DNA of 64,000 bases from an uncultured Candidatus Saccharibacteria bacterium (GTDB taxonomy: Bacteria; Patescibacteriota; Saccharimonadia; Saccharimonadales; AWTP1-31). Both the position numbers and the translations under genes were made by a program. Shown here piece after piece: positions 1-64,000 of this stretch. The stretch's first letter is position 1; every line of letters starts with the position of its first letter. The stretch spans positions 1,835 through 65,834 of the forward strand of contig CAZHBD010000001.1 in assembly GCA_964530555.1 (NCBI GenBank), given 5' to 3'. The notes under the pieces are model-generated. The model was given only the letters and a program-made list of their open reading frames with translations, did no database searches and was not told where the DNA came from.

Positions 1-786
1 GATAGTAACACTAAAATCTTCACGATGCGGACCTGAAGAGGTAAAGCCCATTTCTCGATCGCGGCTCAGAGTCGTTTCAAGTTTTTTCAAGAAGGCCGTG
101 CTGTACGTCTCATGCGCAAAACTTGGTTGGTAGACTAAAAGGCTTTGTTCGTTGGAACGAGCGATTGTCCGATAAAACAAGGGTAGTTGCTGGTTAATAG
201 ACTCTATTAGTTGTTGTCGAGCGCTGGCGACCTGACTACCAAGCTCGGCCAATCGGACATTCCAAGCAAACAATTCATTTGGCGTTATCTGTGTACGTTT
301 TAGGAGGTGGTTTCGTTGCACTAAGGCCCGTTTATACGTCCGGCGTGTTGTAGCGTAACCTGGAACCACAAGCTCTAGAAGGTTGTCCAAAAAGTCACGC
401 CGCTTCTCCGGCCCGCTCTGGAACATTTGCAGATGCTGCGGCTCAAACAAGACAACTGATATACGCTTTTTTGGGCTGAGCCGAGTATAGCTCTGTTTGT
501 TGATTTGAAAGCTCTTAGCAGCTTTGTGTTCGCTTTGACGTTCTAAAAAAACCACACGCTCGTCTTGCTCAAAAAAACCCGCTAAACGAGCCCAGGGTTG
601 CCCATGCGCAATAAGTTCGTCCGTTGTGGCACGATAGCTCTGTCCACTACACAACAGTAGGATTGCTTCGAGTAAATTCGTCTTACCGCTAGCGTTCGGC
701 CCGACCACAATACTAACCCCGGGGGAGAATTCGTATGAGGCCTCTGTGTATGAACGAAAGTTTTGTAAACGAAGGCTATATATCAT
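1..786 (-). CDS. recF: DNA replication/repair protein RecF, N-terminal ~260 aa (3' end runs off the window)
   Basis: Open minus-strand frame, absent from the ORF track because it has no stop in the window. My translation from the ATG at 786 reads MIYSLRLQNFRSYTEASYEFSPGVSIVVGPNASGKTNLLEAILLL..., with Walker A GPNASGKT. It follows dnaN as in the canonical dnaA-dnaN-recF order. Confidence 0.85.
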   Translation of the reverse strand, partial: MIYSLRLQNFRSYTEASYEFSPGVSIVVGPNASGKTNLLEAILLLCSGQSYRATTDELIAHGQPWARLAGFFEQDERVVFLERQSEHKAAKSFQINKQSYTRLSPKKRISVVLFEPQHLQMFQSGPEKRRDFLDNLLELVVPGYATTRRTYKRALVQRNHLLKRTQITPNELFAWNVRLAELGSQVASARQQLIESINQQLPLFYRTIARSNEQSLLVYQPSFAHETYSTAFLKKLETTLSRDREMGFTSSGPHREDFSVTI

Positions 787-814
787 CTTCGCCTTCCATA
801 GTACCAGCGTCTGC

Positions 815-1909
815 CTAACTCTTTAGTGGCATTATTACATGCGTGTAGTCGCTACTACCCGCTTCACGAATCACACATGCTTCCAGCTTGCCATTAAAAC
901 AAAGTTCTACTTCCTCCGCCGACAAAACATTCAAGGCGTCAAGGATGTAACGTGAGTTTAAGGTAATGTCACCCCCTTCACTAGTAATATTGGCGGGTGC
1001 TGTTGCGGTGTTTTCGCCTAGTTGTGATGCAATGGAACGAATACTTACGGTGCTGGCTTTAGGGTCAAGGTGTATAGTCACACTACCTGCACTCTCGCGA
1101 GCAAATAAGCTCGATACTTTTGTGATGTTAGTGAGTTCGCTCCGTTTGATTTTTGCCATATTGGCAAAATCTTTGGGTACAAGCCTTCGGTAATCCGGAT
1201 ACGAACCGTCGATGAGCCGTGTTACCAACTCACCATCCCCAACCTTAAACAACACTTGCTGCTCATCGCTTACCACTTCGACCACCTCATCGTTATCAGG
1301 AAGCAAGCGCAGCAAATCACTAAAAGCAGTGGCGGGGATTAGTAATTTCATTTGTTGATCTGTTTTAGACAAACGTCGCTCAGCCAAACGATAGCTGTCT
1401 GTTGACACTAAATAGACCAGTCCCTCATGACTGTGTAAGTAAACCCCCGTTAGTACTGGCCTCGCTTCGTCACTACTCGCAGCGACCAACACTTGTTGTA
1501 GACCCTTTTTTAGCTGCAAAGCGGGAATCTGCCATGTAGAGCCACCTTCTATGGTTGGCATCACAGGAAATTCTTCTGCAGAAATGCCATTGATGACCGA
1601 GTTATATTGGTCGGTTGTTATGTGAAGCTTGAAATCCTCAAGCTCAAGGTTAATGACTCCGGCTGGTAAACTGGACACAAAGTCTTGCATTAATCGGGCA
1701 GGAACGGTAATGCTGCCTTCTTCTTTTACTTTTGAGCCAATGTATTGTGTGATGGCAATTTCTAGGTTTGTTGCCGAGATAGCCAGGCGTGTTCCAATGG
1801 TCTTAAGAACGATGTTTGCTAGTATGGGCAGTGTGTTGCGGGTATTCGCCACGCGTGAGACAGAGCCAACCGCTTTACTTAGATTTTCTTGCGTAACTTG
1901 CAGTTTCAC
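815..1909 (-). CDS. dnaN: DNA polymerase III beta sliding clamp
   Basis: 364-aa ORF with the typical start MKLQVTQENLSKAV...RNTLPILANIVL and three-domain clamp length. GGAGG lies upstream of the start. Located between dnaA and recF. Confidence 0.95.
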   Translation of the reverse strand: MKLQVTQENLSKAVGSVSRVANTRNTLPILANIVLKTIGTRLAISATNLEIAITQYIGSKVKEEGSITVPARLMQDFVSSLPAGVINLELEDFKLHITTDQYNSVINGISAEEFPVMPTIEGGSTWQIPALQLKKGLQQVLVAASSDEARPVLTGVYLHSHEGLVYLVSTDSYRLAERRLSKTDQQMKLLIPATAFSDLLRLLPDNDEVVEVVSDEQQVLFKVGDGELVTRLIDGSYPDYRRLVPKDFANMAKIKRSELTNITKVSSLFARESAGSVTIHLDPKASTVSIRSIASQLGENTATAPANITSEGGDITLNSRYILDALNVLSAEEVELCFNGKLEACVIREAGSSDYTHVIMPLKS

Positions 1910-1920
1910 GAGCTGCCTCC

Positions 1921-2160
1921 ATTAGTATTATTTATATACATAGTAGTAGTTATAGTAAGACCTGTGGAAACTGCGTAAAACCACCCACTTAACAGGCGAA
2001 AAGGAGTGTGAAAAGGTGCGTATAAAACTGTTGAAAGACTGTTAAAAATCCGGGTACAAAAAGTGTACAACTCACCGAAAACGAACCCATGGTTTTCTGA
2101 CTGTGAAAAACCTCCGTTTATCCCACAATCTGCCCACAAGGCGTTAACACGTTGTCCACA
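1921..2160. promoter_or_regulatory. Putative oriC segment II: AT-rich stretch plus DnaA-box-like 9-mers in the dnaA-dnaN spacer
   Basis: AT-rich run 1921-1960. DnaA-box-like 9-mers: TGTGGAAAC 1963-1971, TGTGAAAAG 2007-2015, TGTGAAAAA 2102-2110, TTATCCCACA 2118-2127, TTGTCCACA 2152-2160. Each is 0-2 mismatches from TTATCCACA/TTTTCCACA or the complement. Confidence 0.5.
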
Positions 2161-2164
2161 AGTT

Positions 2165-3532
2165 TTACGCATACAACCGCTCCTTAATTTCGGTGATCGC
2201 AGAGCGAATATCTGCATCAAGTGCTGACTCTTTCTCGATTTTTTCAACCGAGTGAATAGCCGTGGTGTGATCTTTGCGACCCAACTCCTTTGCTATTTTA
2301 GGGAAACTGAGATGCAATTCACTACGGAGCATATACATCGCAATCTGTCGCGGTACAACAATATCTTTGTCGCGCTTTGGACCTAAAATGTCATCCATAG
2401 ATACCGAAAAATGTTTTGCTGTTCGCTCAATGATTTGTTTAGCGCTCACGTGTTTTGGTCTGCTCTTCGCGCCCCCCATGAGAGTGGTGGCGAGCCGCAG
2501 GTCTGGCTCAAGTCCGCGCATCTCACAAAACGCCAATAACTGATTAAGGGCACCCTCTAATTCGCGGATATTGGTAGGCACATTGGTGGCCAAGTAATCA
2601 ACAACATCCGGCGACAGCGTTATGCCGTGGCTTGTAGCTTTGGTCTGAACAATTGCGCACCGTGTCTCGAAATCGGGGTTTTGCATGTCGATGCTCATTC
2701 CCCAAGCGAAACGACTGCGCAAGCGGTCTTCCAGGGTTGGTATTTCTTTTGGTGGTTTGTCACTACTGATAATGATTTGCTTATTAGCTTGATGTAGTGC
2801 GTTAAAAGTATGAAAAAATTCTTCCTGGGTTTTTTCTTTGCCGGCAATAAATTGCATGTCATCAATGATTAAAACATCGGCGGTGCGATAAAAACCCGCA
2901 AAGTCTGTGTTCTTTTTATATCTAATTGCGTCGAGGAACTCCTGGATAAATTGTTCGGTAGAAATATACACAACGTGAGCATCTTGGTTGCGAGATAGAA
3001 TGGCGTTACCTACAGCCTGAATAAGATGGGTTTTACCAATGCCAACACCTCCATACAGGAATAGTGGATTGTACTTAGTCCCCGGCTGCGTTGCTACTGC
3101 CTGACAAGCGGCATATGCCAGTTCGTTACCTGAACCAACGATAAAGTTCTCAAATGTATAGCGCTCGTTCAAACCTTGCCGATAGCTGTGGCGCAAAGTG
3201 CTTGATGATTTACGGTTATCACTTGCTGTAGTTTCGTGAGGGTTTGCGGTAATTAGTACTGGCTCGTCAATAGTTTTTTTCTGCGATCCAGCAGAATGAA
3301 TTTTGAACTGTATCGATTTGGGCGAAACGCCGTTCTTTTGCAACACTTCCGTAATTAGTTGGTTAAACTTGCGCTCGAGCTGATTCTTTATAAACACGTT
3401 TGGGACACCAACAACCAATACGCCATCTTTATAACGAAGCAAGCGGGTGTTTTTAAACCAAGTGATAAAGCTCGCTCGTGAAACCGAGAGCTCTATCTCA
3501 CCCAACACTGCTTGCCATAATCCGTCGCTCAC
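2165..3532 (-). CDS. dnaA: Chromosomal replication initiator DnaA (start moved to GTG 3532; the track's longest ORF reaches 3589)
   Basis: AAA+ Walker A GGVGIGKTHL, LIIDDMQF, and the C-terminal DNA-binding helix region HTTAIHSVEKI. GTG at 3532 is preceded by GGAG 5 nt upstream. A DnaA box (3580-3588) lies inside the longer N-terminal extension. Confidence 0.9.
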   Translation of the reverse strand: MSDGLWQAVLGEIELSVSRASFITWFKNTRLLRYKDGVLVVGVPNVFIKNQLERKFNQLITEVLQKNGVSPKSIQFKIHSAGSQKKTIDEPVLITANPHETTASDNRKSSSTLRHSYRQGLNERYTFENFIVGSGNELAYAACQAVATQPGTKYNPLFLYGGVGIGKTHLIQAVGNAILSRNQDAHVVYISTEQFIQEFLDAIRYKKNTDFAGFYRTADVLIIDDMQFIAGKEKTQEEFFHTFNALHQANKQIIISSDKPPKEIPTLEDRLRSRFAWGMSIDMQNPDFETRCAIVQTKATSHGITLSPDVVDYLATNVPTNIRELEGALNQLLAFCEMRGLEPDLRLATTLMGGAKSRPKHVSAKQIIERTAKHFSVSMDDILGPKRDKDIVVPRQIAMYMLRSELHLSFPKIAKELGRKDHTTAIHSVEKIEKESALDADIRSAITEIKERLYA

Positions 3533-3579
3533 ACCTTCTCCCTTTGCTGTAAGAAGAATTCTATAGAAAAAAAGCAGAC

Positions 3580-3726
3580 TTTTCCACACCCGAAGTCTTC
3601 ACCGCGACAAAATTGATAAAAACTACATGCAACAGAGTAAAAATTATCCACAACCTAAAACCCCATCTGGTAATCTGTGGAAAATACTTGGATTAGCGTG
3701 GAAAAGTTGTTAAAATTTGTGGGGTA
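3580..3726. promoter_or_regulatory. Putative oriC segment I / dnaA control region: DnaA-box cluster between dnaA and rpmH
   Basis: TTTTCCACA 3580-3588; perfect TTATCCACA 3644-3652; TGTGGAAAA 3676-3684; CGTGGAAAA 3697-3705; a weak TGTGGGGTA 3718-3726. Confidence 0.6.
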
Positions 3727-3773
3727 AATATTGTTAATTTGACTGTGTATTACAGACAACAAAGGACTTTTCT

Positions 3774-3911
3774 GTGCCAAAACGAACTTATCAACCAAAG
3801 AAGCGCCAACGTGCAAAAGAACATGGCTTTTTAAAACGCATGGCAACCAAAGCCGGTCGCCGGGTATTAAAGAGCCGACGACTTAAAGGACGCGTCCGTC
3901 TGTCGCATTAA
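3774..3911 (+). CDS. rpmH: 50S ribosomal protein L34
   Basis: Below the track's size cutoff. My translation from GTG 3774 is (M)[44 protein letters not shown], 45 aa, with stop TAA at 3909-3911. AAAGGA lies upstream. Canonical position before rnpA. Confidence 0.9.
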
Positions 3912-3925
3912 AGACAAGGCCTGTA

Positions 3926-4318
3926 GTGCTTGGTCGCCAACATCGTTTCCACGGCTATACTAGCCTGAACTACGTGTATAAGCACGGGACTACGGTGCGT
4001 GATGATGCGATTAGTTTGCGGATCGCAGCTAATGCTCGTCGTGCTGACTATCGCTGTGCGGTGGTAGTTAGCAAAAAAACCAACAAGTCGGCGGTTGGTC
4101 GAAACAGAATCCGACGACGTATTTATGAGATTGTCCGCCATCGGTTAAGAGCGTCGTCACCACCGATAGACTTAGTCGTAACGGTGCACCGGCCGGATGT
4201 CGCCGCCATGTCTACTGTTGAGCTAGACGGCCGGCTCGGCAGACTTCTGCAAAAAGCTCTTACTGCCGCAAATAACAAAGCACACGGTCATGCTACTATT
4301 AATAGACAGGAGAACTAA
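3926..4318 (+). CDS. rnpA: Ribonuclease P protein component
   Basis: 130-aa basic protein with SKKTNKSAVGRNRIRRRIYE (RNase P protein RNR-type motif). Lies between rpmH and yidC. Confidence 0.85.
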   Translation: MLGRQHRFHGYTSLNYVYKHGTTVRDDAISLRIAANARRADYRCAVVVSKKTNKSAVGRNRIRRRIYEIVRHRLRASSPPIDLVVTVHRPDVAAMSTVELDGRLGRLLQKALTAANNKAHGHATINRQEN

Positions 4319-5235
4319 TGTTTACAGCGCTTATCGTTAAACCAATCTTCAATTTACTTGTTCTTATCTACGCCTTGTTGCCAGGCCACAACTTTGGCCT
4401 GAGCATTATCATTTTTACTGTTTTGGTCCGACTGTTAATGTGGCCGCTGGTCAAGAAGCAGCTACACCAAGCAAAAGCAATGCGCGAACTGCAGCCCGAG
4501 CTTAAGCGTATCAAAGCCGCAGCTAAGGGCGACCGGCAGAAAGAATCGCTAATGATGATGGAGTTGTACAAGGAGCGCGAGATCAATCCGTTTGCGAGCA
4601 TTGGTTTGCTGATTGTTCAGATACCAATTTTCATCGGGCTATATAGTGGCTTGCACCGTATCGTGAACGATACGAATGCGCTTATTACCTTCTCCTACAG
4701 CTGGGTGCATAATCTGAGCTGGCTCAAGGCGCTTGCCGCTGATATTGGTCGTTTTGATAGTACGCTCTTGGGCGTCGTCGATTTGAGCCGGGCAGCGATT
4801 GGTAAAACTGGCGGTATATACTGGCCAGCTATGATCATTGTGATTGCCAGTGCTGTTGTCCAATACTTCCAAGCAAAGCAGCTAATGCCTAATGATAAAG
4901 AGCGACGTAGTCTGCGCTCCATATTAAAAGATGCTGGGCAGGGCAAGCAGGCTGATCAGTCTGAAGTACAGGCTTCGATGGGCCGCATAACACAGTTTAT
5001 GCTACCAGTGTTCATTTTCTTGGTTACAGTTAACATCGCTTCGGCTCTTTCGCTCTACTGGCTTACCAGCGGTCTTGTGGCATTCATTCAGCAATCACGT
5101 GTGCTAAGCCAGGACAAGGCAGAGTTGGCAACTGCAACCGATTCAAAAAGTAAGATTACTATTGAGGCTGAAGTCCTGCCTCCTAAAACCAAAACCAAAA
5201 CCTCTAAATCAAGGAGTAAACGGAGGAAGCGCTAG
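4318..5235 (+). CDS. yidC: Membrane protein insertase YidC (short Gram-positive-type form)
   Basis: 305 aa with multiple TM segments, MRELQPELKRIK and KERE-INPF motifs, and a lysine-rich C-terminal tail. Its start overlaps the rnpA stop (TAATG). Confidence 0.9.
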   Translation: MFTALIVKPIFNLLVLIYALLPGHNFGLSIIIFTVLVRLLMWPLVKKQLHQAKAMRELQPELKRIKAAAKGDRQKESLMMMELYKEREINPFASIGLLIVQIPIFIGLYSGLHRIVNDTNALITFSYSWVHNLSWLKALAADIGRFDSTLLGVVDLSRAAIGKTGGIYWPAMIIVIASAVVQYFQAKQLMPNDKERRSLRSILKDAGQGKQADQSEVQASMGRITQFMLPVFIFLVTVNIASALSLYWLTSGLVAFIQQSRVLSQDKAELATATDSKSKITIEAEVLPPKTKTKTSKSRSKRRKR

Positions 5236-5690
5236 TGGAAGAGTCGATTCTTTATGCAAAAAAATACCTAGAAGACATTTTGTCATTTTTTGGTTTGAAC
5301 ACCGATGTCTACGCCACCAATAGCGATGATGAAGTAATCGAACTGCACGTGCCGAGCACACACCTAAACGGCTTTTTGATTGGACATAACGGCGATACTA
5401 TGCGGGCAATGCAATATATGGTGAGCACGGCGCTCAAGAACAATGGTCACGAAGTGACGCGCGTAAGTGTGGATATCGCCGACTACAAAAAAGGTCGTGC
5501 CGATCGACTCAGTGAGAAGGCAAAAGAGTGGATGGAAGCGGTGCAGAAAACCGGCAAAGAAAAGGCCTTAGAGCCAATGAACGCAGCTGACCGGCGTACA
5601 ATTCACAAGCTCGCCAGTGATTACGGCTTAACGACCGAGTCTGTTGGCGAGGGCCGCGAACGACACATTGTCATCAGACCAGTATCCTAA
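5235..5690 (+). CDS. jag: Jag/KhpB-type RNA-binding protein (KH + R3H domains)
   Basis: 151 aa. The C-terminal R3H-like sequence is RRTIHKLASDYGLTTESVGEGRERHIVI. Canonical position after yidC; the GTG start overlaps the yidC stop. Confidence 0.8.
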   Translation: MEESILYAKKYLEDILSFFGLNTDVYATNSDDEVIELHVPSTHLNGFLIGHNGDTMRAMQYMVSTALKNNGHEVTRVSVDIADYKKGRADRLSEKAKEWMEAVQKTGKEKALEPMNAADRRTIHKLASDYGLTTESVGEGRERHIVIRPVS

Positions 5691-5708
5691 AACCTAAGAG
5701 ACTGGCGG

Positions 5709-6809
5709 CTAACTGGCGTTGTTGCCTGTTATGTCGTTGTAGACCTCGAGCGTCTGTTGCGCCATACGTTGCCATGAGTAATGCGCCGCCTGTTTTCTGC
5801 CGGCTTTGACAAGTCTTCTCGCCAGCTCGGGCTTACGGAGAACGCCATCGGTTCTTTTGGCGATATCTGTCGTATCGGTGGGGTCAAAGTAGACTGCAGC
5901 CTCGCCGTATACTTCAGGTAAGCAGGTGGCGTTACTGCTGACTACTGGTGCTCCATGTAACATGGCTTCTAGGCCTGGTAGACCAAACCCTTCGCTCAGT
6001 GAGGGGAAGATGTAGGCCTTGGTATGCTCGTAAAGCCAGCGCACCTGAGTATCGGGAAGAAAACCGGTGAATATTACATCAGCAATATTGAGCTTCTTAA
6101 CATATTTTTCGAGCAGACGATAATTGGCGTCCCTTTTTCCAACAAGAACAAGCTTTAGATCAGGGTGCGATTGTTTGAGAATGGCGAAAGCTGCTATCAA
6201 GCGGTTGAGATTCTTGTGAGGATTGGGGCGGCCAACATACATGATGAACGGGCTGTTTTCGAGCTCAGGCACAATCTCCGGTTTATCGGCTAATGGATCC
6301 GCCGACTCAAGAGTCACGACAATCTTGCGGCTGTTAATTCGGGCGAAACGAGCCAGATCCTCTTTAACCCACTGCGTGGGGGTTAGAACAAAGGCTGCTT
6401 TATGTGCTGCGTAACGGATGCTAAAACGATACACTATGCGCTTCAGTCGAAACAGTAACCAGTTTTTGGCAGGATTGCCAAAGCGTGCTGTAGTCAGGTC
6501 GTGGACGGTGGTAATCGTTTTGCCCCGATACAACAGTGGTTGCTGCGGGAAGGCAAAATGAACAAGATCAGGTTGGAGTGCTCGCAATTGCTTCAAAAAA
6601 CCTAGCTGTTCCGCGAAAGTGAACTCTTTGTACGGGCAGGCAACGCCGGAGAAGTTTTTGTTATGTGGTTTCCACCCCTCGAGGTCAGCCGGTTTGAGCA
6701 AAACTGTATAGCGATGTTGGTGATCAATTTTTTGTAGATAATGCAGTAGTCGCTCTACGTACCGACCACTACTAGTGCGTAGCTCACGAGCGTCAATCAC
6801 AATATGCAT
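5709..6809 (-). CDS. Glycosyltransferase, GT4 family
   Basis: 366 aa with the C-terminal GT-B signature FPSLSEGFGLPGLEAMLHGAPVVSS. Confidence 0.8.
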   Translation of the reverse strand: MHIVIDARELRTSSGRYVERLLHYLQKIDHQHRYTVLLKPADLEGWKPHNKNFSGVACPYKEFTFAEQLGFLKQLRALQPDLVHFAFPQQPLLYRGKTITTVHDLTTARFGNPAKNWLLFRLKRIVYRFSIRYAAHKAAFVLTPTQWVKEDLARFARINSRKIVVTLESADPLADKPEIVPELENSPFIMYVGRPNPHKNLNRLIAAFAILKQSHPDLKLVLVGKRDANYRLLEKYVKKLNIADVIFTGFLPDTQVRWLYEHTKAYIFPSLSEGFGLPGLEAMLHGAPVVSSNATCLPEVYGEAAVYFDPTDTTDIAKRTDGVLRKPELARRLVKAGRKQAAHYSWQRMAQQTLEVYNDITGNNAS

Positions 6810-7976
6810 TTATATCTCCTTCTCTGCGGTTATTTCCTGGATCGTTTTGGCCACTTCATGAGCGACATTCTGCCAATCAAAACGCTGTAGGTTTTGGCGA
6901 CTTCTTCGAGCATAATCTCGACGCAAATCCCCTGATGTAAGGAGTTTTTCGAGCGCTTTGGCAATAGAATTAGGGTTTTTAGGATCAAAATATAGTGCGC
7001 TGTCTCCAGCGACTTCGTGCAGGACCGGTATATCACTCACTGCTACCGGCAGATTATATGCCGCTGCCTCAAGCACCGGCATGCCAAAACCTTCGTAAAC
7101 CGACGGCAATACAAAACAAGTGGCATTCGAGTATAGCGCTGCTTTCTCGGCGTTTGTGACGTAGCCGGTTTGGATGACTTGCAAGCCGGCAGCCTGGGCC
7201 TCAGTAATAGCGCTCAAAATCGTTTCATCGCGCCAACCTTTGCCTCCGACAAGTACGAGCGAATAGGTACTACGTAGATTGTCTGGAAGTGCACGATATG
7301 CTTTGATCAGATTTACCAGGTTCTTACGAGGCTCAATAGTGCCAACATATAGCAGGTAGTGCTTGGCTTTAATGCCTTTTGACAAGATTGTTTGGGGTAA
7401 GCTAGACCGCTTTGGCTGGTGGGCAGGCGGAGGGATGTGGGCAATAGTAATGCGGCCTGCGAAGTTGGGAAAGTAGTGCTCCAGGCGCTGTTTGGTGAAG
7501 GCCGATATGGTCAGTAGGCCGGATGATCGACGGATACTGGGCCTCAGCAGTTTTTGTAAGTAGACGAGATTTTTCTCTTGGACAAATTCAGGATGGTCAT
7601 AACACCCTAGGTCATGTACTGCAAGCAACGAAGGAGTTTTGCGTAGTGTGGGCAGTGAAACGAAGTTAGGGAACAGATGAAAATCATATTTTCGCCAGAC
7701 GAGCAACTCTATAGGAACTTGCCAACCAAAACGTCGCGCCAGCAGCGGCAAAAATATACCAGGGAAGAATCTAACTGGTTTTAGATGAACACTACTCGGC
7801 AAATTGAAAGACGGGCGTTTTCTACCTAAAAAGTTAAAGTAATAGCCAGTTAGCTCGAGATCGTCACCTTGGTGTTGGGCAAGGGAAGATATCAGCCCTT
7901 CGGTAAAAAAGCCGACCCCTGACTGGCTACTGAGTAGCGAACTAGCATCAAACAATACGCGCACCGGCTGTTTCAT
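6810..7976 (-). CDS. Glycosyltransferase, GT4 family
   Basis: 388 aa with LPSVYEGFGMPVLEAAAYNLPVAVSD. Abuts the next GT4 gene with no gap. Confidence 0.8.
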   Translation of the reverse strand: MKQPVRVLFDASSLLSSQSGVGFFTEGLISSLAQHQGDDLELTGYYFNFLGRKRPSFNLPSSVHLKPVRFFPGIFLPLLARRFGWQVPIELLVWRKYDFHLFPNFVSLPTLRKTPSLLAVHDLGCYDHPEFVQEKNLVYLQKLLRPSIRRSSGLLTISAFTKQRLEHYFPNFAGRITIAHIPPPAHQPKRSSLPQTILSKGIKAKHYLLYVGTIEPRKNLVNLIKAYRALPDNLRSTYSLVLVGGKGWRDETILSAITEAQAAGLQVIQTGYVTNAEKAALYSNATCFVLPSVYEGFGMPVLEAAAYNLPVAVSDIPVLHEVAGDSALYFDPKNPNSIAKALEKLLTSGDLRRDYARRSRQNLQRFDWQNVAHEVAKTIQEITAEKEI

Positions 7977-8017
7977 ACGCTTTGCAACAGCCCCTTAATA
8001 TTTACCTCTCATGCATA

Positions 8018-8023
8018 TATAAT
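8018..8023 (+). promoter_or_regulatory. Candidate -10 box (TATAAT) 9 nt upstream of the ABC-permease ATG (leaderless geometry)
   Basis: TATAAT at 8018-8023, then agctgctat, then ATG at 8033. Confidence 0.4.
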
Positions 8024-8032
8024 AGCTGCTAT

Positions 8033-8857
8033 ATGGGAATAAGAAAAAGGTTATCCTGGGCACGCCAACGATACCGGTATTCAATTGTGCTTTTGAGAGA
8101 GCTGGTAATTTCTGATTTCAAATTGCGCTATCAGAATTCTGCACTTGGTTATGTATGGTCGCTCCTACGCCCCTTACTCCTATTCCTGATTCTTTACCTT
8201 GTGTTCACGGTCTTCCTGCCGGTTGGCAAGGGCGTGCCGCACTACCCGCAATATCTGCTTTTGGGTATCGTGCTGTGGAATTTTTTTGGCGAAATAACAT
8301 CTGGTAGCGTTGGGGCGATTGTTGGCAAGGGCGATCTGCTGAGAAAAATTAACTTTCCACGTTACGTGGTCGTCATTGCCGTTGCTTTGTCTGCAACGAT
8401 AAACTTGGTTCTTAACTTTGCGGTTGTTGCGATTTTTATGATTGTTGGTCGCGTTGCAGTGGGGAAAGATATTCTGCTCATGATCCCTCTGCTGCTCGAG
8501 CTATTTGTGGCGGCAATTTCAGTTGGATTTTTCTTGAGTGCTCTGTTTGTGCGGTTTCGAGACGTCTCCTATATATGGGAAGTGATTATGCAAGGAGCTT
8601 TCTACGCCACACCAATCCTATACCCCTTAGATAAGATACCTCCTAAAGCAGCTAAAATCCTTATGATTAATCCCATGGCGCAGATTATCCAAGATGCTCG
8701 ATATGCCGTAGTCACCAAAACTACTGGCACCATCGGAACAGTCTATCCAAGCGCTAAATGGATGTGGTTTGTGCCGATCGGACTTACGACGATTGCGGCG
8801 ATAATTGCGACCACCTACTTTAGAAAGCGCTCTAAACACTTTGCGGAAGAGGTTTAA
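8033..8857 (+). CDS. Polysaccharide/teichoic-acid ABC exporter permease (ABC-2 type; Wzm/TagG-like)
   Basis: N-terminal signature ELVISDFKLRYQNSALGYVWSLLRPLL followed by ~6 TM segments. The start is set at MGIRKRL (8033); the track ORF starts at 7982. Confidence 0.8.
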   Translation: MGIRKRLSWARQRYRYSIVLLRELVISDFKLRYQNSALGYVWSLLRPLLLFLILYLVFTVFLPVGKGVPHYPQYLLLGIVLWNFFGEITSGSVGAIVGKGDLLRKINFPRYVVVIAVALSATINLVLNFAVVAIFMIVGRVAVGKDILLMIPLLLELFVAAISVGFFLSALFVRFRDVSYIWEVIMQGAFYATPILYPLDKIPPKAAKILMINPMAQIIQDARYAVVTKTTGTIGTVYPSAKWMWFVPIGLTTIAAIIATTYFRKRSKHFAEEV

Positions 8858-8860
8858 CAG

Positions 8861-10051
8861 ATGGCAGAAGACATTGCAATTGAGGTAAAAAACGTTGCAA
8901 AAGACTTTGTGCTGCCGCACGAGAAAGTAAACTCCATCAAGGGCATATTCACCAGCATGTTTCAAAGGCACGACCGGACCCAAGAGGCTCAACATGCCCT
9001 AAAAGACATCAATATCACCATTAAAAAAGGTGAATTTTTTGGGATTGTTGGCCGTAACGGCAGTGGCAAGAGTACGCTCCTGAAGATATTGGCGGGTATT
9101 TACCAACCAACTCGGGGTACCATTCAAACTAATGGCCGCCTCGTGCCATTTATTGAGCTAGGAGTTGGCTTTAACCCAGAGCTCACCGGACGAGACAATG
9201 TCTACCTTAATGGCGCAATGCTTGGGTTTTCGCGCAAAGAGATCGATGAGATGTATGAGAATATCGTGGAGTTTGCTGAGCTCGAAAAATTTATGGACCA
9301 AAAGCTTAAGAATTATTCTTCAGGCATGCAAGTTCGTTTGGCCTTCTCCATGGCGACACGTGCAGAAGCGGACATTCTGTTGGTTGACGAAGTTTTGGCT
9401 GTGGGAGATGCTGCTTTTCAACGGAAGTGCTTCGAGTACTTCAAGGAGCTTAAAGCAAAACACAAAACAGTGGTTTTTGTAACCCATGATATGAACTCGG
9501 TGAAAGAATTTTGCGACAGAGCCATGCTTATTGATGAAAGTAAGATGCAGTTAATCGGAGAACCGTCTAAAGTTGCTGTGCGTTATTCAATGCTATTTAT
9601 GGATAAAGATACCTCAGTAGGCAAAAAACAGATTGACAGGCTTGGGAATCGTGATGTTGAAATCGTAAAAACCAATGTCGTTGTTCAGGAGGACTTCATC
9701 GAGGTAAATGTAAAAGCGCAGGTTCATAAATCAGTTGATCGAATAATTTACGGTCTCCATGTGCTTGGTCAAGATATGACCGAGATTACTGCCATGAACA
9801 ACCGGATGATACAAGAGCCCGACATAGAAAAGGTTGCGCCCGGAGATATTATTTCGTTTCAGTGGCGTATGCTCAATATTTTTAATGATGGAAAGTACAC
9901 AATCACTTTGACGCTAATCGACGATGTTAGCACAACCCTAGACTGGATTATCGGTGCAGCAGGCTTCACGGTGAGGCGCATAGATCGCTCAACAACTCCT
10001 GTCTTGCCGCCAATCAAGCTACAAACCAGCGTTAAGAAAGGAACGGGTTAA
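8861..10051 (+). CDS. Polysaccharide ABC exporter ATPase with a C-terminal extension (Wzt/TagH-like)
   Basis: Walker A GRNGSGKST, signature YSSGMQVRLAF, Walker B ILLVDE. It carries ~150 extra C-terminal residues (approx. nt 9608-10051) with a beta-rich pattern like Wzt C-terminal glycan-binding domains. Confidence 0.85.
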   Translation: MAEDIAIEVKNVAKDFVLPHEKVNSIKGIFTSMFQRHDRTQEAQHALKDINITIKKGEFFGIVGRNGSGKSTLLKILAGIYQPTRGTIQTNGRLVPFIELGVGFNPELTGRDNVYLNGAMLGFSRKEIDEMYENIVEFAELEKFMDQKLKNYSSGMQVRLAFSMATRAEADILLVDEVLAVGDAAFQRKCFEYFKELKAKHKTVVFVTHDMNSVKEFCDRAMLIDESKMQLIGEPSKVAVRYSMLFMDKDTSVGKKQIDRLGNRDVEIVKTNVVVQEDFIEVNVKAQVHKSVDRIIYGLHVLGQDMTEITAMNNRMIQEPDIEKVAPGDIISFQWRMLNIFNDGKYTITLTLIDDVSTTLDWIIGAAGFTVRRIDRSTTPVLPPIKLQTSVKKGTG

Positions 10052-10052
10052 A

Positions 10053-11081
10053 ATGACAACTTTTGTAAGATCCACTGTCGCAAAAACCAGAGATAAGTTT
10101 TTAAGTAGTGTGCTCAGGATCCTGGGACAAATTTCGTCCAAACTTAGCGACGTGGCGGGACAAATACAAGAGATCAGGCAGTCGCAACTGCAAATTAACC
10201 ATTACCAGTTAGAGCTGTTGGAGGAAACCAACAAACGGGTTAAGAATACAGGCACATTAGTGCTGTCCGAGAAAGAGATGGTCGCGAAAATATTTAGTGG
10301 CTTAAAAATCTCGCTTGATCCAAGGGACCTCGCGGTGGCGCAACACTTAGCGCTCGATGGTATATGGGAGCACAGAATTACGATGGCCTGGCTTTCCGTG
10401 GTACAGTCGCATGACACTGTGCTGGATGTAGGAGCAAATTTTGGGTACTACGGTGTTCTGGCCGCCCAGAAAACAGACAAAAAACATTCTAAAGTCGTTA
10501 TGTTCGAAGCGAACCCAAAACTCATCCCGTATATTAACAGAACGCTCTCCCTTAATTGGCTTCACGAACAGTGTACAACCGAGAACTTAGCGATTGCAGA
10601 AACGAAAAAGAAAGTAAGATTGCATGTACTGAAGGACTACGTCGGCTCTTCATCTCTATATGACACCAAATTCCTCGACACCTATATGCACAACAAAATG
10701 CCCTTAGCTGAAAGTGAATCAGTCTCAGTTGACGCGACAACAATTGACGAATATTGTTTAGCCAAGGGAATTAAGTCCGTAGACTTAATAAAAGTTGACA
10801 TTGAGGGTTACGAGGATTTGGCTTACGAGGGGATGAGAGAGACGGTTAAAATGAGCCCAAATCTTACGATGTTCTTAGAATTTACCCGACAGGCGTATAA
10901 AGACCCAGAAGCCTTCTACAACCAGCTGCTAAACGACTTTGGAAATGTGTATGTCATCGGTGATGATGGATCGATACTGCGACCTAAAAATTCAGATTAT
11001 GCCAGTGTTATAGGAGATAACGACGATTGGGTGATGCCTATATTTTCAAAAAACAGTAAACTCATGGAGATAAGCAATTGA
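10053..11081 (+). CDS. FkbM-family SAM methyltransferase with an N-terminal coiled-coil-like segment
   Basis: VLDVGANFGYYG and DLIKVDIEGYE motifs typical of Methyltransf_21/FkbM. The N-terminal ~70 aa are heptad-like (QIQEIRQSQLQINHYQLELLEETNKRV). Confidence 0.75.
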   Translation: MTTFVRSTVAKTRDKFLSSVLRILGQISSKLSDVAGQIQEIRQSQLQINHYQLELLEETNKRVKNTGTLVLSEKEMVAKIFSGLKISLDPRDLAVAQHLALDGIWEHRITMAWLSVVQSHDTVLDVGANFGYYGVLAAQKTDKKHSKVVMFEANPKLIPYINRTLSLNWLHEQCTTENLAIAETKKKVRLHVLKDYVGSSSLYDTKFLDTYMHNKMPLAESESVSVDATTIDEYCLAKGIKSVDLIKVDIEGYEDLAYEGMRETVKMSPNLTMFLEFTRQAYKDPEAFYNQLLNDFGNVYVIGDDGSILRPKNSDYASVIGDNDDWVMPIFSKNSKLMEISN

Positions 11082-12400
11082 TGGCTCAAGGCACGGTTGC
11101 CATAGATATTACTCAACTCGTCCATTGGCCTGGCAAATTGACTGGCATACCTCGTGTTATAGAAGAGCTTGCCAAACGGTTTGGCAAAAACACAGACTTC
11201 GATGCGGTATTTGTTTCCTGGGTAAAGGACATTGGTGCGTTTTGTGTTGTAGACCTCGAGGCTAGTCTGGCTCAACGCGGCAAAGGCATTGTGTATGTGC
11301 CGAAAGGTAAAGAGGGCGTAAGTAGCCACGGGTCTCAGTCAAGCCGGCCGTCATTTGTATCGCGAGCGCAACAGGTCGCTAAACCATATGCTCACAAGGC
11401 CGTAAACAGCTTAGGTCGTGTCAGCCCTCGTGTAGCCAATCGCCTGAAAAATCAAGCAGTCGGACGGATGGCAGCCAATTACCAACAATGGGATCCCCAA
11501 CAAGCGTACGTTCTATTTATTCCCCATGGTGAATGGTGGGACGATAGCTACATTGATGTAGTAAAACGTGCCGCTCTTAAAGGCGTGCGAATAGTACAGC
11601 TTATTCATGATATGTTGCCTGTTGTAACCCCTCAGTATTCTGGGCACGCTACGCGGAGCTTCACTAACTACTGTACACAGGTATTGCCGATCTGCAATTT
11701 GATTCTGGCAATATCAAAGAGCACCGAAACCGACATCATCACGTGGCTCAAGTCGCAGAAGCTGGACGTTCCAAAAATTGCTGTCTTCCATGAGGGAGAG
11801 GATTTCTCGTTTGCTTCGGCCCAAAAACCAACTGACGAAGTTTTTGTCGGGTCAGGCCTAAAGGGCAAAGACTACATACTTTGTGTTGGGACTGTTGAGG
11901 CGCGAAAGAATCACACATTACTTTACTATGTCGTTAAGCTTGCTAAGCAAAAGGGAGTCGCTTTGCCAAAAATAGTTGTTGTAGGTAGACGCGGCTGGAA
12001 AACCGAAAACTTCTTTGACATTGCTCAAGACGACCCAGAAACAAAAGAACAAATGATTTTCTTGACAGATACGAGCGACAATGAGCTCTCATGGCTCTAC
12101 GATCACTGCTTGTTTACCATATACCCGAGTTTTTATGAAGGGTGGGGTTTGCCTATTGCCGAGAGTGTGTCACGAGGCGTTCCGTGCATCTGTAGCAACA
12201 CCAGCAGCATGAAGGAAGTTGCACCAGACTATGTCAGTTTCTTTTCGCCGGCTTCAACAGACGAGTGCCTGGCAGCTGTACAAAAAATGCTCGACCCCAA
12301 GAATCTTGACAAAGCAAAGCAGAAGCTTAAGAACTATCATGGCACAACGTGGAACGATGCTTACAACGATATAGCCAGTATAATGAAGGAGCAATTATGA
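11078..12400 (+). CDS. Glycosyltransferase, GT4 family
   Basis: YPSFYEGWGLPIAESVSRGVPCICSN. Its start overlaps the upstream stop (ATGA). Confidence 0.75.
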   Translation: MMAQGTVAIDITQLVHWPGKLTGIPRVIEELAKRFGKNTDFDAVFVSWVKDIGAFCVVDLEASLAQRGKGIVYVPKGKEGVSSHGSQSSRPSFVSRAQQVAKPYAHKAVNSLGRVSPRVANRLKNQAVGRMAANYQQWDPQQAYVLFIPHGEWWDDSYIDVVKRAALKGVRIVQLIHDMLPVVTPQYSGHATRSFTNYCTQVLPICNLILAISKSTETDIITWLKSQKLDVPKIAVFHEGEDFSFASAQKPTDEVFVGSGLKGKDYILCVGTVEARKNHTLLYYVVKLAKQKGVALPKIVVVGRRGWKTENFFDIAQDDPETKEQMIFLTDTSDNELSWLYDHCLFTIYPSFYEGWGLPIAESVSRGVPCICSNTSSMKEVAPDYVSFFSPASTDECLAAVQKMLDPKNLDKAKQKLKNYHGTTWNDAYNDIASIMKEQL

Positions 12401-13569
12401 GCAAGCAAATTAGAGTACTGCATTTTAGTTCACACTTTGAAGATTGCGGCATAGCCAAATATCAAGAACAGTACCTTGATGGCATGAAGAAGGTTGACGG
12501 TATGCACAACGAATTCTTCAAATATTCTCCTTACCAGACACGTGTCATGAAACCTGAAGAGTTTAAAACCGTACTTGACGAGCTTGAAGCGGCGTTGAGC
12601 GAGTTTGATATTCTACATATTCAACACGAGTTTGGGTTTTATAATCAAGATGAGTTTGCTCGGTTGATAAATATTGCAAAAAACAAAGGAAAACGTGTAA
12701 TTGTGTCGTATCACACGTCTCTCTTTGTTGCTATTAAGCCGCTTAAACTCGGGGGGCTAGGGCCACGCAGCATATTGGCATATATTCGTCATGCTCGGGG
12801 GCAGAAGATCTTCCTAAAACGTCATGTTACGCCACTTCATAGTGTAGACGCCATACTGGTTCATAACGAAGCGACGGCAGAAAGCCTGGAAACTTACGGA
12901 GTACCAAAAAAACTCATTACTACGTTGGCTCACCCAGTCCCAAACCTTACAAATCCTACACCGAGCACCTTTATTGCCGACAAACTTCATAAGAAAAAAG
13001 GCGATGTCATCTATGCAGTAGTCGGTTTTCTGCATAAGTACAAAGGGGTTGATGCAGCAATCAAAGCGCTGAAATATCTACCCGATAACTATAAGTTGGC
13101 AATCCTGGGGGGGTTACACCCAATAACGGATAACATAGCGATCTATGACAAGTTGACCGATCTTATTGACGCGTTAGGGCTCAATGACCGAGTTTACATC
13201 GTAGGCTATGTAAAAGACGATGACTTGCTCAACTCATATATTCGTGAGGTGGACGTGTGCGTATATCCATATGACAGGGTCTACTATGCGAACGTTTCTT
13301 CAGGTGCTCTCAATCTTGCCTTTGCCAACCAGCGTCCAGTTATCACCTATCCAACACGGACGTTTAAAGAGGTTGCCCAACATGGCGATCCGCTAGTATT
13401 ATGTGACACATTTGCGTACTACGAACTTGCCCGAGAGCTACAGCGCATTGACGTGGCATCACAAGTTGATAAGGTCACTGCCTATGCGGAGGCTTATGCA
13501 TGGGATACAATGAGTGTTAAATTAGCCGAAATCTATAAGCGAATACTATATGGTGCAGAGAATAAATAA
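12397..13569 (+). CDS. Glycosyltransferase-like protein (GT-B, group 1-like, divergent)
   Basis: Start set at MSKQIRVLHF, preceded by AAGGAG (the track ORF starts at 12349). The C-terminal half shows a GT-B-like pattern (VGFLHKYKG...ILGG...). The functional call is weaker than for its neighbours. Confidence 0.55.
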   Translation: MSKQIRVLHFSSHFEDCGIAKYQEQYLDGMKKVDGMHNEFFKYSPYQTRVMKPEEFKTVLDELEAALSEFDILHIQHEFGFYNQDEFARLINIAKNKGKRVIVSYHTSLFVAIKPLKLGGLGPRSILAYIRHARGQKIFLKRHVTPLHSVDAILVHNEATAESLETYGVPKKLITTLAHPVPNLTNPTPSTFIADKLHKKKGDVIYAVVGFLHKYKGVDAAIKALKYLPDNYKLAILGGLHPITDNIAIYDKLTDLIDALGLNDRVYIVGYVKDDDLLNSYIREVDVCVYPYDRVYYANVSSGALNLAFANQRPVITYPTRTFKEVAQHGDPLVLCDTFAYYELARELQRIDVASQVDKVTAYAEAYAWDTMSVKLAEIYKRILYGAENK

Positions 13570-14278
13570 GCGGCAAATCGCTTTCCTTCTACCAGCCTAT
13601 AATGAGTCAAAAGTCATCAGGGGGGTGTTGAAGGGGTTGGTAAAAGAGCTCAAGAAGCAAGACCTTTGGCAACACAGCCAGATTGTTGTAGTAAACGATG
13701 GTTCAAGTGATAAAACTGCCCATGAGGTGCTCAAAGTTAAGGATATCATCCTGATTAACCACGTTATTAACCTGGGGGCGGGTGCAGCAACTCGAACTGC
13801 CTTACATTATGCGCGTAAGGAAGCGTTTGATTTCGCAGTTACTATGGACTCTGACGGTCAGCATGCTCCCGCAGATGTCATCAAAATTGCACGAGCCATT
13901 ATCCAGGAAGATCATGATGTTATAATTGGCAGCCGGCTCATTAACTACACCGGCATGCCATGGTATCGTGTGCTCGGTAACAAAGGGCTGAGCCTACTAA
14001 CCTTCTTGTTCTTTGGTTTGTTCGTTCAAGATTCGCAATCTGGCTTGCGGGCGTACAACCGAAAGGGCATGGAGCACACGACCTTTCATAGTAATTCCTA
14101 TGCCTTTTGCTCTGAAATGCTGTGGAGCGCCAAGAAGGCGCGACTCAACATTACCGAGAAGCCTATCGCAGCCATATACACTGATTACTCGCTTAGCAAG
14201 GGACAAACTAACTGGGGTATTATCAGTATCGTGCGTACCCTTATAAAACGAAGAGTTATGGAGATCTTTGGTGAATAA
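13550..14278 (+). CDS. GT2 glycosyltransferase, polyprenyl-phosphate sugar synthase type (GtrB/DPM1-like)
   Basis: LLPAYNES, VVNDGSSDKT and MDSDGQH motifs. Confidence 0.8.
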   Translation: MVQRINKRQIAFLLPAYNESKVIRGVLKGLVKELKKQDLWQHSQIVVVNDGSSDKTAHEVLKVKDIILINHVINLGAGAATRTALHYARKEAFDFAVTMDSDGQHAPADVIKIARAIIQEDHDVIIGSRLINYTGMPWYRVLGNKGLSLLTFLFFGLFVQDSQSGLRAYNRKGMEHTTFHSNSYAFCSEMLWSAKKARLNITEKPIAAIYTDYSLSKGQTNWGIISIVRTLIKRRVMEIFGE

Positions 14279-14627
14279 ATATCAACTACTTGTCTTACTT
14301 AATACGCCCTTCGTGTTGTATGGGCTAGGCAAAGCGGTCGCCTCTTATAAAAAAGGCTCAATTCAGAGGGTTGGCCTGTTAGTGCGTGTGGTTTTCTGGC
14401 TCGGCATTGTAACAGGTTTAATTTTTGCTGAAACAATCTACGTCTTTTTGACATCGTACAAACTAACCGATTCAGCGCCACTTAGTATCGCAGACGTTGT
14501 TTTGGTAACGGGGGTTAATCTCAGCTTCTTTCTGATCCTTCGCATTTATGCCAAAATTGAATCTCTCGAAAAACACATCACTGATCTTAACGAAAAACTT
14601 TCTATCCAGAGCAGCATCAAGAGCTAG
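14268..14627 (+). CDS. Small integral membrane protein (DUF2304-like, commonly paired with GT2 genes)
   Basis: 119 aa with 3-4 hydrophobic segments. Overlaps the GT2 stop. The family assignment is from memory of gene context only. Confidence 0.5.
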   Translation: MVNKYQLLVLLNTPFVLYGLGKAVASYKKGSIQRVGLLVRVVFWLGIVTGLIFAETIYVFLTSYKLTDSAPLSIADVVLVTGVNLSFFLILRIYAKIESLEKHITDLNEKLSIQSSIKS

Positions 14628-15043
14628 TCCGCTAACGGTGGTTCGGCTGACTTGAAAATAATAGTTCGGTATAAGATGTAATTCCACGATGCAATAACCA
14701 AGGTCATTAATGGCTTCGCGAGAAGGCCAGGCACGTGAGCATGTATGAGAGTGCTCACTCCATAGGTGCTGACTGTCAGGTTGCAGACGGCGAGAACGGC
14801 AAATCGAACTGCCTGCCCGTGAGCTTTGGTTTTTGTAGAACGATGCCGAAAGACAAAAAAACGCGTTAACAGGAAATTCGCGCACAAGCCAATAGAAAAA
14901 CTAAGTATATTGGCAGTTTTTGGCATGAGCGCAAGGCCATAGTAGAAACCGACAAACAGTATATTCTCGACGCCAAACGAAATGATTCCGGAAATCAAGT
15001 AGCGGATAAGACGACGACGGAACAGCCCTTGTAATTGTTTCAT
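14624..15043 (-). CDS. GtrA-family membrane protein (putative polyprenyl-P-sugar flippase)
   Basis: 139 aa, 4 TM segments. The N-terminal LIRYLISGIISFGVENILF and C-terminal YRTIIFK are typical of the GtrA family. Confidence 0.75.
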   Translation of the reverse strand: MKQLQGLFRRRLIRYLISGIISFGVENILFVGFYYGLALMPKTANILSFSIGLCANFLLTRFFVFRHRSTKTKAHGQAVRFAVLAVCNLTVSTYGVSTLIHAHVPGLLAKPLMTLVIASWNYILYRTIIFKSAEPPLAD

Positions 15044-15265
15044 GATACCCCTATTAAATATGTAATCATTATTTAGGGACCTGTTCTCGGTCCAGTGGTG
15101 AGTATACAGGCAAGTTTTCTGTTGCTAAAATAATTAATGGCTGGTTTTGAATCGAGTCGTGGCAAGCGGGCCCACGGAGTTCGACTTCTTGTTTTAGAGG
15201 TAGCGTATACTTCAGGCGGCAAGTTTATCATGTTGGAAACATAACTTGTGTTAAAGACAGTCACT

Positions 15266-15700
15266 TTACGCACGCTGCCTCCTCCCATGAAGATGTTTCC
15301 AAATTACATATTTGGACCACATAAAGTTCCACCCTAATGAAATCACTGAGCTAATAACGAGGGCTATAATATAACCAACATGAAGGTACTTCACCCCGCC
15401 ACTTACTAACGCAGCACTTCCTATAATAGCCGTCCATGAAGACAGATGAAATTGTAATATTAACTCCGAAAGAGTTTTTTTGACCTTTTTGGAGCGGTAC
15501 GTCCAGTTATGGTGGAGTAAAAAGTTACTGAATAATGCAATCTCCCCGCCAATGAGTTGGGAAATAAACAGTGGCCAGTGCGCTGCTCGGTACATCAACG
15601 CCAGCAGAGCTGTGTTGATCACAAAGCCACTGGCACCGACAATACAAAAGCGGACAAAGTCTATTTCTAATAGCTGTTGTATATTTTTGATCACCCTCAC
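15266..15700 (-). CDS. GtrA-family membrane protein
   Basis: 144 aa with FVRFCIVGASGFVINTALL...HHNWTY...WSKYVIWK. Confidence 0.75.
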   Translation of the reverse strand: MRVIKNIQQLLEIDFVRFCIVGASGFVINTALLALMYRAAHWPLFISQLIGGEIALFSNFLLHHNWTYRSKKVKKTLSELILQFHLSSWTAIIGSAALVSGGVKYLHVGYIIALVISSVISLGWNFMWSKYVIWKHLHGRRQRA

Positions 15701-15756
15701 AACTTAATGTATGGTAGCATGATAAGTGAATTTTATGGAGTAAGAGTAGGGTAGAA

Positions 15757-16479
15757 ATGGCCAAAGCTAAGAAGTTGTCAATTGTTATTCCGTGCTATAA
15801 CGAAAAGCACACTATCGAGACGACTTTAAGCGAAGTCTATGAGGTGAAATTGGGCACTACCAAAAAGGAAATTCTCATTGTGGACGATGGCTCAAAAGAT
15901 GGCACACGAGAGATACTCAAAAAACTGGCGAGGAAACACCGCAACATTAAGCTGTTATTTCAAGACAAAAACCAAGGCAAGGGTGCTGCGCTGAAGCGGG
16001 GAATTCTGGAGTCTACTGGCGATGTTGTCGTCGTCCAAGATGCCGATTTAGAGTATGACCCGCAAGAATATATTCGATTGCTATATCCCATCGAGCGTGG
16101 GCATGCAGATGTTGTCTATGGTTCACGGTTTATTGGTGGTGAGCCGCATCGGATCATATATTTTAAGAACCAAGTAGCAAATAAGTTCTTAACATTTTTG
16201 TCTAATTTATTCACGGGCCTCAACCTGACAGATATGGAAACGTGCTATAAGATGATGAAAGGGGACTTGGCACGAAATTTAGCAAAGGATTTGCAGGCTC
16301 AGCGCTTTGGGTTCGAGCCAGAAATTACTGCACGGATTGCCAAGAGCAACGCTGCCGTCTACGAAATTGGCATCAGTTACTATGGTCGCAGTAAAGAAGA
16401 AGGTAAGAAGATTGGCTATCGGGATGGGTTGAAAGCTGTTTGGGAGATCATCTATTTTAATGTCTTCGTTAGAAAATAG
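15757..16479 (+). CDS. GT2 glycosyltransferase (polyprenyl-phosphate sugar synthase-like)
   Basis: SIVIPCYNE, VDDGSKDGT and QDADLEYDP motifs. Confidence 0.85.
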   Translation: MAKAKKLSIVIPCYNEKHTIETTLSEVYEVKLGTTKKEILIVDDGSKDGTREILKKLARKHRNIKLLFQDKNQGKGAALKRGILESTGDVVVVQDADLEYDPQEYIRLLYPIERGHADVVYGSRFIGGEPHRIIYFKNQVANKFLTFLSNLFTGLNLTDMETCYKMMKGDLARNLAKDLQAQRFGFEPEITARIAKSNAAVYEIGISYYGRSKEEGKKIGYRDGLKAVWEIIYFNVFVRK

Positions 16480-16481
16480 TT

Positions 16482-18347
16482 ATGCCGCAACGAAATACTC
16501 GCCGACCTGCTAAAAAAACTTCCAAACAGTCAAAGCGCTCCACCAAAACGACGGCTTCCGGGGCAATGGCGAATATCAAACGGCTTGGGCGAGGGTTTTA
16601 TAACTGGCTCAGAGCATTTCTTAGAGCTAATTGGAAGGGTTTGCTGGTTATTACTTTGGCAACCATTATTTTCTTTTGGCCGGTGCTTGTGCGTCTTGGG
16701 ACTTACAGCGAGGGTGGTGATGCTATGTTTAACGCTTGGACATTGGCACGGGATCACCACTGCCTACTCCGCCAAAACTGCCCAAATTTTGCTGACGGCA
16801 ACATTTACTTTCCTAACAAAGACACTATGCTGTATTCCGAGACACAGCTTTCAGTTGGCTTGGTTAGTCTACCACTACGACTGATTAGCCAAAACCCCAT
16901 TTTCTACAACAATGTCATGACGGTCTTCAGTATGTTTATGATAGGATTCTTCATGTATTTACTTGCAAAGCATTTAAGCAGAAACCAAGAATTGCTGTCA
17001 ATTATGGCTGGGTTGATTTTTGAGTTTTCGCCTTATCGCATGCCAGCGGTTTGGCATCTTCAGAATCTTAGTATTTGCATGCTGCCCCTAGCAGTACTAA
17101 TGATTCTTAAGTTTGTGCAAAAGCCCCTAAAACGGTACATAATTGTGCTCTTCTTGTCTCTTTCTTATGTATTCTTTGCTTCCTGGGTGCAGATGGTGTT
17201 CGTTCTTATGGTCGTTGGCGTACTACTATTGGGCCTATGGGTATTTAAGATGGCGAGGCATCGCCAGCTGCTAATTGCAGCAACGGTAGTTTTTATGGCG
17301 ATTCTGTGCACACTGCCCCTTATGAAGCAATATATTGATTTTTCTAAGCAAAGTAATGCGAAGTTCGGGCTATCGGACCAAATCATGTATTCGTCAAGTC
17401 TTGCTGATTATTTTATTCCTCACTCCGGGACCCTTCTCGGGAAACTTCTAAATGTTACTGGGGCAACAATTACAAAGAACAGCTACAATCCCGATAGTGC
17501 CTCCTATATGGGTTTTGGTCTCTACGGTGTGGCTTTTTTATCCGTTTTTTTTGTTTGTAGATACCGAAAGAGTAAGCCTGATAAAGGTAATGACGCGAAA
17601 CTCATTGCATTATTTTCTTTGGTAGGCTTAATTGGGTTCGTGATATCCTTAGGGCCATTACTTAAGGTTTTCGGAAGCTATACCTACGGCTGGCTACCCG
17701 ACGGTTCAAAGCTCACTTTTCCGTTGCCCTGGCTGGCAATAAACAAAATTTTCCCACAGCTTAGTTTCATCCGCGCCATAGGGCGTGCAGCTGCCATAAC
17801 ACTATTTGCCTTATGCTGTTTGTTAGCAATTTATTCCCACTACTCACGCAGATACTTTTCACAGAAGCAGTTTAGAATTTCAATGGGTATAGTTATTGCG
17901 CTAATCGTCGTTGAAATTCTACCGGCTCATACAATAGCTATGAGCCCTGTGCCTTATACTTACCATTGGTCAATCCCAAAAGTTTACAAATACATAAAAA
18001 ACAACGATAGCATAGACCGTATCCTTATATTAAACACAGACTTAGATTATAAGGATGCGCCACTGCCGATTGCACGCGCCGAGCAAGTTCTATGGGCTGG
18101 GTACCATAATAAGAACATTTTCAATGGATACAGTGGGTATGAGCCTGCGCAATACAAAACGCAACTTGGTGATTTTAAAGATTTCACGACAGAAGATGTG
18201 CCCAAATTGAAAAAGCTAGGGATCAGGTACGTTTTACTGGATAAATCATTAGTTTCAAAAACGCCAGATCTTCATATTAGCCTCGATCGCATACTTCCAG
18301 CTAGGATCTATAGTGATGAACGATTTAATCTGTACCAAATACAATAG
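16482..18347 (+). CDS. Large polytopic membrane protein, putative GT-C-type glycosyltransferase
   Basis: 621 aa with >10 hydrophobic segments and an acidic motif after TM1 (YSEGGDAMFNAW). Directly follows the GT2 and GtrA genes. The function is inferred from context. Confidence 0.6.
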   Translation: MPQRNTRRPAKKTSKQSKRSTKTTASGAMANIKRLGRGFYNWLRAFLRANWKGLLVITLATIIFFWPVLVRLGTYSEGGDAMFNAWTLARDHHCLLRQNCPNFADGNIYFPNKDTMLYSETQLSVGLVSLPLRLISQNPIFYNNVMTVFSMFMIGFFMYLLAKHLSRNQELLSIMAGLIFEFSPYRMPAVWHLQNLSICMLPLAVLMILKFVQKPLKRYIIVLFLSLSYVFFASWVQMVFVLMVVGVLLLGLWVFKMARHRQLLIAATVVFMAILCTLPLMKQYIDFSKQSNAKFGLSDQIMYSSSLADYFIPHSGTLLGKLLNVTGATITKNSYNPDSASYMGFGLYGVAFLSVFFVCRYRKSKPDKGNDAKLIALFSLVGLIGFVISLGPLLKVFGSYTYGWLPDGSKLTFPLPWLAINKIFPQLSFIRAIGRAAAITLFALCCLLAIYSHYSRRYFSQKQFRISMGIVIALIVVEILPAHTIAMSPVPYTYHWSIPKVYKYIKNNDSIDRILILNTDLDYKDAPLPIARAEQVLWAGYHNKNIFNGYSGYEPAQYKTQLGDFKDFTTEDVPKLKKLGIRYVLLDKSLVSKTPDLHISLDRILPARIYSDERFNLYQIQ

Positions 18348-18361
18348 GAGTAATATTAGAT

Positions 18362-20308
18362 ATGATTATGCCGGTATTAAGAACAAAGCAAACACTAGTT
18401 GCTAACGCTTGCTTAGTTGTGGCAACAGTAATTTTTACTCTCGGAGCCAGACCACTACTAGTTATTACATCTATTATGTGTTTTGTACTATTCATACCAA
18501 TGCCCAGAATATTTAATAGTTTTCTTAGCAGAGTAATAGTTGCGTTATTCTTCTCCCTGTCGCTCTTACAGGCTGCTGCTTCTATACAATATATCATTAA
18601 ACCAAACGGCGGGTTTGTTCTAATAGGGTGCATTTATACGGTTTTATGTACCACAATACTTTGGGCATTCGGTGAAAAAGTAAAAAAACGCCCTATACTG
18701 ACGCGTGTTGATGCATTGGTATTCAGCGGTTGCCTATTATTTGTCCTGCCGTTTTTTAGCTTGTTAAAGGGAAATATTTTGGTGAATATTACCAAGGTTG
18801 CAAGCGTGCAAACTGTTGACGCCTCTGCTCACTTTATAGATATAATGGCAGACACAGAAATCCAAAACTTCCATTACCAAAGTGGTTATTACCCAAGGGG
18901 GTTTCATGTCTCCACGGCATTTATCGTTAGTAGTTTTAATAATTCGCCAACCACACTAAGTTGGAAAACAAAGTCATTTATATACCTAGGACTTTATTTC
19001 TTTTATGCTTCCTTGCTCATGATAATGCTTGGGTATGCATGTCTATCAGTATCTCTGAGATTTGCTAAGCATTATATCGATTTCACTTCACAAATTGCTA
19101 TGGTCGGGTCTATTTCTGCTTTATCCACAATACTATATCTATGGCTATTCATGAATGAAGGTTATCTCAACTATTACTATGTGATAGCAACGATCATCAC
19201 GGCTGTTCTATATATTATTGAAAATGACAAGGCAGACTCAAGGAAGCAAATACTGTCAGCAAAGATCAGGGATAAATGGCCTATGGTTGCGTATCTCCTG
19301 TTGACTGTAGGAGTAAGCCTTAGCTGGCCTCTACTTACTCCTCCTATTATTCTCACTCAGGCCCTGTGGATTTGGCCAACCAAACACGTAAAACAAACCA
19401 TAAAACTTATTTTGTTTAATAGTATGAATTTATCATTAATTCTGGTTCTGCTCTTCCATATATTAGGCCTGTACTTTCAAATTCATTATATGAAAGGGAA
19501 CCAGCAGGCGTTAAATCTGGACGGTTCGATACGCAGTTTTAACTTGCCACTTTTATTGCTTGGCTGGCCAGCGGTGCTAGGGTTACTTTTATCCAAGAAA
19601 GATAGCGAGCTACTTAGAATACTAGTAGTAGTTATTTTACTGCCGTTAGGGCTTCTCACACTAGGTATAGCAAGTCTACAGCTATTTACTCTTGGAAGTA
19701 CGCGCTACTACTTAATCAAAACATCGATGCTAGTAGAAATGTTGATATTGGTAATGGTCATTGCCTTTCTTGCTGCTGAAATGGCGAAACGAAAAATTGA
19801 TAACTTAACTAGACTCATTTCTCTCCCCCTAGTTTTAGGATTCATAGTGGTGGTTAACATCTCATTGCTGCCCGAGCCCCTTAAAGAAGTGCGTTCATTG
19901 TTTCGTGATTATTCGAATGTCCCAAAACCTGACTATTTAGACAGTGACGCACGCCTTGTCACGCAGTTGGGTGTCAAAGGGAAAATAACTAACCGAAATA
20001 TTAGTGTACTCCATTACAATAATGAAAAAGGCATGATCTATGCTCACGCAGGTACGTCTCTTTATGCACACGACCTCGGAATCAGTTCGTCTAGCGAAGT
20101 TGCAGAGTGTTTTGGGGAAATACAGTTTAATATTTTGGCGTACCATGCTTTTGATGCCTCCATGCAGCCAAAATTGATACAGAGCGTACAAGATTGTGAG
20201 GCTTATGCCTACTCTCAAGAAGAGCCGTTCTACATCGTGACAGATAAAGGGTCAATTCACTCATTGAAGACTATTTTTGGGACAAAGCCGATATTTCTCG
20301 CTGAGTAA
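18362..20308 (+). CDS. Large polytopic membrane protein, function unknown
   Basis: 648 aa with many TM segments. Visibly AT-rich coding sequence. No motif recognised. Confidence 0.6.
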   Translation: MIMPVLRTKQTLVANACLVVATVIFTLGARPLLVITSIMCFVLFIPMPRIFNSFLSRVIVALFFSLSLLQAAASIQYIIKPNGGFVLIGCIYTVLCTTILWAFGEKVKKRPILTRVDALVFSGCLLFVLPFFSLLKGNILVNITKVASVQTVDASAHFIDIMADTEIQNFHYQSGYYPRGFHVSTAFIVSSFNNSPTTLSWKTKSFIYLGLYFFYASLLMIMLGYACLSVSLRFAKHYIDFTSQIAMVGSISALSTILYLWLFMNEGYLNYYYVIATIITAVLYIIENDKADSRKQILSAKIRDKWPMVAYLLLTVGVSLSWPLLTPPIILTQALWIWPTKHVKQTIKLILFNSMNLSLILVLLFHILGLYFQIHYMKGNQQALNLDGSIRSFNLPLLLLGWPAVLGLLLSKKDSELLRILVVVILLPLGLLTLGIASLQLFTLGSTRYYLIKTSMLVEMLILVMVIAFLAAEMAKRKIDNLTRLISLPLVLGFIVVVNISLLPEPLKEVRSLFRDYSNVPKPDYLDSDARLVTQLGVKGKITNRNISVLHYNNEKGMIYAHAGTSLYAHDLGISSSSEVAECFGEIQFNILAYHAFDASMQPKLIQSVQDCEAYAYSQEEPFYIVTDKGSIHSLKTIFGTKPIFLAE

Positions 20309-22177
20309 CTAACGGTTTAGGTTGACAATTGCTGGACCGTTATTAAGACGGCCATTGCCCCACCATGTTTCAAAAACAAATGACTGGTAGGCGGTATAGA
20401 GGTTTTGAATATTGCCACTTGAGGTTTTGTCAATCCCAGAAATGTTATTTTGGCTGATATGTATCAATGCATCGCTGCTGCGCACCCCCACGCTCCCAGG
20501 CCCCCACCAGTATTCACGTACATAACTCTTGCTGGCCAGGTAAAGCTGTTCATAGCCGCCTGTCATGGTTTTTTTTGCCTCCTTTACTTCTTCTCCGGGT
20601 TGTAGGGTGATAATCTTGGCTGGATTACTGAACCCACTGCCTGGTCGCCACCAAGTCTCGTGTACTCCAGTTTTTGTGACGGTATACAACAGCTCAGTCC
20701 CATCACTTTTTGTGTGCTTCTGTAAATCCACAGTGTCCCTTAGGCTAGTAACGGCTATTCGCTCAATCTCGCTATTAATAGGCCATTTCATTCGATAAAC
20801 ATTGTAGGGCGCTGCTACATAAACTTCATCTCGACCATCAAATGCTACGGATTTATAGATCTTTAATGCGTTATTTATATTCCATAGACGGTAGCCGCTG
20901 CTAATCACAGTGTTATTTCTCCACCAATATTCGTATGGACCATCGTTGGCTAATACATATAAACGAAAAGTTGTCTGCCCCCCCTCGTCTTTTTGATCTG
21001 CAACAACGCCTTTAGTGTTCGCAAGCGTTATTACCCTTGGTATGTCTTTACTAAAGCTTCGTCCGTCGTTAGACACTGACTTGTAAATTCCGCTTTCCGT
21101 TGCGATATATACTGCCAGGCTGCCAGAACCGTCGTTATGAACATCAAAATCAAGAATTCGTTCACCTCCTGGGGAGGTGGCGATTGCTGTTCTTTGAATT
21201 CCGTTACTACCTGACCACCACGCATTGAGAAATAGCTGGGTGTCGGTCGAAGTAAATAATTGCTCTGTGTCGTTGAATCGTACCTTCTTTATGTGTCGAA
21301 TATAATATGTCTCGCCGCTATTTGTTGCACCAAACCAATCATTAAACATGCGCCAGTAGTTTCGGTTGCCGTAAGCGCTACAGCTATCGCCGGTTCCATA
21401 TAAGTTGTTGAGTGCAGCTTGATTGGGCTGGTACGGCGTGTAATTATAAAGACCTGCAGTTGCGGCTGACTGGATACTGACGTTAGAGCCACCACAGCCG
21501 GAATTTGGGTTGTACTGGACATACGCCGTGGCACCTGAACGGTAGTTAAAGGTATTTGGCTGACGAGCATAGCGCTTGAATTGTCGAGCGGCATTATATA
21601 CTTGATTAAAGAAACCATAGTACGCGCTATCGCAAGCTGCAGTATCCGGGCACCCATAACCCATGGCGCTGCGATATTGGATACTCCACGGCCAGTCGTC
21701 TGTTACCAAGCTCTGCTCTTTTTGTAACGTCACTAATAATGCTTGGGGGTTTACGCCACAGGCTCGGGCAACATCATAAATTATCTGAGCACCAGATCTG
21801 GTTGCAGTGGTTATGTTGCCATCGCAATAACTGTCAGCACTTTTGTTGGGTATGCTTTCGCTATAATCCTTAAGGCAGGTGTAAGGTGGTGCATAGCCAT
21901 TTTGTGTTCCCCATTCAGCACGCGTGTAGTAGCGTGAGCCATTCCAGTGGCTGGAGTTTTGTGTGCCATTGGTGTCACAGTTAGGGACCTTCGCATTAAG
22001 AAAATTTTGAATGTCTCCCGAGTTCATGCTACCCGAATTGAAAAAAATAGAGTCATCGGTGATTCGGCTTGCTTGAAACTCGCTGCCTGAAAGCGCTTTT
22101 GCCGGGGTAAAGGTACAAACAAGGCAACCTAGCACAGTTACGAAGATTGCGATTAGTTTAGGCAATCGTCGCTTCAT
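20309..22177 (-). CDS. Secreted protein: Cys-rich N-terminal domain plus seven ~48-aa WW-motif repeats (beta-propeller-like)
   Basis: Signal peptide MKRRLPKLIAIFVTVLGCLVCTFTPAKA. Repeats are marked by FLNAWW, YEYWW, YRMKW, HETWW, REYWW and FETWW. Confidence 0.8.
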   Translation of the reverse strand: MKRRLPKLIAIFVTVLGCLVCTFTPAKALSGSEFQASRITDDSIFFNSGSMNSGDIQNFLNAKVPNCDTNGTQNSSHWNGSRYYTRAEWGTQNGYAPPYTCLKDYSESIPNKSADSYCDGNITTATRSGAQIIYDVARACGVNPQALLVTLQKEQSLVTDDWPWSIQYRSAMGYGCPDTAACDSAYYGFFNQVYNAARQFKRYARQPNTFNYRSGATAYVQYNPNSGCGGSNVSIQSAATAGLYNYTPYQPNQAALNNLYGTGDSCSAYGNRNYWRMFNDWFGATNSGETYYIRHIKKVRFNDTEQLFTSTDTQLFLNAWWSGSNGIQRTAIATSPGGERILDFDVHNDGSGSLAVYIATESGIYKSVSNDGRSFSKDIPRVITLANTKGVVADQKDEGGQTTFRLYVLANDGPYEYWWRNNTVISSGYRLWNINNALKIYKSVAFDGRDEVYVAAPYNVYRMKWPINSEIERIAVTSLRDTVDLQKHTKSDGTELLYTVTKTGVHETWWRPGSGFSNPAKIITLQPGEEVKEAKKTMTGGYEQLYLASKSYVREYWWGPGSVGVRSSDALIHISQNNISGIDKTSSGNIQNLYTAYQSFVFETWWGNGRLNNGPAIVNLNR

Positions 22178-22749
22178 TAATTGACCTCCACGTTACGAGT
22201 CGCTTCACCAGAAGCGGTACTAGAGCTATAGCTTACAGTCAGTTTCCATGTGCCTTTGGTCAGGTTTACCGACATAGGCGCACAGCTCGTATAGCTAGAG
22301 TTCTGAAATCCCTGGCTTGTTGTGCTCTTATTGGTTTGCTCCTTCGCGAAGGTTGCAGTACAAGTGCCGCCATCCTCGAATACGCCTGTTACATATGCAC
22401 TGATGCTTACGTCGCCACTTGCAACGGCTGAGCCTTGTGGTGGGCTGACAATTACCACGTTGGCTGACTTTTTTTGGCCCTGGCTACTGTTACTGTTTGA
22501 GCTTGAGCCAGAGCTCTGTTGGTTTTTAACGATTGCATCCTTAGTTTTGTCAACCTCTTGTTTTTCTTCCGGTGTTGCAGGTGAGTAGTCAACAGAATTA
22601 GTGCCTCGTGGCGCTGATGTTGCAGGTGCTTTCGTCTCGTGGTGAAGTTGCTTATAGCCTAAAAAACCAGCACTCGCAAGTACCATGGCGCCGGTCAGGA
22701 TAAGAGCCAGCTTCTTTCTTGAAGGGCGTTTTTTTGGAGTGTATACCAT
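22177..22749 (-). CDS. Membrane-anchored extracytoplasmic protein, unknown function
   Basis: 190 aa with an N-terminal TM (LALILTGAMVLASAGFLG), a Ser/Asn-rich linker and a beta-rich C-terminal domain. Overlaps the downstream gene by 1 nt. Confidence 0.65.
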   Translation of the reverse strand: MVYTPKKRPSRKKLALILTGAMVLASAGFLGYKQLHHETKAPATSAPRGTNSVDYSPATPEEKQEVDKTKDAIVKNQQSSGSSSNSNSSQGQKKSANVVIVSPPQGSAVASGDVSISAYVTGVFEDGGTCTATFAKEQTNKSTTSQGFQNSSYTSCAPMSVNLTKGTWKLTVSYSSSTASGEATRNVEVN

Positions 22750-22845
22750 GTTTTTATTTTACCAACTTTGTACATAAACATTAGCATATTTCTTACTGAA
22801 CTTCAAGATAATAGGCGATTTTTTGACCAAAAGAACTACTTTGTT

Positions 22846-22854
22846 TGCTATTAT
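22846..22854 (+). promoter_or_regulatory. Candidate extended -10 promoter (TGcTATTAT) 6 nt upstream of the manC-like ATG
   Basis: TGCTATTAT at 22846-22854, then gatgac, then ATG at 22861. Confidence 0.45.
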
Positions 22855-22860
22855 GATGAC

Positions 22861-23907
22861 ATGATTTCAGTCATTATTGCTGGAGGGTCAGGTACACGGC
22901 TATGGCCCCTCTCTACACCAGATTACCCAAAGCATCTCCTCAAAATAAACGGTCAAAATAAGTCGCTTTTACAAAACACCTATGAGAGAGTAAAAGAAAT
23001 TAGCAGTACGGTGTACGTCATAACCGACAAGAGCCACGCGCACCACATAAAAGATCAGTTACCCGATTTACCAGACGACAACTTTATTATGGAACCGGCA
23101 CGACGAGGTACTGCTAACTGTATAGTCGCTGGCCTGGTGGTTATCTCGCAGCAGACTGCAAATCATGATGAACCAATCGCATTTTTACCAGCCGATCACT
23201 ACATTCGCGATGTCAAAGGCTTTGCCTACACCTTTGCACGTGCCGAAACGGTGTCCCAAAAAGAAGGTCGGATTGTTCTGATAGGCGTTGAACCAAACTA
23301 TGCAGCAACGGGTTTTGGCTACATCCAGAAGGGTGAAAAGTACGAAAAATCTCTAGTGTTTAATGTCCATTCGTTTAAAGAAAAGCCGGACTTTAAGACG
23401 GCTCAAAAGTATCTCAAAAGTGGCAATTACGTCTGGAACTCAGGCTCATTTGTGGGCTCTGTGAATACCTTTCTTGAGAAGATCAAAAACTATGCACCAG
23501 ATTTGTTTGAGAACTATCAAAAACTCACTGCTGCAAAAAATCAGGATGATTACCTAAAGACATATCTTACGTTCGAGTCAGACTCTATCGACTATGCACT
23601 CATTGAGCGCGTTAAAGATTTGCTCGTTATTCCTGCTGCGTTTGACTGGATGGATCTAGGGTCGTTCCCAGACTTGCATAAAGCCGTGGACATTGACGAG
23701 CAAGGTAATCATTATCACGGCGAGCAGATCGAAGTTGAGAATGTGACAAATTCATTCATTCAGAATTATGAAGATCGTCCGTTGGCAGTCATTGGGCTCG
23801 ACGGTGTGGTAGTGGTTAACTCACCAAACGGTATTTTAGTGGCCCGCAAGGATCTGGCGCAAAAGGTTGGTGATGTCAGTAAGCGGTTTCATAAGGAGAA
23901 AAAGTGA
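22861..23907 (+). CDS. manC: Mannose-1-phosphate guanylyltransferase (nucleotidyltransferase domain only)
   Basis: Start set at MISVIIAGGSGTRLWPLS, the classic sugar-1-P nucleotidyltransferase G-rich loop (the track ORF starts at 22768). The ~349-aa length lacks a PMI/cupin tail. Confidence 0.8.
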   Translation: MISVIIAGGSGTRLWPLSTPDYPKHLLKINGQNKSLLQNTYERVKEISSTVYVITDKSHAHHIKDQLPDLPDDNFIMEPARRGTANCIVAGLVVISQQTANHDEPIAFLPADHYIRDVKGFAYTFARAETVSQKEGRIVLIGVEPNYAATGFGYIQKGEKYEKSLVFNVHSFKEKPDFKTAQKYLKSGNYVWNSGSFVGSVNTFLEKIKNYAPDLFENYQKLTAAKNQDDYLKTYLTFESDSIDYALIERVKDLLVIPAAFDWMDLGSFPDLHKAVDIDEQGNHYHGEQIEVENVTNSFIQNYEDRPLAVIGLDGVVVVNSPNGILVARKDLAQKVGDVSKRFHKEKK

Positions 23908-24659
23908 AACGTAAAATTATAGCGTTCGATCTGGATGGGACGTTAGCCGAAAGTAAATCTCCATTGTCTGATGAAATGGCCGAAGTTCTCAACGAGCTGC
24001 TTACCCAGTTTCAGGTGTGCGTTATTTCTGGGGGTCGGTTCGAGCAATTTGAAAAGCAGCTTCTGGCTAATCTCAAGGCTGACCCAGCGAAACTCGAGAT
24101 GCTCCATCTCATGCCAACCTGCGGAACGCGTTACTATCGGTACGACCTTGAAAAAGCTGACTGGCACAAAGTTTATGCAGAAGATTTCACCGAAAGCGAA
24201 AAACGGAAAATCATCGGTGCAATGAATAAAGTATTGGATGAGCTACATATGCGCGCCGACAAACCCTGGGGGGAGATTATTGAGGACCGAGGAAGCCAGG
24301 TGACGCTATCCGCACTCGGGCAAGAAGCACCGGTGGCAGAAAAAGAAGCGTGGGATCCCGACCAGACAAAGAAGCAGGCACTGCGCGATGCGATTCAGGC
24401 ATTGATCCCAGAATTTGAGGTGCGAGCAGGCGGTACGACCTCGATCGATGTTACTAAACTGGGTATTGATAAGGCGTACGGGATGAAGAAATTGATGAGC
24501 ATGCTGGAAGTCAGTAAAGAAGAGATACTGTTCTTCGGTGATCGTTTGTCCGAAGGTGGCAATGACTACCCAGTTAAGGCTATGGGGGTTGATTCGCTGG
24601 AAGTTTCTCACTGGCAGCATACGGCCATTGCCTTACGGGCTATTCTGGCGGTTTTATAG
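23904..24659 (+). CDS. HAD-IIB phosphatase-fold protein, eukaryote-type phosphomannomutase-like
   Basis: FDLDGTLAESKSPLSDEM...VCVISGGRFEQFEKQL...FFGDRLSEGGNDYP. Overlaps the manC stop. Confidence 0.6.
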   Translation: MKRKIIAFDLDGTLAESKSPLSDEMAEVLNELLTQFQVCVISGGRFEQFEKQLLANLKADPAKLEMLHLMPTCGTRYYRYDLEKADWHKVYAEDFTESEKRKIIGAMNKVLDELHMRADKPWGEIIEDRGSQVTLSALGQEAPVAEKEAWDPDQTKKQALRDAIQALIPEFEVRAGGTTSIDVTKLGIDKAYGMKKLMSMLEVSKEEILFFGDRLSEGGNDYPVKAMGVDSLEVSHWQHTAIALRAILAVL

Positions 24660-24673
24660 TCTTTTGAATGGCG

Positions 24674-26500
24674 CTACTTACTCGGCTTACTCTCGTACGA
24701 TTGACACTCTACTTGCGTTGATTGCTGCAAACGGTTGGTTATATCAGTATAGAGATACTCACGGGTGCCACCTGCGGTTAAGGCATAGTTACAATTTGGT
24801 AGATAGGGCAAGGCAAGGTCTGCATACCGATTTAAAACAATGCGGAATAGATTAACACTGGAGAGGTTGTGCATATCTTCTTCGGTGGCCAGGGGGATAT
24901 GGGCAGCCTGTAGTATGCCGTATTTCATTTGCAGCCAACTGTCTGACCATTTTGTCATATCATCACCTTTGCCTGCCGTTTCGGTGTTTAACGCCTCGGC
25001 TACAGGGCTTAAGGCACTACTATCCATTGTTTGAGGATATGGGCCTTCATCTGAATTGAGCAGCATCACTGCTTGCCCATTAGATTTTGAGAGAGCGCTA
25101 GTGATGACGCTTTGAATCTGAGTGTTTATAAACTCAACTTGATCAGTATATTTTGTTCTTACTGGGCGACCGGTGTTGTTGCCCTCATTATTCAATGACA
25201 ATGAACCATCGGCATTAAAATCAAACGGATCGTGGGGTACTAAAATGTGAGCAAAGATAAAGCGCCCACCGGGCTTACTATCGTTTGCAAGTTTTGTCAG
25301 GTTTTGCAACTGCGTTTGTACGGTATCGACCCGTGTCTCCTCCGACAATTTAAAAGGCCACATAGATGCTTTGGCAAAACGGTAGTAAGGACTATTCGAA
25401 AATTCTAGTGCTTCCACGCCGCGAAGATTTTTTATTTTCCCCATGACTGATAACAGAATACTTTTCATGTAGTCATGATCCGCAAGCGGTGCCTGGTTGC
25501 TAACGCCATAGACCGAGCCAATGGAGTGGTATTGATAGCCAGCATCTTTTAGGGTCTTAACCACTGACGACTGTCGGACGGTGTTGTGGTAGAGGACTCG
25601 CGCTTGGGCGGAATCATTTTTAAACGGTGCTACAATTTCATTGGTATAGCGTGCATTGAGCGTCGAGGCAATTGACATTGCAGTGAACGGGTAATTTGAA
25701 TGAGCGTTGTCATTTACGGTAAAGCCCTGAGAACGTAACGACTCAGTAAATGGTGTATTGTCGAAACCAAATTGCGATGCAAGGGTTTGGTTACTGGCGT
25801 ATCGATCCAAAACAATGTAATAAATATCTGGTTTATCACTCTGCTTGTGAATCTTTTGGCTTAGCGCGGAAGGAACAACGGTTGATTCTTTGATGAGAGC
25901 GGGGATGATGTGCAGAAGGCCGAGATGCGGGATTACTAGTAGGTAGCCCAAGAGTGCTGCAACGCCGAGCTGGACGTCGATATGTCTATTGCCTTTCATA
26001 TGGTCAACCAGCTTGGATATGCCGACGCCTATTGCAGCAGCTATGCTTACGAGCAGTACGAAGAAAACTATGCTGGCGAGTACCATTGAATCTCCTTCAT
26101 TAAGACCAGGGGTCAGTGCTTTAATGATTCCGCTCATGGCAGTTAGCTTGGCGTCATAACCCACCAACAAAAATGCAAGGCTGACTGTCGCAACCAACTT
26201 AGCAGTGTATGTTTTTAGCCAAGGCAGCCAGTATAGAAATACAACTATAATTCCGGCAGTAACGGCATGCATGAGAAGGGGGAAAAGAAGCTCGCGCGGG
26301 AAAATCTCGAGATAATTATCGTTCTTTAGAATGTTGCTGAAAAAGAAGCTCACAAATACCGAGTAGCTTGCTAGAAACAGACATGCAAGACGTACGAGCA
26401 CACGGCGTCGTAGAAGTGATAACCGTTCGACTACGGCAAATGATTTGTTCTTGGTCTTATGCTGTTTTTTTGTAGTCTGTTGTTTGCGTTGCGTCATCAT
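24674..26500 (-). CDS. Membrane-anchored sulfatase/alkaline-phosphatase-fold transferase (LtaS/phospho-substituent transferase-like)
   Basis: 608 aa with ~5 N-terminal TM segments and an extracytoplasmic domain starting PDIYYIVLDRYAS. The family is called from this pattern only. Confidence 0.6.
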   Translation of the reverse strand: MMTQRKQQTTKKQHKTKNKSFAVVERLSLLRRRVLVRLACLFLASYSVFVSFFFSNILKNDNYLEIFPRELLFPLLMHAVTAGIIVVFLYWLPWLKTYTAKLVATVSLAFLLVGYDAKLTAMSGIIKALTPGLNEGDSMVLASIVFFVLLVSIAAAIGVGISKLVDHMKGNRHIDVQLGVAALLGYLLVIPHLGLLHIIPALIKESTVVPSALSQKIHKQSDKPDIYYIVLDRYASNQTLASQFGFDNTPFTESLRSQGFTVNDNAHSNYPFTAMSIASTLNARYTNEIVAPFKNDSAQARVLYHNTVRQSSVVKTLKDAGYQYHSIGSVYGVSNQAPLADHDYMKSILLSVMGKIKNLRGVEALEFSNSPYYRFAKASMWPFKLSEETRVDTVQTQLQNLTKLANDSKPGGRFIFAHILVPHDPFDFNADGSLSLNNEGNNTGRPVRTKYTDQVEFINTQIQSVITSALSKSNGQAVMLLNSDEGPYPQTMDSSALSPVAEALNTETAGKGDDMTKWSDSWLQMKYGILQAAHIPLATEEDMHNLSSVNLFRIVLNRYADLALPYLPNCNYALTAGGTREYLYTDITNRLQQSTQVECQSYESKPSK

Positions 26501-27897
26501 TTTGCCTTAAAGAGGTACAATGTTCTTTTTGTGCCTCGTATAGATTTTTGCTCGATCAACCTGTAGTATTTGTTGAAAGCGCTGATAAAACGGTCTTCAG
26601 TATAGTCACCAAATATATCTTTTCGGGTGGCGAGGAGCTTCTGGACCTGCGAATCATCTTTTGGCACAAATTCAATAAGCAGATAGTTGCCTAAGTCAGC
26701 AAAGTATCGAGCAATCAGGTCAAAGGGTAAATTGTTCGATATGGCCAGGTGGTGAATGAGAGCTAAAGCCATGACCAGGTCCGAGTGAAAGCGTTGCTGA
26801 ATTGTGCCACGTTCATTGTTGGCCCAGCCCAGGGCGCCGCCTGGATTTGTGAGGTCAATAAGCATGGGGAGCATCTGTGTTTCGTTGAGCCGTTTGGTAA
26901 CTTGATAATTTTTCTCCACGGCTACTGGGTCAATGTCGGTGCATATTGTTTCGACTTTGAGTTTGTGTAACGCTCGACTATAGCGACCATCATTCCCGCC
27001 CAGATCAAGTGCCGTCTTAAGACCCAGCGGTTTAATGAGGCTTGTAACAAGTTTTGCTTTCCTTACTTCAGACTCATCTGAGTAATTAGTATTGTTATAG
27101 TAATCGCCCCATTCGGTTTTAGGCATTGGAGCGTGTAGTTTGGTGATCATTCGTTCTAGGCTACCAAGTATGCCAAGCAGCCCGTTGAGGGTGACTTTTC
27201 GGTTGGCTTGTTGGTGACTGTTGGCTTTGGCTTGTTGGGCTCGACCATGTAACACGATGTGCATAATTACTGCTGGTCGAACTCGCACTGCGCGGGGCAA
27301 TAGCTTGCTAGTGAGATCGAGTGGTATACCATCGAGATTATCACGGAGGAGTTGCTGCAAGCGGATATCGGTGGACTGCATCAGTAAGAGTGGTGCCAAA
27401 AAATGCTGGCAAAACTGACGATACGCTTGCCAAGGTTGGCCTTCATGATAGGCTTCAAATGACAAGGTATCGATAAACACTGGCTTACCGTGAAGAAATT
27501 GGACATTGTAAGCACTGGCATCCTTTAGGGTCATACCATGTTGCAGAGCAATGGTTTGGATCTTCAAGGTTAACAATGCGGCATCCTTCAGTTGGCTAAA
27601 TGACCACTCAAAAGGATAAGAGATAACCGGAATCTGCTGTGGGCAAAGAACTTTGTAAGCGCCTTTAGTAGAACTTTGTTTGGAGCGATCCTCCTTGTGC
27701 GGCACCAGCAGATTTTCGTGTACTAAAGCGTCATACAAGCCAGAATTCATGAACAGCTCGTAATCTGGTTTTCCGGCATTATTGATTTGTCTATATATCT
27801 TCCCTCGAGTGTCAAAAAAAACAAAACCTGCAGGATCGCGAAACGAAGCGGCTAAAGAATTGCCGGCCGGCTTACTTTTTGGTTTTTTCATTAGCAT
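26497..27897 (-). CDS. Class I SAM-dependent methyltransferase with a large N-terminal domain
   Basis: ALDLGGNDGRYS (SAM motif I) in the C-terminal half and an SFRDPAGFVFF N-terminal motif. The start is uncertain (ATG at 27897 or 27891; the track ORF reaches 28032). Confidence 0.65.
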   Translation of the reverse strand: MLMKKPKSKPAGNSLAASFRDPAGFVFFDTRGKIYRQINNAGKPDYELFMNSGLYDALVHENLLVPHKEDRSKQSSTKGAYKVLCPQQIPVISYPFEWSFSQLKDAALLTLKIQTIALQHGMTLKDASAYNVQFLHGKPVFIDTLSFEAYHEGQPWQAYRQFCQHFLAPLLLMQSTDIRLQQLLRDNLDGIPLDLTSKLLPRAVRVRPAVIMHIVLHGRAQQAKANSHQQANRKVTLNGLLGILGSLERMITKLHAPMPKTEWGDYYNNTNYSDESEVRKAKLVTSLIKPLGLKTALDLGGNDGRYSRALHKLKVETICTDIDPVAVEKNYQVTKRLNETQMLPMLIDLTNPGGALGWANNERGTIQQRFHSDLVMALALIHHLAISNNLPFDLIARYFADLGNYLLIEFVPKDDSQVQKLLATRKDIFGDYTEDRFISAFNKYYRLIEQKSIRGTKRTLYLFKAK

Positions 27898-28042
27898 TGT
27901 TTGACGAATCGACTCGTCGTATTTTAGTGATAATTTTCCCAAACGAACTGCGGAAAACCACCCCCACTGCCAATGCTGCACCAAGTACCGCTTGTATAAA
28001 CATACTCCCAGTACCGGCATCAATATAAGCAAAATGTAACAA
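27872..28042 (-). CDS. Small single-TM protein (YIDAGTGS motif)
   Basis: AGGAGG lies 7 nt upstream of TTG at 28042. The product is (M)LHFAYIDAGTGSMFIQAVLGAALAVGVVFRSSFGKIITKIRR..., which resembles small proteins I recall from polysaccharide loci. Overlaps the methyltransferase start by ~26 nt. Confidence 0.45.
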   Translation of the reverse strand: MLHFAYIDAGTGSMFIQAVLGAALAVGVVFRSSFGKIITKIRRVDSSNNANEKTKK

Positions 28043-28074
28043 GTAAAACCCTCCTATTGGTAGTACCAATTATA

Positions 28075-29100
28075 CTATACTTTTGACTTTGCAAGGGTTT
28101 GTTGCCAGCGCCAGGCGTCGACTAGTGCCTCGCCGAGCGTCTTTTCTGATCTCCAATCTAAGAGCCGATTGGCTTTTTCAACCGCAGCATACGAAGCAAC
28201 AATGTCGCCAGGGCGGCGCTTGCCAATAACGTAGGGAACTTTTTGGTCGGTTACTTTTTCAAACGTTTGTATAACTTCTAGTACACTGCTGCCGACACCG
28301 GTGCCAACATTACAAAAATCATACGATCCTGCAGCTTGGCTAGTAATGTACTCCATTGCTTTTATGTGGGCTTTCGCGAGGTCGACCACATGAATGTAGT
28401 CCCGGATGCACGTGCCATCAGGTGTTGGATAATCATCGCCAAAGACAGTTAACTGTTCTCGCCAGCCAGCAACAGTTTGAGTGATAAATGGTACTAGAAT
28501 CGATGGTACGCCTCGTGGCAGCTCGCCAATAAGACCAGACGGGTGCGCGCCTATTGGGTTAAAGTAGCGAAGTGCCATAGCTCGTAGACGCGAGCTCGCT
28601 TGAGTAGAGTCGCGCAGTATTTCTTCGTCCATTTGTTTAGTAGCCCCGTAAGGTGACGCAGCCGGCTTAATGGGTGAATCTTCGGTCAGCGGTAGAGCAT
28701 CGGCTTCACCATAGACGGTGCAAGACGATGAAAATATTATGCTGATTGGTTTTTGAGTGTCCTCTAGTTCTTTCAGCAAAGTTACAAAGCCGCTGACGTT
28801 GTTTTCGTAATATTTGAGCGGTTGTTTCACCGATTCGCCAACTGCCTTAAAGGCTGCAAAGTGGATAACGCCCTCAATAGATTCTGTATCTAAAACTCGG
28901 CGTAATAATTCGCGATCTTGAAAGTCGCCTTCATAGAGCATTGGTTTTTGTTTGGTAATGTTGGTAATCCCCTTGATGACACCTGGTTCGGAATTGCTAA
29001 AATTATCGATAATAATCGGCCGGTAACCCGCAGCAATTAGCTCCACGACCGTGTGTGAGCCAATAAAACCACAACCACCTGTAACCAAAACATTTTTCAC
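28075..29100 (-). CDS. galE: UDP-glucose 4-epimerase
   Basis: VLVTGGCGFIGSH Rossmann motif, YGATK catalytic YxxxK, 341 aa. Confidence 0.85.
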   Translation of the reverse strand: MKNVLVTGGCGFIGSHTVVELIAAGYRPIIIDNFSNSEPGVIKGITNITKQKPMLYEGDFQDRELLRRVLDTESIEGVIHFAAFKAVGESVKQPLKYYENNVSGFVTLLKELEDTQKPISIIFSSSCTVYGEADALPLTEDSPIKPAASPYGATKQMDEEILRDSTQASSRLRAMALRYFNPIGAHPSGLIGELPRGVPSILVPFITQTVAGWREQLTVFGDDYPTPDGTCIRDYIHVVDLAKAHIKAMEYITSQAAGSYDFCNVGTGVGSSVLEVIQTFEKVTDQKVPYVIGKRRPGDIVASYAAVEKANRLLDWRSEKTLGEALVDAWRWQQTLAKSKV

Positions 29101-30191
29101 TGAGATACCTTGCTAGCAACGAGCTGTTTAAATTCTTCGCGGAAGCGCTCAGCTCGATATTGGTGAGCATACTTGGCGATCACTTCGGCATCAAATTTTT
29201 TTAGATCAAACTGCTTGAGTACATCGACTAGGCTTGTGACACTTTGCTCGTCAAAAAATAACCCAGTTTTTCCTGGCAAAACATAATCCAGCGCTCCCCC
29301 AGCTTTGTAGGCAATCACCGGAGTACCGCTAGCCATAGCCTCGACGGGGGCGATCCCAAAATCTTCGAGAGCCGCAAAGAGAAAAGCTTCAGCGGAAGCC
29401 AGTCTCGCGGCGACTACCTCGTCTGGTGCAGTAGTGTTGAAACGGATCGTTGGTCCGGCCAATGAAGTAAGACGGGGTAGATCTGGACCACGGCCAATGA
29501 CTAGAAGCGGCATCTGTAGTTGATTACAGGCTTCAATTAAGATGTCTAGCTTTTTATTTGGCACCAAACGACTGACTGTCACAAAGCCTGAGCGGACCTT
29601 GTTCTTTCGTTGCTTTTCGAAGCGCTCAATTGCAACGGGAGGATGTATGATGACGGAATTACGTTTGTAGTAGTGTTTAATATCCTGCTGAATGTGTTTT
29701 GAGTTGGCAATAATTACATCAGGCTTTTGGGCTGCAGCATAATCGTGCTTTTTCAATGGACCAACCAATAACCCCAGACCGAGCCGGGCAAGTGGACTGA
29801 ATATGCCAAAGCCGGGTTGTTTCATGTATTGTTCGTAGTGTCGCCAATAAAAGTGGGTTGGGCTGTGGCAATAGCAGATGTGTAGCGCGCCGTTTCGGAC
29901 GTTTACATCTTTCGCCTCGCCATTACCTGCGCTACTGATTACAATGTCGTAGGCTTGGAGATTAAGCCTTCTGAACCAGTATCTCCTAAGCGGGGGTATA
30001 AACTTTCTGAGCTTGCCAAAGGGCCAGTGCTGCAGATAGCCGGTGACTACTTTGTCATCGAGTTTTTTACGCCACTCGTCGCTACAGTAAGACGTATAAA
30101 TAGGTGCTTCGGGGTACAGTGTATGTAATTCTTGAACAACACGCTCTGCGCCACCACCAACCAACCAATCGTGGACGATGGCAACTTTCAC
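29097..30191 (-). CDS. Glycosyltransferase, GT4 family
   Basis: MKVAIVHDWLVGGGAERV N-terminus and EDFGIAPVEAMASGTPVIAYKAGG. Confidence 0.8.
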   Translation of the reverse strand: MKVAIVHDWLVGGGAERVVQELHTLYPEAPIYTSYCSDEWRKKLDDKVVTGYLQHWPFGKLRKFIPPLRRYWFRRLNLQAYDIVISSAGNGEAKDVNVRNGALHICYCHSPTHFYWRHYEQYMKQPGFGIFSPLARLGLGLLVGPLKKHDYAAAQKPDVIIANSKHIQQDIKHYYKRNSVIIHPPVAIERFEKQRKNKVRSGFVTVSRLVPNKKLDILIEACNQLQMPLLVIGRGPDLPRLTSLAGPTIRFNTTAPDEVVAARLASAEAFLFAALEDFGIAPVEAMASGTPVIAYKAGGALDYVLPGKTGLFFDEQSVTSLVDVLKQFDLKKFDAEVIAKYAHQYRAERFREEFKQLVASKVSQ

Positions 30192-31636
30192 GGTTCGAAA
30201 ACACCATTAACTACTGTTCGTACGGTCTTTAACAAGATCGTTATATCGAGCCAGAAGCTCCAGTTTTGTACATAGTAAGTATCCAACTTGCGTCGCTCAT
30301 CAAAGCTGATTTCTCGCCGGCCCGACACTTGAGCTAGGCCGGTAATCCCAGATTTAACACTCAGGATGGTGTGTTTTTTGGCATACTCATCGAGCTCACG
30401 AGGTACTAAGGCTCGTGGGCCAACCAAGCTGATGTCTCCCTTAAGGACGTTAAACAATTGCGGTAATTCATCGAGACTGGTTTTGCGAATAAAGCTACCA
30501 ACTGGGGTGACGCGAAAATCTTTATCGAGCTTGTCGCCATTTTTTCGGTATTCTTCAATAAGTTCCGGTTTGCCCACCATGCGGAAGACTTCTTCATCGG
30601 TTTTACCATCAAACTTTGCATAGTGCGAGCGGAATTTGTAGACTTTGAAGACTTGGTTAAAGCGTGTCAGCCGATTTTGCTGCACGCCCCGCATGATCAT
30701 CGGCCCTTTGGGGTCGTTAAGTTTTACGGCAATTGCGACTAACAACATGATAGGGCTACTGAGAACAATCAGAATACTGCTTGCGAAAATATCAAACAAA
30801 CGCTTTACGACACGTCCCCAGCCTATAAGTGGCGTTTGGTGTACAGCGATCATGGGAATGGAGCGAAACAGGTCTACGACGATGTTGCCAACAAACAGAT
30901 CGCTATTGCCGGGAATAAATCTGTAGGCCATATGATTGGCTTGAGCATAATCTAAAATCACGCTGTTCTTGGTTGAGTTTGGGTACAGTTCTGTCTGAAT
31001 GATGCTGTATATGCTACCTGTTTTGAGATTCTCGCAGGCTTCGGCAAAAGTGGCGAAGACTTTAAACCCATGGAGCCCAGCCAGTTTTTCCCTCTCGCCA
31101 ACCACTGCTACAACTTTGTACCCAGAATTACGTGTATCCAGTAGGGACTCAATAAGCTCGCGGGCCAAGGGGTTGTCGCCGACAATCAGCACTCGATTCA
31201 CACCAATACCGTAACGGTATAGTTCAATACGTAAGATACGTAGCAGTGTACGGGTAATAAGCAGGAACCCAAACCCAATACCCAAGGCATAGATGGGGAC
31301 TAAACGGGCAGGGAAGAGGTTTTCAGGTGAGACAAAATCGTAGCCAATAACAACCAGGATCCCCAAAAATGAACCGATCAAAAGGCGACCAAGTTCAGAA
31401 AAGCGCTTTTCATAAACTGCCTGGTTATACAGGCCAATAAAGCCGTGGACCAAAATCCACAATGGTAATACCGTAACAAAGGCCCAAAAATATGTGCGTG
31501 CCGGTATAGCTGTGATTAGCGGACGAGTATCAAACTTAACGCGCAAGATATACGCCAAGCTGAATGCGGCCAGAAGCGCCAAGAAATCTCCTATAACGAG
31601 CAGAACGGTGTATGGCAGGTTGCTGTTATTTTTCAT
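30188..31636 (-). CDS. Polyprenyl-phosphate hexose-1-phosphate transferase (WbaP/CpsE-type initiating sugar transferase)
   Basis: N-terminal TM segments and a C-terminal bacterial sugar-transferase signature: LDELPQLFNVLKGDISLVGPRA...GITGLAQV. Confidence 0.85.
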   Translation of the reverse strand: MKNNSNLPYTVLLVIGDFLALLAAFSLAYILRVKFDTRPLITAIPARTYFWAFVTVLPLWILVHGFIGLYNQAVYEKRFSELGRLLIGSFLGILVVIGYDFVSPENLFPARLVPIYALGIGFGFLLITRTLLRILRIELYRYGIGVNRVLIVGDNPLARELIESLLDTRNSGYKVVAVVGEREKLAGLHGFKVFATFAEACENLKTGSIYSIIQTELYPNSTKNSVILDYAQANHMAYRFIPGNSDLFVGNIVVDLFRSIPMIAVHQTPLIGWGRVVKRLFDIFASSILIVLSSPIMLLVAIAVKLNDPKGPMIMRGVQQNRLTRFNQVFKVYKFRSHYAKFDGKTDEEVFRMVGKPELIEEYRKNGDKLDKDFRVTPVGSFIRKTSLDELPQLFNVLKGDISLVGPRALVPRELDEYAKKHTILSVKSGITGLAQVSGRREISFDERRKLDTYYVQNWSFWLDITILLKTVRTVVNGVFEP

Positions 31637-31657
31637 AGGCTAACTTCTCTCATTGTA

Positions 31658-32992
31658 TCACTTTGCCCGGGAACTTCGACTAGGCATCGGCGGAGTGTCT
31701 TTTGGTGCCACCAGTGTTAGGCCCACAAAGAAGCCTGTCAGAATGGTGACGGGGAAGTTGCTCCACACGGGAATCACTAGGCTAGCAGCAAACAGTCCTA
31801 CTAGACCAGAGCTGACTGGTTTGGCGTAAGGTGAGTTAGATGAACGAACTAACTGAAGAGTCAAGATGAACAGTGTCATGAAGAAAGTAACCCCAAGCCA
31901 ACCATATTGAACCCCGATATCAAGCAAAGCGCTCTCTGATTCAATTGAGGGCCCATCTTGAAGCGCAGCGCCTACTGCCCCAGCGCTACCTGGACCACTG
32001 CCCCAAGGATGACGTGCAATATATTCGACTCCCTGTCTCTTGGCGGAGATGTGCTGGCTGGTAGAGTCGCTGGAGTCACTCTTGTGTAGGATAAACTGAT
32101 CGAACACATTGCTCTGCGCGGCAACTACCAGCCCTAATGTAAGCAAACTCAGAGCGCCAGCAATAAGTGCAACGCTATAATTGCGTAGGGCTTTCCTGAG
32201 CTTTGGCGTCACCAACACCAAGCAGGCGCTACCAACACTAGCCGCCAGTAATGCGCTACGTGAAAAAGTCAGAGCAAGTAAGGTTACTAAACTGCCAACA
32301 GAGGTTAAAAACAGATTTTTGTAGCGTGTTGTTCGTACCAAACTAGCATACATCGCAACCAAAAGCGGGATGACTAGTAAGGCTCCTAGCTCGTTTGGGT
32401 TGCGGGCAAATCCCCGCGTGCGCAACCAGCCGCTGGTGCCGCCGGTTCGCAAGATTGTCTCGCCGCCGCACTGCCCATAGCCTAGCCAGCTATCAACGTG
32501 TTGGTGCAAGCCAGCCGCATATAGCAATACAGCGAGGACCGAGAACAGTCCAAAACTTAAAACGATCGTCTCAGTCAGTGCCGCCGGTTTCGTCTTAGGA
32601 GAATTCGTATCGGCAATCTGTAAAATTACCCAAAACAGCACAGTGTCTAGAAGTAGAGCGAGCAGTGTTTCGCGCAGGCTGGCATGAGTCTGCCAACCAC
32701 GAAGCAAAATCCAGCCACTGTAGCTACATAACAGTATGCAGAATACTAGTAAGCGGCGGTTTTGCTTAATCTGCTGCAGTGGCTTTCTCTGCCGGATCTG
32801 TAATGCCCAAATACCACCAATTTCGAAAGCAAATAAAAGGAGAATGATATCTGCAATACGTCCAGCTTGTGCACAGTCAGTTATTTTTTGGACAAGCGAA
32901 GAGGTTACTCCGTGGACAAACAGAAGACTAGCAAGGGCTACAAGGAAGAACCCGTAAGGGCGACTACCAAGTTGCGTCAGTCTTCTGAACAT
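31658..32992 (-). CDS. O-antigen ligase/polymerase-like (Wzy_C family) membrane protein
   Basis: 444 aa with ~10 TM segments and a loop motif RTRGFARNPNELGALL typical of this family. Confidence 0.65.
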   Translation of the reverse strand: MFRRLTQLGSRPYGFFLVALASLLFVHGVTSSLVQKITDCAQAGRIADIILLLFAFEIGGIWALQIRQRKPLQQIKQNRRLLVFCILLCSYSGWILLRGWQTHASLRETLLALLLDTVLFWVILQIADTNSPKTKPAALTETIVLSFGLFSVLAVLLYAAGLHQHVDSWLGYGQCGGETILRTGGTSGWLRTRGFARNPNELGALLVIPLLVAMYASLVRTTRYKNLFLTSVGSLVTLLALTFSRSALLAASVGSACLVLVTPKLRKALRNYSVALIAGALSLLTLGLVVAAQSNVFDQFILHKSDSSDSTSQHISAKRQGVEYIARHPWGSGPGSAGAVGAALQDGPSIESESALLDIGVQYGWLGVTFFMTLFILTLQLVRSSNSPYAKPVSSGLVGLFAASLVIPVWSNFPVTILTGFFVGLTLVAPKDTPPMPSRSSRAK

Positions 32993-34655
32993 AATCGGTC
33001 CCCAAGATTATGACAAAGTCAGCTTGCGGCGATTGCGAGGTTGACGAAGATTGTTGACTATCTGTTGAAGCAGGCTTAGCACCCGAGGGCATGTCAGTAA
33101 TCGGCACGGTACCAAATCGTTGCGATAAGTAGCGATAAGTGAACGGTTTATCAGCCTGGGTCTGCTTGACAACTACTGTTTTTGACTGGATGCTAGCACT
33201 ACTGTCTTTGCTGAGTATCTTGTATCCATAGCCAGCTAAAACATCGGCTACTAAGGTTGCTGCCCCGGCACGCCCCGAGCCGTTATAGACGGCTACTGTT
33301 GGTTCTTCACGCTTGAGGAAGGGATCGATCATGTTATTGCGGGTATAGGCACGGATTTTTGAGTAATCATTGAGCCCCGCAGTGGGTCTGACAACTGATT
33401 GATTACCAACCATGCCGGTCGATACCAGTGGACCATCAGGTTTTGCGAGATCAAGTGATTTTATCTTGTTGTCGGGTAAATCTTTGGCTTTACCAAACAG
33501 CGTTTTTGCTTCATCGACGGTTAAATCGGTACGGATATTCTTTTGAATTGCGTTGGCGAGACTATTCAGGCGTACAGGGTTGGCTACAATGCCACTCGTG
33601 GTTGCTTTGTCGCGCATAGCAATGATAAGTTGTCGTTGTCGCTCACTGCGGTCAAAGTCACCCCTTGTGCTGCCATGGCGTGAACGAGCATATTGTAGCG
33701 CTCGCGCGCCATCCATGTGCTGTTGCCCAGCCCTAAAGAAATAGTTGGTGTAATAGTCGTTAATTGCCTCGGGGACGGTTATGTCGACTCCACCCAGTGC
33801 ATTCACGACGTCGCGGAAGGCTTTGAAGTCGAGCAATACGTATTTATGAACAGGTACGCCCGCGACCAAGCGTGAAGCGGCGATCGCTGCTTTGACGCCT
33901 TCTTTTTCAGCGTCATCTTTGTTCATGCCTTTGTAAGTCGCTTGTTCGAGGCCGGTGTTATAGACAGAGTTAATCTTGCTACTACTGTACCCGCTGTTTT
34001 GTACCCACATATCTCGAGGAATACTAAGCATCGCAGCTTCTTTGGTCTCCAAATCCACGCTGGCTACAATAATTGTGTCTGTCAGATTCGGTGCATCGTT
34101 CTCATCACCACCCCGCCCCAAGATGAGAATATTTAGACGACCATCGCCTTCGGTATTTACTTTGTCTGGGGTGATCTTATCATTGAGCGCCGCTGATGAT
34201 GCATTGCCAACGGTCTTGGAGAAAACAGAGTGCAGAAAACTGTACAATCGAATCCCCAACGCGGCACCAAGCCCGAGTAAAATAATGAAACTAATGAGGA
34301 AGACTTTAAATTTACGCGATCGATTTTTCCACCAACGGCGTAGCTTACCCGGTTCTCGTTTTTCTTTCTTTGATTTATGTCGTGGCTCGGGCCGAATTGA
34401 TTTGGCGAATTCGTTGCCAGTATCCACTTTTGAAAAATCACTCAAGTCCGACTCAGGCTCAACTGGTGCTTTGGCCGTAGCTTCTCTTTGGGGAGTAATA
34501 GAGCGACGACTTGTTTGGGTAGGGGTGAAGCCTTCAGGGAGATCTTTGGCGCCGCGATAATACGTCGGCATGCCAATTTGCCGCCGACCGCTGGGGAGAA
34601 TACCGTCGACTGACTCGCGTGAGGCTCGTTTTTTGGGGCCCTTAAAGTTCGGCAT
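32964..34655 (-). CDS. LytR-CpsA-Psr (LCP) family glycopolymer ligase with a LytR_C domain
   Basis: RLNILILGRGGDE...TDTIIVASVD...SIPRDMWV...SKINSVY core. C-terminal TVAVYNGSGRAGAAT. The start is set at MPNFKG (34655); the track ORF reaches 34763. Confidence 0.85.
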   Translation of the reverse strand: MPNFKGPKKRASRESVDGILPSGRRQIGMPTYYRGAKDLPEGFTPTQTSRRSITPQREATAKAPVEPESDLSDFSKVDTGNEFAKSIRPEPRHKSKKEKREPGKLRRWWKNRSRKFKVFLISFIILLGLGAALGIRLYSFLHSVFSKTVGNASSAALNDKITPDKVNTEGDGRLNILILGRGGDENDAPNLTDTIIVASVDLETKEAAMLSIPRDMWVQNSGYSSSKINSVYNTGLEQATYKGMNKDDAEKEGVKAAIAASRLVAGVPVHKYVLLDFKAFRDVVNALGGVDITVPEAINDYYTNYFFRAGQQHMDGARALQYARSRHGSTRGDFDRSERQRQLIIAMRDKATTSGIVANPVRLNSLANAIQKNIRTDLTVDEAKTLFGKAKDLPDNKIKSLDLAKPDGPLVSTGMVGNQSVVRPTAGLNDYSKIRAYTRNNMIDPFLKREEPTVAVYNGSGRAGAATLVADVLAGYGYKILSKDSSASIQSKTVVVKQTQADKPFTYRYLSQRFGTVPITDMPSGAKPASTDSQQSSSTSQSPQADFVIILGTDYVQKTDATW

Positions 34656-34664
34656 ATGGATCAA

Positions 34665-34673
34665 ATTATAGCA
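34665..34673 (-). promoter_or_regulatory. Candidate extended -10 promoter (TGcTATAAT on minus strand) 9 nt upstream of the LCP ATG
   Basis: The minus strand reads CTTATGCTATAATTTGATCCATATG. The same 14-mer CTTATGCTATAATT recurs at 41255-41268. Confidence 0.5.
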
Positions 34674-34711
34674 TAAGAACTGCCGAAAAAACCGCTGATA
34701 ACGCTGTAAAC

Positions 34712-34720
34712 TGCTATACT
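34712..34720 (+). promoter_or_regulatory. Candidate extended -10 promoter (TGcTATACT) for the gtrA-like/lexA-like/uppP unit
   Basis: TGCTATACT at 34712-34720, which argues against the GTG start at 34721 proposed by the track. Confidence 0.45.
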
Positions 34721-34744
34721 GTGTATAAGATAAGCAAAACCATA

Positions 34745-35179
34745 ATGGCCAAACAACGCACAAAAGATAAATATCGACGTTTTACCCAGTTTGCCGAGTA
34801 CTTAGTTAGTGGTGGAGCCTTCTTTTGGAGTGGCTATCTGATGTTCTTTTTCTGTGATCACTTACTCCACTGGGGTCTCTGGTGGGCCAAGCTCACGGCC
34901 AATGTCACAGGCTGGACAATTAACTATCTGTTACAGCGCTACTGGGTGTTCAACAATAAAAACCTAAAGAAGCAGCAGTCAAAGGTTACGCAACGTTATA
35001 TCGCGTTGACCGCAGCCAACTTTGTCATCGATTACCTGATTGTGCGCACTCTTAAGGCAGCTGGGCTAACCCCTTATCTCGGCCAGTTTGTATCGGCAGG
35101 CTTTTTCACCGGCTGGAACTACCTCTGGTATCGCTACTGGGTGTTCCCGGAGCGCAAAACGAAGCGAGCTAGAGTATGA
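34745..35179 (+). CDS. GtrA-family membrane protein
   Basis: FTQFAEYLVSGGAFFWSGYL...LQRYWVFNN...LWYRYWVFP. Start set at MAKQRTK (34745). Confidence 0.7.
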   Translation: MAKQRTKDKYRRFTQFAEYLVSGGAFFWSGYLMFFFCDHLLHWGLWWAKLTANVTGWTINYLLQRYWVFNNKNLKKQQSKVTQRYIALTAANFVIDYLIVRTLKAAGLTPYLGQFVSAGFFTGWNYLWYRYWVFPERKTKRARV

Positions 35180-35655
35180 AGCCTGCTAAGCCCGAGCCGC
35201 CAACGACTACCATTCGACCGACAAAAAAACAGCGCGAACTGCTGGGCTTTATCGATGCCTTTATTGCCGAGCATGGTTACAGTCCGAGCTACCGCGAGAT
35301 TATGAAAGGACTTGAGTACACCTCTGTAGCAACTGTCTCACTACATGTTAATAGCCTTATTAAGCGAGGGCATTTACGCAAACGGGACTACTCGGCACGT
35401 TCGCTCGAAGTTGTTTCGCCTGGCGAAGCCAAGAAGATATCGACCAATCGTGTTAAGGAGTCGGAGGAGAAATGGCTGGTCAATAAAATTGAACATTTCT
35501 TTGCTGAAGCCGAGGCAGGTAAAGCAACTGAAGCCACCATGGACGGATTGTTTGTACTAGTTGGCGCACTTAAAGTCTTAGGCTTAGACGGAGCTGCGCA
35601 GTCGTTTATCCCACGCTTAAGCGAGCTAAAAAAGAAGCTGGGCGCGGGGAAATAG
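35176..35655 (+). CDS. LexA-type winged-helix DNA-binding domain protein lacking the S24 peptidase domain
   Basis: The N-terminus KKQRELLGFIDAFIAEHGYSPSYREIMKGLEYTSVATVSLHVNSLIKRGHLRK matches the LexA DNA-binding domain pattern. The ~80 C-terminal residues show no Ala-Gly/Ser-Lys peptidase features. The start overlaps the gtrA stop (ATGA). Confidence 0.6.
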   Translation: MKPAKPEPPTTTIRPTKKQRELLGFIDAFIAEHGYSPSYREIMKGLEYTSVATVSLHVNSLIKRGHLRKRDYSARSLEVVSPGEAKKISTNRVKESEEKWLVNKIEHFFAEAEAGKATEATMDGLFVLVGALKVLGLDGAAQSFIPRLSELKKKLGAGK

Positions 35656-35669
35656 CGTACCATTAGTTT

Positions 35670-36476
35670 ATGGCATTCGTGCACGCAATTCTCCTAGGGA
35701 TCATAGAAGGGCTAACCGAGTTTCTGCCGGTTTCAAGTACCGGGCATCTACTGGTCGCCGAAAAATTGATTGGCTACAAGGATGTTGCTGAAGTCTTTAC
35801 GGTTGTTATCCAGGTGGGCGCGATCGCTGCCGTATTGTGGTTTTACCGCCAAGACCTTTGTGATAAAGTTCGTAAGCTCATCGCCCGTGATCAGGCAACT
35901 GTCCGGTTTTGGCGCAATTGGGTTTTGGCTACTATCCCGGCTGGTGCGATCGGCGTCTTGCTCGACAACTCCCTCTCTAAAGTTTCCACACTGCCGGTAA
36001 TTGCTGTCGCTCTAATAATCGGCGGTGTATGTATGTGGGCTATCGAAACCTACCATACTCCTAAAACAGCTGCCACGAAGCCAAAACTTGAGCAACTGAC
36101 ACTCAAACAGTCGCTGCAGGTTGGTTGCTACCAGATCCTGTCGTTAATACCTGGTGTGTCACGCTCCGGTGCCACAATCATGGGTGGCCTCTTAAGTGGG
36201 CTTGATCGAGTGACCGCCACAGCGTTTTCTTTCTATCTCAGTATGCCGATCCTGGTGCTGGCAAGTGGTTACAAGCTGGTTAAGAACAAGGATAGTTTGC
36301 ATCTGGTAGATGGTGGTTCGGTAGCGATTTTGCTGGGGGCGATAACAACCTTTATCGTTGCTTTCGTCGTGGTGAAATGGCTGCTACGTTACGTAAGCAA
36401 GCATGATTTTAAGCCATTTGCCTACTATCGAGTTGCCCTCGGTTTACTTATCTTGTGCATTCTCGCCCTACGCTAG
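35670..36476 (+). CDS. uppP: Undecaprenyl-diphosphate phosphatase
   Basis: EFLPVSSTGHL and PGVSRSGATI motifs; 268 aa with ~8 TM segments. Confidence 0.9.
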   Translation: MAFVHAILLGIIEGLTEFLPVSSTGHLLVAEKLIGYKDVAEVFTVVIQVGAIAAVLWFYRQDLCDKVRKLIARDQATVRFWRNWVLATIPAGAIGVLLDNSLSKVSTLPVIAVALIIGGVCMWAIETYHTPKTAATKPKLEQLTLKQSLQVGCYQILSLIPGVSRSGATIMGGLLSGLDRVTATAFSFYLSMPILVLASGYKLVKNKDSLHLVDGGSVAILLGAITTFIVAFVVVKWLLRYVSKHDFKPFAYYRVALGLLILCILALR

Positions 36477-36539
36477 ATATAGCGTCTCTTGCTGCAAATT
36501 TTACGGCACATTTTGCTTTTAAACAGAAGCAATTAGGTG

Positions 36540-36720
36540 CATACTAGGAGCACTTAACAATAAAAACGCTGGAAGCAGGTGGAAATCCTGCACTGTGCCG
36601 CAACGGTAAGGCCGCCCTAAAAGGGGAAAGAGCAGCCCGACAAAATGTCGCATCATTTTGCCGGCGCGAAGAGAAAAACCACAGGTTTGTCTCAATCAGG
36701 CTAAGTCCGATCTAGCAATA
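36540..36720 (+). promoter_or_regulatory. Candidate cobalamin (B12) riboswitch aptamer
   Basis: Ordered conserved blocks: GGAAGCAGGTGGAAATCCTGC (36571-36591), GCCGCAACGGTAAGG (36597-36611), CCACAGG (36679-36685), AAGTCCGA (36703-36710). A closing helix is possible between CTAGG 36544-36548 and TCTAG 36711-36715. Compared by eye with E. coli btuB and the RF00174 consensus. Confidence 0.6.
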
Positions 36721-36787
36721 AAGTCTTCCGAGCAGAAGTGCCCATCTTTTTTGACGCCCTCTGCTCGCCGAGCATGAGGGTATTTTC

Positions 36788-38323
36788 TTGAACCAGGCAA
36801 CTGCCGAGATTTTGAATCACGCTGAGTCATCGGCAGTCGCCGCCGCGCCGGACTTGCGACTAGTTCCTAATGAGCCCCGGCGTTTCTTGCTGCTTGATTC
36901 TGTACCGGAAATAGCCCAGGCAGCCGAACGGGCAGAGGTGCAAGCCCGGCAAACGATCGACGATAATATGCAGCTGTTGCGTGACGGCCGTTTCGATGAA
37001 GTCTTACCGGTAATTGACGCGCTTGGTACGGGCAAGCGCGTCACCGAAGTACAGAGCAGCCCTGAGCGTTTTTTGCGGCATAGGGCACTTGAGGAAGATT
37101 GTCGACGATTGTTCGGTGAGGCCAAGCGCAAGTTACGGCCCGAGCTTTTCCCAAAGACTGAGCAACAGTATGACCAGCGAACAGAAGATTTTTACTTCGG
37201 AAGCCTATCTATTGGGGACATGATTCAGCGCAGTCTAACAGCAGTCGCCGAAAAACCGCAACAAGAAGTAAGAATTATTGAGGCTCGAGAACATGCTCGC
37301 TCGCGGGCAATTGGTCGCATGATTATGCCCCGCGAGGTCGAGATTCAGCCTGTCGAAAATGAAGCCCATGCTATTACTGTTTCGCAGTGCCCCGACTATG
37401 TCATTGATCATTTTAAAGATAAACCCGATTCAAATAAGTATGCGGGTTACGTACCTAAAATTGCTAAATGGGTGATACGCGATCTGTCCTTTGACCGCAC
37501 AAATTTGCGAGCTTTTCAGGAGCAAGCGGCAATCTCAGGCGAATACATTACTAACGAAGTTATTAATGAAGCGTTTCAAGTTATGGGGCTGACCCGGTCT
37601 GGTGAGCATTACTCCAAGAGTGAGATTCAAGATATGCAGTTTGGCGTGGAGGGTGCTTTTGACGTGCTGGAATTCGTGGAGCTGTGCGATATGTTGGCAA
37701 GCCAAAAAACTGGCCTAAATATCTTCCTGGGTGAAGTGGTCGGTGCGGATGATCCGAAAGATTACACGCAGTTTCGCGCTGAGGCGCAACAACGTTACGA
37801 GGCTACAAACGAACAGGCTGAAGAGCTTGCCGATTACATTATGGATCTGGTGGAGCGGGGTGTAGACTCCTGGGCGGCCGACAAACTGGTAGAAGACAAA
37901 GTTAAACAAATGCTGCTTGACGAGGTGCGACAGAACCCTGATCTGGCGTTAGAAATGTTTGACGAAGCAACGTGGCGGGGTATCCATGAAGTGCACGCCC
38001 TTGAAGCGCGTGGCGACTGTAAAGCAGCTGAAGCACGTTGGGCTGAAGTGCTCAAAAACGCGCCAACTCCCGGGTTTTGTGGAGCGGGTAGTTGTGGGCT
38101 TGAGAGCGTTGCGTCGAGTAGTGCAGAAGGTCGAAGAGCTATCGCTCTAGGACTGGATGCCATTAGCCCTGATGAACTCATTCATGATACCGAGCGGGCG
38201 TGCCCGAGTTGTAGTGAATTTAAGGTCTACTATGACAAGAATGGGAGTAAGGCTTGTACAGGGTGTGGCAAAACTGAAATAAAACTCGGATATAGCAAAA
38301 GTAAAGAGACTTCAGATGAGTAA
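36788..38323 (+). CDS. Hypothetical 511-aa soluble protein with a C-terminal zinc ribbon
   Basis: TTG start 7 nt after GAGGG. No TM segment or signal peptide by eye. The C-terminus has FCGAGSCG and CPSC-x14-CTGC. No family recognised. Confidence 0.75.
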   Translation: MNQATAEILNHAESSAVAAAPDLRLVPNEPRRFLLLDSVPEIAQAAERAEVQARQTIDDNMQLLRDGRFDEVLPVIDALGTGKRVTEVQSSPERFLRHRALEEDCRRLFGEAKRKLRPELFPKTEQQYDQRTEDFYFGSLSIGDMIQRSLTAVAEKPQQEVRIIEAREHARSRAIGRMIMPREVEIQPVENEAHAITVSQCPDYVIDHFKDKPDSNKYAGYVPKIAKWVIRDLSFDRTNLRAFQEQAAISGEYITNEVINEAFQVMGLTRSGEHYSKSEIQDMQFGVEGAFDVLEFVELCDMLASQKTGLNIFLGEVVGADDPKDYTQFRAEAQQRYEATNEQAEELADYIMDLVERGVDSWAADKLVEDKVKQMLLDEVRQNPDLALEMFDEATWRGIHEVHALEARGDCKAAEARWAEVLKNAPTPGFCGAGSCGLESVASSSAEGRRAIALGLDAISPDELIHDTERACPSCSEFKVYYDKNGSKACTGCGKTEIKLGYSKSKETSDE

Positions 38324-38519
38324 CCTTACAATTGAACAGTATGAACACAAAAAAGCCGCCTGTAACGGCCTGTGTGACATCGATCATAACCGAATTGCCG
38401 ATAATGATCCGTCAAGGATGCCGTGTGTTACCTGTCCTTTTTGCAAAGAAGTGGTTGATGCTATTCTGACGCCCACAACCATCAGTTGCCCCAAGTGTGA
38501 AGTTACGGTAACGCGGTAG
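38316..38519 (+). CDS. Small zinc-ribbon protein (67 aa)
   Basis: CVTCPFC-x17-CPKC. The ATG overlaps the upstream stop by 8 nt. Confidence 0.6.
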   Translation: MSNLTIEQYEHKKAACNGLCDIDHNRIADNDPSRMPCVTCPFCKEVVDAILTPTTISCPKCEVTVTR

Positions 38520-38528
38520 AATATAACT

Positions 38529-38696
38529 ATGGACACCGAAGACGAGATTTACCAGGAGCTTGTAGATAACCGATCACCAGAGTTCTTTTGCGACAATTGT
38601 GGACATTATCCTATCGAACCAGTGCACGGGCATTTTGTTTGCCCCAATTGCCATATACCCACCAAGTGCTGTGAAGGCATGGCTCTAGATGAATAA
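38529..38696 (+). CDS. Small zinc-ribbon protein (55 aa, below the track cutoff)
   Basis: My translation is MDTEDEIYQELVDNRSPEFFCDNCGHYPIEPVHGHFVCPNCHIPTKCCEGMALDE. The stop overlaps the nadD start by 8 nt. Confidence 0.5.
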   Translation: MDTEDEIYQELVDNRSPEFFCDNCGHYPIEPVHGHFVCPNCHIPTKCCEGMALDE

Positions 38697-39306
38697 ACCG
38701 CAGACTAGACGAATTGGGATTTTTGCGGGTAGTTTTGACCCGATTCACAAGGGCCATATAGGATTTGCGCTTTCAGCCTTAGAAGTGGCTGATCTCGATG
38801 AGATCTATCTAGTGCCTGAAGCACGACCCCGCCATAAGCCCGGGGTCACCCATATAGGTCATCGTACGGCTATGCTCAAACTCGCTGTACGCCCCTATCG
38901 CCATATCCATGTGCTAGAGCTGCCCGATAAACGGTTTTCGGTAACAGCTACGTTGCCAAGATTACAGACGAAATTTCCAGATGCCGAACTGTTACTGCTC
39001 ATTGGTTCTGATGTACTGATGCATCTTGCCCAATGGCCGCGGGTTGATGAGTTGCTGAACAAGATGGGTCTGATTGTATCAGTACGATCTGGGGCAGAAA
39101 TTACCGCCGCAATGGACGTTGCTACCAACTTGCCCAGAGTGCTGAAAGAGCTCTATATCTTGGAAAGCTTAGAGCCCAGTGTTTCGTCTCGGCAGATCCG
39201 AAGTGTTCTAAGGAGAGGGCACAAAACCAAAGACGTAGTGGGCAGCGTGCAAAAATATGCCGACAAGCATTGGCTCTATGCTTCGGTATCTGACTCGACG
39301 GCGTAG
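38689..39306 (+). CDS. nadD: Nicotinate-nucleotide adenylyltransferase
   Basis: IFAGSFDPIHKGH (HxGH nucleotidyltransferase motif) and VSSRQIR (ISSTxxR-type motif); 205 aa. Confidence 0.85.
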   Translation: MNKPQTRRIGIFAGSFDPIHKGHIGFALSALEVADLDEIYLVPEARPRHKPGVTHIGHRTAMLKLAVRPYRHIHVLELPDKRFSVTATLPRLQTKFPDAELLLLIGSDVLMHLAQWPRVDELLNKMGLIVSVRSGAEITAAMDVATNLPRVLKELYILESLEPSVSSRQIRSVLRRGHKTKDVVGSVQKYADKHWLYASVSDSTA

Positions 39307-40973
39307 TGTGTATGCAGATATTCGAGGTGTTTTTCGCGAAAACGTTTGAACTCACTCTTTTTGAGCCCACTTTTGCGAATGATTGCCCCAATTTTTTCAC
39401 TGCCGATGTAGTGCGGCATCATCACGTAACTGGCGCCCAGCTCGTATAACTCATCTGCTTCAGCGACATTCTCAGCGTGACAAATGATCACCATGTTTGG
39501 ATTTTGTTGTAGCAAGACGCCCACCAGAAACTTGCTCGTCTCAAAGTCGGTGATGGTTGAGACGCTCAAACGCACCTTTTCTAAACCTATTTCGTCTAGG
39601 AGTTCAATGTCGCTAATATCACCATACACGTAATTAACCTTTTGGTGCTCCAATATATCGATAACTTCGGGGTCATAATCTATAACTACAAAGTTTTTGT
39701 CTAAATTTTTAAAGACTTTCATGAATTCGTGACCGCCCTTGCGATAGCCAAACAGAGCAAGTTCGGTGCGATGACGTCGTTCTTGGTCTGGACGATTCAC
39801 CTTACGTTCGAAGATACCCAGCAGTTCTTCAAAAGTATTGAATAAACTGTCGGAGTACACGATAAGATATGCAGAAATGGTGATGGAGACAAGAGCTACA
39901 ATGGTCATGGTGTTGAGGAGATCGTTGGGCACGAGTTCGAGCTTGTTGGCTAAGATTAAGAAGACCAATGAGAATTCGCTAACTTGTGCTGTTGCCAATG
40001 CCGCCTTGAAGCTGGTGCGCTTGGTATAACCCAAGCCTCCCATTATGGCCATAACCAAGAACGGCTTGAGGATGACGACAATGAAGGTACTCATTATTAC
40101 CAGTGGCAAAACCTGCCAGGCATTGCCGAGAGCCAGTCGCGAACCAAGGGTGATGAAAAAAACGATTATAAAAAAGTCGCGTAACGGTCGCAGGCGGGAA
40201 CTGATCTCTTGAGTGTAGGGAAGCGCAGCAAGTGACATGCCAGCTAACAGTGCGCCAACTTCCAGACTAAACCCAGCTCGCTCAAACAAGGCGGCAAAGC
40301 CGAAGCCCCAACCTATGGAGAATAGAAACAAAAACTCCTGACTACCAGCAATGAGTTTATGTAGTTTGGGTAGTATGACGCTGCCAATAAGCAGGAGAGG
40401 TATTGTTATCGCTGCCCCTTTCAGCATGAGCGATCCTATCCCCATGGCAGTAAGCCCGTCATGGGCCTTGGCGGTGATAAAGAACAATGCAACTGCGGCA
40501 ATAAGGTCTTGAACGATCAGCACACCAGTGAGCACCTTGCCATACAAACGCGACTGCTCTTTTTTGTCGGTTAACAATTTAAGGATTACAATTGTGCTAC
40601 TAAACGCAAGACCAAGACCCAAAAAAGCTGCGCTCAAACGGTTGAGCCCCAACACTATACCCGAGATATACCCCAGGAGGGTAGTTCCGGCTACTTGTAG
40701 GATACCAACGCTGCCAGACACCTTGCCAACCTCGCGAATCACCTGTGGGTTAAGCCCAAGCCCCACGATAAAAAGCAATAGTGCGATGCCAATGCTAGAG
40801 AAGACGTCAATAGTCTCAGGGCTGCGAATAACGTGTAGCACTGAAGGGCCGACAATGAGCCCGGTCAGAATATGGCCAATTATCAGCGGCTGCCGCAACA
40901 GTCTCATTACCAACGCCATGGTTGCGCCCAGCGCGATGATCAGGCTGAACTCGGCAAAAACACTTTCGTGCAT
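39276..40973 (-). CDS. CPA2-family monovalent cation:proton antiporter with a C-terminal RCK/TrkA-N domain
   Basis: ~12 TM Na+/H+-exchanger-type N-terminal region, then a Rossmann-like LALFGYRKGGHEF...VVIDYDPE...YGD segment. Confidence 0.85.
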   Translation of the reverse strand: MHESVFAEFSLIIALGATMALVMRLLRQPLIIGHILTGLIVGPSVLHVIRSPETIDVFSSIGIALLLFIVGLGLNPQVIREVGKVSGSVGILQVAGTTLLGYISGIVLGLNRLSAAFLGLGLAFSSTIVILKLLTDKKEQSRLYGKVLTGVLIVQDLIAAVALFFITAKAHDGLTAMGIGSLMLKGAAITIPLLLIGSVILPKLHKLIAGSQEFLFLFSIGWGFGFAALFERAGFSLEVGALLAGMSLAALPYTQEISSRLRPLRDFFIIVFFITLGSRLALGNAWQVLPLVIMSTFIVVILKPFLVMAIMGGLGYTKRTSFKAALATAQVSEFSLVFLILANKLELVPNDLLNTMTIVALVSITISAYLIVYSDSLFNTFEELLGIFERKVNRPDQERRHRTELALFGYRKGGHEFMKVFKNLDKNFVVIDYDPEVIDILEHQKVNYVYGDISDIELLDEIGLEKVRLSVSTITDFETSKFLVGVLLQQNPNMVIICHAENVAEADELYELGASYVMMPHYIGSEKIGAIIRKSGLKKSEFKRFREKHLEYLHTHYAVESDTEA

Positions 40974-40976
40974 CGG

Positions 40977-41219
40977 TTAGCTTTTTTTATTAATGCCCAT
41001 GCCTAGTAGCACGGCTGCCACAAACATCAGGGCTGCGCCAAAGCCGATGAGCAACAGTTCGATATTGCCCTCTTGTAAGTTGCCGAGGAGGACGATGCAG
41101 GTGCCAGCAAACAAAATGGCTGCTGCTCCGCCAATACTGCTATTCTGCAAACTGCTTGCTGTGCCCCGCTTATTTCGAAGTTTACTCGTTGCTTTGCTTT
41201 TGGTTACTTTCTTTGCCAC
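40977..41219 (-). CDS. Small 2-TM membrane protein, unknown function
   Basis: 80 aa, GTG start, basic N-terminus then two hydrophobic helices. Ends 3 nt upstream of the antiporter start. Confidence 0.55.
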   Translation of the reverse strand: MAKKVTKSKATSKLRNKRGTASSLQNSSIGGAAAILFAGTCIVLLGNLQEGNIELLLIGFGAALMFVAAVLLGMGINKKS

Positions 41220-41255
41220 CGTTGACCTTTCATTTTTGTTACATGCTTTTGCTCA

Positions 41256-41264
41256 ATTATAGCA
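41256..41264 (-). promoter_or_regulatory. Candidate extended -10 promoter (TGcTATAAT on minus strand) for the small-membrane-protein/antiporter unit
   Basis: The minus strand reads CTTATGCTATAATTGAGC, ~35 nt upstream of GTG at 41219. Confidence 0.5.
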
Positions 41265-41282
41265 TAAGCATTGAGAACGTAC

Positions 41283-41312
41283 TTGACAGAACCAAACTGC
41301 TTGTGGCAAAAT
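41283..41312 (+). promoter_or_regulatory. Candidate sigma70-type promoter (TTGACA-N18-TGgCAAAAT)
   Basis: Perfect -35 TTGACA at 41283-41288. TG at 41304-41305 and -10 CAAAAT at 41307-41312. Confidence 0.45.
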
Positions 41313-41429
41313 GCTTCTATTCTTTGCAAAGCGTGTTTATCGTTTTGTCAGGAAAAACAAAAATAACATTAAAAAAACAGTCAGATTTGTGAGATGGTTT
41401 GTCTGTTTTTGTTCGTTCGGGAGGGTTTT

Positions 41430-41519
41430 ATGTCCATCAAAATAAAAACTATATCAAAGGGGTATAAAGTGGAAGTAAAGGTCAAGCGCCCAAAGTGGCA
41501 GCAATACTTGCAGTACTAG
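41430..41519 (+). CDS. Candidate 29-aa lysine-rich small protein
   Basis: GGGAGGG lies 5 nt upstream of the ATG. Product: MSIKIKTISKGYKVEVKVKRPKWQQYLQY. Followed by an intrinsic terminator. Not in the track because of its size. Confidence 0.4.
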   Translation: MSIKIKTISKGYKVEVKVKRPKWQQYLQY

Positions 41520-41549
41520 AAGACCGTTGTTCACAGATACGTACCTTAT

Positions 41550-41575
41550 GAGGCCCAGTTGGGCCTCGTTTTTGT
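41550..41575 (+). terminator. Rho-independent terminator
   Basis: GAGGCCC-AGTT-GGGCCTC stem-loop followed by GTTTTTGTT. Confidence 0.7.
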
Positions 41576-41613
41576 TAGTTGCAAATTGCTTTGTTCAGGA
41601 GTAAAACAGAGCT

Positions 41614-42129
41614 ATGACAACGATATTTGAAGGTGGTGATGGAGCCCTTATTCAGGCTGCTAAAGCGTCGCCGGTAGTTGCACTTGATCAAACTGGGTCT
41701 GTCACTGGCGCTGCATTAAGTAGGGCAATGCCAGACCTCTCCGAGCCAGTTAATCCCCATATGGGTCATCCTGAACTTGAGTTTGCCTCTGACATTAATT
41801 CAGCAGTAAATTCGATGCGCCAAACTATCTATGATCAAGATTGTAGACTCAGACGCAAATCAGAGCTTGTAGCCCAGATGTATTTTGGGCCTAAAATGAC
41901 ACGACTCTTTTTTATAGAGCGTGCGGCAATTGGTATCGTATTCGAGGAATTAGGCTTAACGGATCGTTATTATGCCGCAACCGGAAAAAGTACAACCGAC
42001 GGTGGTTTAGGTAGCTGGAAACTGCAACTCCCTAGAATTGACTGCCCAGGTCTATTCACTGTCCATTACGCTCATGCGCCAGCAAACACCCGAGGACGCC
42101 TGCAGTACTTCTATGCCGGACGGCAGTAG
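41614..42129 (+). CDS. Hypothetical protein (171 aa)
   Basis: ORF with coding-like composition. No recognisable motif. Confidence 0.6.
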   Translation: MTTIFEGGDGALIQAAKASPVVALDQTGSVTGAALSRAMPDLSEPVNPHMGHPELEFASDINSAVNSMRQTIYDQDCRLRRKSELVAQMYFGPKMTRLFFIERAAIGIVFEELGLTDRYYAATGKSTTDGGLGSWKLQLPRIDCPGLFTVHYAHAPANTRGRLQYFYAGRQ

Positions 42130-42156
42130 CATTTGTTATTGATTTTACGATAAATA

Positions 42157-42165
42157 TGACATAAT
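42157..42165 (+). promoter_or_regulatory. Candidate extended -10 (TGaCATAAT) 8 nt upstream of ATG 42174
   Basis: TGACATAAT at 42157-42165, then ttactgct, then ATG. Confidence 0.4.
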
Positions 42166-42173
42166 TTACTGCT

Positions 42174-42689
42174 ATGTCTGTTTTTGGAGCCGAGTCTACC
42201 CCTAAATTATGTGATAGCTGTAGTGGCCTCTGTTGCCGAGCTGGTACTCGTATTGTGTTATCTGCTGAAGAAGCATCATTTTTACAGCGCGGTGGCACAA
42301 AACTCCGTGGTGCACTCTTGTTTTTCATCGATCCAAGCATGACCGACGATGGAGCTGCTTTTGCGGAACCCGCAAAGTATGAACTCCTGCATGATCAAGT
42401 TCGGCGTGAAGTCTGTGCCGATCGTACAGCTTTTAACCGGAGCGAAACGTTGCGTCAAGTGGCAGAGCTTGTGTTGGCGCAAAAGCCTGGGCGGCAACAA
42501 TATGTAATCGAGTCTGACTGTGGTTATCTTGATACGTCGGTAAACCCACCGAAGTGCACGGTGTATACAGACGCAGAACGGCCTCAAGTGTGTAGTGGAT
42601 TCATGCCGGGTAATCCGCATTGCCTAAATATGCGTGAGGCCGAAGGCCTTGCTGTATCTGTTGAGCTAACTCAAAAACCACATAACTAA
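42174..42689 (+). CDS. YkgJ/UPF0153-type cysteine-cluster protein (CxxCxxCC)
   Basis: N-terminal CDSCSGLCCRAG motif plus distal Cys residues (CGY..., CTVY..., VCSGF). Confidence 0.6.
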   Translation: MSVFGAESTPKLCDSCSGLCCRAGTRIVLSAEEASFLQRGGTKLRGALLFFIDPSMTDDGAAFAEPAKYELLHDQVRREVCADRTAFNRSETLRQVAELVLAQKPGRQQYVIESDCGYLDTSVNPPKCTVYTDAERPQVCSGFMPGNPHCLNMREAEGLAVSVELTQKPHN

Positions 42690-42755
42690 GCAACAAACTA
42701 GCTTGGCAATAAGCTATAGACAAAAAATAGTAAAAGTGTTAATATATATCACCTT

Positions 42756-44315
42756 ATGGAAGCCGTTTACGCTTTTCAGGATAAAATTCACGAACTTGCC
42801 CAGATTAAAGATTACGTGGGAGTTTCTTCACGTACCGATGTTTTAGAGTGCCCCGAAACTGCAGCTGTGCTACATGAGATGGAGACGCTAGTCACTGAAT
42901 CTCCTGAAATTGTTGACTTTTACGCTGGCGCTATCAAAAGATATAGAGAAGGTGACGCTGAAAGCATAGCCTCCGAGCTAGCGATCATCAAAGACCGTGT
43001 GGAATTAATGGCTAGTGATGACCTGTTCACGAAATCACAAGAAGCAAAACTAAAAACCAAGATTTCATCTGGTGAGATAGTTAAGGAAGAAGCAGAGCTA
43101 TTCTTTTCTATGTTTAAACGAGTCATCCCGAAGCAGCAACTACCAGGCGCTTCTGCTAGGCCAACTCTACGATCAACAGCAAAACGCCGTGGCCCTAACC
43201 AGGCACGTACTTTGGATCTGACTATTGAGCCGCACGGCGGAATTCGTATTAATGGCAAGTTTTTACGTGCTCTGTCTCCTGCGCAAAAGGTAATCATCTT
43301 GAGTGGGCTGGCTAAGGGAGAGGGCTTTCGCAACAATGAAATTTATCGTTCTGAAGAATTTGCAAGGGCTGCAGATATGCGTGAAGCTGACGAATCAGAG
43401 TTGCGGGCAACGTATGACGAAGTATTCAAAAGTCTTGTTTTGTATCTGAAAGAAAGCCGCTTTGGGCGTTTGGTAGATGCTAAACGAAAACCAGGTGAAA
43501 AAAAGCACATTATCTCGGCAGATAGCATTACCGATTTGCGCTCTAGCAGTGAGCCAGCCAAGCCCGCCAAAATAGTAACGCCCACCGAACTGGTTCAGGC
43601 TACTCAGCCCGGCCGCTTCTACGAAAATTCTAAAGACGACGAAAACCCCACACTTGCAGATGCCGAGAAGGCAACCGATAATGGTTTTAGTGAAGATCTT
43701 CTGCAAGATGCGCATACATGCTTACGCAACATGGTTGCCGAACATGGCGGAGTTAAACGTCGCCAAGCAGTAGACCATTTAAGTGGTAAGTTTGGTCTGG
43801 ATGTTGATCGAGCACGGGCTTTGGTTACGGCAGTATACAAGCTTGAGCAGGAAGATGAAGCTTCGCAGTTCCGCCAAGTAAAAGAAGGTGGCGCAAAATG
43901 GTTTAAGCCATATCGTGCATCTGATCACGAACCATTAGATGAAACGCCCAAGCTATTTGGTGATTATTTCGACGGTAGTCTTGATGAGCTGCGAGCACGG
44001 TATGGGAATGTGACGGGGTTGTTGCCTGAATATGTCAATTTTGAACGTGGCATCATCCAACTAACAGGAAACGAGCGAGTATTGCTCCAATTCTTCATGG
44101 ACAATGGTATACGCAAGGCAATCTCCGAAAAAGCAGTTATTAGTGAACTAAAACAGCAGGGCATAGAAATAACCAAAGAGCAGATCCGAGAGTCGGTCCG
44201 AGTTGTTAATGCATTGTATGGCAGAGACTTCATGCTGAGCCTTGGACCGGCCAGACGACAGGGTGCAGCCAAAGGCCTACGGGTTCAGCGCATTGGCTCA
44301 TTTATTGGCGAATAA
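42756..44315 (+). CDS. Hypothetical protein (519 aa)
   Basis: Long ORF, charged, no TM segment. No recognisable motif. Confidence 0.7.
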   Translation: MEAVYAFQDKIHELAQIKDYVGVSSRTDVLECPETAAVLHEMETLVTESPEIVDFYAGAIKRYREGDAESIASELAIIKDRVELMASDDLFTKSQEAKLKTKISSGEIVKEEAELFFSMFKRVIPKQQLPGASARPTLRSTAKRRGPNQARTLDLTIEPHGGIRINGKFLRALSPAQKVIILSGLAKGEGFRNNEIYRSEEFARAADMREADESELRATYDEVFKSLVLYLKESRFGRLVDAKRKPGEKKHIISADSITDLRSSSEPAKPAKIVTPTELVQATQPGRFYENSKDDENPTLADAEKATDNGFSEDLLQDAHTCLRNMVAEHGGVKRRQAVDHLSGKFGLDVDRARALVTAVYKLEQEDEASQFRQVKEGGAKWFKPYRASDHEPLDETPKLFGDYFDGSLDELRARYGNVTGLLPEYVNFERGIIQLTGNERVLLQFFMDNGIRKAISEKAVISELKQQGIEITKEQIRESVRVVNALYGRDFMLSLGPARRQGAAKGLRVQRIGSFIGE

Positions 44316-44323
44316 AGAATAGG

Positions 44324-44980
44324 TTATTTCTTCGACTGGGCGTCTTTGATGGCTTGGTCGATGAGCTTGCTAAAACCGTCAAGATCACGCGGAGAGTCCT
44401 CAATCTTTTTGCCCTGCAAGAAAAAGGTTGGTGTAGAGTTCACTTCTAGTCGTTGGCCCTCGGCAACATCCGCGTTGATTATATCGTTGACCTCGCTGCT
44501 CTGGTAATCTTGCTTAAACTTCTCAAGATCTAGGTTGAGCTGTACTGCGTAGCCTTCAAACGTCTTGGTTGGGTCACTAGTGCTCTCCCAGGTCTTTTGG
44601 CCTTCATACAATAGATCGTGCATCTCCCAGAATTTGCCCTGCTTGTCAGCGGCTTCTGCGGCCCGAGCGCCGGCCCGAGCGTTTTGGTGGATTTGCTGTA
44701 ATGGGAAGTTTCGGAACTGGAACTGAATGTCATTTTTGTACTTTTCGACCACTTGCTTCACAACCGGGTAGTAAGCGCCACAGGCGGGACATTGATAATC
44801 GCCGTATTCAACAAGTGTTACTTTTTTGGTGTTTGCACCTTCGACATGATTACTGAGCTTTGAACTCTTGCTTGAACCATTATTGCTTGTTGATGGGCTC
44901 GACGTATCGCGTGTAAACCAAAAGATACCACCTAGTGCGATAATGATCGCTGCCAAAACTGCTACAAACTGTTTGCTCAT
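44324..44980 (-). CDS. DsbA-family thiol:disulfide oxidoreductase, membrane-anchored
   Basis: YGDYQCPACGAYYP thioredoxin CxxC site and an N-terminal TM (FVAVLAAIIIALGGIFWF). Start set at MSKQF (44980), preceded by AAGGGAG. Confidence 0.75.
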   Translation of the reverse strand: MSKQFVAVLAAIIIALGGIFWFTRDTSSPSTSNNGSSKSSKLSNHVEGANTKKVTLVEYGDYQCPACGAYYPVVKQVVEKYKNDIQFQFRNFPLQQIHQNARAGARAAEAADKQGKFWEMHDLLYEGQKTWESTSDPTKTFEGYAVQLNLDLEKFKQDYQSSEVNDIINADVAEGQRLEVNSTPTFFLQGKKIEDSPRDLDGFSKLIDQAIKDAQSKK

Positions 44981-45101
44981 ACGTTCTCCCTTAGTGCTTC
45001 TTAGTGTAGCGCATTGGACAGAAGTGTTCAAAAGTGCGGTTCAGATGCTTTGCAGTGAGCTAACTTGTAAGTCGATGTTGCAGGACTTATACTCTGTAAC
45101 C

Positions 45102-45482
45102 ATGAGCAATATAAAGGTTGCCTTGATTGAAGATGATAAGGCGATCGTGGAAATGTATCTGATGCGCTTTAACCTCTCGGGAGGATATGAGGTAAAAGTC
45201 GCCAATGACGGAGCTTCTGGGCTAGAACTACTCAAATCTTTTGAACCTGACGTCATACTACTCGATATGATGATGCCAAAAATGTCAGGCGTCGAGACAT
45301 TAACCAAGCTACGCAAACTTCCCAACGGCAAAAAGTATAAAGTGATTGCGCTGACAAATATGAAAGACGAAGACACGGTGGCTCAGATTCGCAAACTGGG
45401 GGTAGAAGACTACATCGTTAAGGCCGAACAAGCCCCGAGTGTTATAGAAGAACGTATCAAACGCGTAATCAATACCAACTGA
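45102..45482 (+). CDS. Stand-alone response-regulator receiver domain (CheY-like, no output domain)
   Basis: KVALIEDD...DVILLDMMMPKMSG...ALTN...KA. Start set at MSNIKV (45102). TTGTAA-N17-TATACT (45065-45093) lies 8 nt upstream. Confidence 0.8.
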   Translation: MSNIKVALIEDDKAIVEMYLMRFNLSGGYEVKVANDGASGLELLKSFEPDVILLDMMMPKMSGVETLTKLRKLPNGKKYKVIALTNMKDEDTVAQIRKLGVEDYIVKAEQAPSVIEERIKRVINTN

Positions 45483-45498
45483 ACACAAACAGTAGTCG

Positions 45499-45527
45499 TT
45501 TACAGCTAAATAAAGCATAAGTATAAT
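45499..45527 (+). promoter_or_regulatory. Candidate sigma70-type promoter (TTTACA-N17-TATAAT) for the histidine kinase gene
   Basis: TTTACA at 45499-45504 and TATAAT at 45522-45527. AGGTG SD lies before GTG at 45564. Confidence 0.5.
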
Positions 45528-45563
45528 AATGGCTGAGCAGCGTAACTTATAGGTGTTGTCTTT

Positions 45564-48500
45564 GTGAAGAAGCGAATTATTGGGTTTAGTTTATTTCTCG
45601 TGACTTTCGTTGTTGTAGTCCTGGCGCACCCTTTGTCGGCAAAAGCCTATCCTCCAAATGGATTTCCTGGGGAACCTTTCGGTGGGAGCGGTATGGACGG
45701 ATACGGTATTCCAACTAATCCGTTGCTGGTTGCCAATTGTGAAGACCTGCAAAATGTAAACCTCAATCTCGATCGATACTATGTTCTGCAACAAAACATT
45801 GATTGTACGGATTCGGCAACCTGGAATGGTGGAAAAGGATTTATTCCTATCGGGCTTAACGCTGATGGGTCTGTTGAAGGGGCATTTATCGGACATCTTG
45901 ACGGGCGTGGTCACACAATCTCTAACCTCTACATTGATCAATCAAGTCTAAACGTTGCTGATGGTGATCGCAACGTTGGCCTCTTCGCGAGTGCCATAGG
46001 GGCAGATATCATGAATGTCTATCTAAATAACGCTCATATTATTGGTTCATCAAGTGGCGGCCGAACCGGAGGGCTTGCAGGGCAAATCTCTGGGAGCAGG
46101 ATAGATCGTGTTCATTTTGACGGTGATGTAGAAGGCGGGGACTGTAGCACGGTTCAATCTCTGGGAGGGATTACCGGGAGATATATTGTGGATGGTCCTG
46201 ATGATGGGGCATACAATGCTATCAAATACAGTTCAACCAAGGGTTCGATTACGGTCACAGGTATAAATTGTGGCTCATATGAGGTGTTCGCTGGGGGCAT
46301 CGTAGGTAGTGAAACTGATGGTGACCTGCATCTTTTGAATAACTATTCACAAATGGATATTACGCTTGACGGCAATGCTACGGAAGATTGCGTTAACAAT
46401 TGTCGCAGTGTTGGCGGGATTATCGGTTTTGTCGGACAACACGTTGAAATATTTCGTAACTACGCCACAGGAATTCTCGCTATTTCGGGAGATACATCGC
46501 AGTACTTGAGCTACCAGGTAGCTGGCCTCAGTGGCGCCAACAGTACTGAACCACTAATTAGCCAGTCATTCGCCGCAACCGCCTTTTCGTTCTCAGACTG
46601 TGGAATCAGTTGTGGCGCATTGCCTCGAGAAGTGGCCGGAATTGCCATTGCAAACATAGACGAATCAGAGGCCTTACTTTCTAATCGATACGATGTTGGT
46701 GTTGCAGGACAGGGCGATGGGCTGCCATGTATTTCTGGGGGGTTGGCTACCTGTGAAGGCCAAAATACGAGCGGCGTACCAAATGCCAGTCTATTTCAAA
46801 ATAATAATTCCGATTGGCCTATGCCAGATTGGGATTTTGATAACGTATGGGAGCTTACAGCTCAATATCCAGAGCTTACACAAGATGATAACGCTAACCC
46901 GACTCCGCCAGCAACTTTTGATGGGTCAACATATTCTGAAACCGAGATCACTTTAAACTGGTCAGCGCCAGCAACATATAATGGCTCAATAACCCATTAC
47001 TTTGTGACGTACAAACACCAAGGTGCAGCAGATTTTGATGGTGGATTTGTACTAGAAGGTGTAACCACTGGCATGAATGTTACCAACCTAGAGGCTGGGG
47101 TTACCTACGAGTTTTACCTTAGTGCTGAACAATCGGATGGCTACTGGAGTGATATGTCACCGATAAGTGTTAGAACGGGTACGGAGGGGTTCATTGGCAT
47201 AAGCAATTGTCAGGATCTGCAAGCTATAAATGAGGACTTGAATGGGAACTATGAGCTGCTTCAAAATCTGGACTGCGCTGACACAAGTTCATGGAACAGC
47301 GGAGCAGGATTTATGCCAATAGGTAGCTGTGACCAGACGGACCAATTTCAATTTACTGGAATTTTTGCTGGCAATAACTTTACAGTCTCAAACCTTTACA
47401 TAGACGTTTCTGGTTCAGATTGCTCTCTGGCGGCACCGATTGCCGCCGCCCAAGGTGCGCTCATCCAAGATGTAACGTTTGATAATAGCACCTTAATCAG
47501 TGACAAAGGGGCAGCAGGATTGATTGCTTCCGATAGATGCAGCGATATACACAACGTGCAACTTACTAACGTATTGATATCTGGTACGGCTGAGTTGATC
47601 GGAGGTTTAGTTGGGGCAGAAAAGTTAAGTCGTGACTGCGTTCAGTCCTTGATATCCGTAAGTGGGCTACTCGAATCTACAGATTTTGAAGATTTTCAAC
47701 AAATAATGGGCGGTTTGTATGGCACGATATCATCATCAAGCAGTAACCACGCTATTGCTGTCGAAAACGCCTATACCAATGTGCAGCTTGATGCTAGCGA
47801 TTCAACAATGAACAATGGAGTTTATGGAGGAATTGCTGGGATGATATTCACATCTAACCAAGACGCTGTCTCGTTTCAGGATGTATACGCTTCTGGGAGC
47901 TTGGTAAGAACGAACCTCGAAACAGTGCAAGGATCTTTGGCGGGCGGACTTATCGCTTTGTTTGTGACCAATAGTGGTGGCGAAAACAGCCTGACCGATA
48001 GTTTTGCGTACTTTGATTCCTCGCAGACAACCAATGTGACAGGCGGCCAAGTTATAGACGGGGGTGGTTTAGGATATATAACTGCACCAGGACCATCACT
48101 GGTAGTTGATAATACCTATTTCGATGCTGATGTTGCAGGTACCTCTGACTGCACATTTTTAGATGCCAGCGTCTGCACGGCAATTTCTGGAGATTCAGAG
48201 TACTTCTTTAATAACTCCACAAATGCACCGTTAGACCAGTGGGACTTTTCTGATGTATGGATGACCACAGAGACCTTACCGGTGTTTAGTGAAGAGGCGA
48301 CATCCACCCCTACCCTCATACCTGAATCACGACTGCAACACAATAATGGGACGATAAACCCCCTGATACCTGCCCGTGCTTTTTCGCCCAATAGTGCTGT
48401 GTCTCCCGATTCAGGCAAGATCACCAGTCTGCCTGCAGCTGGTTCAAACTTTGGACCCACACAAGGACAGCAGCCTACAGAAAGTGGTATTATAGCCAAA

Positions 48501-49922
48501 CTTAAGGAGTTGATTAATAAGATTCCTGCGCCACTCTTGCGAAGCTTCCCTTACATCGTTGTTGGTCTCATGGGGCTATCTGCATTGGCGATGTTTATAG
48601 AAATGCTGCGACAGGCAGCTCGGCTCAAAGAGCTTAATTTGCTGATACAGAAGCAGGCAAGCGTTGCCGAAGAGCGCGATACCTTCTGGCACCTGGCTGC
48701 CAATTATTTGCGTGCGCCAATCACGTTGCTGATGGGAGGGGTTGACTTGTTGGCCTCACCGAAGGTGGCGCTGAGCCTCGGTGCTGGTGTGGCTGCTAAC
48801 GCAACAATACCGTCCCAGTCGGTGAATCCAGAGCTAACCGCAAAAATCACCAAGTTGGTCACTAACATGCAGACCAAAGTATCAGACATCATGGACCAAA
48901 TTGAACACAGTAAGTCGCTCCAGGAGATTAGCTGGCCCAAGTCACCTAACTCACGACGGCTCATTGCTAGTTGGCGCTTTTGGTTACCACTAACAATGGC
49001 GGCGATCTTGCTAATCTTTACTAATTATGTAACCAAGAACTATCGGCACTTAGAAGTGAGCACGTTAAGTATTTTGATACAAATATTGCTCTTCGTGTTA
49101 GTAGCAACGTTGGTCTATTGGGCTGTGCAGGCGCTTGGCTTAGTTCAAAATAAGCGCAAGCAGGCTGAAGAGAAACTATCAAGGCAAGAAGCCGCCCTTG
49201 ATAAGGCTCGCATCGCGCTTATTGGTAAGACGGCAGAAGTACTCGATGATGACGTCAGCAAACTCGAAAAAATGCTAGGTCAATTACCAGCTAATGAGCA
49301 GTCTGTACCAATTCTGCATGAAGGTGCTCGTCGGTTGCGACAGATGGTAGACAGCTTCCAGCTGCTAATACTGGCGCAGAATAAAAAACTTCAAAAAGTA
49401 TCGTCTTATCAAGCAACTGTTGGTCTTAAGGACGTTCTGACAGAATGCTTAGATGAGTTGGCGGCTGAGATCGAAGCAAAACAGCTCAAAGTTCTTATGC
49501 CTGAACTTGGTCGTGAAGTTGTTCGTGGTAGTGAAAAATTGGCACGTCAGGTAATAGGTAGCGTACTTGCTAACGCTGTTGATTTTAGCCCCAAGAAGGG
49601 CAAGTTAGAAATAGATTTTGTCGCCCTACATGACAAAACCAGGCTGACAATTACCGATCATGGGCCTGGTGTCAGCAAGGAACAACAGGCGCACATGTTC
49701 CAGCTGTTTACCAAAGCTGACGGCCAGGATGCCCTGCAGTTAGATCACGGTGGTCTAGGGGTGGACCTGTATCTCGACCGAGAGATTATGGACTACTTGG
49801 GCGGGACTATCTCGATCGATACCGGAGACCATGGTACTTCTGTAACAATCACGTGGCCTGAGCCCAATGCCCACCATAGTGACGTGGTTAGTCCTGCTTC
49901 AGCGGAAGCCTATCTTGTTTAA
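45564..49922 (+). CDS. Sensor histidine kinase with a ~970-aa extracytoplasmic region (2 GLUG-type modules + FN3), 3 TM segments, tandem DHp-like regions and an HATPase domain
   Basis: Signal peptide. Duplicated modules begin NCEDLQNVNLNLDRYYVLQQNIDC and NCQDLQAINEDLNGNYELLQNLDC, with GGLAG/GGLVG GLUG motifs. FN3-like segment at ~46900-47185. H-box FWHLAANYLRAPIT (His codon 48690-48692). C-terminal DHGPGV...GGLGVDL ATP-lid motifs. Confidence 0.8.
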   Translation: MKKRIIGFSLFLVTFVVVVLAHPLSAKAYPPNGFPGEPFGGSGMDGYGIPTNPLLVANCEDLQNVNLNLDRYYVLQQNIDCTDSATWNGGKGFIPIGLNADGSVEGAFIGHLDGRGHTISNLYIDQSSLNVADGDRNVGLFASAIGADIMNVYLNNAHIIGSSSGGRTGGLAGQISGSRIDRVHFDGDVEGGDCSTVQSLGGITGRYIVDGPDDGAYNAIKYSSTKGSITVTGINCGSYEVFAGGIVGSETDGDLHLLNNYSQMDITLDGNATEDCVNNCRSVGGIIGFVGQHVEIFRNYATGILAISGDTSQYLSYQVAGLSGANSTEPLISQSFAATAFSFSDCGISCGALPREVAGIAIANIDESEALLSNRYDVGVAGQGDGLPCISGGLATCEGQNTSGVPNASLFQNNNSDWPMPDWDFDNVWELTAQYPELTQDDNANPTPPATFDGSTYSETEITLNWSAPATYNGSITHYFVTYKHQGAADFDGGFVLEGVTTGMNVTNLEAGVTYEFYLSAEQSDGYWSDMSPISVRTGTEGFIGISNCQDLQAINEDLNGNYELLQNLDCADTSSWNSGAGFMPIGSCDQTDQFQFTGIFAGNNFTVSNLYIDVSGSDCSLAAPIAAAQGALIQDVTFDNSTLISDKGAAGLIASDRCSDIHNVQLTNVLISGTAELIGGLVGAEKLSRDCVQSLISVSGLLESTDFEDFQQIMGGLYGTISSSSSNHAIAVENAYTNVQLDASDSTMNNGVYGGIAGMIFTSNQDAVSFQDVYASGSLVRTNLETVQGSLAGGLIALFVTNSGGENSLTDSFAYFDSSQTTNVTGGQVIDGGGLGYITAPGPSLVVDNTYFDADVAGTSDCTFLDASVCTAISGDSEYFFNNSTNAPLDQWDFSDVWMTTETLPVFSEEATSTPTLIPESRLQHNNGTINPLIPARAFSPNSAVSPDSGKITSLPAAGSNFGPTQGQQPTESGIIAKLKELINKIPAPLLRSFPYIVVGLMGLSALAMFIEMLRQAARLKELNLLIQKQASVAEERDTFWHLAANYLRAPITLLMGGVDLLASPKVALSLGAGVAANATIPSQSVNPELTAKITKLVTNMQTKVSDIMDQIEHSKSLQEISWPKSPNSRRLIASWRFWLPLTMAAILLIFTNYVTKNYRHLEVSTLSILIQILLFVLVATLVYWAVQALGLVQNKRKQAEEKLSRQEAALDKARIALIGKTAEVLDDDVSKLEKMLGQLPANEQSVPILHEGARRLRQMVDSFQLLILAQNKKLQKVSSYQATVGLKDVLTECLDELAAEIEAKQLKVLMPELGREVVRGSEKLARQVIGSVLANAVDFSPKKGKLEIDFVALHDKTRLTITDHGPGVSKEQQAHMFQLFTKADGQDALQLDHGGLGVDLYLDREIMDYLGGTISIDTGDHGTSVTITWPEPNAHHSDVVSPASAEAYLV

Positions 49923-49978
49923 TTTTTCATAACTTACATCTGAGGCCATGGTCTGATACCATAAAAGTAGGAAAATTT

Positions 49979-51046
49979 ATGCTACAACTACTGTTTATTT
50001 TGGTGCTAGCTGCGTTGACACTGTTAGCTATTAGCTTACAAAAGACCTACCAGAGCTTACCAGTCAAGGAGCTAAAACGTCGGGCCGCCAAAGGTGACGA
50101 GTTAGCAAAGTTGCTCCACAGGGCTGTAGCTTATGGGATTAGTCTTCAGGTGTTGCTGTGGCTAATAATCGGTTTGAGCGCAGCCGGTTTCTCGGCTGTG
50201 TTGTCTCATACTGTTCCCAGCTGGTTAGCTTTTATCGGAATGCTAGCACTGCTGTGGGTGGGGTTTGCTTGGCTGCCCAGCACACGCGTTACGAACACGG
50301 GGCAGTGGTTGGCCAAAACGCTTACTCCGGCGATTGAGTGGTTGCTTACGCACCTTCACCCTTTGCTGGTGCGAGTCGGCCAATTCTTAAGAACAAATGG
50401 CCGGGTTACCGTACATACTGGTTTGTATCAAAAAGAAGATCTCATCGAACTACTTGATCGGCAAAACGGCCAATTGGATAATCGGATTACTATCAACGAG
50501 CTGAACTTCGCTCGCCACGCCCTGCTATTCGAAGAAAAGGTAGTTCGCGACATCATGACACCACGACGGGTAGTAAAGATGGTGAAAGTGGGTGAATCGG
50601 TTGGTCCTGTCCTAATGGACGAGCTGCACAAGAGTGGTTTCTCGCGCTTTCCGGTATTCGACGGTAAGCAAGATAATATTGTAGGCACATTGTACTTACG
50701 CACGTTGGTCGAGAAAAAGGCTACTGGCAAGGTGAAAGACCTCATGAGTAAAAAGGTTTATTACGTCAACGAAGAACAACATTTGGGACATGTCCTCAAC
50801 GCCTTTTTACGTACCAAGCACCATTTGTTTATTGTGGTTAATGAGTTCGAAGAGATCAGCGGAGTTATTACGATCGAAGATGTCATTGAGCAGTTGATTG
50901 GTCGTAAGATTGTCGATGAATTTGATAAGTATGATGATCTTCGTGAAGTCGCAGCATTGGCTGCCAAGAAAGACAAACAGTCGCACGAACATCCAGCCTA
51001 TGAAGAGCCACAATCACCGACCTCTGAAAAACCAACTAAAAAGTGA
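49979..51046 (+). CDS. CNNM/CorB-type transporter (DUF21 membrane domain + CBS pair), without a CorC_HlyC tail
   Basis: 4 N-terminal TM segments, then VVRDIMTPRR...FSRFPVF...LFIVVNEFEEISGVITIEDVIEQL. Confidence 0.75.
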   Translation: MLQLLFILVLAALTLLAISLQKTYQSLPVKELKRRAAKGDELAKLLHRAVAYGISLQVLLWLIIGLSAAGFSAVLSHTVPSWLAFIGMLALLWVGFAWLPSTRVTNTGQWLAKTLTPAIEWLLTHLHPLLVRVGQFLRTNGRVTVHTGLYQKEDLIELLDRQNGQLDNRITINELNFARHALLFEEKVVRDIMTPRRVVKMVKVGESVGPVLMDELHKSGFSRFPVFDGKQDNIVGTLYLRTLVEKKATGKVKDLMSKKVYYVNEEQHLGHVLNAFLRTKHHLFIVVNEFEEISGVITIEDVIEQLIGRKIVDEFDKYDDLREVAALAAKKDKQSHEHPAYEEPQSPTSEKPTKK

Positions 51047-51051
51047 TATAA
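51043..51051 (+). promoter_or_regulatory. Candidate extended -10 promoter (TGaTATAAT) for aspS
   Basis: TGATATAAT overlaps the upstream TGA stop and predicts a ~125-nt leader. Confidence 0.45.
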
Positions 51052-51091
51052 TCAGCGTCATGATTGATTGGTTGGATAATCGCAATAGAAA

Positions 51092-51144
51092 TGCACGGGT
51101 CGGCGCAAGCTCGAACCTGGTGCGTGCCCGCGCGTAGCCGACCC
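51092..51144 (+). other. GC-rich structured element in the aspS leader (unclassified)
   Basis: GGGTCGGC (51096-51103) pairs with GCCGACCC (51137-51144). Inner pairing GCGCA/TGCGT is possible. Followed by TCCTC. Confidence 0.35.
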
Positions 51145-51182
51145 TCCTCAAAGCCAGTTACATCAGTTAAACTAGGAAACAT

Positions 51183-52493
51183 ATGAGAACATTAGCAAAA
51201 GACGTGGCCAAGCATATTGATAAAGAGGTCACGGTACAAGGGTGGTTACACAAAAAGCGCTTACTCGGTGGCCTTAACTTCATTAACATTCGTGACCGAA
51301 GTGGATTGGTACAAGTGTTGGTGGAGAAGGGCGAAGAAGTCGAGAAACTGCGCGGCATGCAGATTGGTACGGTCCTGGAAGTTACCGGCACTGGTTATAA
51401 AGATGAGCGAGCACCTGGGGGCGCTGAGATTCATGATCCAGAGCTTAAGATTTTGGTTCCAGTAACCGATGAACCACCTATCGAAATCGACAAACCGTTG
51501 AGCCATAAAAGCGAGCATTTGGACACCCTACTAGATAACCGTGTCTTAGGCCTCAGGAACTTGCAAGAAAAAGCTGTTTTCGAAATTCAGGCTACAGTGT
51601 GCCGGGCGATTCGAGAATATTGTTACCAGCATGAATTTACTGAAATTCACACCCCAAAGTTGCTGGCAGAGCCTACCGAAGGTGGCGCCGAAGTCTTCCA
51701 GATGGATTACTTTGGCAAAGTAGCTACCCTAGCGCAAAGCCCTCAGTTTTATAAGCAGATGATGGTTGGCGTGTTTGAGCGAGTGTTCGAGATCGCACCG
51801 GTATATCGTGCAGAGCCTAGTGCGACAACACGGCATATGACCGAATACACATCGATCGACGGGGAAATGGGCTTCATAACACTGCAAGACCTTCAGGATT
51901 TTCTGTCAGGACTGCTCAACTTTGTAAGTGATGAAGTCTGGGCTAAGCACGAGACGGAGTTGAAGCGATGGAACGCTACTAAACCAACATTGCCCAAAGA
52001 AATTCCGGTTATCAGCATGGCTGAAATTCACGAGAAATATAGCAAAGCTACCGGCGAGAACTCCGTTGGCGAGAAAGATCTGCGCCCTGACGAAGAGCGT
52101 TGGATATGTGAATACGCCAAGAAGAATCTGGACTCGGAAGCGGTGTTCGTAAGTGAATGGCCAGCGAGCGAAATGAAGTTTTACCATAAGGCTAACCAAC
52201 AAAATAGCGAGATTGCAGACCGGATTGATCTATTATTCCGTGGCGTAGAAATCACTACTGGCAGTATGCGCGAGAATGAGCATGAGGTAGTGGTGCGTCA
52301 GCTCAAAGAACTAGCCAAAGGTGACCCGGAAGACCCAGGCTTTGCACCGCTGCTGACTGCAATGAAATATGGTATGCCGCCACATGGTGGCTTTGGAATG
52401 GGTCTTGAGCGCGTTGTCCAGAAGCTGATTGGCTTCAACAACATTAAAGAGGCCACGCTGTTCCCACGCGATATTAACCGCCTCGCTCCCTAG
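51183..52493 (+). CDS. aspS: Aspartyl-tRNA synthetase, short archaeal/eukaryote-like type
   Basis: QSPQFYKQ, FRGVEITTGSMRE and GGFGMGLERV class IIb motifs. The 436-aa length implies no bacterial GAD insertion. Confidence 0.9.
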   Translation: MRTLAKDVAKHIDKEVTVQGWLHKKRLLGGLNFINIRDRSGLVQVLVEKGEEVEKLRGMQIGTVLEVTGTGYKDERAPGGAEIHDPELKILVPVTDEPPIEIDKPLSHKSEHLDTLLDNRVLGLRNLQEKAVFEIQATVCRAIREYCYQHEFTEIHTPKLLAEPTEGGAEVFQMDYFGKVATLAQSPQFYKQMMVGVFERVFEIAPVYRAEPSATTRHMTEYTSIDGEMGFITLQDLQDFLSGLLNFVSDEVWAKHETELKRWNATKPTLPKEIPVISMAEIHEKYSKATGENSVGEKDLRPDEERWICEYAKKNLDSEAVFVSEWPASEMKFYHKANQQNSEIADRIDLLFRGVEITTGSMRENEHEVVVRQLKELAKGDPEDPGFAPLLTAMKYGMPPHGGFGMGLERVVQKLIGFNNIKEATLFPRDINRLAP

Positions 52494-52518
52494 CCCTTGT
52501 TTCTCTTAATGGTCGAGG

Positions 52519-53400
52519 CTAGTCTTGACCAGGTTGTGGCCCAGTATGGCGTACCATGCTGGCAACTTTACTCCCGAAAAACTTAAGATGCGGGTGTTGC
52601 TCATGAATTTGTTCACAGAATTTAACGATATCTTCCACACGACCAGGTTTTGCCGCTCGTGTTAGGCCTAGCGCGCCCAACTCTTCAATAAGCAGTGTGC
52701 TGACAGTAATATCTCCCTCACCGCGTACCATTTGGTCCAGCTGAAGTGCTTTTCGAACCGCTAGACCAAGAAAGAAGGTATGAGCATCTTCCGGACCTGC
52801 TGGACGTGGGTGATCGCCAAGTTCGGTGGTAAAGTCCACTCCATTGCTTCGAAATAGGGCGGTTAAATATGCAGCACGTGCCGGCAAGTTGGTTCGATTA
52901 CGCAAATATTGTTTCTGAGCGGCTTCTTCGTCAGTGTTGCCGAGTGCAATGGTTTGCTTGATGCGCGCTTCGGTTATTCGTACTATTCGTGATTTAGCGT
53001 CGGTTACGGCTGCATCGGTAACATGCAGAGGTAGGCGTCCGTCTAAGGGCATGACTGCTTCGCTGAGCGTGAAGTCAACACTAGCGAATACGTCCTCAAT
53101 ACTTGCATACCTGCGTGGTTGGTTATATTCAGCATCATCTGGTGATAGTTGCTGCGACAGTTGAGTCAAAAGCTCCTCAGGGGCAGAGCTACCATAAGCA
53201 CAAATATCTATGTCGCGTACTGGCATCTGCAGCCCATGAGTTGCTTCTAAGAGTGCTGATCGTGCAGCTCCTCCATATATTACAATTCCGGGCTGCAGTG
53301 CGCCGACCAGTGCGACATCAAGTACAGCACTAACGCTGGCGGATGTTCGTGGGAATGTCTCAACAGTAAATTCTCTCAAAATCATTTTGCTACCATACAC
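52519..53400 (-). CDS. Pol-beta-superfamily nucleotidyltransferase, CCA-adding/poly(A) polymerase head-domain-like
   Basis: IYGGAARSALL...VRDIDI resembles GGxVRDxLL...DxD. DFTLSEAV resembles the RDFTINA motif. No recognisable tRNA-binding body. Confidence 0.45.
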   Translation of the reverse strand: MYGSKMILREFTVETFPRTSASVSAVLDVALVGALQPGIVIYGGAARSALLEATHGLQMPVRDIDICAYGSSAPEELLTQLSQQLSPDDAEYNQPRRYASIEDVFASVDFTLSEAVMPLDGRLPLHVTDAAVTDAKSRIVRITEARIKQTIALGNTDEEAAQKQYLRNRTNLPARAAYLTALFRSNGVDFTTELGDHPRPAGPEDAHTFFLGLAVRKALQLDQMVRGEGDITVSTLLIEELGALGLTRAAKPGRVEDIVKFCEQIHEQHPHLKFFGSKVASMVRHTGPQPGQD

Positions 53401-53483
53401 TGATTTTCAAATTGTTACAACTTAACGTACGTTACACAAGACTCGTTTTGCAGGAGTATGCTAGCTCCTGTACCATAAGAGCA

Positions 53484-54683
53484 ATGGGCAAAAAACTAAA
53501 ACGCAGCTTGTCGCTCCCGGTTGTTGCCTTGTATGGGCTTGGTAATATTCTTGGCGCAGGGATTTATGTGCTTGTCGGCAAGGTGGCTGGGCAGGCAGGC
53601 TACGGCATAACTTTGTCGTTTTTGGTAGCGATGTTTGTAGCGGGATTGACTGCTTTTTCGTACATGGAGCTGGCTGGTAGGTTTCCTGTCAGCGCGAGTG
53701 TTTCGGTATACCTGCACAAGGCATTCGGCAAGCGATGGCTCTCGGTACTGATTGGACTTGCTATGGTTGCCGGAGGTATTGCCTCAGCGGCTGCACTGGC
53801 ACACGGTTTTGCAGGCTACTTAAATTCCTTTGTTACGGTACCGATTTGGGTAGCAAGCACCGGCTTGCTTGTGGCAATCGGGCTACTAGCGATTAAGGGG
53901 ATAGGTGAGTCGGCCAAGGTTGCCGGGCTGTTCACGCTCTTAGAAGTTACAGGGCTCCTGTTGATTATTATCGCTGGACGAAGTGAAGTGGCTAGCATAA
54001 CGCTTGGCGATGTGATGAGGGTAGACCCAGTATTTGGGCTAGGCGGAGTCGTGGCTGGAGCTTTTCTGGCATTCTATGCGTTCATCGGGTTCGAAGACAT
54101 GGTGAATGTTGCCGAGGAGGCAAAGAACCCACGTAAAACTATGCCGCTCGCAATCCTCTTCTCGTTAGTTGCCTCAACGATTCTTTACTTGTTGGTAGTC
54201 TTGGTGGCAATTAAGGTTGTGCCACCCAGCCAACTTGCCGAAAGCAATGCACCCCTCAGCTTAGTGTACGAACGAAGCGGCGCAAGTCATGCGACGCTTA
54301 TGTCTATTATTGGGATGACTGCCGCAGTAAACGGTGTGGTCGTACAGGTGATAATGGGCTCTCGAATTTTATACGGTTTGGCCAAGCAAGGCTGGCTCAA
54401 GGCTGATCTCGCAGAAGTTAGCGGCAAGACAAAAACACCTATTACTGCCACTGTGTTGGTGGTGGGTCTGATGATCGCTGCTACGATTGTCTTGCCTCTT
54501 GTTTCTCTAGCCAAAACAACGAGCCTGTTGATTCTCAGTATTTTTACTCTGGTTAATGCGGCTTTGTATAAGATTAAGCGACATCACAAAAAGCACGATG
54601 GCTACATTAGCGTACCGCTCGCAATACCGGCGCTAGGAGCAATTTCTTCGACTAGCCTCATCATCTACCAGATCGTACACTAA
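53484..54683 (+). CDS. APC-superfamily amino acid permease
   Basis: Start set at MGKKLKRSLSLPVVALYGLGNILGAGIYVLVG. ~12 TM segments and FIGFEDMVNVAEEAKNP. Confidence 0.8.
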   Translation: MGKKLKRSLSLPVVALYGLGNILGAGIYVLVGKVAGQAGYGITLSFLVAMFVAGLTAFSYMELAGRFPVSASVSVYLHKAFGKRWLSVLIGLAMVAGGIASAAALAHGFAGYLNSFVTVPIWVASTGLLVAIGLLAIKGIGESAKVAGLFTLLEVTGLLLIIIAGRSEVASITLGDVMRVDPVFGLGGVVAGAFLAFYAFIGFEDMVNVAEEAKNPRKTMPLAILFSLVASTILYLLVVLVAIKVVPPSQLAESNAPLSLVYERSGASHATLMSIIGMTAAVNGVVVQVIMGSRILYGLAKQGWLKADLAEVSGKTKTPITATVLVVGLMIAATIVLPLVSLAKTTSLLILSIFTLVNAALYKIKRHHKKHDGYISVPLAIPALGAISSTSLIIYQIVH

Positions 54684-54697
54684 CAGGGCTTATTCAT

Positions 54698-55120
54698 TTA
54701 GCGGAGGTGTCCGACAAAAACTTCTACAAAACCATACAGTTTTTTACCGAGGGTTTGCGACGAACAATCTACAGCTGGCCGCAGCTTGAAGACGTCACGG
54801 TCAAAGCAATCGATAAGACTCACGGTACCGATGGCATACTGCTCTTGACGTTTCGACTGAGATGATCGCTCAAATTCAGCCCAATCTGGCACCGGCGGCA
54901 TGTCAACAAGGACTCTAGGTACCACAACTAGTCCATGGTTTTCGTAGTCAACGTAGCGGTTATCGTGTGGGAAGACAGCATGAGCGGTCAGTCGAGAAAA
55001 GGCAGTCTGAGCGTGTCGTATGGTCTGCTGTGCGTGAAACTCGCCAAATTCCATGAAATGTTCGCGACCGAGGTAGTCGGGTGGCAGGTCCCACGGCAAA
55101 GGTTTAAAGCCGCGTTTCAT
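54698..55120 (-). CDS. Hypothetical protein (140 aa)
   Basis: The ORF start overlaps the upstream stop (ATGA). No motif recognised. Confidence 0.6.
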   Translation of the reverse strand: MKRGFKPLPWDLPPDYLGREHFMEFGEFHAQQTIRHAQTAFSRLTAHAVFPHDNRYVDYENHGLVVVPRVLVDMPPVPDWAEFERSSQSKRQEQYAIGTVSLIDCFDRDVFKLRPAVDCSSQTLGKKLYGFVEVFVGHLR

Positions 55121-55749
55121 TTGTACCAGGCCTCCGAAAATCGTGGCCCATCCACTTCCCGGACGGCATGGGGATAGGCATGGATAAAAATCGCCAAGTC
55201 GCCTATACGCTCATAAGTCTTGAGGTGATGAATATTGGGGTCCTTTTCAGAATAGCCCCGCAGTTCAGTTGTAATAGCGAATGATGGCAGGCTAAAATCA
55301 AAGTCACGACGAAACTTTTCGTCTGTAGTCCATCCGACAGATGGTGCATCTTTCGAGAGCTCATGTGAGCCTTGGTACTGAATCAGCTCAGCCTTGCCGT
55401 AAAAGGTGTGGTGGAGGGTAACTGGTGAATCGCCAGCGCGCACATTCGTGTAATCCCAGTGAACGGGTCTGTCGCTGACAAAGCTCTGGGGGATTACATG
55501 CTCTTCGCCCCATTGAGCCTCGACAACCCTGACAATTTCCTGAGCAGTGATGTTTCTAACAACGTGTACGCCAAAGGGTTCGCCGGCGTGCAAAGCTCGG
55601 CTGGCTTCGATGATGCAATCGCTTATCTGATCACAGTCTATTTCGATGGCCGGCTGAGTTGGAATAACCACCTTGCCATCAATTAGGGCATCTGGAGATG
55701 CTAGTGTTTCGGGCATGCGGTAAGCGGGTAATGTTGAACGATTAGACAT
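55117..55749 (-). CDS. Hypothetical protein (210 aa)
   Basis: ORF coupled to the 140-aa gene. His-rich patches; no motif recognised. Confidence 0.6.
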   Translation of the reverse strand: MSNRSTLPAYRMPETLASPDALIDGKVVIPTQPAIEIDCDQISDCIIEASRALHAGEPFGVHVVRNITAQEIVRVVEAQWGEEHVIPQSFVSDRPVHWDYTNVRAGDSPVTLHHTFYGKAELIQYQGSHELSKDAPSVGWTTDEKFRRDFDFSLPSFAITTELRGYSEKDPNIHHLKTYERIGDLAIFIHAYPHAVREVDGPRFSEAWYK

Positions 55750-55808
55750 AAAGATTCAATATTTTACAATAAAAAATATAATAAGTAAATATAAGCGTTA
55801 CAGTATGC

Positions 55809-56708
55809 TTACTGGTGAATTCGCTGCATATGTAGCCCCATGAGAATGGCTCGGGCTTCCACAAGATCGGGTTGAGCTTCTTCAAGTGCGGCGGCTACAT
55901 TATCCGGATTATCAAAGCGGTTGCCATAGTAACCACGATGAGCAGTAATTGCTTCGTAGATATCAGCTAGTGCCAACAGCGATGTCAATCGAGAAACAGT
56001 GTGGCTTAAACCGAGGGGGTGCGCTAACAGCCCCTCTTCAATCAACTTTTTCTGATCGGCTAAAGTTGGGTAAGTCCGCCCGGCATGATTAAAGCAGTGG
56101 TGCCCTAAAACAAGCTGTGGCATGGTTTGTGACAAGATACGATGTGGCTCATCGCGAAACAGATTCCGGATAATGCGGAAGCCAATTTCTGGGTGCAAGT
56201 CAGTGGCCACAAAACGCCGATCGTACATTGATTGATCGATCTCATTGCTCTCGGCATGTGGACCGTCGGTGGCTTGGATAATCGAGTGGTCGATTCCTAC
56301 CTTGCCCAGGTCGTGCAGTAATCCGGCATAGGTCACAACGCGAGTTTCTAAAATGGTATGCCCCATGGTGTCCGCCAAAAAGGCGCCCACCACGCCAACT
56401 CGAGCCATATGGCAGAAGGTAGCAGGGTCAAAGGCCTGCACTTGCCGGGAGCCTTCGGCAATGCGCCAATCCAGAAATGCGCTGGCCACTAAACTTCGGG
56501 CTTCTTCGGTGCCTGGTAGGTCACCAGCCACGGCATCGATGGCGGCACGATGTCCAGCAAGAGACCGTTGTGCGAGTAAGTCCGGAACTGGAGCAGGGGG
56601 TTGATCTAGAACTTCGAGGCGGTGGAGGGCACCTTCCAGGATGAGGTTGTGATTGTTTTCAAAATTATCCTCTCTTTGTGTTAGGCCTTGTGGAGCTGAT
56701 TGTAACAT
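55809..56708 (-). CDS. HD-domain phosphohydrolase, HD-GYP-like (degenerate GYP)
   Basis: LLHDLGKVGIDHSI and LGHHCFNHAGRTYP, to compare with HHExxDGxGYP. Confidence 0.6.
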   Translation of the reverse strand: MLQSAPQGLTQREDNFENNHNLILEGALHRLEVLDQPPAPVPDLLAQRSLAGHRAAIDAVAGDLPGTEEARSLVASAFLDWRIAEGSRQVQAFDPATFCHMARVGVVGAFLADTMGHTILETRVVTYAGLLHDLGKVGIDHSIIQATDGPHAESNEIDQSMYDRRFVATDLHPEIGFRIIRNLFRDEPHRILSQTMPQLVLGHHCFNHAGRTYPTLADQKKLIEEGLLAHPLGLSHTVSRLTSLLALADIYEAITAHRGYYGNRFDNPDNVAAALEEAQPDLVEARAILMGLHMQRIHQ

Positions 56709-56859
56709 ATGTCAGAAAATGCGAGCAGTTCAGACGGACATTAAATAATGAATGTATCATACCGAACGAAAATCTATAGGTAAAATGGTTACGCAACGAG
56801 TGGCATAGGATACAATGGTTAGGCAGTGTGTCTACTAGTTCAGGCCTGCACACCAGACT

Positions 56860-57105
56860 ATGAAGCAATCCGTTCCTATAATAAGCATCATTCTCATCGT
56901 ATTGGCAGCTTTGCTGCTGGCATGGCTAATTGTCTTTATGATTGCTGACTATTTTCGTCACCGTGCCCCACTCAAGCAGGCCGACCCTGAGGTTCGGTAT
57001 AGCTTCGGGCATCATCTAAAAGTTGTCACTATCCCGTTAATCAAATATCGTATTGGTTTCAAAATCGAGAAGGTGGTTGGCTCGGACAAAGTTCGACGTT
57101 TTTAG
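56860..57105 (+). CDS. Small single-TM protein
   Basis: 81 aa with an N-terminal hydrophobic helix. Possible promoter TTACGC-N16-TACAAT at 56789-56816. Confidence 0.4.
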   Translation: MKQSVPIISIILIVLAALLLAWLIVFMIADYFRHRAPLKQADPEVRYSFGHHLKVVTIPLIKYRIGFKIEKVVGSDKVRRF

Positions 57106-57147
57106 ATAAGATAAGTTGAGTTCGGCACAAGGAGGTACAATAACAGT

Positions 57148-57765
57148 ATGAAGATAGCGATATTAGGTACAGGTGCGGTCGGTGTTACGCTAGCGAACGG
57201 CTTACAATCGCTAGGCGAAGAGGTGGTCATCGGCAGTCGTGAACCCAAAGAAATCGAAGGTTGGAACGGCCAAGTTGTTACTTTTCAGGAAGCGGCTGCG
57301 ACTGGTGAACTGGTAATTTTGGCCGTCAAAGGTACAGCGGCTGAAGCGTTGGTTGAAAACATTAAGCAAGAACTGGCCGGCAAAGTGGTTATTGATACGA
57401 CCAACCCGATTGCTGCTGAGCCCCCCAAAGATGGCGTGTTGCAGTTTTTTACCAGCATGAATACGTCCTTAATGGAGCTGCTGCAGGCCGCAGCTCCGGA
57501 GGCAAAGTTTGTCAAAGCCTTTAACAGTGTCGGCGCCGGTTTAATGGTTCAGCCAAAACTTCCTTCTATGCCAACCATGTTTATATGCGGTAATGACGAG
57601 GCTGCGAAGAAAACTACTCAGCAGTTGGCTGAAAAGCTCGGCTGGGAGGTAGAAGATATGGGTACTGTAACGGCTGCACGTGCACTCGAACCACTGTGCA
57701 TGCTGTGGTGTATCCCCGGGATGCGCAGTAACGACTGGAGCCATGCATTTAAAATGCTCCGCTAA
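57148..57765 (+). CDS. NADP-binding oxidoreductase (NADPH-dependent F420 reductase/ProC-like fold)
   Basis: MKIAILGTGAVGVTLANGL Rossmann start; 205 aa. Confidence 0.6.
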   Translation: MKIAILGTGAVGVTLANGLQSLGEEVVIGSREPKEIEGWNGQVVTFQEAAATGELVILAVKGTAAEALVENIKQELAGKVVIDTTNPIAAEPPKDGVLQFFTSMNTSLMELLQAAAPEAKFVKAFNSVGAGLMVQPKLPSMPTMFICGNDEAAKKTTQQLAEKLGWEVEDMGTVTAARALEPLCMLWCIPGMRSNDWSHAFKMLR

Positions 57766-57784
57766 GCAGACGAAAGGCTTGAAG

Positions 57785-58459
57785 ATGGTTGGCCTAGTGA
57801 TTGGTGGCATACTATTGCTAGAAATTATCGCGTTGTTGTGGCTGAAGCTGACGGTGACTACGTATCATAATTTTTGGGTAGAAAAGGCCAAACAGCCAGG
57901 CGAGTTTACCTATATTGCGCTGGGCGATTCGGCAGCGCAGGGCATTGGAGCAACAAGCCCGATGCGTGGCTATGTGGGGCTGATTACGAAACAGCTTGAA
58001 ACCAAGACCGGCAAGAAAGTTAAGGTGATAAATTTGAGTGAAACCGGCGCGACAGTACAAGATTGTCTACGCAACCAAATACCGCTCATTAAAGGTGTGA
58101 AGGCGGATTTGGTAACCATAGAAATTGGTGCTAATGATGTCAAAGCCAAGGATCCAAAAGTCTTTGAGCGGGATATGCGACAACTGATGGCTCAACTACC
58201 GGCGGGTACTTTTATCAGCAACATGCCGTTGTTTAACAGCCGTCCTTCCAGCACAGCCCCGGCAAGAGAGTCCAGTCGTATTGTCGAACGATTGGTGCAG
58301 TTAGACGGTGGTCTGCACTTTGTTGATTTGCAAAAACAAACCACTAATCATCAAAGCATTTTTGGTTTTGCGCCGGATCTGTTTCATCCCAACAACTCAA
58401 GCTACAAGAACTGGTATCAGGCATTCTGGAACGAAATCGAGCCCACTCTTAAGCACTAG
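57785..58459 (+). CDS. SGNH/GDSL hydrolase, membrane-anchored
   Basis: Start set at MVGLVIGGILLL. Block I is IALGDSAAQG, followed by ...GANDV... and ...DLFHPN. Confidence 0.7.
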   Translation: MVGLVIGGILLLEIIALLWLKLTVTTYHNFWVEKAKQPGEFTYIALGDSAAQGIGATSPMRGYVGLITKQLETKTGKKVKVINLSETGATVQDCLRNQIPLIKGVKADLVTIEIGANDVKAKDPKVFERDMRQLMAQLPAGTFISNMPLFNSRPSSTAPARESSRIVERLVQLDGGLHFVDLQKQTTNHQSIFGFAPDLFHPNNSSYKNWYQAFWNEIEPTLKH

Positions 58460-59114
58460 GCTCGTGAAGGGCTAGCCTTTGCTCATATATGTGCTGTCGA
58501 ACGTCAAAGGCGCTTACCCCCGATAGAACAGTGCTAGTTACCATCCCGCCCACCACAAGTGGTCGGACTAATTGAGACACACCAGGGTGCACTTCAGGAC
58601 TAGCTAGCGGCGATACGGAAACTGTCTGGGTGATGCCCAGAATGAATTGTTTCCATTTGCCTAGGGAGCGTGATTTGGCTTCGAGACCATCCTGGCGTGC
58701 TGCTTCGCGAACACCTTCCAGGTATTGGTCGCGTTGTTCCATCAGGAAATTGCAGGCCAGAAAGAACGACCCATATATAAAGTGACCATTGCCGATTTCG
58801 CGTTCGCCAACAGCAGTGTGTAGTTTGCGGTTCACCTCGTGGTCGGTTTCGTGATCTTTCTTGGCGCCTTCGGGGGTGGTCGGTTCTCCCAACAGCCGAG
58901 CTGCCGTCCGGGCCCACACACCATCCACCTTATCTAGCACATGAAATGTACCTACAACATTAGCCAAACCCCATGAATGGTAGTTTGGAGTAGCGGTTAT
59001 CTCACGGTGAATAAGCTCGACGCCATCCTTCCGTAGGTCGCAGGCAGCATCGGCCCACCGCCGTAAACGAGCGGCTCTTTGGGCGGTTGACTCCTGAAGA
59101 GAACGGCGCAACAT
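58449..59114 (-). CDS. Hypothetical protein (221 aa)
   Basis: Long ORF convergent with, and overlapping by 11 nt, the SGNH gene. No motif recognised. Confidence 0.55.
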   Translation of the reverse strand: MLRRSLQESTAQRAARLRRWADAACDLRKDGVELIHREITATPNYHSWGLANVVGTFHVLDKVDGVWARTAARLLGEPTTPEGAKKDHETDHEVNRKLHTAVGEREIGNGHFIYGSFFLACNFLMEQRDQYLEGVREAARQDGLEAKSRSLGKWKQFILGITQTVSVSPLASPEVHPGVSQLVRPLVVGGMVTSTVLSGVSAFDVRQHIYEQRLALHEPSA

Positions 59115-59239
59115 TTATGTATTTTTAACATAAAATCGAGAGTTATTCAATATATACTCTAACGAATATTGGGGGCTACTTACCATTCTTGCAGCATACT
59201 TTTGTACCGAATCGGTTAGTTTCTCGCTATACTGGCACT

Positions 59240-59512
59240 ATGAAGCAGATAATAATTGATGTTCGCGAACCAGAGGAATATGAAAGCGGTCATGTTGTCG
59301 GTGCACTCAATATAACCCCTGATCAGCTGATAGCTGGAGCAACCATGCTGAGCGGTTTTCCAAAAGACACCCCTTTGGTGATTTATTGTCGAACGGGGAG
59401 TCGTAGCAGCGTAGCGATGAATATACTGCAACAACTTGGCTATACTAATCTGACCAATGGCATCAACCAGCAGCAGGTAGAAGCGCATCTAACAGACCGC
59501 AAAGACCAATAA
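59240..59512 (+). CDS. Single-domain rhodanese sulfurtransferase
   Basis: IIDVREPEEYESGHVVGALNI and the active-site loop YCRTGSRS. TATACT (59228-59233) lies 6 nt upstream of the ATG. Confidence 0.75.
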   Translation: MKQIIIDVREPEEYESGHVVGALNITPDQLIAGATMLSGFPKDTPLVIYCRTGSRSSVAMNILQQLGYTNLTNGINQQQVEAHLTDRKDQ

Positions 59513-59788
59513 GTGGCAACTCAATCATTCGTTGATAGAATCTGGAAAGACAAAAACGGCAAGCCGGCCATCGTACAGTTTCCGAATGTGCCGCTGTGGG
59601 TATGGTTCGCTGCATCAGTTGTTCGAAGGCTGTTAGCCCAAGGTACAGGGCAAGATATGTTTGGTGCGCTAGCAACCGTTGCTCTGATCACTTGGGCGCT
59701 GCTCGAGTTGTTCAAGGGTGATAGCTATATCCGCCGCGTGCTGGGTGCAATTGTTTTATCGGGGATTATTGTTAGCTATCTTAGGTAG
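59513..59788 (+). CDS. Small membrane protein
   Basis: 91 aa with 2-3 hydrophobic segments. The GTG start immediately follows the rhodanese stop. Confidence 0.5.
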   Translation: MATQSFVDRIWKDKNGKPAIVQFPNVPLWVWFAASVVRRLLAQGTGQDMFGALATVALITWALLELFKGDSYIRRVLGAIVLSGIIVSYLR

Positions 59789-59799
59789 GGTAAAGTAGG

Positions 59800-60168
59800 T
59801 TATCGCTTATGCATGAACGGACGAGTGATTTTTTCAACATCTACATGCCACTTGTCCACAGTTATGGCAGTGGCAATAAATGTGGCCGTCAGAAGGCCGA
59901 TTGCGAGTTTTATAGCCAGCTCAGGCGTTGGGTCGAGCCATGAGAAAACTAGCCACAATGGGCCTACAAAAGCTATAAAGGCTACCAGCGACACGGCATA
60001 ACTTTTAGCGCGTGTATTAATGTTGAGTGGCAATTCTTTGTAGGCTTTTTTGTTCATATACGCCGTCAGTCGTTTTAGCTTTTCCCGCATATTTTTGACT
60101 TCAAAAACATTATGTAATAGTTCGTTTGTTGCCAGGGCGAGCAGCAAATTGGTGAGATTATGATTCAT
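59800..60168 (-). CDS. Membrane protein, unknown function
   Basis: 122 aa with two clear TM helices in the C-terminal half. Confidence 0.5.
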   Translation of the reverse strand: MNHNLTNLLLALATNELLHNVFEVKNMREKLKRLTAYMNKKAYKELPLNINTRAKSYAVSLVAFIAFVGPLWLVFSWLDPTPELAIKLAIGLLTATFIATAITVDKWHVDVEKITRPFMHKR

Positions 60169-60300
60169 GATCCCAGCTTACCATAACTACATGCGAACAG
60201 CGTTCTGAAAGAGGTTACGCGTTTAACAAGATAATTGCGGAATAGACAACAACAGCTTAATAAACCTTGCGCTTATGCACACCTATGTTTAAATGAGGTT

Positions 60301-62025
60301 ATGAGAAAAGCAACTGCATGGTTGCTTATCGGACTGCTGGTGGGCCAGCTCGGTATGCTAGCCACACCCACCAAAGCGTTCGCAGATACAAACTTAGTAG
60401 TTAACCCGTCGTTAGAGATTGGTAATTCCGCCGGTACAGCACCGCTGAATTGGCAAACAGATCAATGGGGCACCAACACAGCGGTCTTGAGCTATGCAAC
60501 CGACGGCTATAACTCGCCTCACAGTGTCAAGGTGACCATGAGTAACTATACGAGTGGTGATGCCAAGTGGTATTTCGACCCAGTAGCGGTTTCGGCCAGC
60601 ACCAACTATACCTTTACGGAGTACTATAAGGCGTCAGTCACAACCCACCTGGTTGCCATGAGCTTCGATGCGAACAACAAGGAGAGATACTATGACATCG
60701 ATGTCGCAGTGCCGGCATCAGCAGATTGGAAGCCGTATAGCGTTAGCTTTAAGACATTAGCCTCTACCAAAAAAGTAACCATCCTACATTTGATTGAGAA
60801 AAACGGCTGGTTACAAACTGACAATCTCAGCGTAGTGGCATCTGATGCTACGCCGACTCCCACACCAACCCCAACTCCATCGAGCTGGACCGACGCCGGT
60901 GTGCCTAATGGCTCAGTCGAGACTGCACAAAGCACGTCCCAGCCAACTCAGTGGAGCACGAGCAGTTGGGGGGCCAACAGCCCAACGTACCAGTATATTA
61001 ACGAGGGGCACACGGGTGGCAAGAGCGTCAAGGTGACCATGGGCAGCTATACGGACGGTGACGCAAAGTGGATGTTTGACCCGATCGCTCTGCCGGCAGG
61101 CAAGGACTATCGTTTTACAGGGTGGTATAAAACCAACACGATTCCGCACGTGGTGGTGAACTACGTAAAATCAGATGGCAGCGAAGATTTCTTTGGTATG
61201 CCTGACCCAGAGCCGGCAACAGGGGCAGATACTACTTGGCAGAAGTACTCTGACACCTTTAGTGTACCGGCAGGGACCAAGGCGGTCAGTGTTTTCTTCT
61301 TTCTATCGAACTCTGGCTGGGTGCAGAGCGATGACTACACCATAATTCCCTATACCTATACCGGCTTCAATCGTGGGGTAGTGACCTTAACCTTTGATGA
61401 CGGCTTTGAAGAAAATATTACCAATGCTCTGCCGGTTCTGAATAAGTATGGCTTCAAGAGTACACAGTGCTACGCTACGCAATATATCGAAGGTTTGGCT
61501 GACCAAATAGCCAACGTCAAGAAGTTTGCTAGCTCAGGTCATGAGATTTGTGCTCATAGTGTTACACACCCATGGTTTACGCAGCTCTCAACAACCCAGA
61601 TGGACTATGAACTACAGCATTCCCGCGACTTTCTGCAGAGCATAACTGGCAAGTCGGTCACAGACTTTGCCTCACCATACGGCGATTACAACGCGACAGT
61701 TAATAATGAAATCAAGAAGTACTTTGCTTCGCACCGCACAACTGACGAAGGTTACAACTCCAAAGATAACTATAACCCCTACCGCTTACGGGTGCAGAAT
61801 ATGACCCCAACAACAACACTCAGTCAGTTTAAATCGTGGGTGAATAAAGCTAAAGCTGATAAAACCTGGCTGATTCTGGTCTATCACAAGGTAGACACCA
61901 TGGACCTCGATGCATTTGACACTAAAACAGGCGATTTTAAGAACCAGATGTCATGGTTGAGTACGGCTGGCATAACTGTTAAAACCTGGCAGGACGCACG
62001 TGCAGAGATAGTACCGCAATTGTAG
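60301..62025 (+). CDS. Secreted polysaccharide deacetylase (NodB/CE4) with two tandem N-terminal carbohydrate-binding-like modules
   Basis: Signal peptide MRKATAWLLIGLLVGQLGMLATPTKAFA. Duplicated ~150-aa modules (...SVKVTMSNYTSGDAKWYFDP... / ...SVKVTMGSYTDGDAKWMFDP...) are joined by a (TP)n linker. NodB motifs TFDDG and HSVTH. Confidence 0.8.
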   Translation: MRKATAWLLIGLLVGQLGMLATPTKAFADTNLVVNPSLEIGNSAGTAPLNWQTDQWGTNTAVLSYATDGYNSPHSVKVTMSNYTSGDAKWYFDPVAVSASTNYTFTEYYKASVTTHLVAMSFDANNKERYYDIDVAVPASADWKPYSVSFKTLASTKKVTILHLIEKNGWLQTDNLSVVASDATPTPTPTPTPSSWTDAGVPNGSVETAQSTSQPTQWSTSSWGANSPTYQYINEGHTGGKSVKVTMGSYTDGDAKWMFDPIALPAGKDYRFTGWYKTNTIPHVVVNYVKSDGSEDFFGMPDPEPATGADTTWQKYSDTFSVPAGTKAVSVFFFLSNSGWVQSDDYTIIPYTYTGFNRGVVTLTFDDGFEENITNALPVLNKYGFKSTQCYATQYIEGLADQIANVKKFASSGHEICAHSVTHPWFTQLSTTQMDYELQHSRDFLQSITGKSVTDFASPYGDYNATVNNEIKKYFASHRTTDEGYNSKDNYNPYRLRVQNMTPTTTLSQFKSWVNKAKADKTWLILVYHKVDTMDLDAFDTKTGDFKNQMSWLSTAGITVKTWQDARAEIVPQL

Positions 62026-62086
62026 CGCTTACTATTGCTAAAGTTTCTATTTTCTTTTGCAGAATGTGCGGGTACTATAGTAAGCC

Positions 62087-62749
62087 ATGGCTGAACCGCA
62101 TGAATTTGACTCATTTGCTGCCACTCCTCCTCCGTCGTTGGTGGAGTATTGGCGGTCAAGCCCATTCCTAGTTTCCGCCCAAGGCTGGGAAGTGCTGTCA
62201 GCCAGTACGTCATGGCGCTTTCTGACTGTACATACTATTTCAGAATACTTGGGACAGACTACTACTACGATGACAACTGCGCAGGATGCCTTCGGGTTTG
62301 GTGTAGGCGTGGCCTACTCTTACGGCGAGGTCTTTGATCGTCAACACGACACACACGCCAACATTGGCCAAGCCCTTAAACGAATGCCAGCCAAAATCTA
62401 TGCAGATACGATAGCAACGCAACTGCATTACTATATGAAGCTTGTGCATGAAGCAAGTGCAAGCAACGGTTGTGAAAGCCTTGAAATCGAAGCGCCACAC
62501 CTAGTCAATGTTTTTGAACACGATACGCTACGGGAACTTGGGTTTGATGAAGAAGACAATCTGTTTCTTGCCCGTGTGTACAGAGTTGGCGCCGCTGCTG
62601 GTCATGCGTTAGTTCGTGATGCACTCAAAATAGCCGCCAGCCATCAACAACCAAAAAGCGATTTAGAGCGTGTGGTGGCCGATTTTGGTGGTGAAGAGGC
62701 AGCTGGATCACTCCTCGTTGAACAGATTATTTCGCATTTACTCGAATAG
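62087..62749 (+). CDS. Hypothetical protein
   Basis: 220-aa ORF. The start is uncertain (an internal Met at ~62270 is possible). No motif recognised. Confidence 0.5.
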   Translation: MAEPHEFDSFAATPPPSLVEYWRSSPFLVSAQGWEVLSASTSWRFLTVHTISEYLGQTTTTMTTAQDAFGFGVGVAYSYGEVFDRQHDTHANIGQALKRMPAKIYADTIATQLHYYMKLVHEASASNGCESLEIEAPHLVNVFEHDTLRELGFDEEDNLFLARVYRVGAAAGHALVRDALKIAASHQQPKSDLERVVADFGGEEAAGSLLVEQIISHLLE

Positions 62750-62791
62750 TAAAATTACCTATACTGGGTCTATCTAACTGGAGGTTCGCAA

Positions 62792-63451
62792 ATGAACAAA
62801 ATTATCACATTAATTGTGCTCGCAGTTATCGTTGTTGGGGGTGGAACGGCGATAATTCTAACCAACAAAGACAGCAAAGATAGTATGAACAGCTCTCGAG
62901 CAAATTCAAGCAAAACACAAACTGGCCAGGGTAATGACTTTAGTGCGTTGCCGACTGCAGACCTATCCTTTGTGGCCACTTTGACTTCTACTGCGAATGG
63001 GAAAACTGTTAAAACTGTCATGGAGTCGGATGCCAAAACAGGGGCTGTACGCTATGCTTCAGATACTATGACTATGATATACACTAAAGACGCGTATTAT
63101 ATTTGCCAAACAGCAGAGAACTGTTTTAAGTACAAGTTGGGCCAGGGCAGTGGAGCCTCATTTAACCCTAAAGACTACCAGTATGATAGTTCTAAAATAG
63201 ATTCATATAGAAACAGTTCGACAAAGCTTGGTACAGAGAGCTGCCCAGCGGGAACCTGCGTAGTTTGGCAAGTAACCAATGGGGGTTATGTATCAAAGAT
63301 CTATGTAGATAGCAAAACAAAGAGAGTTAGCAAGGTGACAAGTTCTCAAGGTGAAACTTCTACAACGATCATATATGACTATAAGGATGTTTCGGTCCAG
63401 GTGCCAACAAACGCGAAAGATATATCCAGCTTTACCGCTCCTGGGCAGTAG
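62792..63451 (+). CDS. Membrane-anchored/secreted protein, unknown function
   Basis: N-terminal TM IITLIVLAVIVVGGGTAIIL followed by a beta-rich domain with 4 Cys. Confidence 0.6.
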   Translation: MNKIITLIVLAVIVVGGGTAIILTNKDSKDSMNSSRANSSKTQTGQGNDFSALPTADLSFVATLTSTANGKTVKTVMESDAKTGAVRYASDTMTMIYTKDAYYICQTAENCFKYKLGQGSGASFNPKDYQYDSSKIDSYRNSSTKLGTESCPAGTCVVWQVTNGGYVSKIYVDSKTKRVSKVTSSQGETSTTIIYDYKDVSVQVPTNAKDISSFTAPGQ

Positions 63452-63477
63452 CTAAGATTTTGTATCTTGACGTAAGC

Positions 63478-63486
63478 TGGTACAAT
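63478..63486 (+). promoter_or_regulatory. Candidate extended -10 promoter (TGgTACAAT)
   Basis: TGGTACAAT at 63478-63486. AGGAA SD lies before ATG at 63519. Confidence 0.4.
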
Positions 63487-63518
63487 AACCACTAGCAAGT
63501 TAAAAAGGAATAATCCAA

Positions 63519-63782
63519 ATGGTCCCAATCATACTCGTTGTTTTACTACTCGCCGGCGCAGGCTTTGCTGTAATGAAGTTACGTACGCCTAAAGCCCCGA
63601 ATGCAAGCGGTTCGGCTACCACGGGCACCGCGCCTGCACCCAGTGCGGGTCCGGATCAGCCAATGGCAACGCCACCAGCACCACAGGCTCCTGCTGCTCC
63701 TGCAGCACCAACAACGCCACCAGCACCCGCACCTCAAGACCAAACCCCACCGACACCTCCAGCAGCTCCGCCTGCTGCTTAG
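63519..63782 (+). CDS. Single-TM protein with a Pro/Ala-rich tail
   Basis: MVPIILVVLLLAGAGFAVM followed by low-complexity PAPxAP repeats. Confidence 0.55.
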   Translation: MVPIILVVLLLAGAGFAVMKLRTPKAPNASGSATTGTAPAPSAGPDQPMATPPAPQAPAAPAAPTTPPAPAPQDQTPPTPPAAPPAA

Positions 63783-63822
63783 TTCGAAGAATTTCTCCAG
63801 CTAAGTCTGCTAGACTAAACAT

Positions 63823-64000
63823 ATGCAGAATGAACCAAGTCGGGCAACCGCATCGGACGAGTCTGATGCGCGCGTTAAAGAAGTCATGGGGCCTTCGATA
63901 GCAGAGTCGAAGCCAGTCAGCGTGCCTAACGAGTCTGCCGTAGATTTGCCGGAAACAGGTGCTGTTATCCAACCGAAACAAAGTAAGTCTGCGAATGGAT
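63823..64000 (+). CDS. Hypothetical protein, 5' fragment (continues beyond the window)
   Basis: Open frame from ATG 63823 (MQNEPSRATASDESDARVKEV...) to the window edge. Confidence 0.3.
   Translation, partial: MQNEPSRATASDESDARVKEVMGPSIAESKPVSVPNESAVDLPETGAVIQPKQSKSANG

Follow-up and report, generated by a model that had tools for sequence, protein, structure and literature searches.

In class I HisKA kinases (WalK/YycG, HK853, EnvZ) an extracellular sensor is joined via a transmembrane (TM) helix to the H-box helix, a Glu or Asp next to the histidine serves as general base, and the catalytic domain (CA, HATPase_c) carries N, G1, F and G2 boxes. Intramembrane-sensing kinases of the BceS and LiaS type consist of two TM segments with a very short outside loop, followed by DHp and CA. 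In CheA (class II) the acceptor lies on a helical domain, an HPt bundle, apart from the His-less DHp-like domain that bears the CA. DivL has a kinase fold with a Tyr at the canonical His position, no relocated His and a stand-alone receiver as partner, and the HWE/HisKA_2 families are marked by an H-R-x-x-N box. A precedent for a helical bundle closed within one chain is the monomeric HWE/HisKA_2 kinase EL346 (PMC10359499).

The kinase described here is encoded in a window of 64 kb, the whole stretch of DNA that was analyzed, and is laid out as putative signal peptide, β-helix module 1, FN3, module 2, TM1, DHp1, TM2-TM3, DHp2 and HATPase_c (Table 1). As in class I kinases, an extracellular sensor is connected by a TM helix to an H-box helix, the HATPase_c domain has all four boxes and both hairpins are homologous to the HisKA DHp; however, a TM hairpin and a His-less DHp2 intervene between the His hairpin and the catalytic domain. 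The C-terminal half corresponds to an intramembrane-sensing kinase (Foldseek match to BceS 8g3a_D over 361 columns), but its DHp lacks the His, and ahead of it the same chain carries a very large ectodomain, a third TM and a His-bearing DHp; no ABC transporter partner was found near the kinase gene. An acceptor apart from the CA-bearing domain is also the arrangement of CheA, but here the acceptor is a HisKA hairpin, the two domains are linked through the membrane, P2 and P5 are absent and sequence homology is confined to the ATP-binding domain. DivL, the top Foldseek match of the core, has one DHp and no internal TM hairpin. In contrast to EL346, the bundle of this membrane protein would close via a duplicated DHp and not via a sensor-domain helix.

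Table 1. Features of the kinase locus (positions in the window)
Feature	Position	Strand	Remarks
Stand-alone receiver, 126 aa, without output domain	45102..45482	+	Pfam Response_reg only for 45102-45479, E = 4.6e-23
Kinase ORF	45564..49922	+	GTG start, 1452 aa
Putative signal peptide	45564..45644	+	MKKR, hydrophobic core residues 5-23, then LSA-KA; hydropathy 2.36
Ectodomain β-helix module 1, aa ~55-445	45726..46898	+	Cys-rich, NCEDLQ...IDC at its start
FN3 domain, aa 448-529	46905..47150	+	Pfam fn3 E = 1.2e-11
Ectodomain β-helix module 2, aa ~545-910	47196..48293	+	Paralog of module 1; AF2 model
TM1, aa 995-1016	48546..48611	+	KD 2.02; AF2 model helix 14-44
DHp1, HisKA-homologous helical hairpin with H-box	48612..48938	+	FWH(1043)LAAN(1047)YLRAPIT
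H1043 codon (cac)	48690-48692	+	
N1047 codon, canonical His position	48702-48704	+	
TM2 (aa 1137-1160), short outside loop, TM3 (aa 1167-1191)	48972..49136	+	KD 1.75 / 2.59
DHp2, HisKA-homologous hairpin continuous with TM3	49137..49388	+	Without phospho-acceptor
E1225, at canonical His position of DHp2	49236-49238	+	
HATPase_c, residues 1324-1434	49533..49865	+	Pfam E = 4.7e-17

Ectodomain and membrane segments

As proposed in the original prediction, the protein begins with a putative signal peptide, a hydrophobic segment followed by LSAKA, and two paralogous modules follow, which align in BLASTP with E = 1e-21 and 28% identity over ~420 columns. Their near-identical opening motifs, also foreseen, were located from residue 58 (NCEDLQ..., nt ~45735) and from residue 548 (NCQDLQ..., nt ~47205). 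The FN3-like domain expected between the modules was recovered by Pfam, and its Foldseek matches are FN3 domains (TM 0.8-0.88 relative to the target). Module 1 was modelled by AF2 as a regular short-strand solenoid (pLDDT 87) with IgA1 protease 7uvk as top Foldseek match (E = 4e-7), and its Cys residues are invariant in an alignment of 5 sequences.

The claim of GLUG repeats stood only in part. Pfam reported fn3 and HATPase_c alone on the kinase ORF; PF07581 gave no match and Peptidase_M26_N reached only E = 0.04. The link to GLUG and IgA-protease proteins is made because sequence homologs bear PF07581 and PF05342 and because the fold resembles IgA1 protease. The modules are β-helices closest to the N-terminal region of M26 IgA1 proteases (7uvk, 6xja), but there is no protease domain and they are fused to a kinase. 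The further view that an adhesin-like architecture is not one of sensors was wrong for this kinase family, in which such ectodomains are the rule. Around a common transmitter core the ectodomains of the family differ widely, with β-helix, NHL propeller, Ig and FN3 folds among them.

TM boundaries were taken from Kyte-Doolittle windows together with AF2 helix boundaries and agreed with the predicted TM1 and TM2-TM3 hairpin (AF2 model helices 162-185 and 192-263 for the latter). In the 71 family members analyzed, TM1 exceeded a KD of 1.5 in 100% and TM2 and TM3 exceeded a 19-residue hydropathy of 1.5 in 97-100% (median ~2.2-2.3); the juxtamembrane helix before TM1 is also conserved (P988, P996, Y997). 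K+R was 0.8 in the TM2-TM3 loop against 2.6-4.2 on the cytoplasmic flanks (DHp1 and DHp2 sides), and of the Cys residues 18 belong to the ectodomain and 1 to the C-terminal 477 aa. From topology, K+R and Cys distribution DHp1 is predicted to be cytoplasmic and not extracytoplasmic, the latter having been named originally as a finding that would make the first H-box non-functional.

Two DHp hairpins and their proposed packing

The best PDB matches of the DHp1 profile were kinase DHp domains, namely 9m08 (E = 0.0028), KdpD, HK853 and WalK. The DHp2+CA profile aligned from helix 1 over the full length of the WalK (E = 1e-31) and HK853 (E = 2e-29) cores with their His opposite E1225, and Foldseek gave 225-250-column matches to DHp+CA kinase cores. 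Thus the second DHp-like segment lacks a conserved His, as predicted, and the hairpin adjacent to HATPase_c is not a conventional, His-bearing HisKA domain. In the family alignment no DHp2 column contained His in more than 14/71 sequences and column 1225 was His in 1/71; the DHp2 of one locus (L016) retains a relic, AAHELQSHI. The HATPase_c motifs (N box N1337, G1 D1365xGxG, F box, G2 G1396-G1399) are invariant or nearly so across the 71 sequences and intact in the clade of the window.

In the AF2 model of residues 976-1452 (pLDDT 89.8, pTM 0.82) TM1 and α1 form a nearly continuous helix that is interrupted once, at model residue 45, whereas the helix of TM3 and α1' is continuous. Mean-field DCA, resting on ~114 effective sequences, revealed a constant offset of 172-183 between TM1+α1 and TM3+α1' in 10/25 top pairs (background 0.157), the offset window of the binomial test having been picked after the data were seen. 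The α1-α1' pairs are in parallel register, the coevolving pairs of TM1 and TM3 likewise keep register, and the strongest pair overall, 1061-1258, connects α1 to α2'. As a control, 10 of the 15 top α1-α2 pairs showed the antiparallel register. Since TM1+α1 would lie beside TM3+α1', DHp1 and DHp2 would pack in one four-helix bundle, as helix continuity, pTM and coevolution suggest; this bundle is plausibly a single-chain pseudo-dimer, although coevolution cannot tell intra-chain from inter-chain contacts.

On balance, the protein is probably a working sensor histidine kinase with an intrachain DHp1/DHp2 bundle in which the CA on DHp2 phosphorylates the DHp1 His. DHp1, straight after TM1, would bear the phospho-acceptor, the TM2-TM3 hairpin would bring the chain back into the cytoplasm and the His-less DHp2 would hold the ATP-binding domain. 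The two long helices would leave the membrane next to each other, in a bundle mimicking the homodimeric bundle of ordinary kinases, and phosphorylation of the DHp1 His would be the equivalent of a "trans" reaction, either inside a single chain or from one chain of a dimer to the other. The disulfide-rich, adhesin-like β-helix/FN3 ectodomain would bind an extracellular or host-surface ligand, and movement of TM1 would act directly on the His-bearing helix.

Alternatively, DHp2 could homodimerise, in the manner of an ordinary DHp or of CheA P3, and only position the catalytic domains, DHp1 being a separate hairpin or dimer that serves as a tethered substrate like P1 of CheA. The end-to-end alignment of DHp2+CA with dimeric kinase cores fits this arrangement, as does the clear distinction between His-bearing and CA-bearing helical domains, and the DHp1 tip loop, which is long, length-variable and poorly predicted (pLDDT 61-64, with an insert of ~100 aa in locus L019), suggests some autonomy. 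On the other hand, coevolution ties α1 to α1' in parallel register and to α2', TM1 and TM3 coevolve, and the pTM over all 477 aa points to a fixed placement of the parts relative to one another. We regard this alternative as unlikely.

The DHp1 histidine and the candidate receiver partner

The predicted phospho-acceptor pattern in the first DHp was correct as to the His codon, but by homology with solved kinases the canonical His register within FWHLAANYLRAP falls on N1047; the canonical His is now Asn and the invariant His, H1043, lies at i-4. In the alignment of full-length homologs (33-35% identity) no other part of the protein is as strongly conserved as the FWHLAANYLRAP block. The motif is invariant across 5 aligned full-length homologs, and 40/40 proteins of the clade of the window have it either unchanged or with one conservative substitution. 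Among the best 150 proteins of the core profile search, 97 had a SHYLRTPLT-type box in DHp1 and 40 had FWHLAANYLRAP. In the 71-sequence alignment column 1047 is His in 61 and Asn in 10 sequences and column 1043 is His in 10, the two His states being mutually exclusive and together covering 71/71 sequences; Y1048 is present in 70/71 and P1052 in 71/71. The two positions lie a single turn from each other and point to the same side of the helix. In this clade the acceptor would be shifted by one helical turn towards the membrane, to H1043, with an H-x3-N spacing that resembles the H-R-x-x-N box, and no HisKA_2/HWE Pfam match was obtained on the kinase ORF at E ≤ 1.

Of the domains for which a Pfam check had been proposed, fn3 and HATPase_c were found, GLUG was absent and HisKA stayed below threshold: on DHp1 the HisKA threshold was never reached, in the kinase ORF or in family members, and sub-threshold matches land on DHp1 in other family members. 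Unlike in class I kinases, the residue following the His is Tyr in the family and Leu in the clade of the window, and because it is not Glu or Asp the phosphotransfer chemistry of the DHp1 His may be different or weak.

Because the canonical His is absent, the clade could be kinase-dead, a pseudokinase, phosphatase or scaffold with a structural H1043, whose receiver would be regulated by binding or dephosphorylation as in DivL-DivK. In agreement with this, Asn occupies the canonical position in all 40 clade representatives, H1043 has no acidic neighbour, the best Foldseek match of the core is a kinase with a replaced His, and the receiver, which is DivK/CheY-like, stands alone. However, the N/H states are perfectly complementary, with exactly one His per sequence at either position, a pattern not expected from drift after loss of function; moreover, FWHLAANYLRAP is so highly conserved and the ATP-binding motifs of the clade are intact. 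Loss of kinase function in the clade is thus quite unlikely.

In a working kinase the phosphoryl group would then pass to D55 of the adjacent receiver, which, as predicted, is a Response_reg domain alone and the sole candidate partner nearby; no further receiver or kinase was found within the window. Its D11/D12 acidic pocket, D55 phospho-acceptor, T85 and K107 are intact. Receiver orthologs (E 1e-32 to 1e-56) adjoin the kinase gene in five other loci of the clade, L005, L010, L011, L012 and L021, and no adjacent receiver was present in clade loci L001, L006 and L008, where upstream sequence is available, nor in 6/6 distant loci. A DsbA-like gene also adjoins the kinase gene.

Distribution of the kinase family

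A TM1-DHp1-TM2-TM3-DHp2 profile, without the catalytic domain, matched at least 640 clusters (defined at 50% identity) at E ≤ 1e-3 and 172 clusters at E ≤ 1e-30; among the 150 matches listed most cover essentially the whole transmitter core and the remainder are fragments. The split-DHp layout was seen in 5 full-length homologs and 17 Saccharibacteria loci, and it recurs on many contigs that stem from different samples. It is highly improbable that the gene is mis-assembled or fused, or that this is an ordinary kinase with TM2-TM3 as a long helical linker outside the membrane: the genomes are metagenome-assembled and Pfam gives fn3 and HATPase_c alone, but this reading is contradicted by the identical order of parts in hundreds of independent clusters, by the His column counts, which place the sole conserved His upstream of TM2-TM3, and by the TM2/TM3 hydropathy.

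All recovered genome loci of the family (17/17) belong to Candidatus Saccharibacteria, and a search of Pfam/NCBIfam models and of the literature found none for a split-DHp kinase family. Judged from these comparisons and searches, the kinase family is large, unnamed and undescribed, and the split-DHp layout is a trait of the family and not a one-off.

Domain organization and ectodomain

The kinase gene was confirmed as an open reading frame of 1452 aa, and most other parts of the original prediction were recovered with it: three transmembrane (TM) segments besides the signal peptide, located by hydropathy, an FN3-like domain, two ectodomain modules that proved to be true paralogs (BLASTP E = 1e-21, 28% identity), and a neighbouring gene encoding a receiver-only protein. 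The N-terminus resembles a signal peptide, in which MKKR is followed by a hydrophobic core (KD 2.36) and LSAKA. Downstream of the ectodomain, TM1 leads into a first DHp hairpin (DHp1, helices alpha1 and alpha2), and TM2 and TM3 into a second one (DHp2, helices alpha1' and alpha2') that carries HATPase_c (CA). The fn3 and HATPase_c families were the only ones above the Pfam threshold. The Pfam search gave no match to HisKA (PF00512) at E <= 1 in the window protein, and alignments with NCBIfam kinase models began only at about residues 1233-1256, the final helix ahead of CA. The catalytic boxes N, G1, F and G2 were present, with N1337, G1367, G1369, F1379, G1397 and G1399 each conserved in all or nearly all of 71 sequences.

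Features of the kinase gene, its product and its surroundings (core model numbering refers to the AlphaFold2 model of residues 976-1452)
Feature	Nucleotides (strand)	Kinase residues	Core model residues	Remarks
Kinase gene	45564-49922 (+)			GTG start
Hydrophobic core of signal peptide		5-23
FN3-like domain		448-529		fn3, E = 1.2e-11
TM1		995-1016
TM1+alpha1			14-89
His of the window's clade	48690-48692	1043	68	cac
Canonical H-box position	48702-48704	1047		aat
Insert at DHp1 tip		1067-1090
alpha2			114-139
TM2		1137-1160	162-185
TM3		1167-1191
TM3+alpha1'			192-263
alpha2'			273-297	followed by CA
HATPase_c (CA)		1324-1434		PF02518, E = 4.7e-17
Receiver gene	45102-45482			Response_reg, E = 4.6e-23
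DsbA-like thioredoxin gene	44324-45031 (-)			Thioredoxin_4, E = 5e-26; DSBA, E = 2e-14
Sigma-70-like promoter	45499-45527			TTTACA, 17 nt spacer, TATAAT; 11/12
ORF without Pfam family	42756-44315			519 aa; up to E = 1
ORF without Pfam family	36755-38320			522 aa; E <= 1e-4
ORF without Pfam family	52519-53400			293 aa; E <= 1e-4

The ectodomain (residues 28-911) was modelled with AlphaFold2 using 22 orthologs as input (mean pLDDT 87.0, pTM 0.75). The predicted structure consists of two all-beta modules of short, regular beta-solenoid strands, each starting with a small helical cap, and a beta-sandwich in between. Foldseek ranked 7uvk, an IgA1 protease from Gemella haemolysans, first (435 columns, E = 4.2e-7); next came the pneumococcal IgA1 protease (6xja), the parallel beta-helix of a GH28 protein (2uve) and numerous FN3 domains. 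These matches indicate a beta-helix fold like that of the N-terminal region of IgA1 protease. In the Pfam search of the window protein GLUG (PF07581) gave no match and Peptidase_M26_N (PF05342) remained below threshold (E = 0.04, 13.6 bits against a cut-off of 27.7); both families are carried by the homolog P0005 and by non-kinase homologs, which are large surface proteins. The description of the ectodomain as adhesin-like or IgA-protease-like therefore stands in fold and remote homology, but its GLUG label has no Pfam support on this protein.

Cys residues number 18 in the ectodomain and one in the C-terminal 477 residues, and 12 of the ectodomain Cys are invariant across five full-length homologs. 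A gene for a membrane-anchored DsbA-like thioredoxin is divergent from the receiver gene and, because the adjacent kinase ectodomain is so rich in Cys, its product may be the folding helper of the kinase.

Position of the putative phospho-acceptor

The best PDB matches of a DHp1 profile were DHp domains of solved kinases (9m08, E = 0.0028; KdpD, HK853 and WalK). The kinase motif SHELRTPL aligns with AANYLRAP of the window protein, and the canonical His position is therefore N1047. The predicted acceptor H1043 is encoded where it had been placed, but it does not occupy the canonical H-box position. More distant members have His in the N1047 column, as in TSHYLNTPV or SHYLRTPLT; among the best 150 representatives of the family the canonical His was found in 97 and FWHLAANYLRAP, which characterizes the window's clade, in 40. 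In a 71-sequence alignment the N1047 column contained His in 61 members and Asn in 10, and the H1043 column contained His in exactly 10, the same number as Asn at 1047. Reading sequence by sequence showed that the sequences combining Asn at 1047 with His at 1043 are the FWHLAAN proteins. The two columns are complementary, and thus each member has exactly one His, at either of two sites one helical turn apart in the same helix.

HisKA kinases carry a catalytic Glu or Asp at H+1. In DHp1 of this family the canonical H+1 column is Tyr in 70 of 71 members (Y1048), while P1052 is present in all 71. Relocation of the His in the window's clade leaves Asn at H+4, a spacing that recalls the HisKA phosphatase motif H-x-x-x-T/N and the HisKA_2/HWE box H-R-x-x-N. 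Likeness to the latter is limited to the H-x3-N spacing; assignment to HisKA_2/HWE was rejected because the segment aligns as HisKA and neither the HisKA_2 nor the HWE_HK model matched at E <= 1.

A DHp2+CA profile matched WalK (E = 1.2e-31) and HK853 (E = 1.8e-29) in alignments that begin in helix 1, placing E1225 in the His register. In agreement with the prediction that the second DHp lacks a conserved His, the E1225 column contained His in one of 71 members, and no DHp2 column exceeded 14 of 71. The His of an ARHELI motif in DHp2 of homologs P0002-P0005 was considered as a relic acceptor and rejected, since it is eight residues off the canonical position and missing from most members. A 3100-aa member (locus L016, 8001-14525) has a canonical His in both hairpins, in AAHELQSHI of DHp2 and TSHYLNTPV of DHp1. 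Retention of the former motif indicates that DHp2 descends from a real HisKA, and this two-His condition may be ancestral. Conservation within DHp2 was highest at R1216 in alpha1' (62 of 71) and G1254 at the start of alpha2' (69 of 71) in the family alignment; R1216 is roughly level with H1043 in its distance from the membrane and could make contact with the phosphoryl group.

Judged from these alignments, DHp1, which precedes the membrane hairpin, is the putative acceptor domain in this family, and DHp2 is a degenerate copy bearing CA. The window protein is homologous to HisKA-type sensor kinases and presumably works as one, but differs from the definition of that type in two respects: the HisKA-like hairpin directly before CA has E1225 in place of His, and in DHp1 the canonical His followed by an acidic residue is replaced by N1047, with His at i-4 and Leu at its H+1.

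Predicted packing of the two hairpins and possible modes of action

Hydropathy exceeded a KD of 1.5 at TM1 in 100%, TM2 in 97% and TM3 in 100% of the 71 members. Lys plus Arg averaged 3.7 after TM1, 4.2 after TM3, 2.6 before TM2 and 0.8 in the TM2-TM3 loop. From this pattern and the distribution of Cys, the ectodomain and the short loop are predicted to be outside and both DHp hairpins inside. Mean-field DCA, of low power with 150 non-redundant sequences (Meff 114), yielded the coevolving pairs 987-1157 and 994-1149, which join the segment just before TM1 with the outer end of TM2, in agreement with both segments lying outside.

In the AlphaFold2 model of the core, built from 71 family sequences (mean pLDDT 89.8, pTM 0.82), TM1 and alpha1 form one nearly continuous helix, and TM3 and alpha1' a single helix of 72 residues. 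The DHp1 loop was of low confidence (pLDDT 61-64). The poorly predicted insert of the window protein at the DHp1 tip lies where a 4066-aa member (locus L019, 5940-18137) has a longer, Ser/Thr-rich insertion of about 100 residues in the tip loop. Foldseek aligned the core with the DHp+CA cores of DivL, HK853, CusS and WalK over 225-250 columns (TM 0.62-0.73 relative to the target), which can only be matches to DHp2+CA; the match to BceS extended over 361 columns. The layout of TM2 and TM3, with a loop of about six residues followed by DHp2+CA, is that of the intramembrane-sensing kinases BceS and LiaS, although the window protein falls outside this class in lacking His in DHp2 and in having an ectodomain of about 950 aa ahead.

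As a control for the DCA, 10 of the 15 top alpha1-alpha2 pairs fell in antiparallel register (sum 2151-2162; background 0.23, p = 4e-4). Of the 25 top pairs between TM1+alpha1 and TM3+alpha1', 10 had an offset of 172-183 (background 0.157, p = 0.003; offset range chosen post hoc). The top pair overall, 1061-1258, links alpha1 to alpha2', and additional pairs between these two helices are concentrated at the end farthest from the membrane. This geometry suggests that DHp1 and DHp2 form a four-helix bundle, in which two long helices emerge from the membrane in parallel register and each is joined by a returning partner. The pTM of the monomer model and the coevolution of alpha1 with alpha1' and alpha2' likewise point to a mixed bundle. 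Judging by helix lengths, alpha2' would end some 23 residues below the membrane and bring CA level with H1043 and N1047 (27-31 residues below).

We tentatively propose, as a possible rather than a secure reading, that the family represents a single-chain pseudo-dimeric kinase in which tandem duplication of DHp through a TM hairpin takes the place of the homodimeric bundle, and that in the window's clade the His has moved by one turn with Asn at the old site. CA on DHp2 would phosphorylate the DHp1 His inside the mixed bundle, a single-chain mimic of trans-autophosphorylation, and the ectodomain signal would pass via TM1 straight into the acceptor helix. The DHp1 half would then keep only the phospho-acceptor, receiving its signal from the TM helix of the sensor, and the other half only CA; asymmetry would therefore be obligatory in this enzyme, and a monomer could be capable of signalling. 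The His relocation, if true, would show how far CA tolerates a shift in acceptor position. Monomeric HWE kinases provide a precedent for a bundle closed within one chain (PMC10359499), although they achieve closure differently. The coevolution data fit a domain-swapped dimer equally well.

A CheA-like arrangement, in which the two hairpins form separate bundles, is unlikely. CheA shows a functionally similar split of the acceptor domain from a CA-bearing helical domain. The Pfam search of the window protein gave no Hpt, H-kinase_dim or CheW match, and CheA matched the DHp2+CA profile only at the ATP-lid region. Chemically, the most unusual feature of these proteins is the presence of Tyr or Leu at H+1, which gives reason for caution. 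The window's clade might have lost kinase function to become a DivL-like pseudokinase or phosphatase. We regard this as quite unlikely, the strongest argument against it being that the two His positions complement each other fully and the ATP-binding motifs are intact.

Distribution, genomic context and significance

All parts of the protein are common to four full-length homologs (33-34% identity). A genome scan of one genome per species, biased by its clade-specific and ectodomain-based search patterns, recovered the transmitter core in 17 loci, whose titles read Candidatus Saccharibacteria, Saccharimonadota or 'uncultured bacterium'. When 1.84 billion representative proteins were searched with a profile that spans TM1-DHp1-TM2-TM3-DHp2 but leaves out CA, it matched 640 clusters at E <= 1e-3, 483 at E <= 1e-10 and 172 at E <= 1e-30; most of the 150 matches listed cover essentially the entire core, the remainder being fragments. 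Family proteins range from about 600 to 4656 aa, and in other members NHL propellers, He_PIG or Big_13 Ig domains, or FN3 replace the beta-helices, so one conserved transmitter serves many surface domains. The architecture is real, more general than originally supposed and unusual for the kinase field, and an artefact is very improbable. No Pfam or NCBIfam model and no literature description of a DHp-TM hairpin-DHp-CA kinase was found, and literature searches on two-component systems of Saccharibacteria and on tandem, second or duplicated DHp or HisKA returned nothing relevant. Pfam HisKA was below threshold in every family member tested, with sub-threshold matches, where present, lying on DHp1, which explains why the family is annotated with HATPase_c only; annotation pipelines miss the acceptor domain.

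The receiver next to the kinase has D11, D12, D55, T85 and K107 in place, and the 64 kb window contains no second receiver and no second kinase. In five loci (L005, L010, L011, L012 and L021) the kinase gene has an ortholog of the receiver beside it (E 1e-32 to 1e-56), and no flanking ortholog was found in L001, L006, L008 or six distant loci. In the proposed mechanism the phosphoryl group would be passed on to D55 of this intact receiver, in line with the conserved synteny. The kinase may have its own promoter, since a near-consensus sigma-70-like site lies in the 81-nt receiver-kinase spacer. Promoter-like sites in the promoter/terminator scan were less numerous than in shuffled sequence, so the scan says little on operon structure. 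The kinase neighbourhood consists of cell-envelope and housekeeping genes, including LytR_cpsA_psr, BacA, a Na/H exchanger with TrkA_N, an archaeal-type AspRS, an amino-acid permease and a polysaccharide deacetylase; ARAGORN found no tRNA or tmRNA gene across the 64 kb window. On a metagenomic contig (L083) two family paralogs of about 617 aa occur in tandem (2878-4731 and 5001-6857) among the housekeeping genes SerRS, AspRS and GreA, with no receiver nearby.

In the usual description histidine kinases are homodimers with a His-bearing DHp fused directly to CA, and asymmetry and the cis or trans direction of autophosphorylation are long-debated consequences of this design. With asymmetry built into its architecture, a large natural family would offer a convenient system for testing these ideas, and could show how the motion of a TM helix arrives at the acceptor helix while bypassing the CA-bearing helix. 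The exchange of His and Asn between two sites separated by one turn, with each state excluding the other, is a natural experiment in acceptor positioning. So far the family has been found only in Saccharibacteria, ultrasmall episymbionts reliant on host contact. With very diverse adhesin-like ectodomains on one transmitter core, its members are therefore candidates for sensing of the host surface or of host contact.
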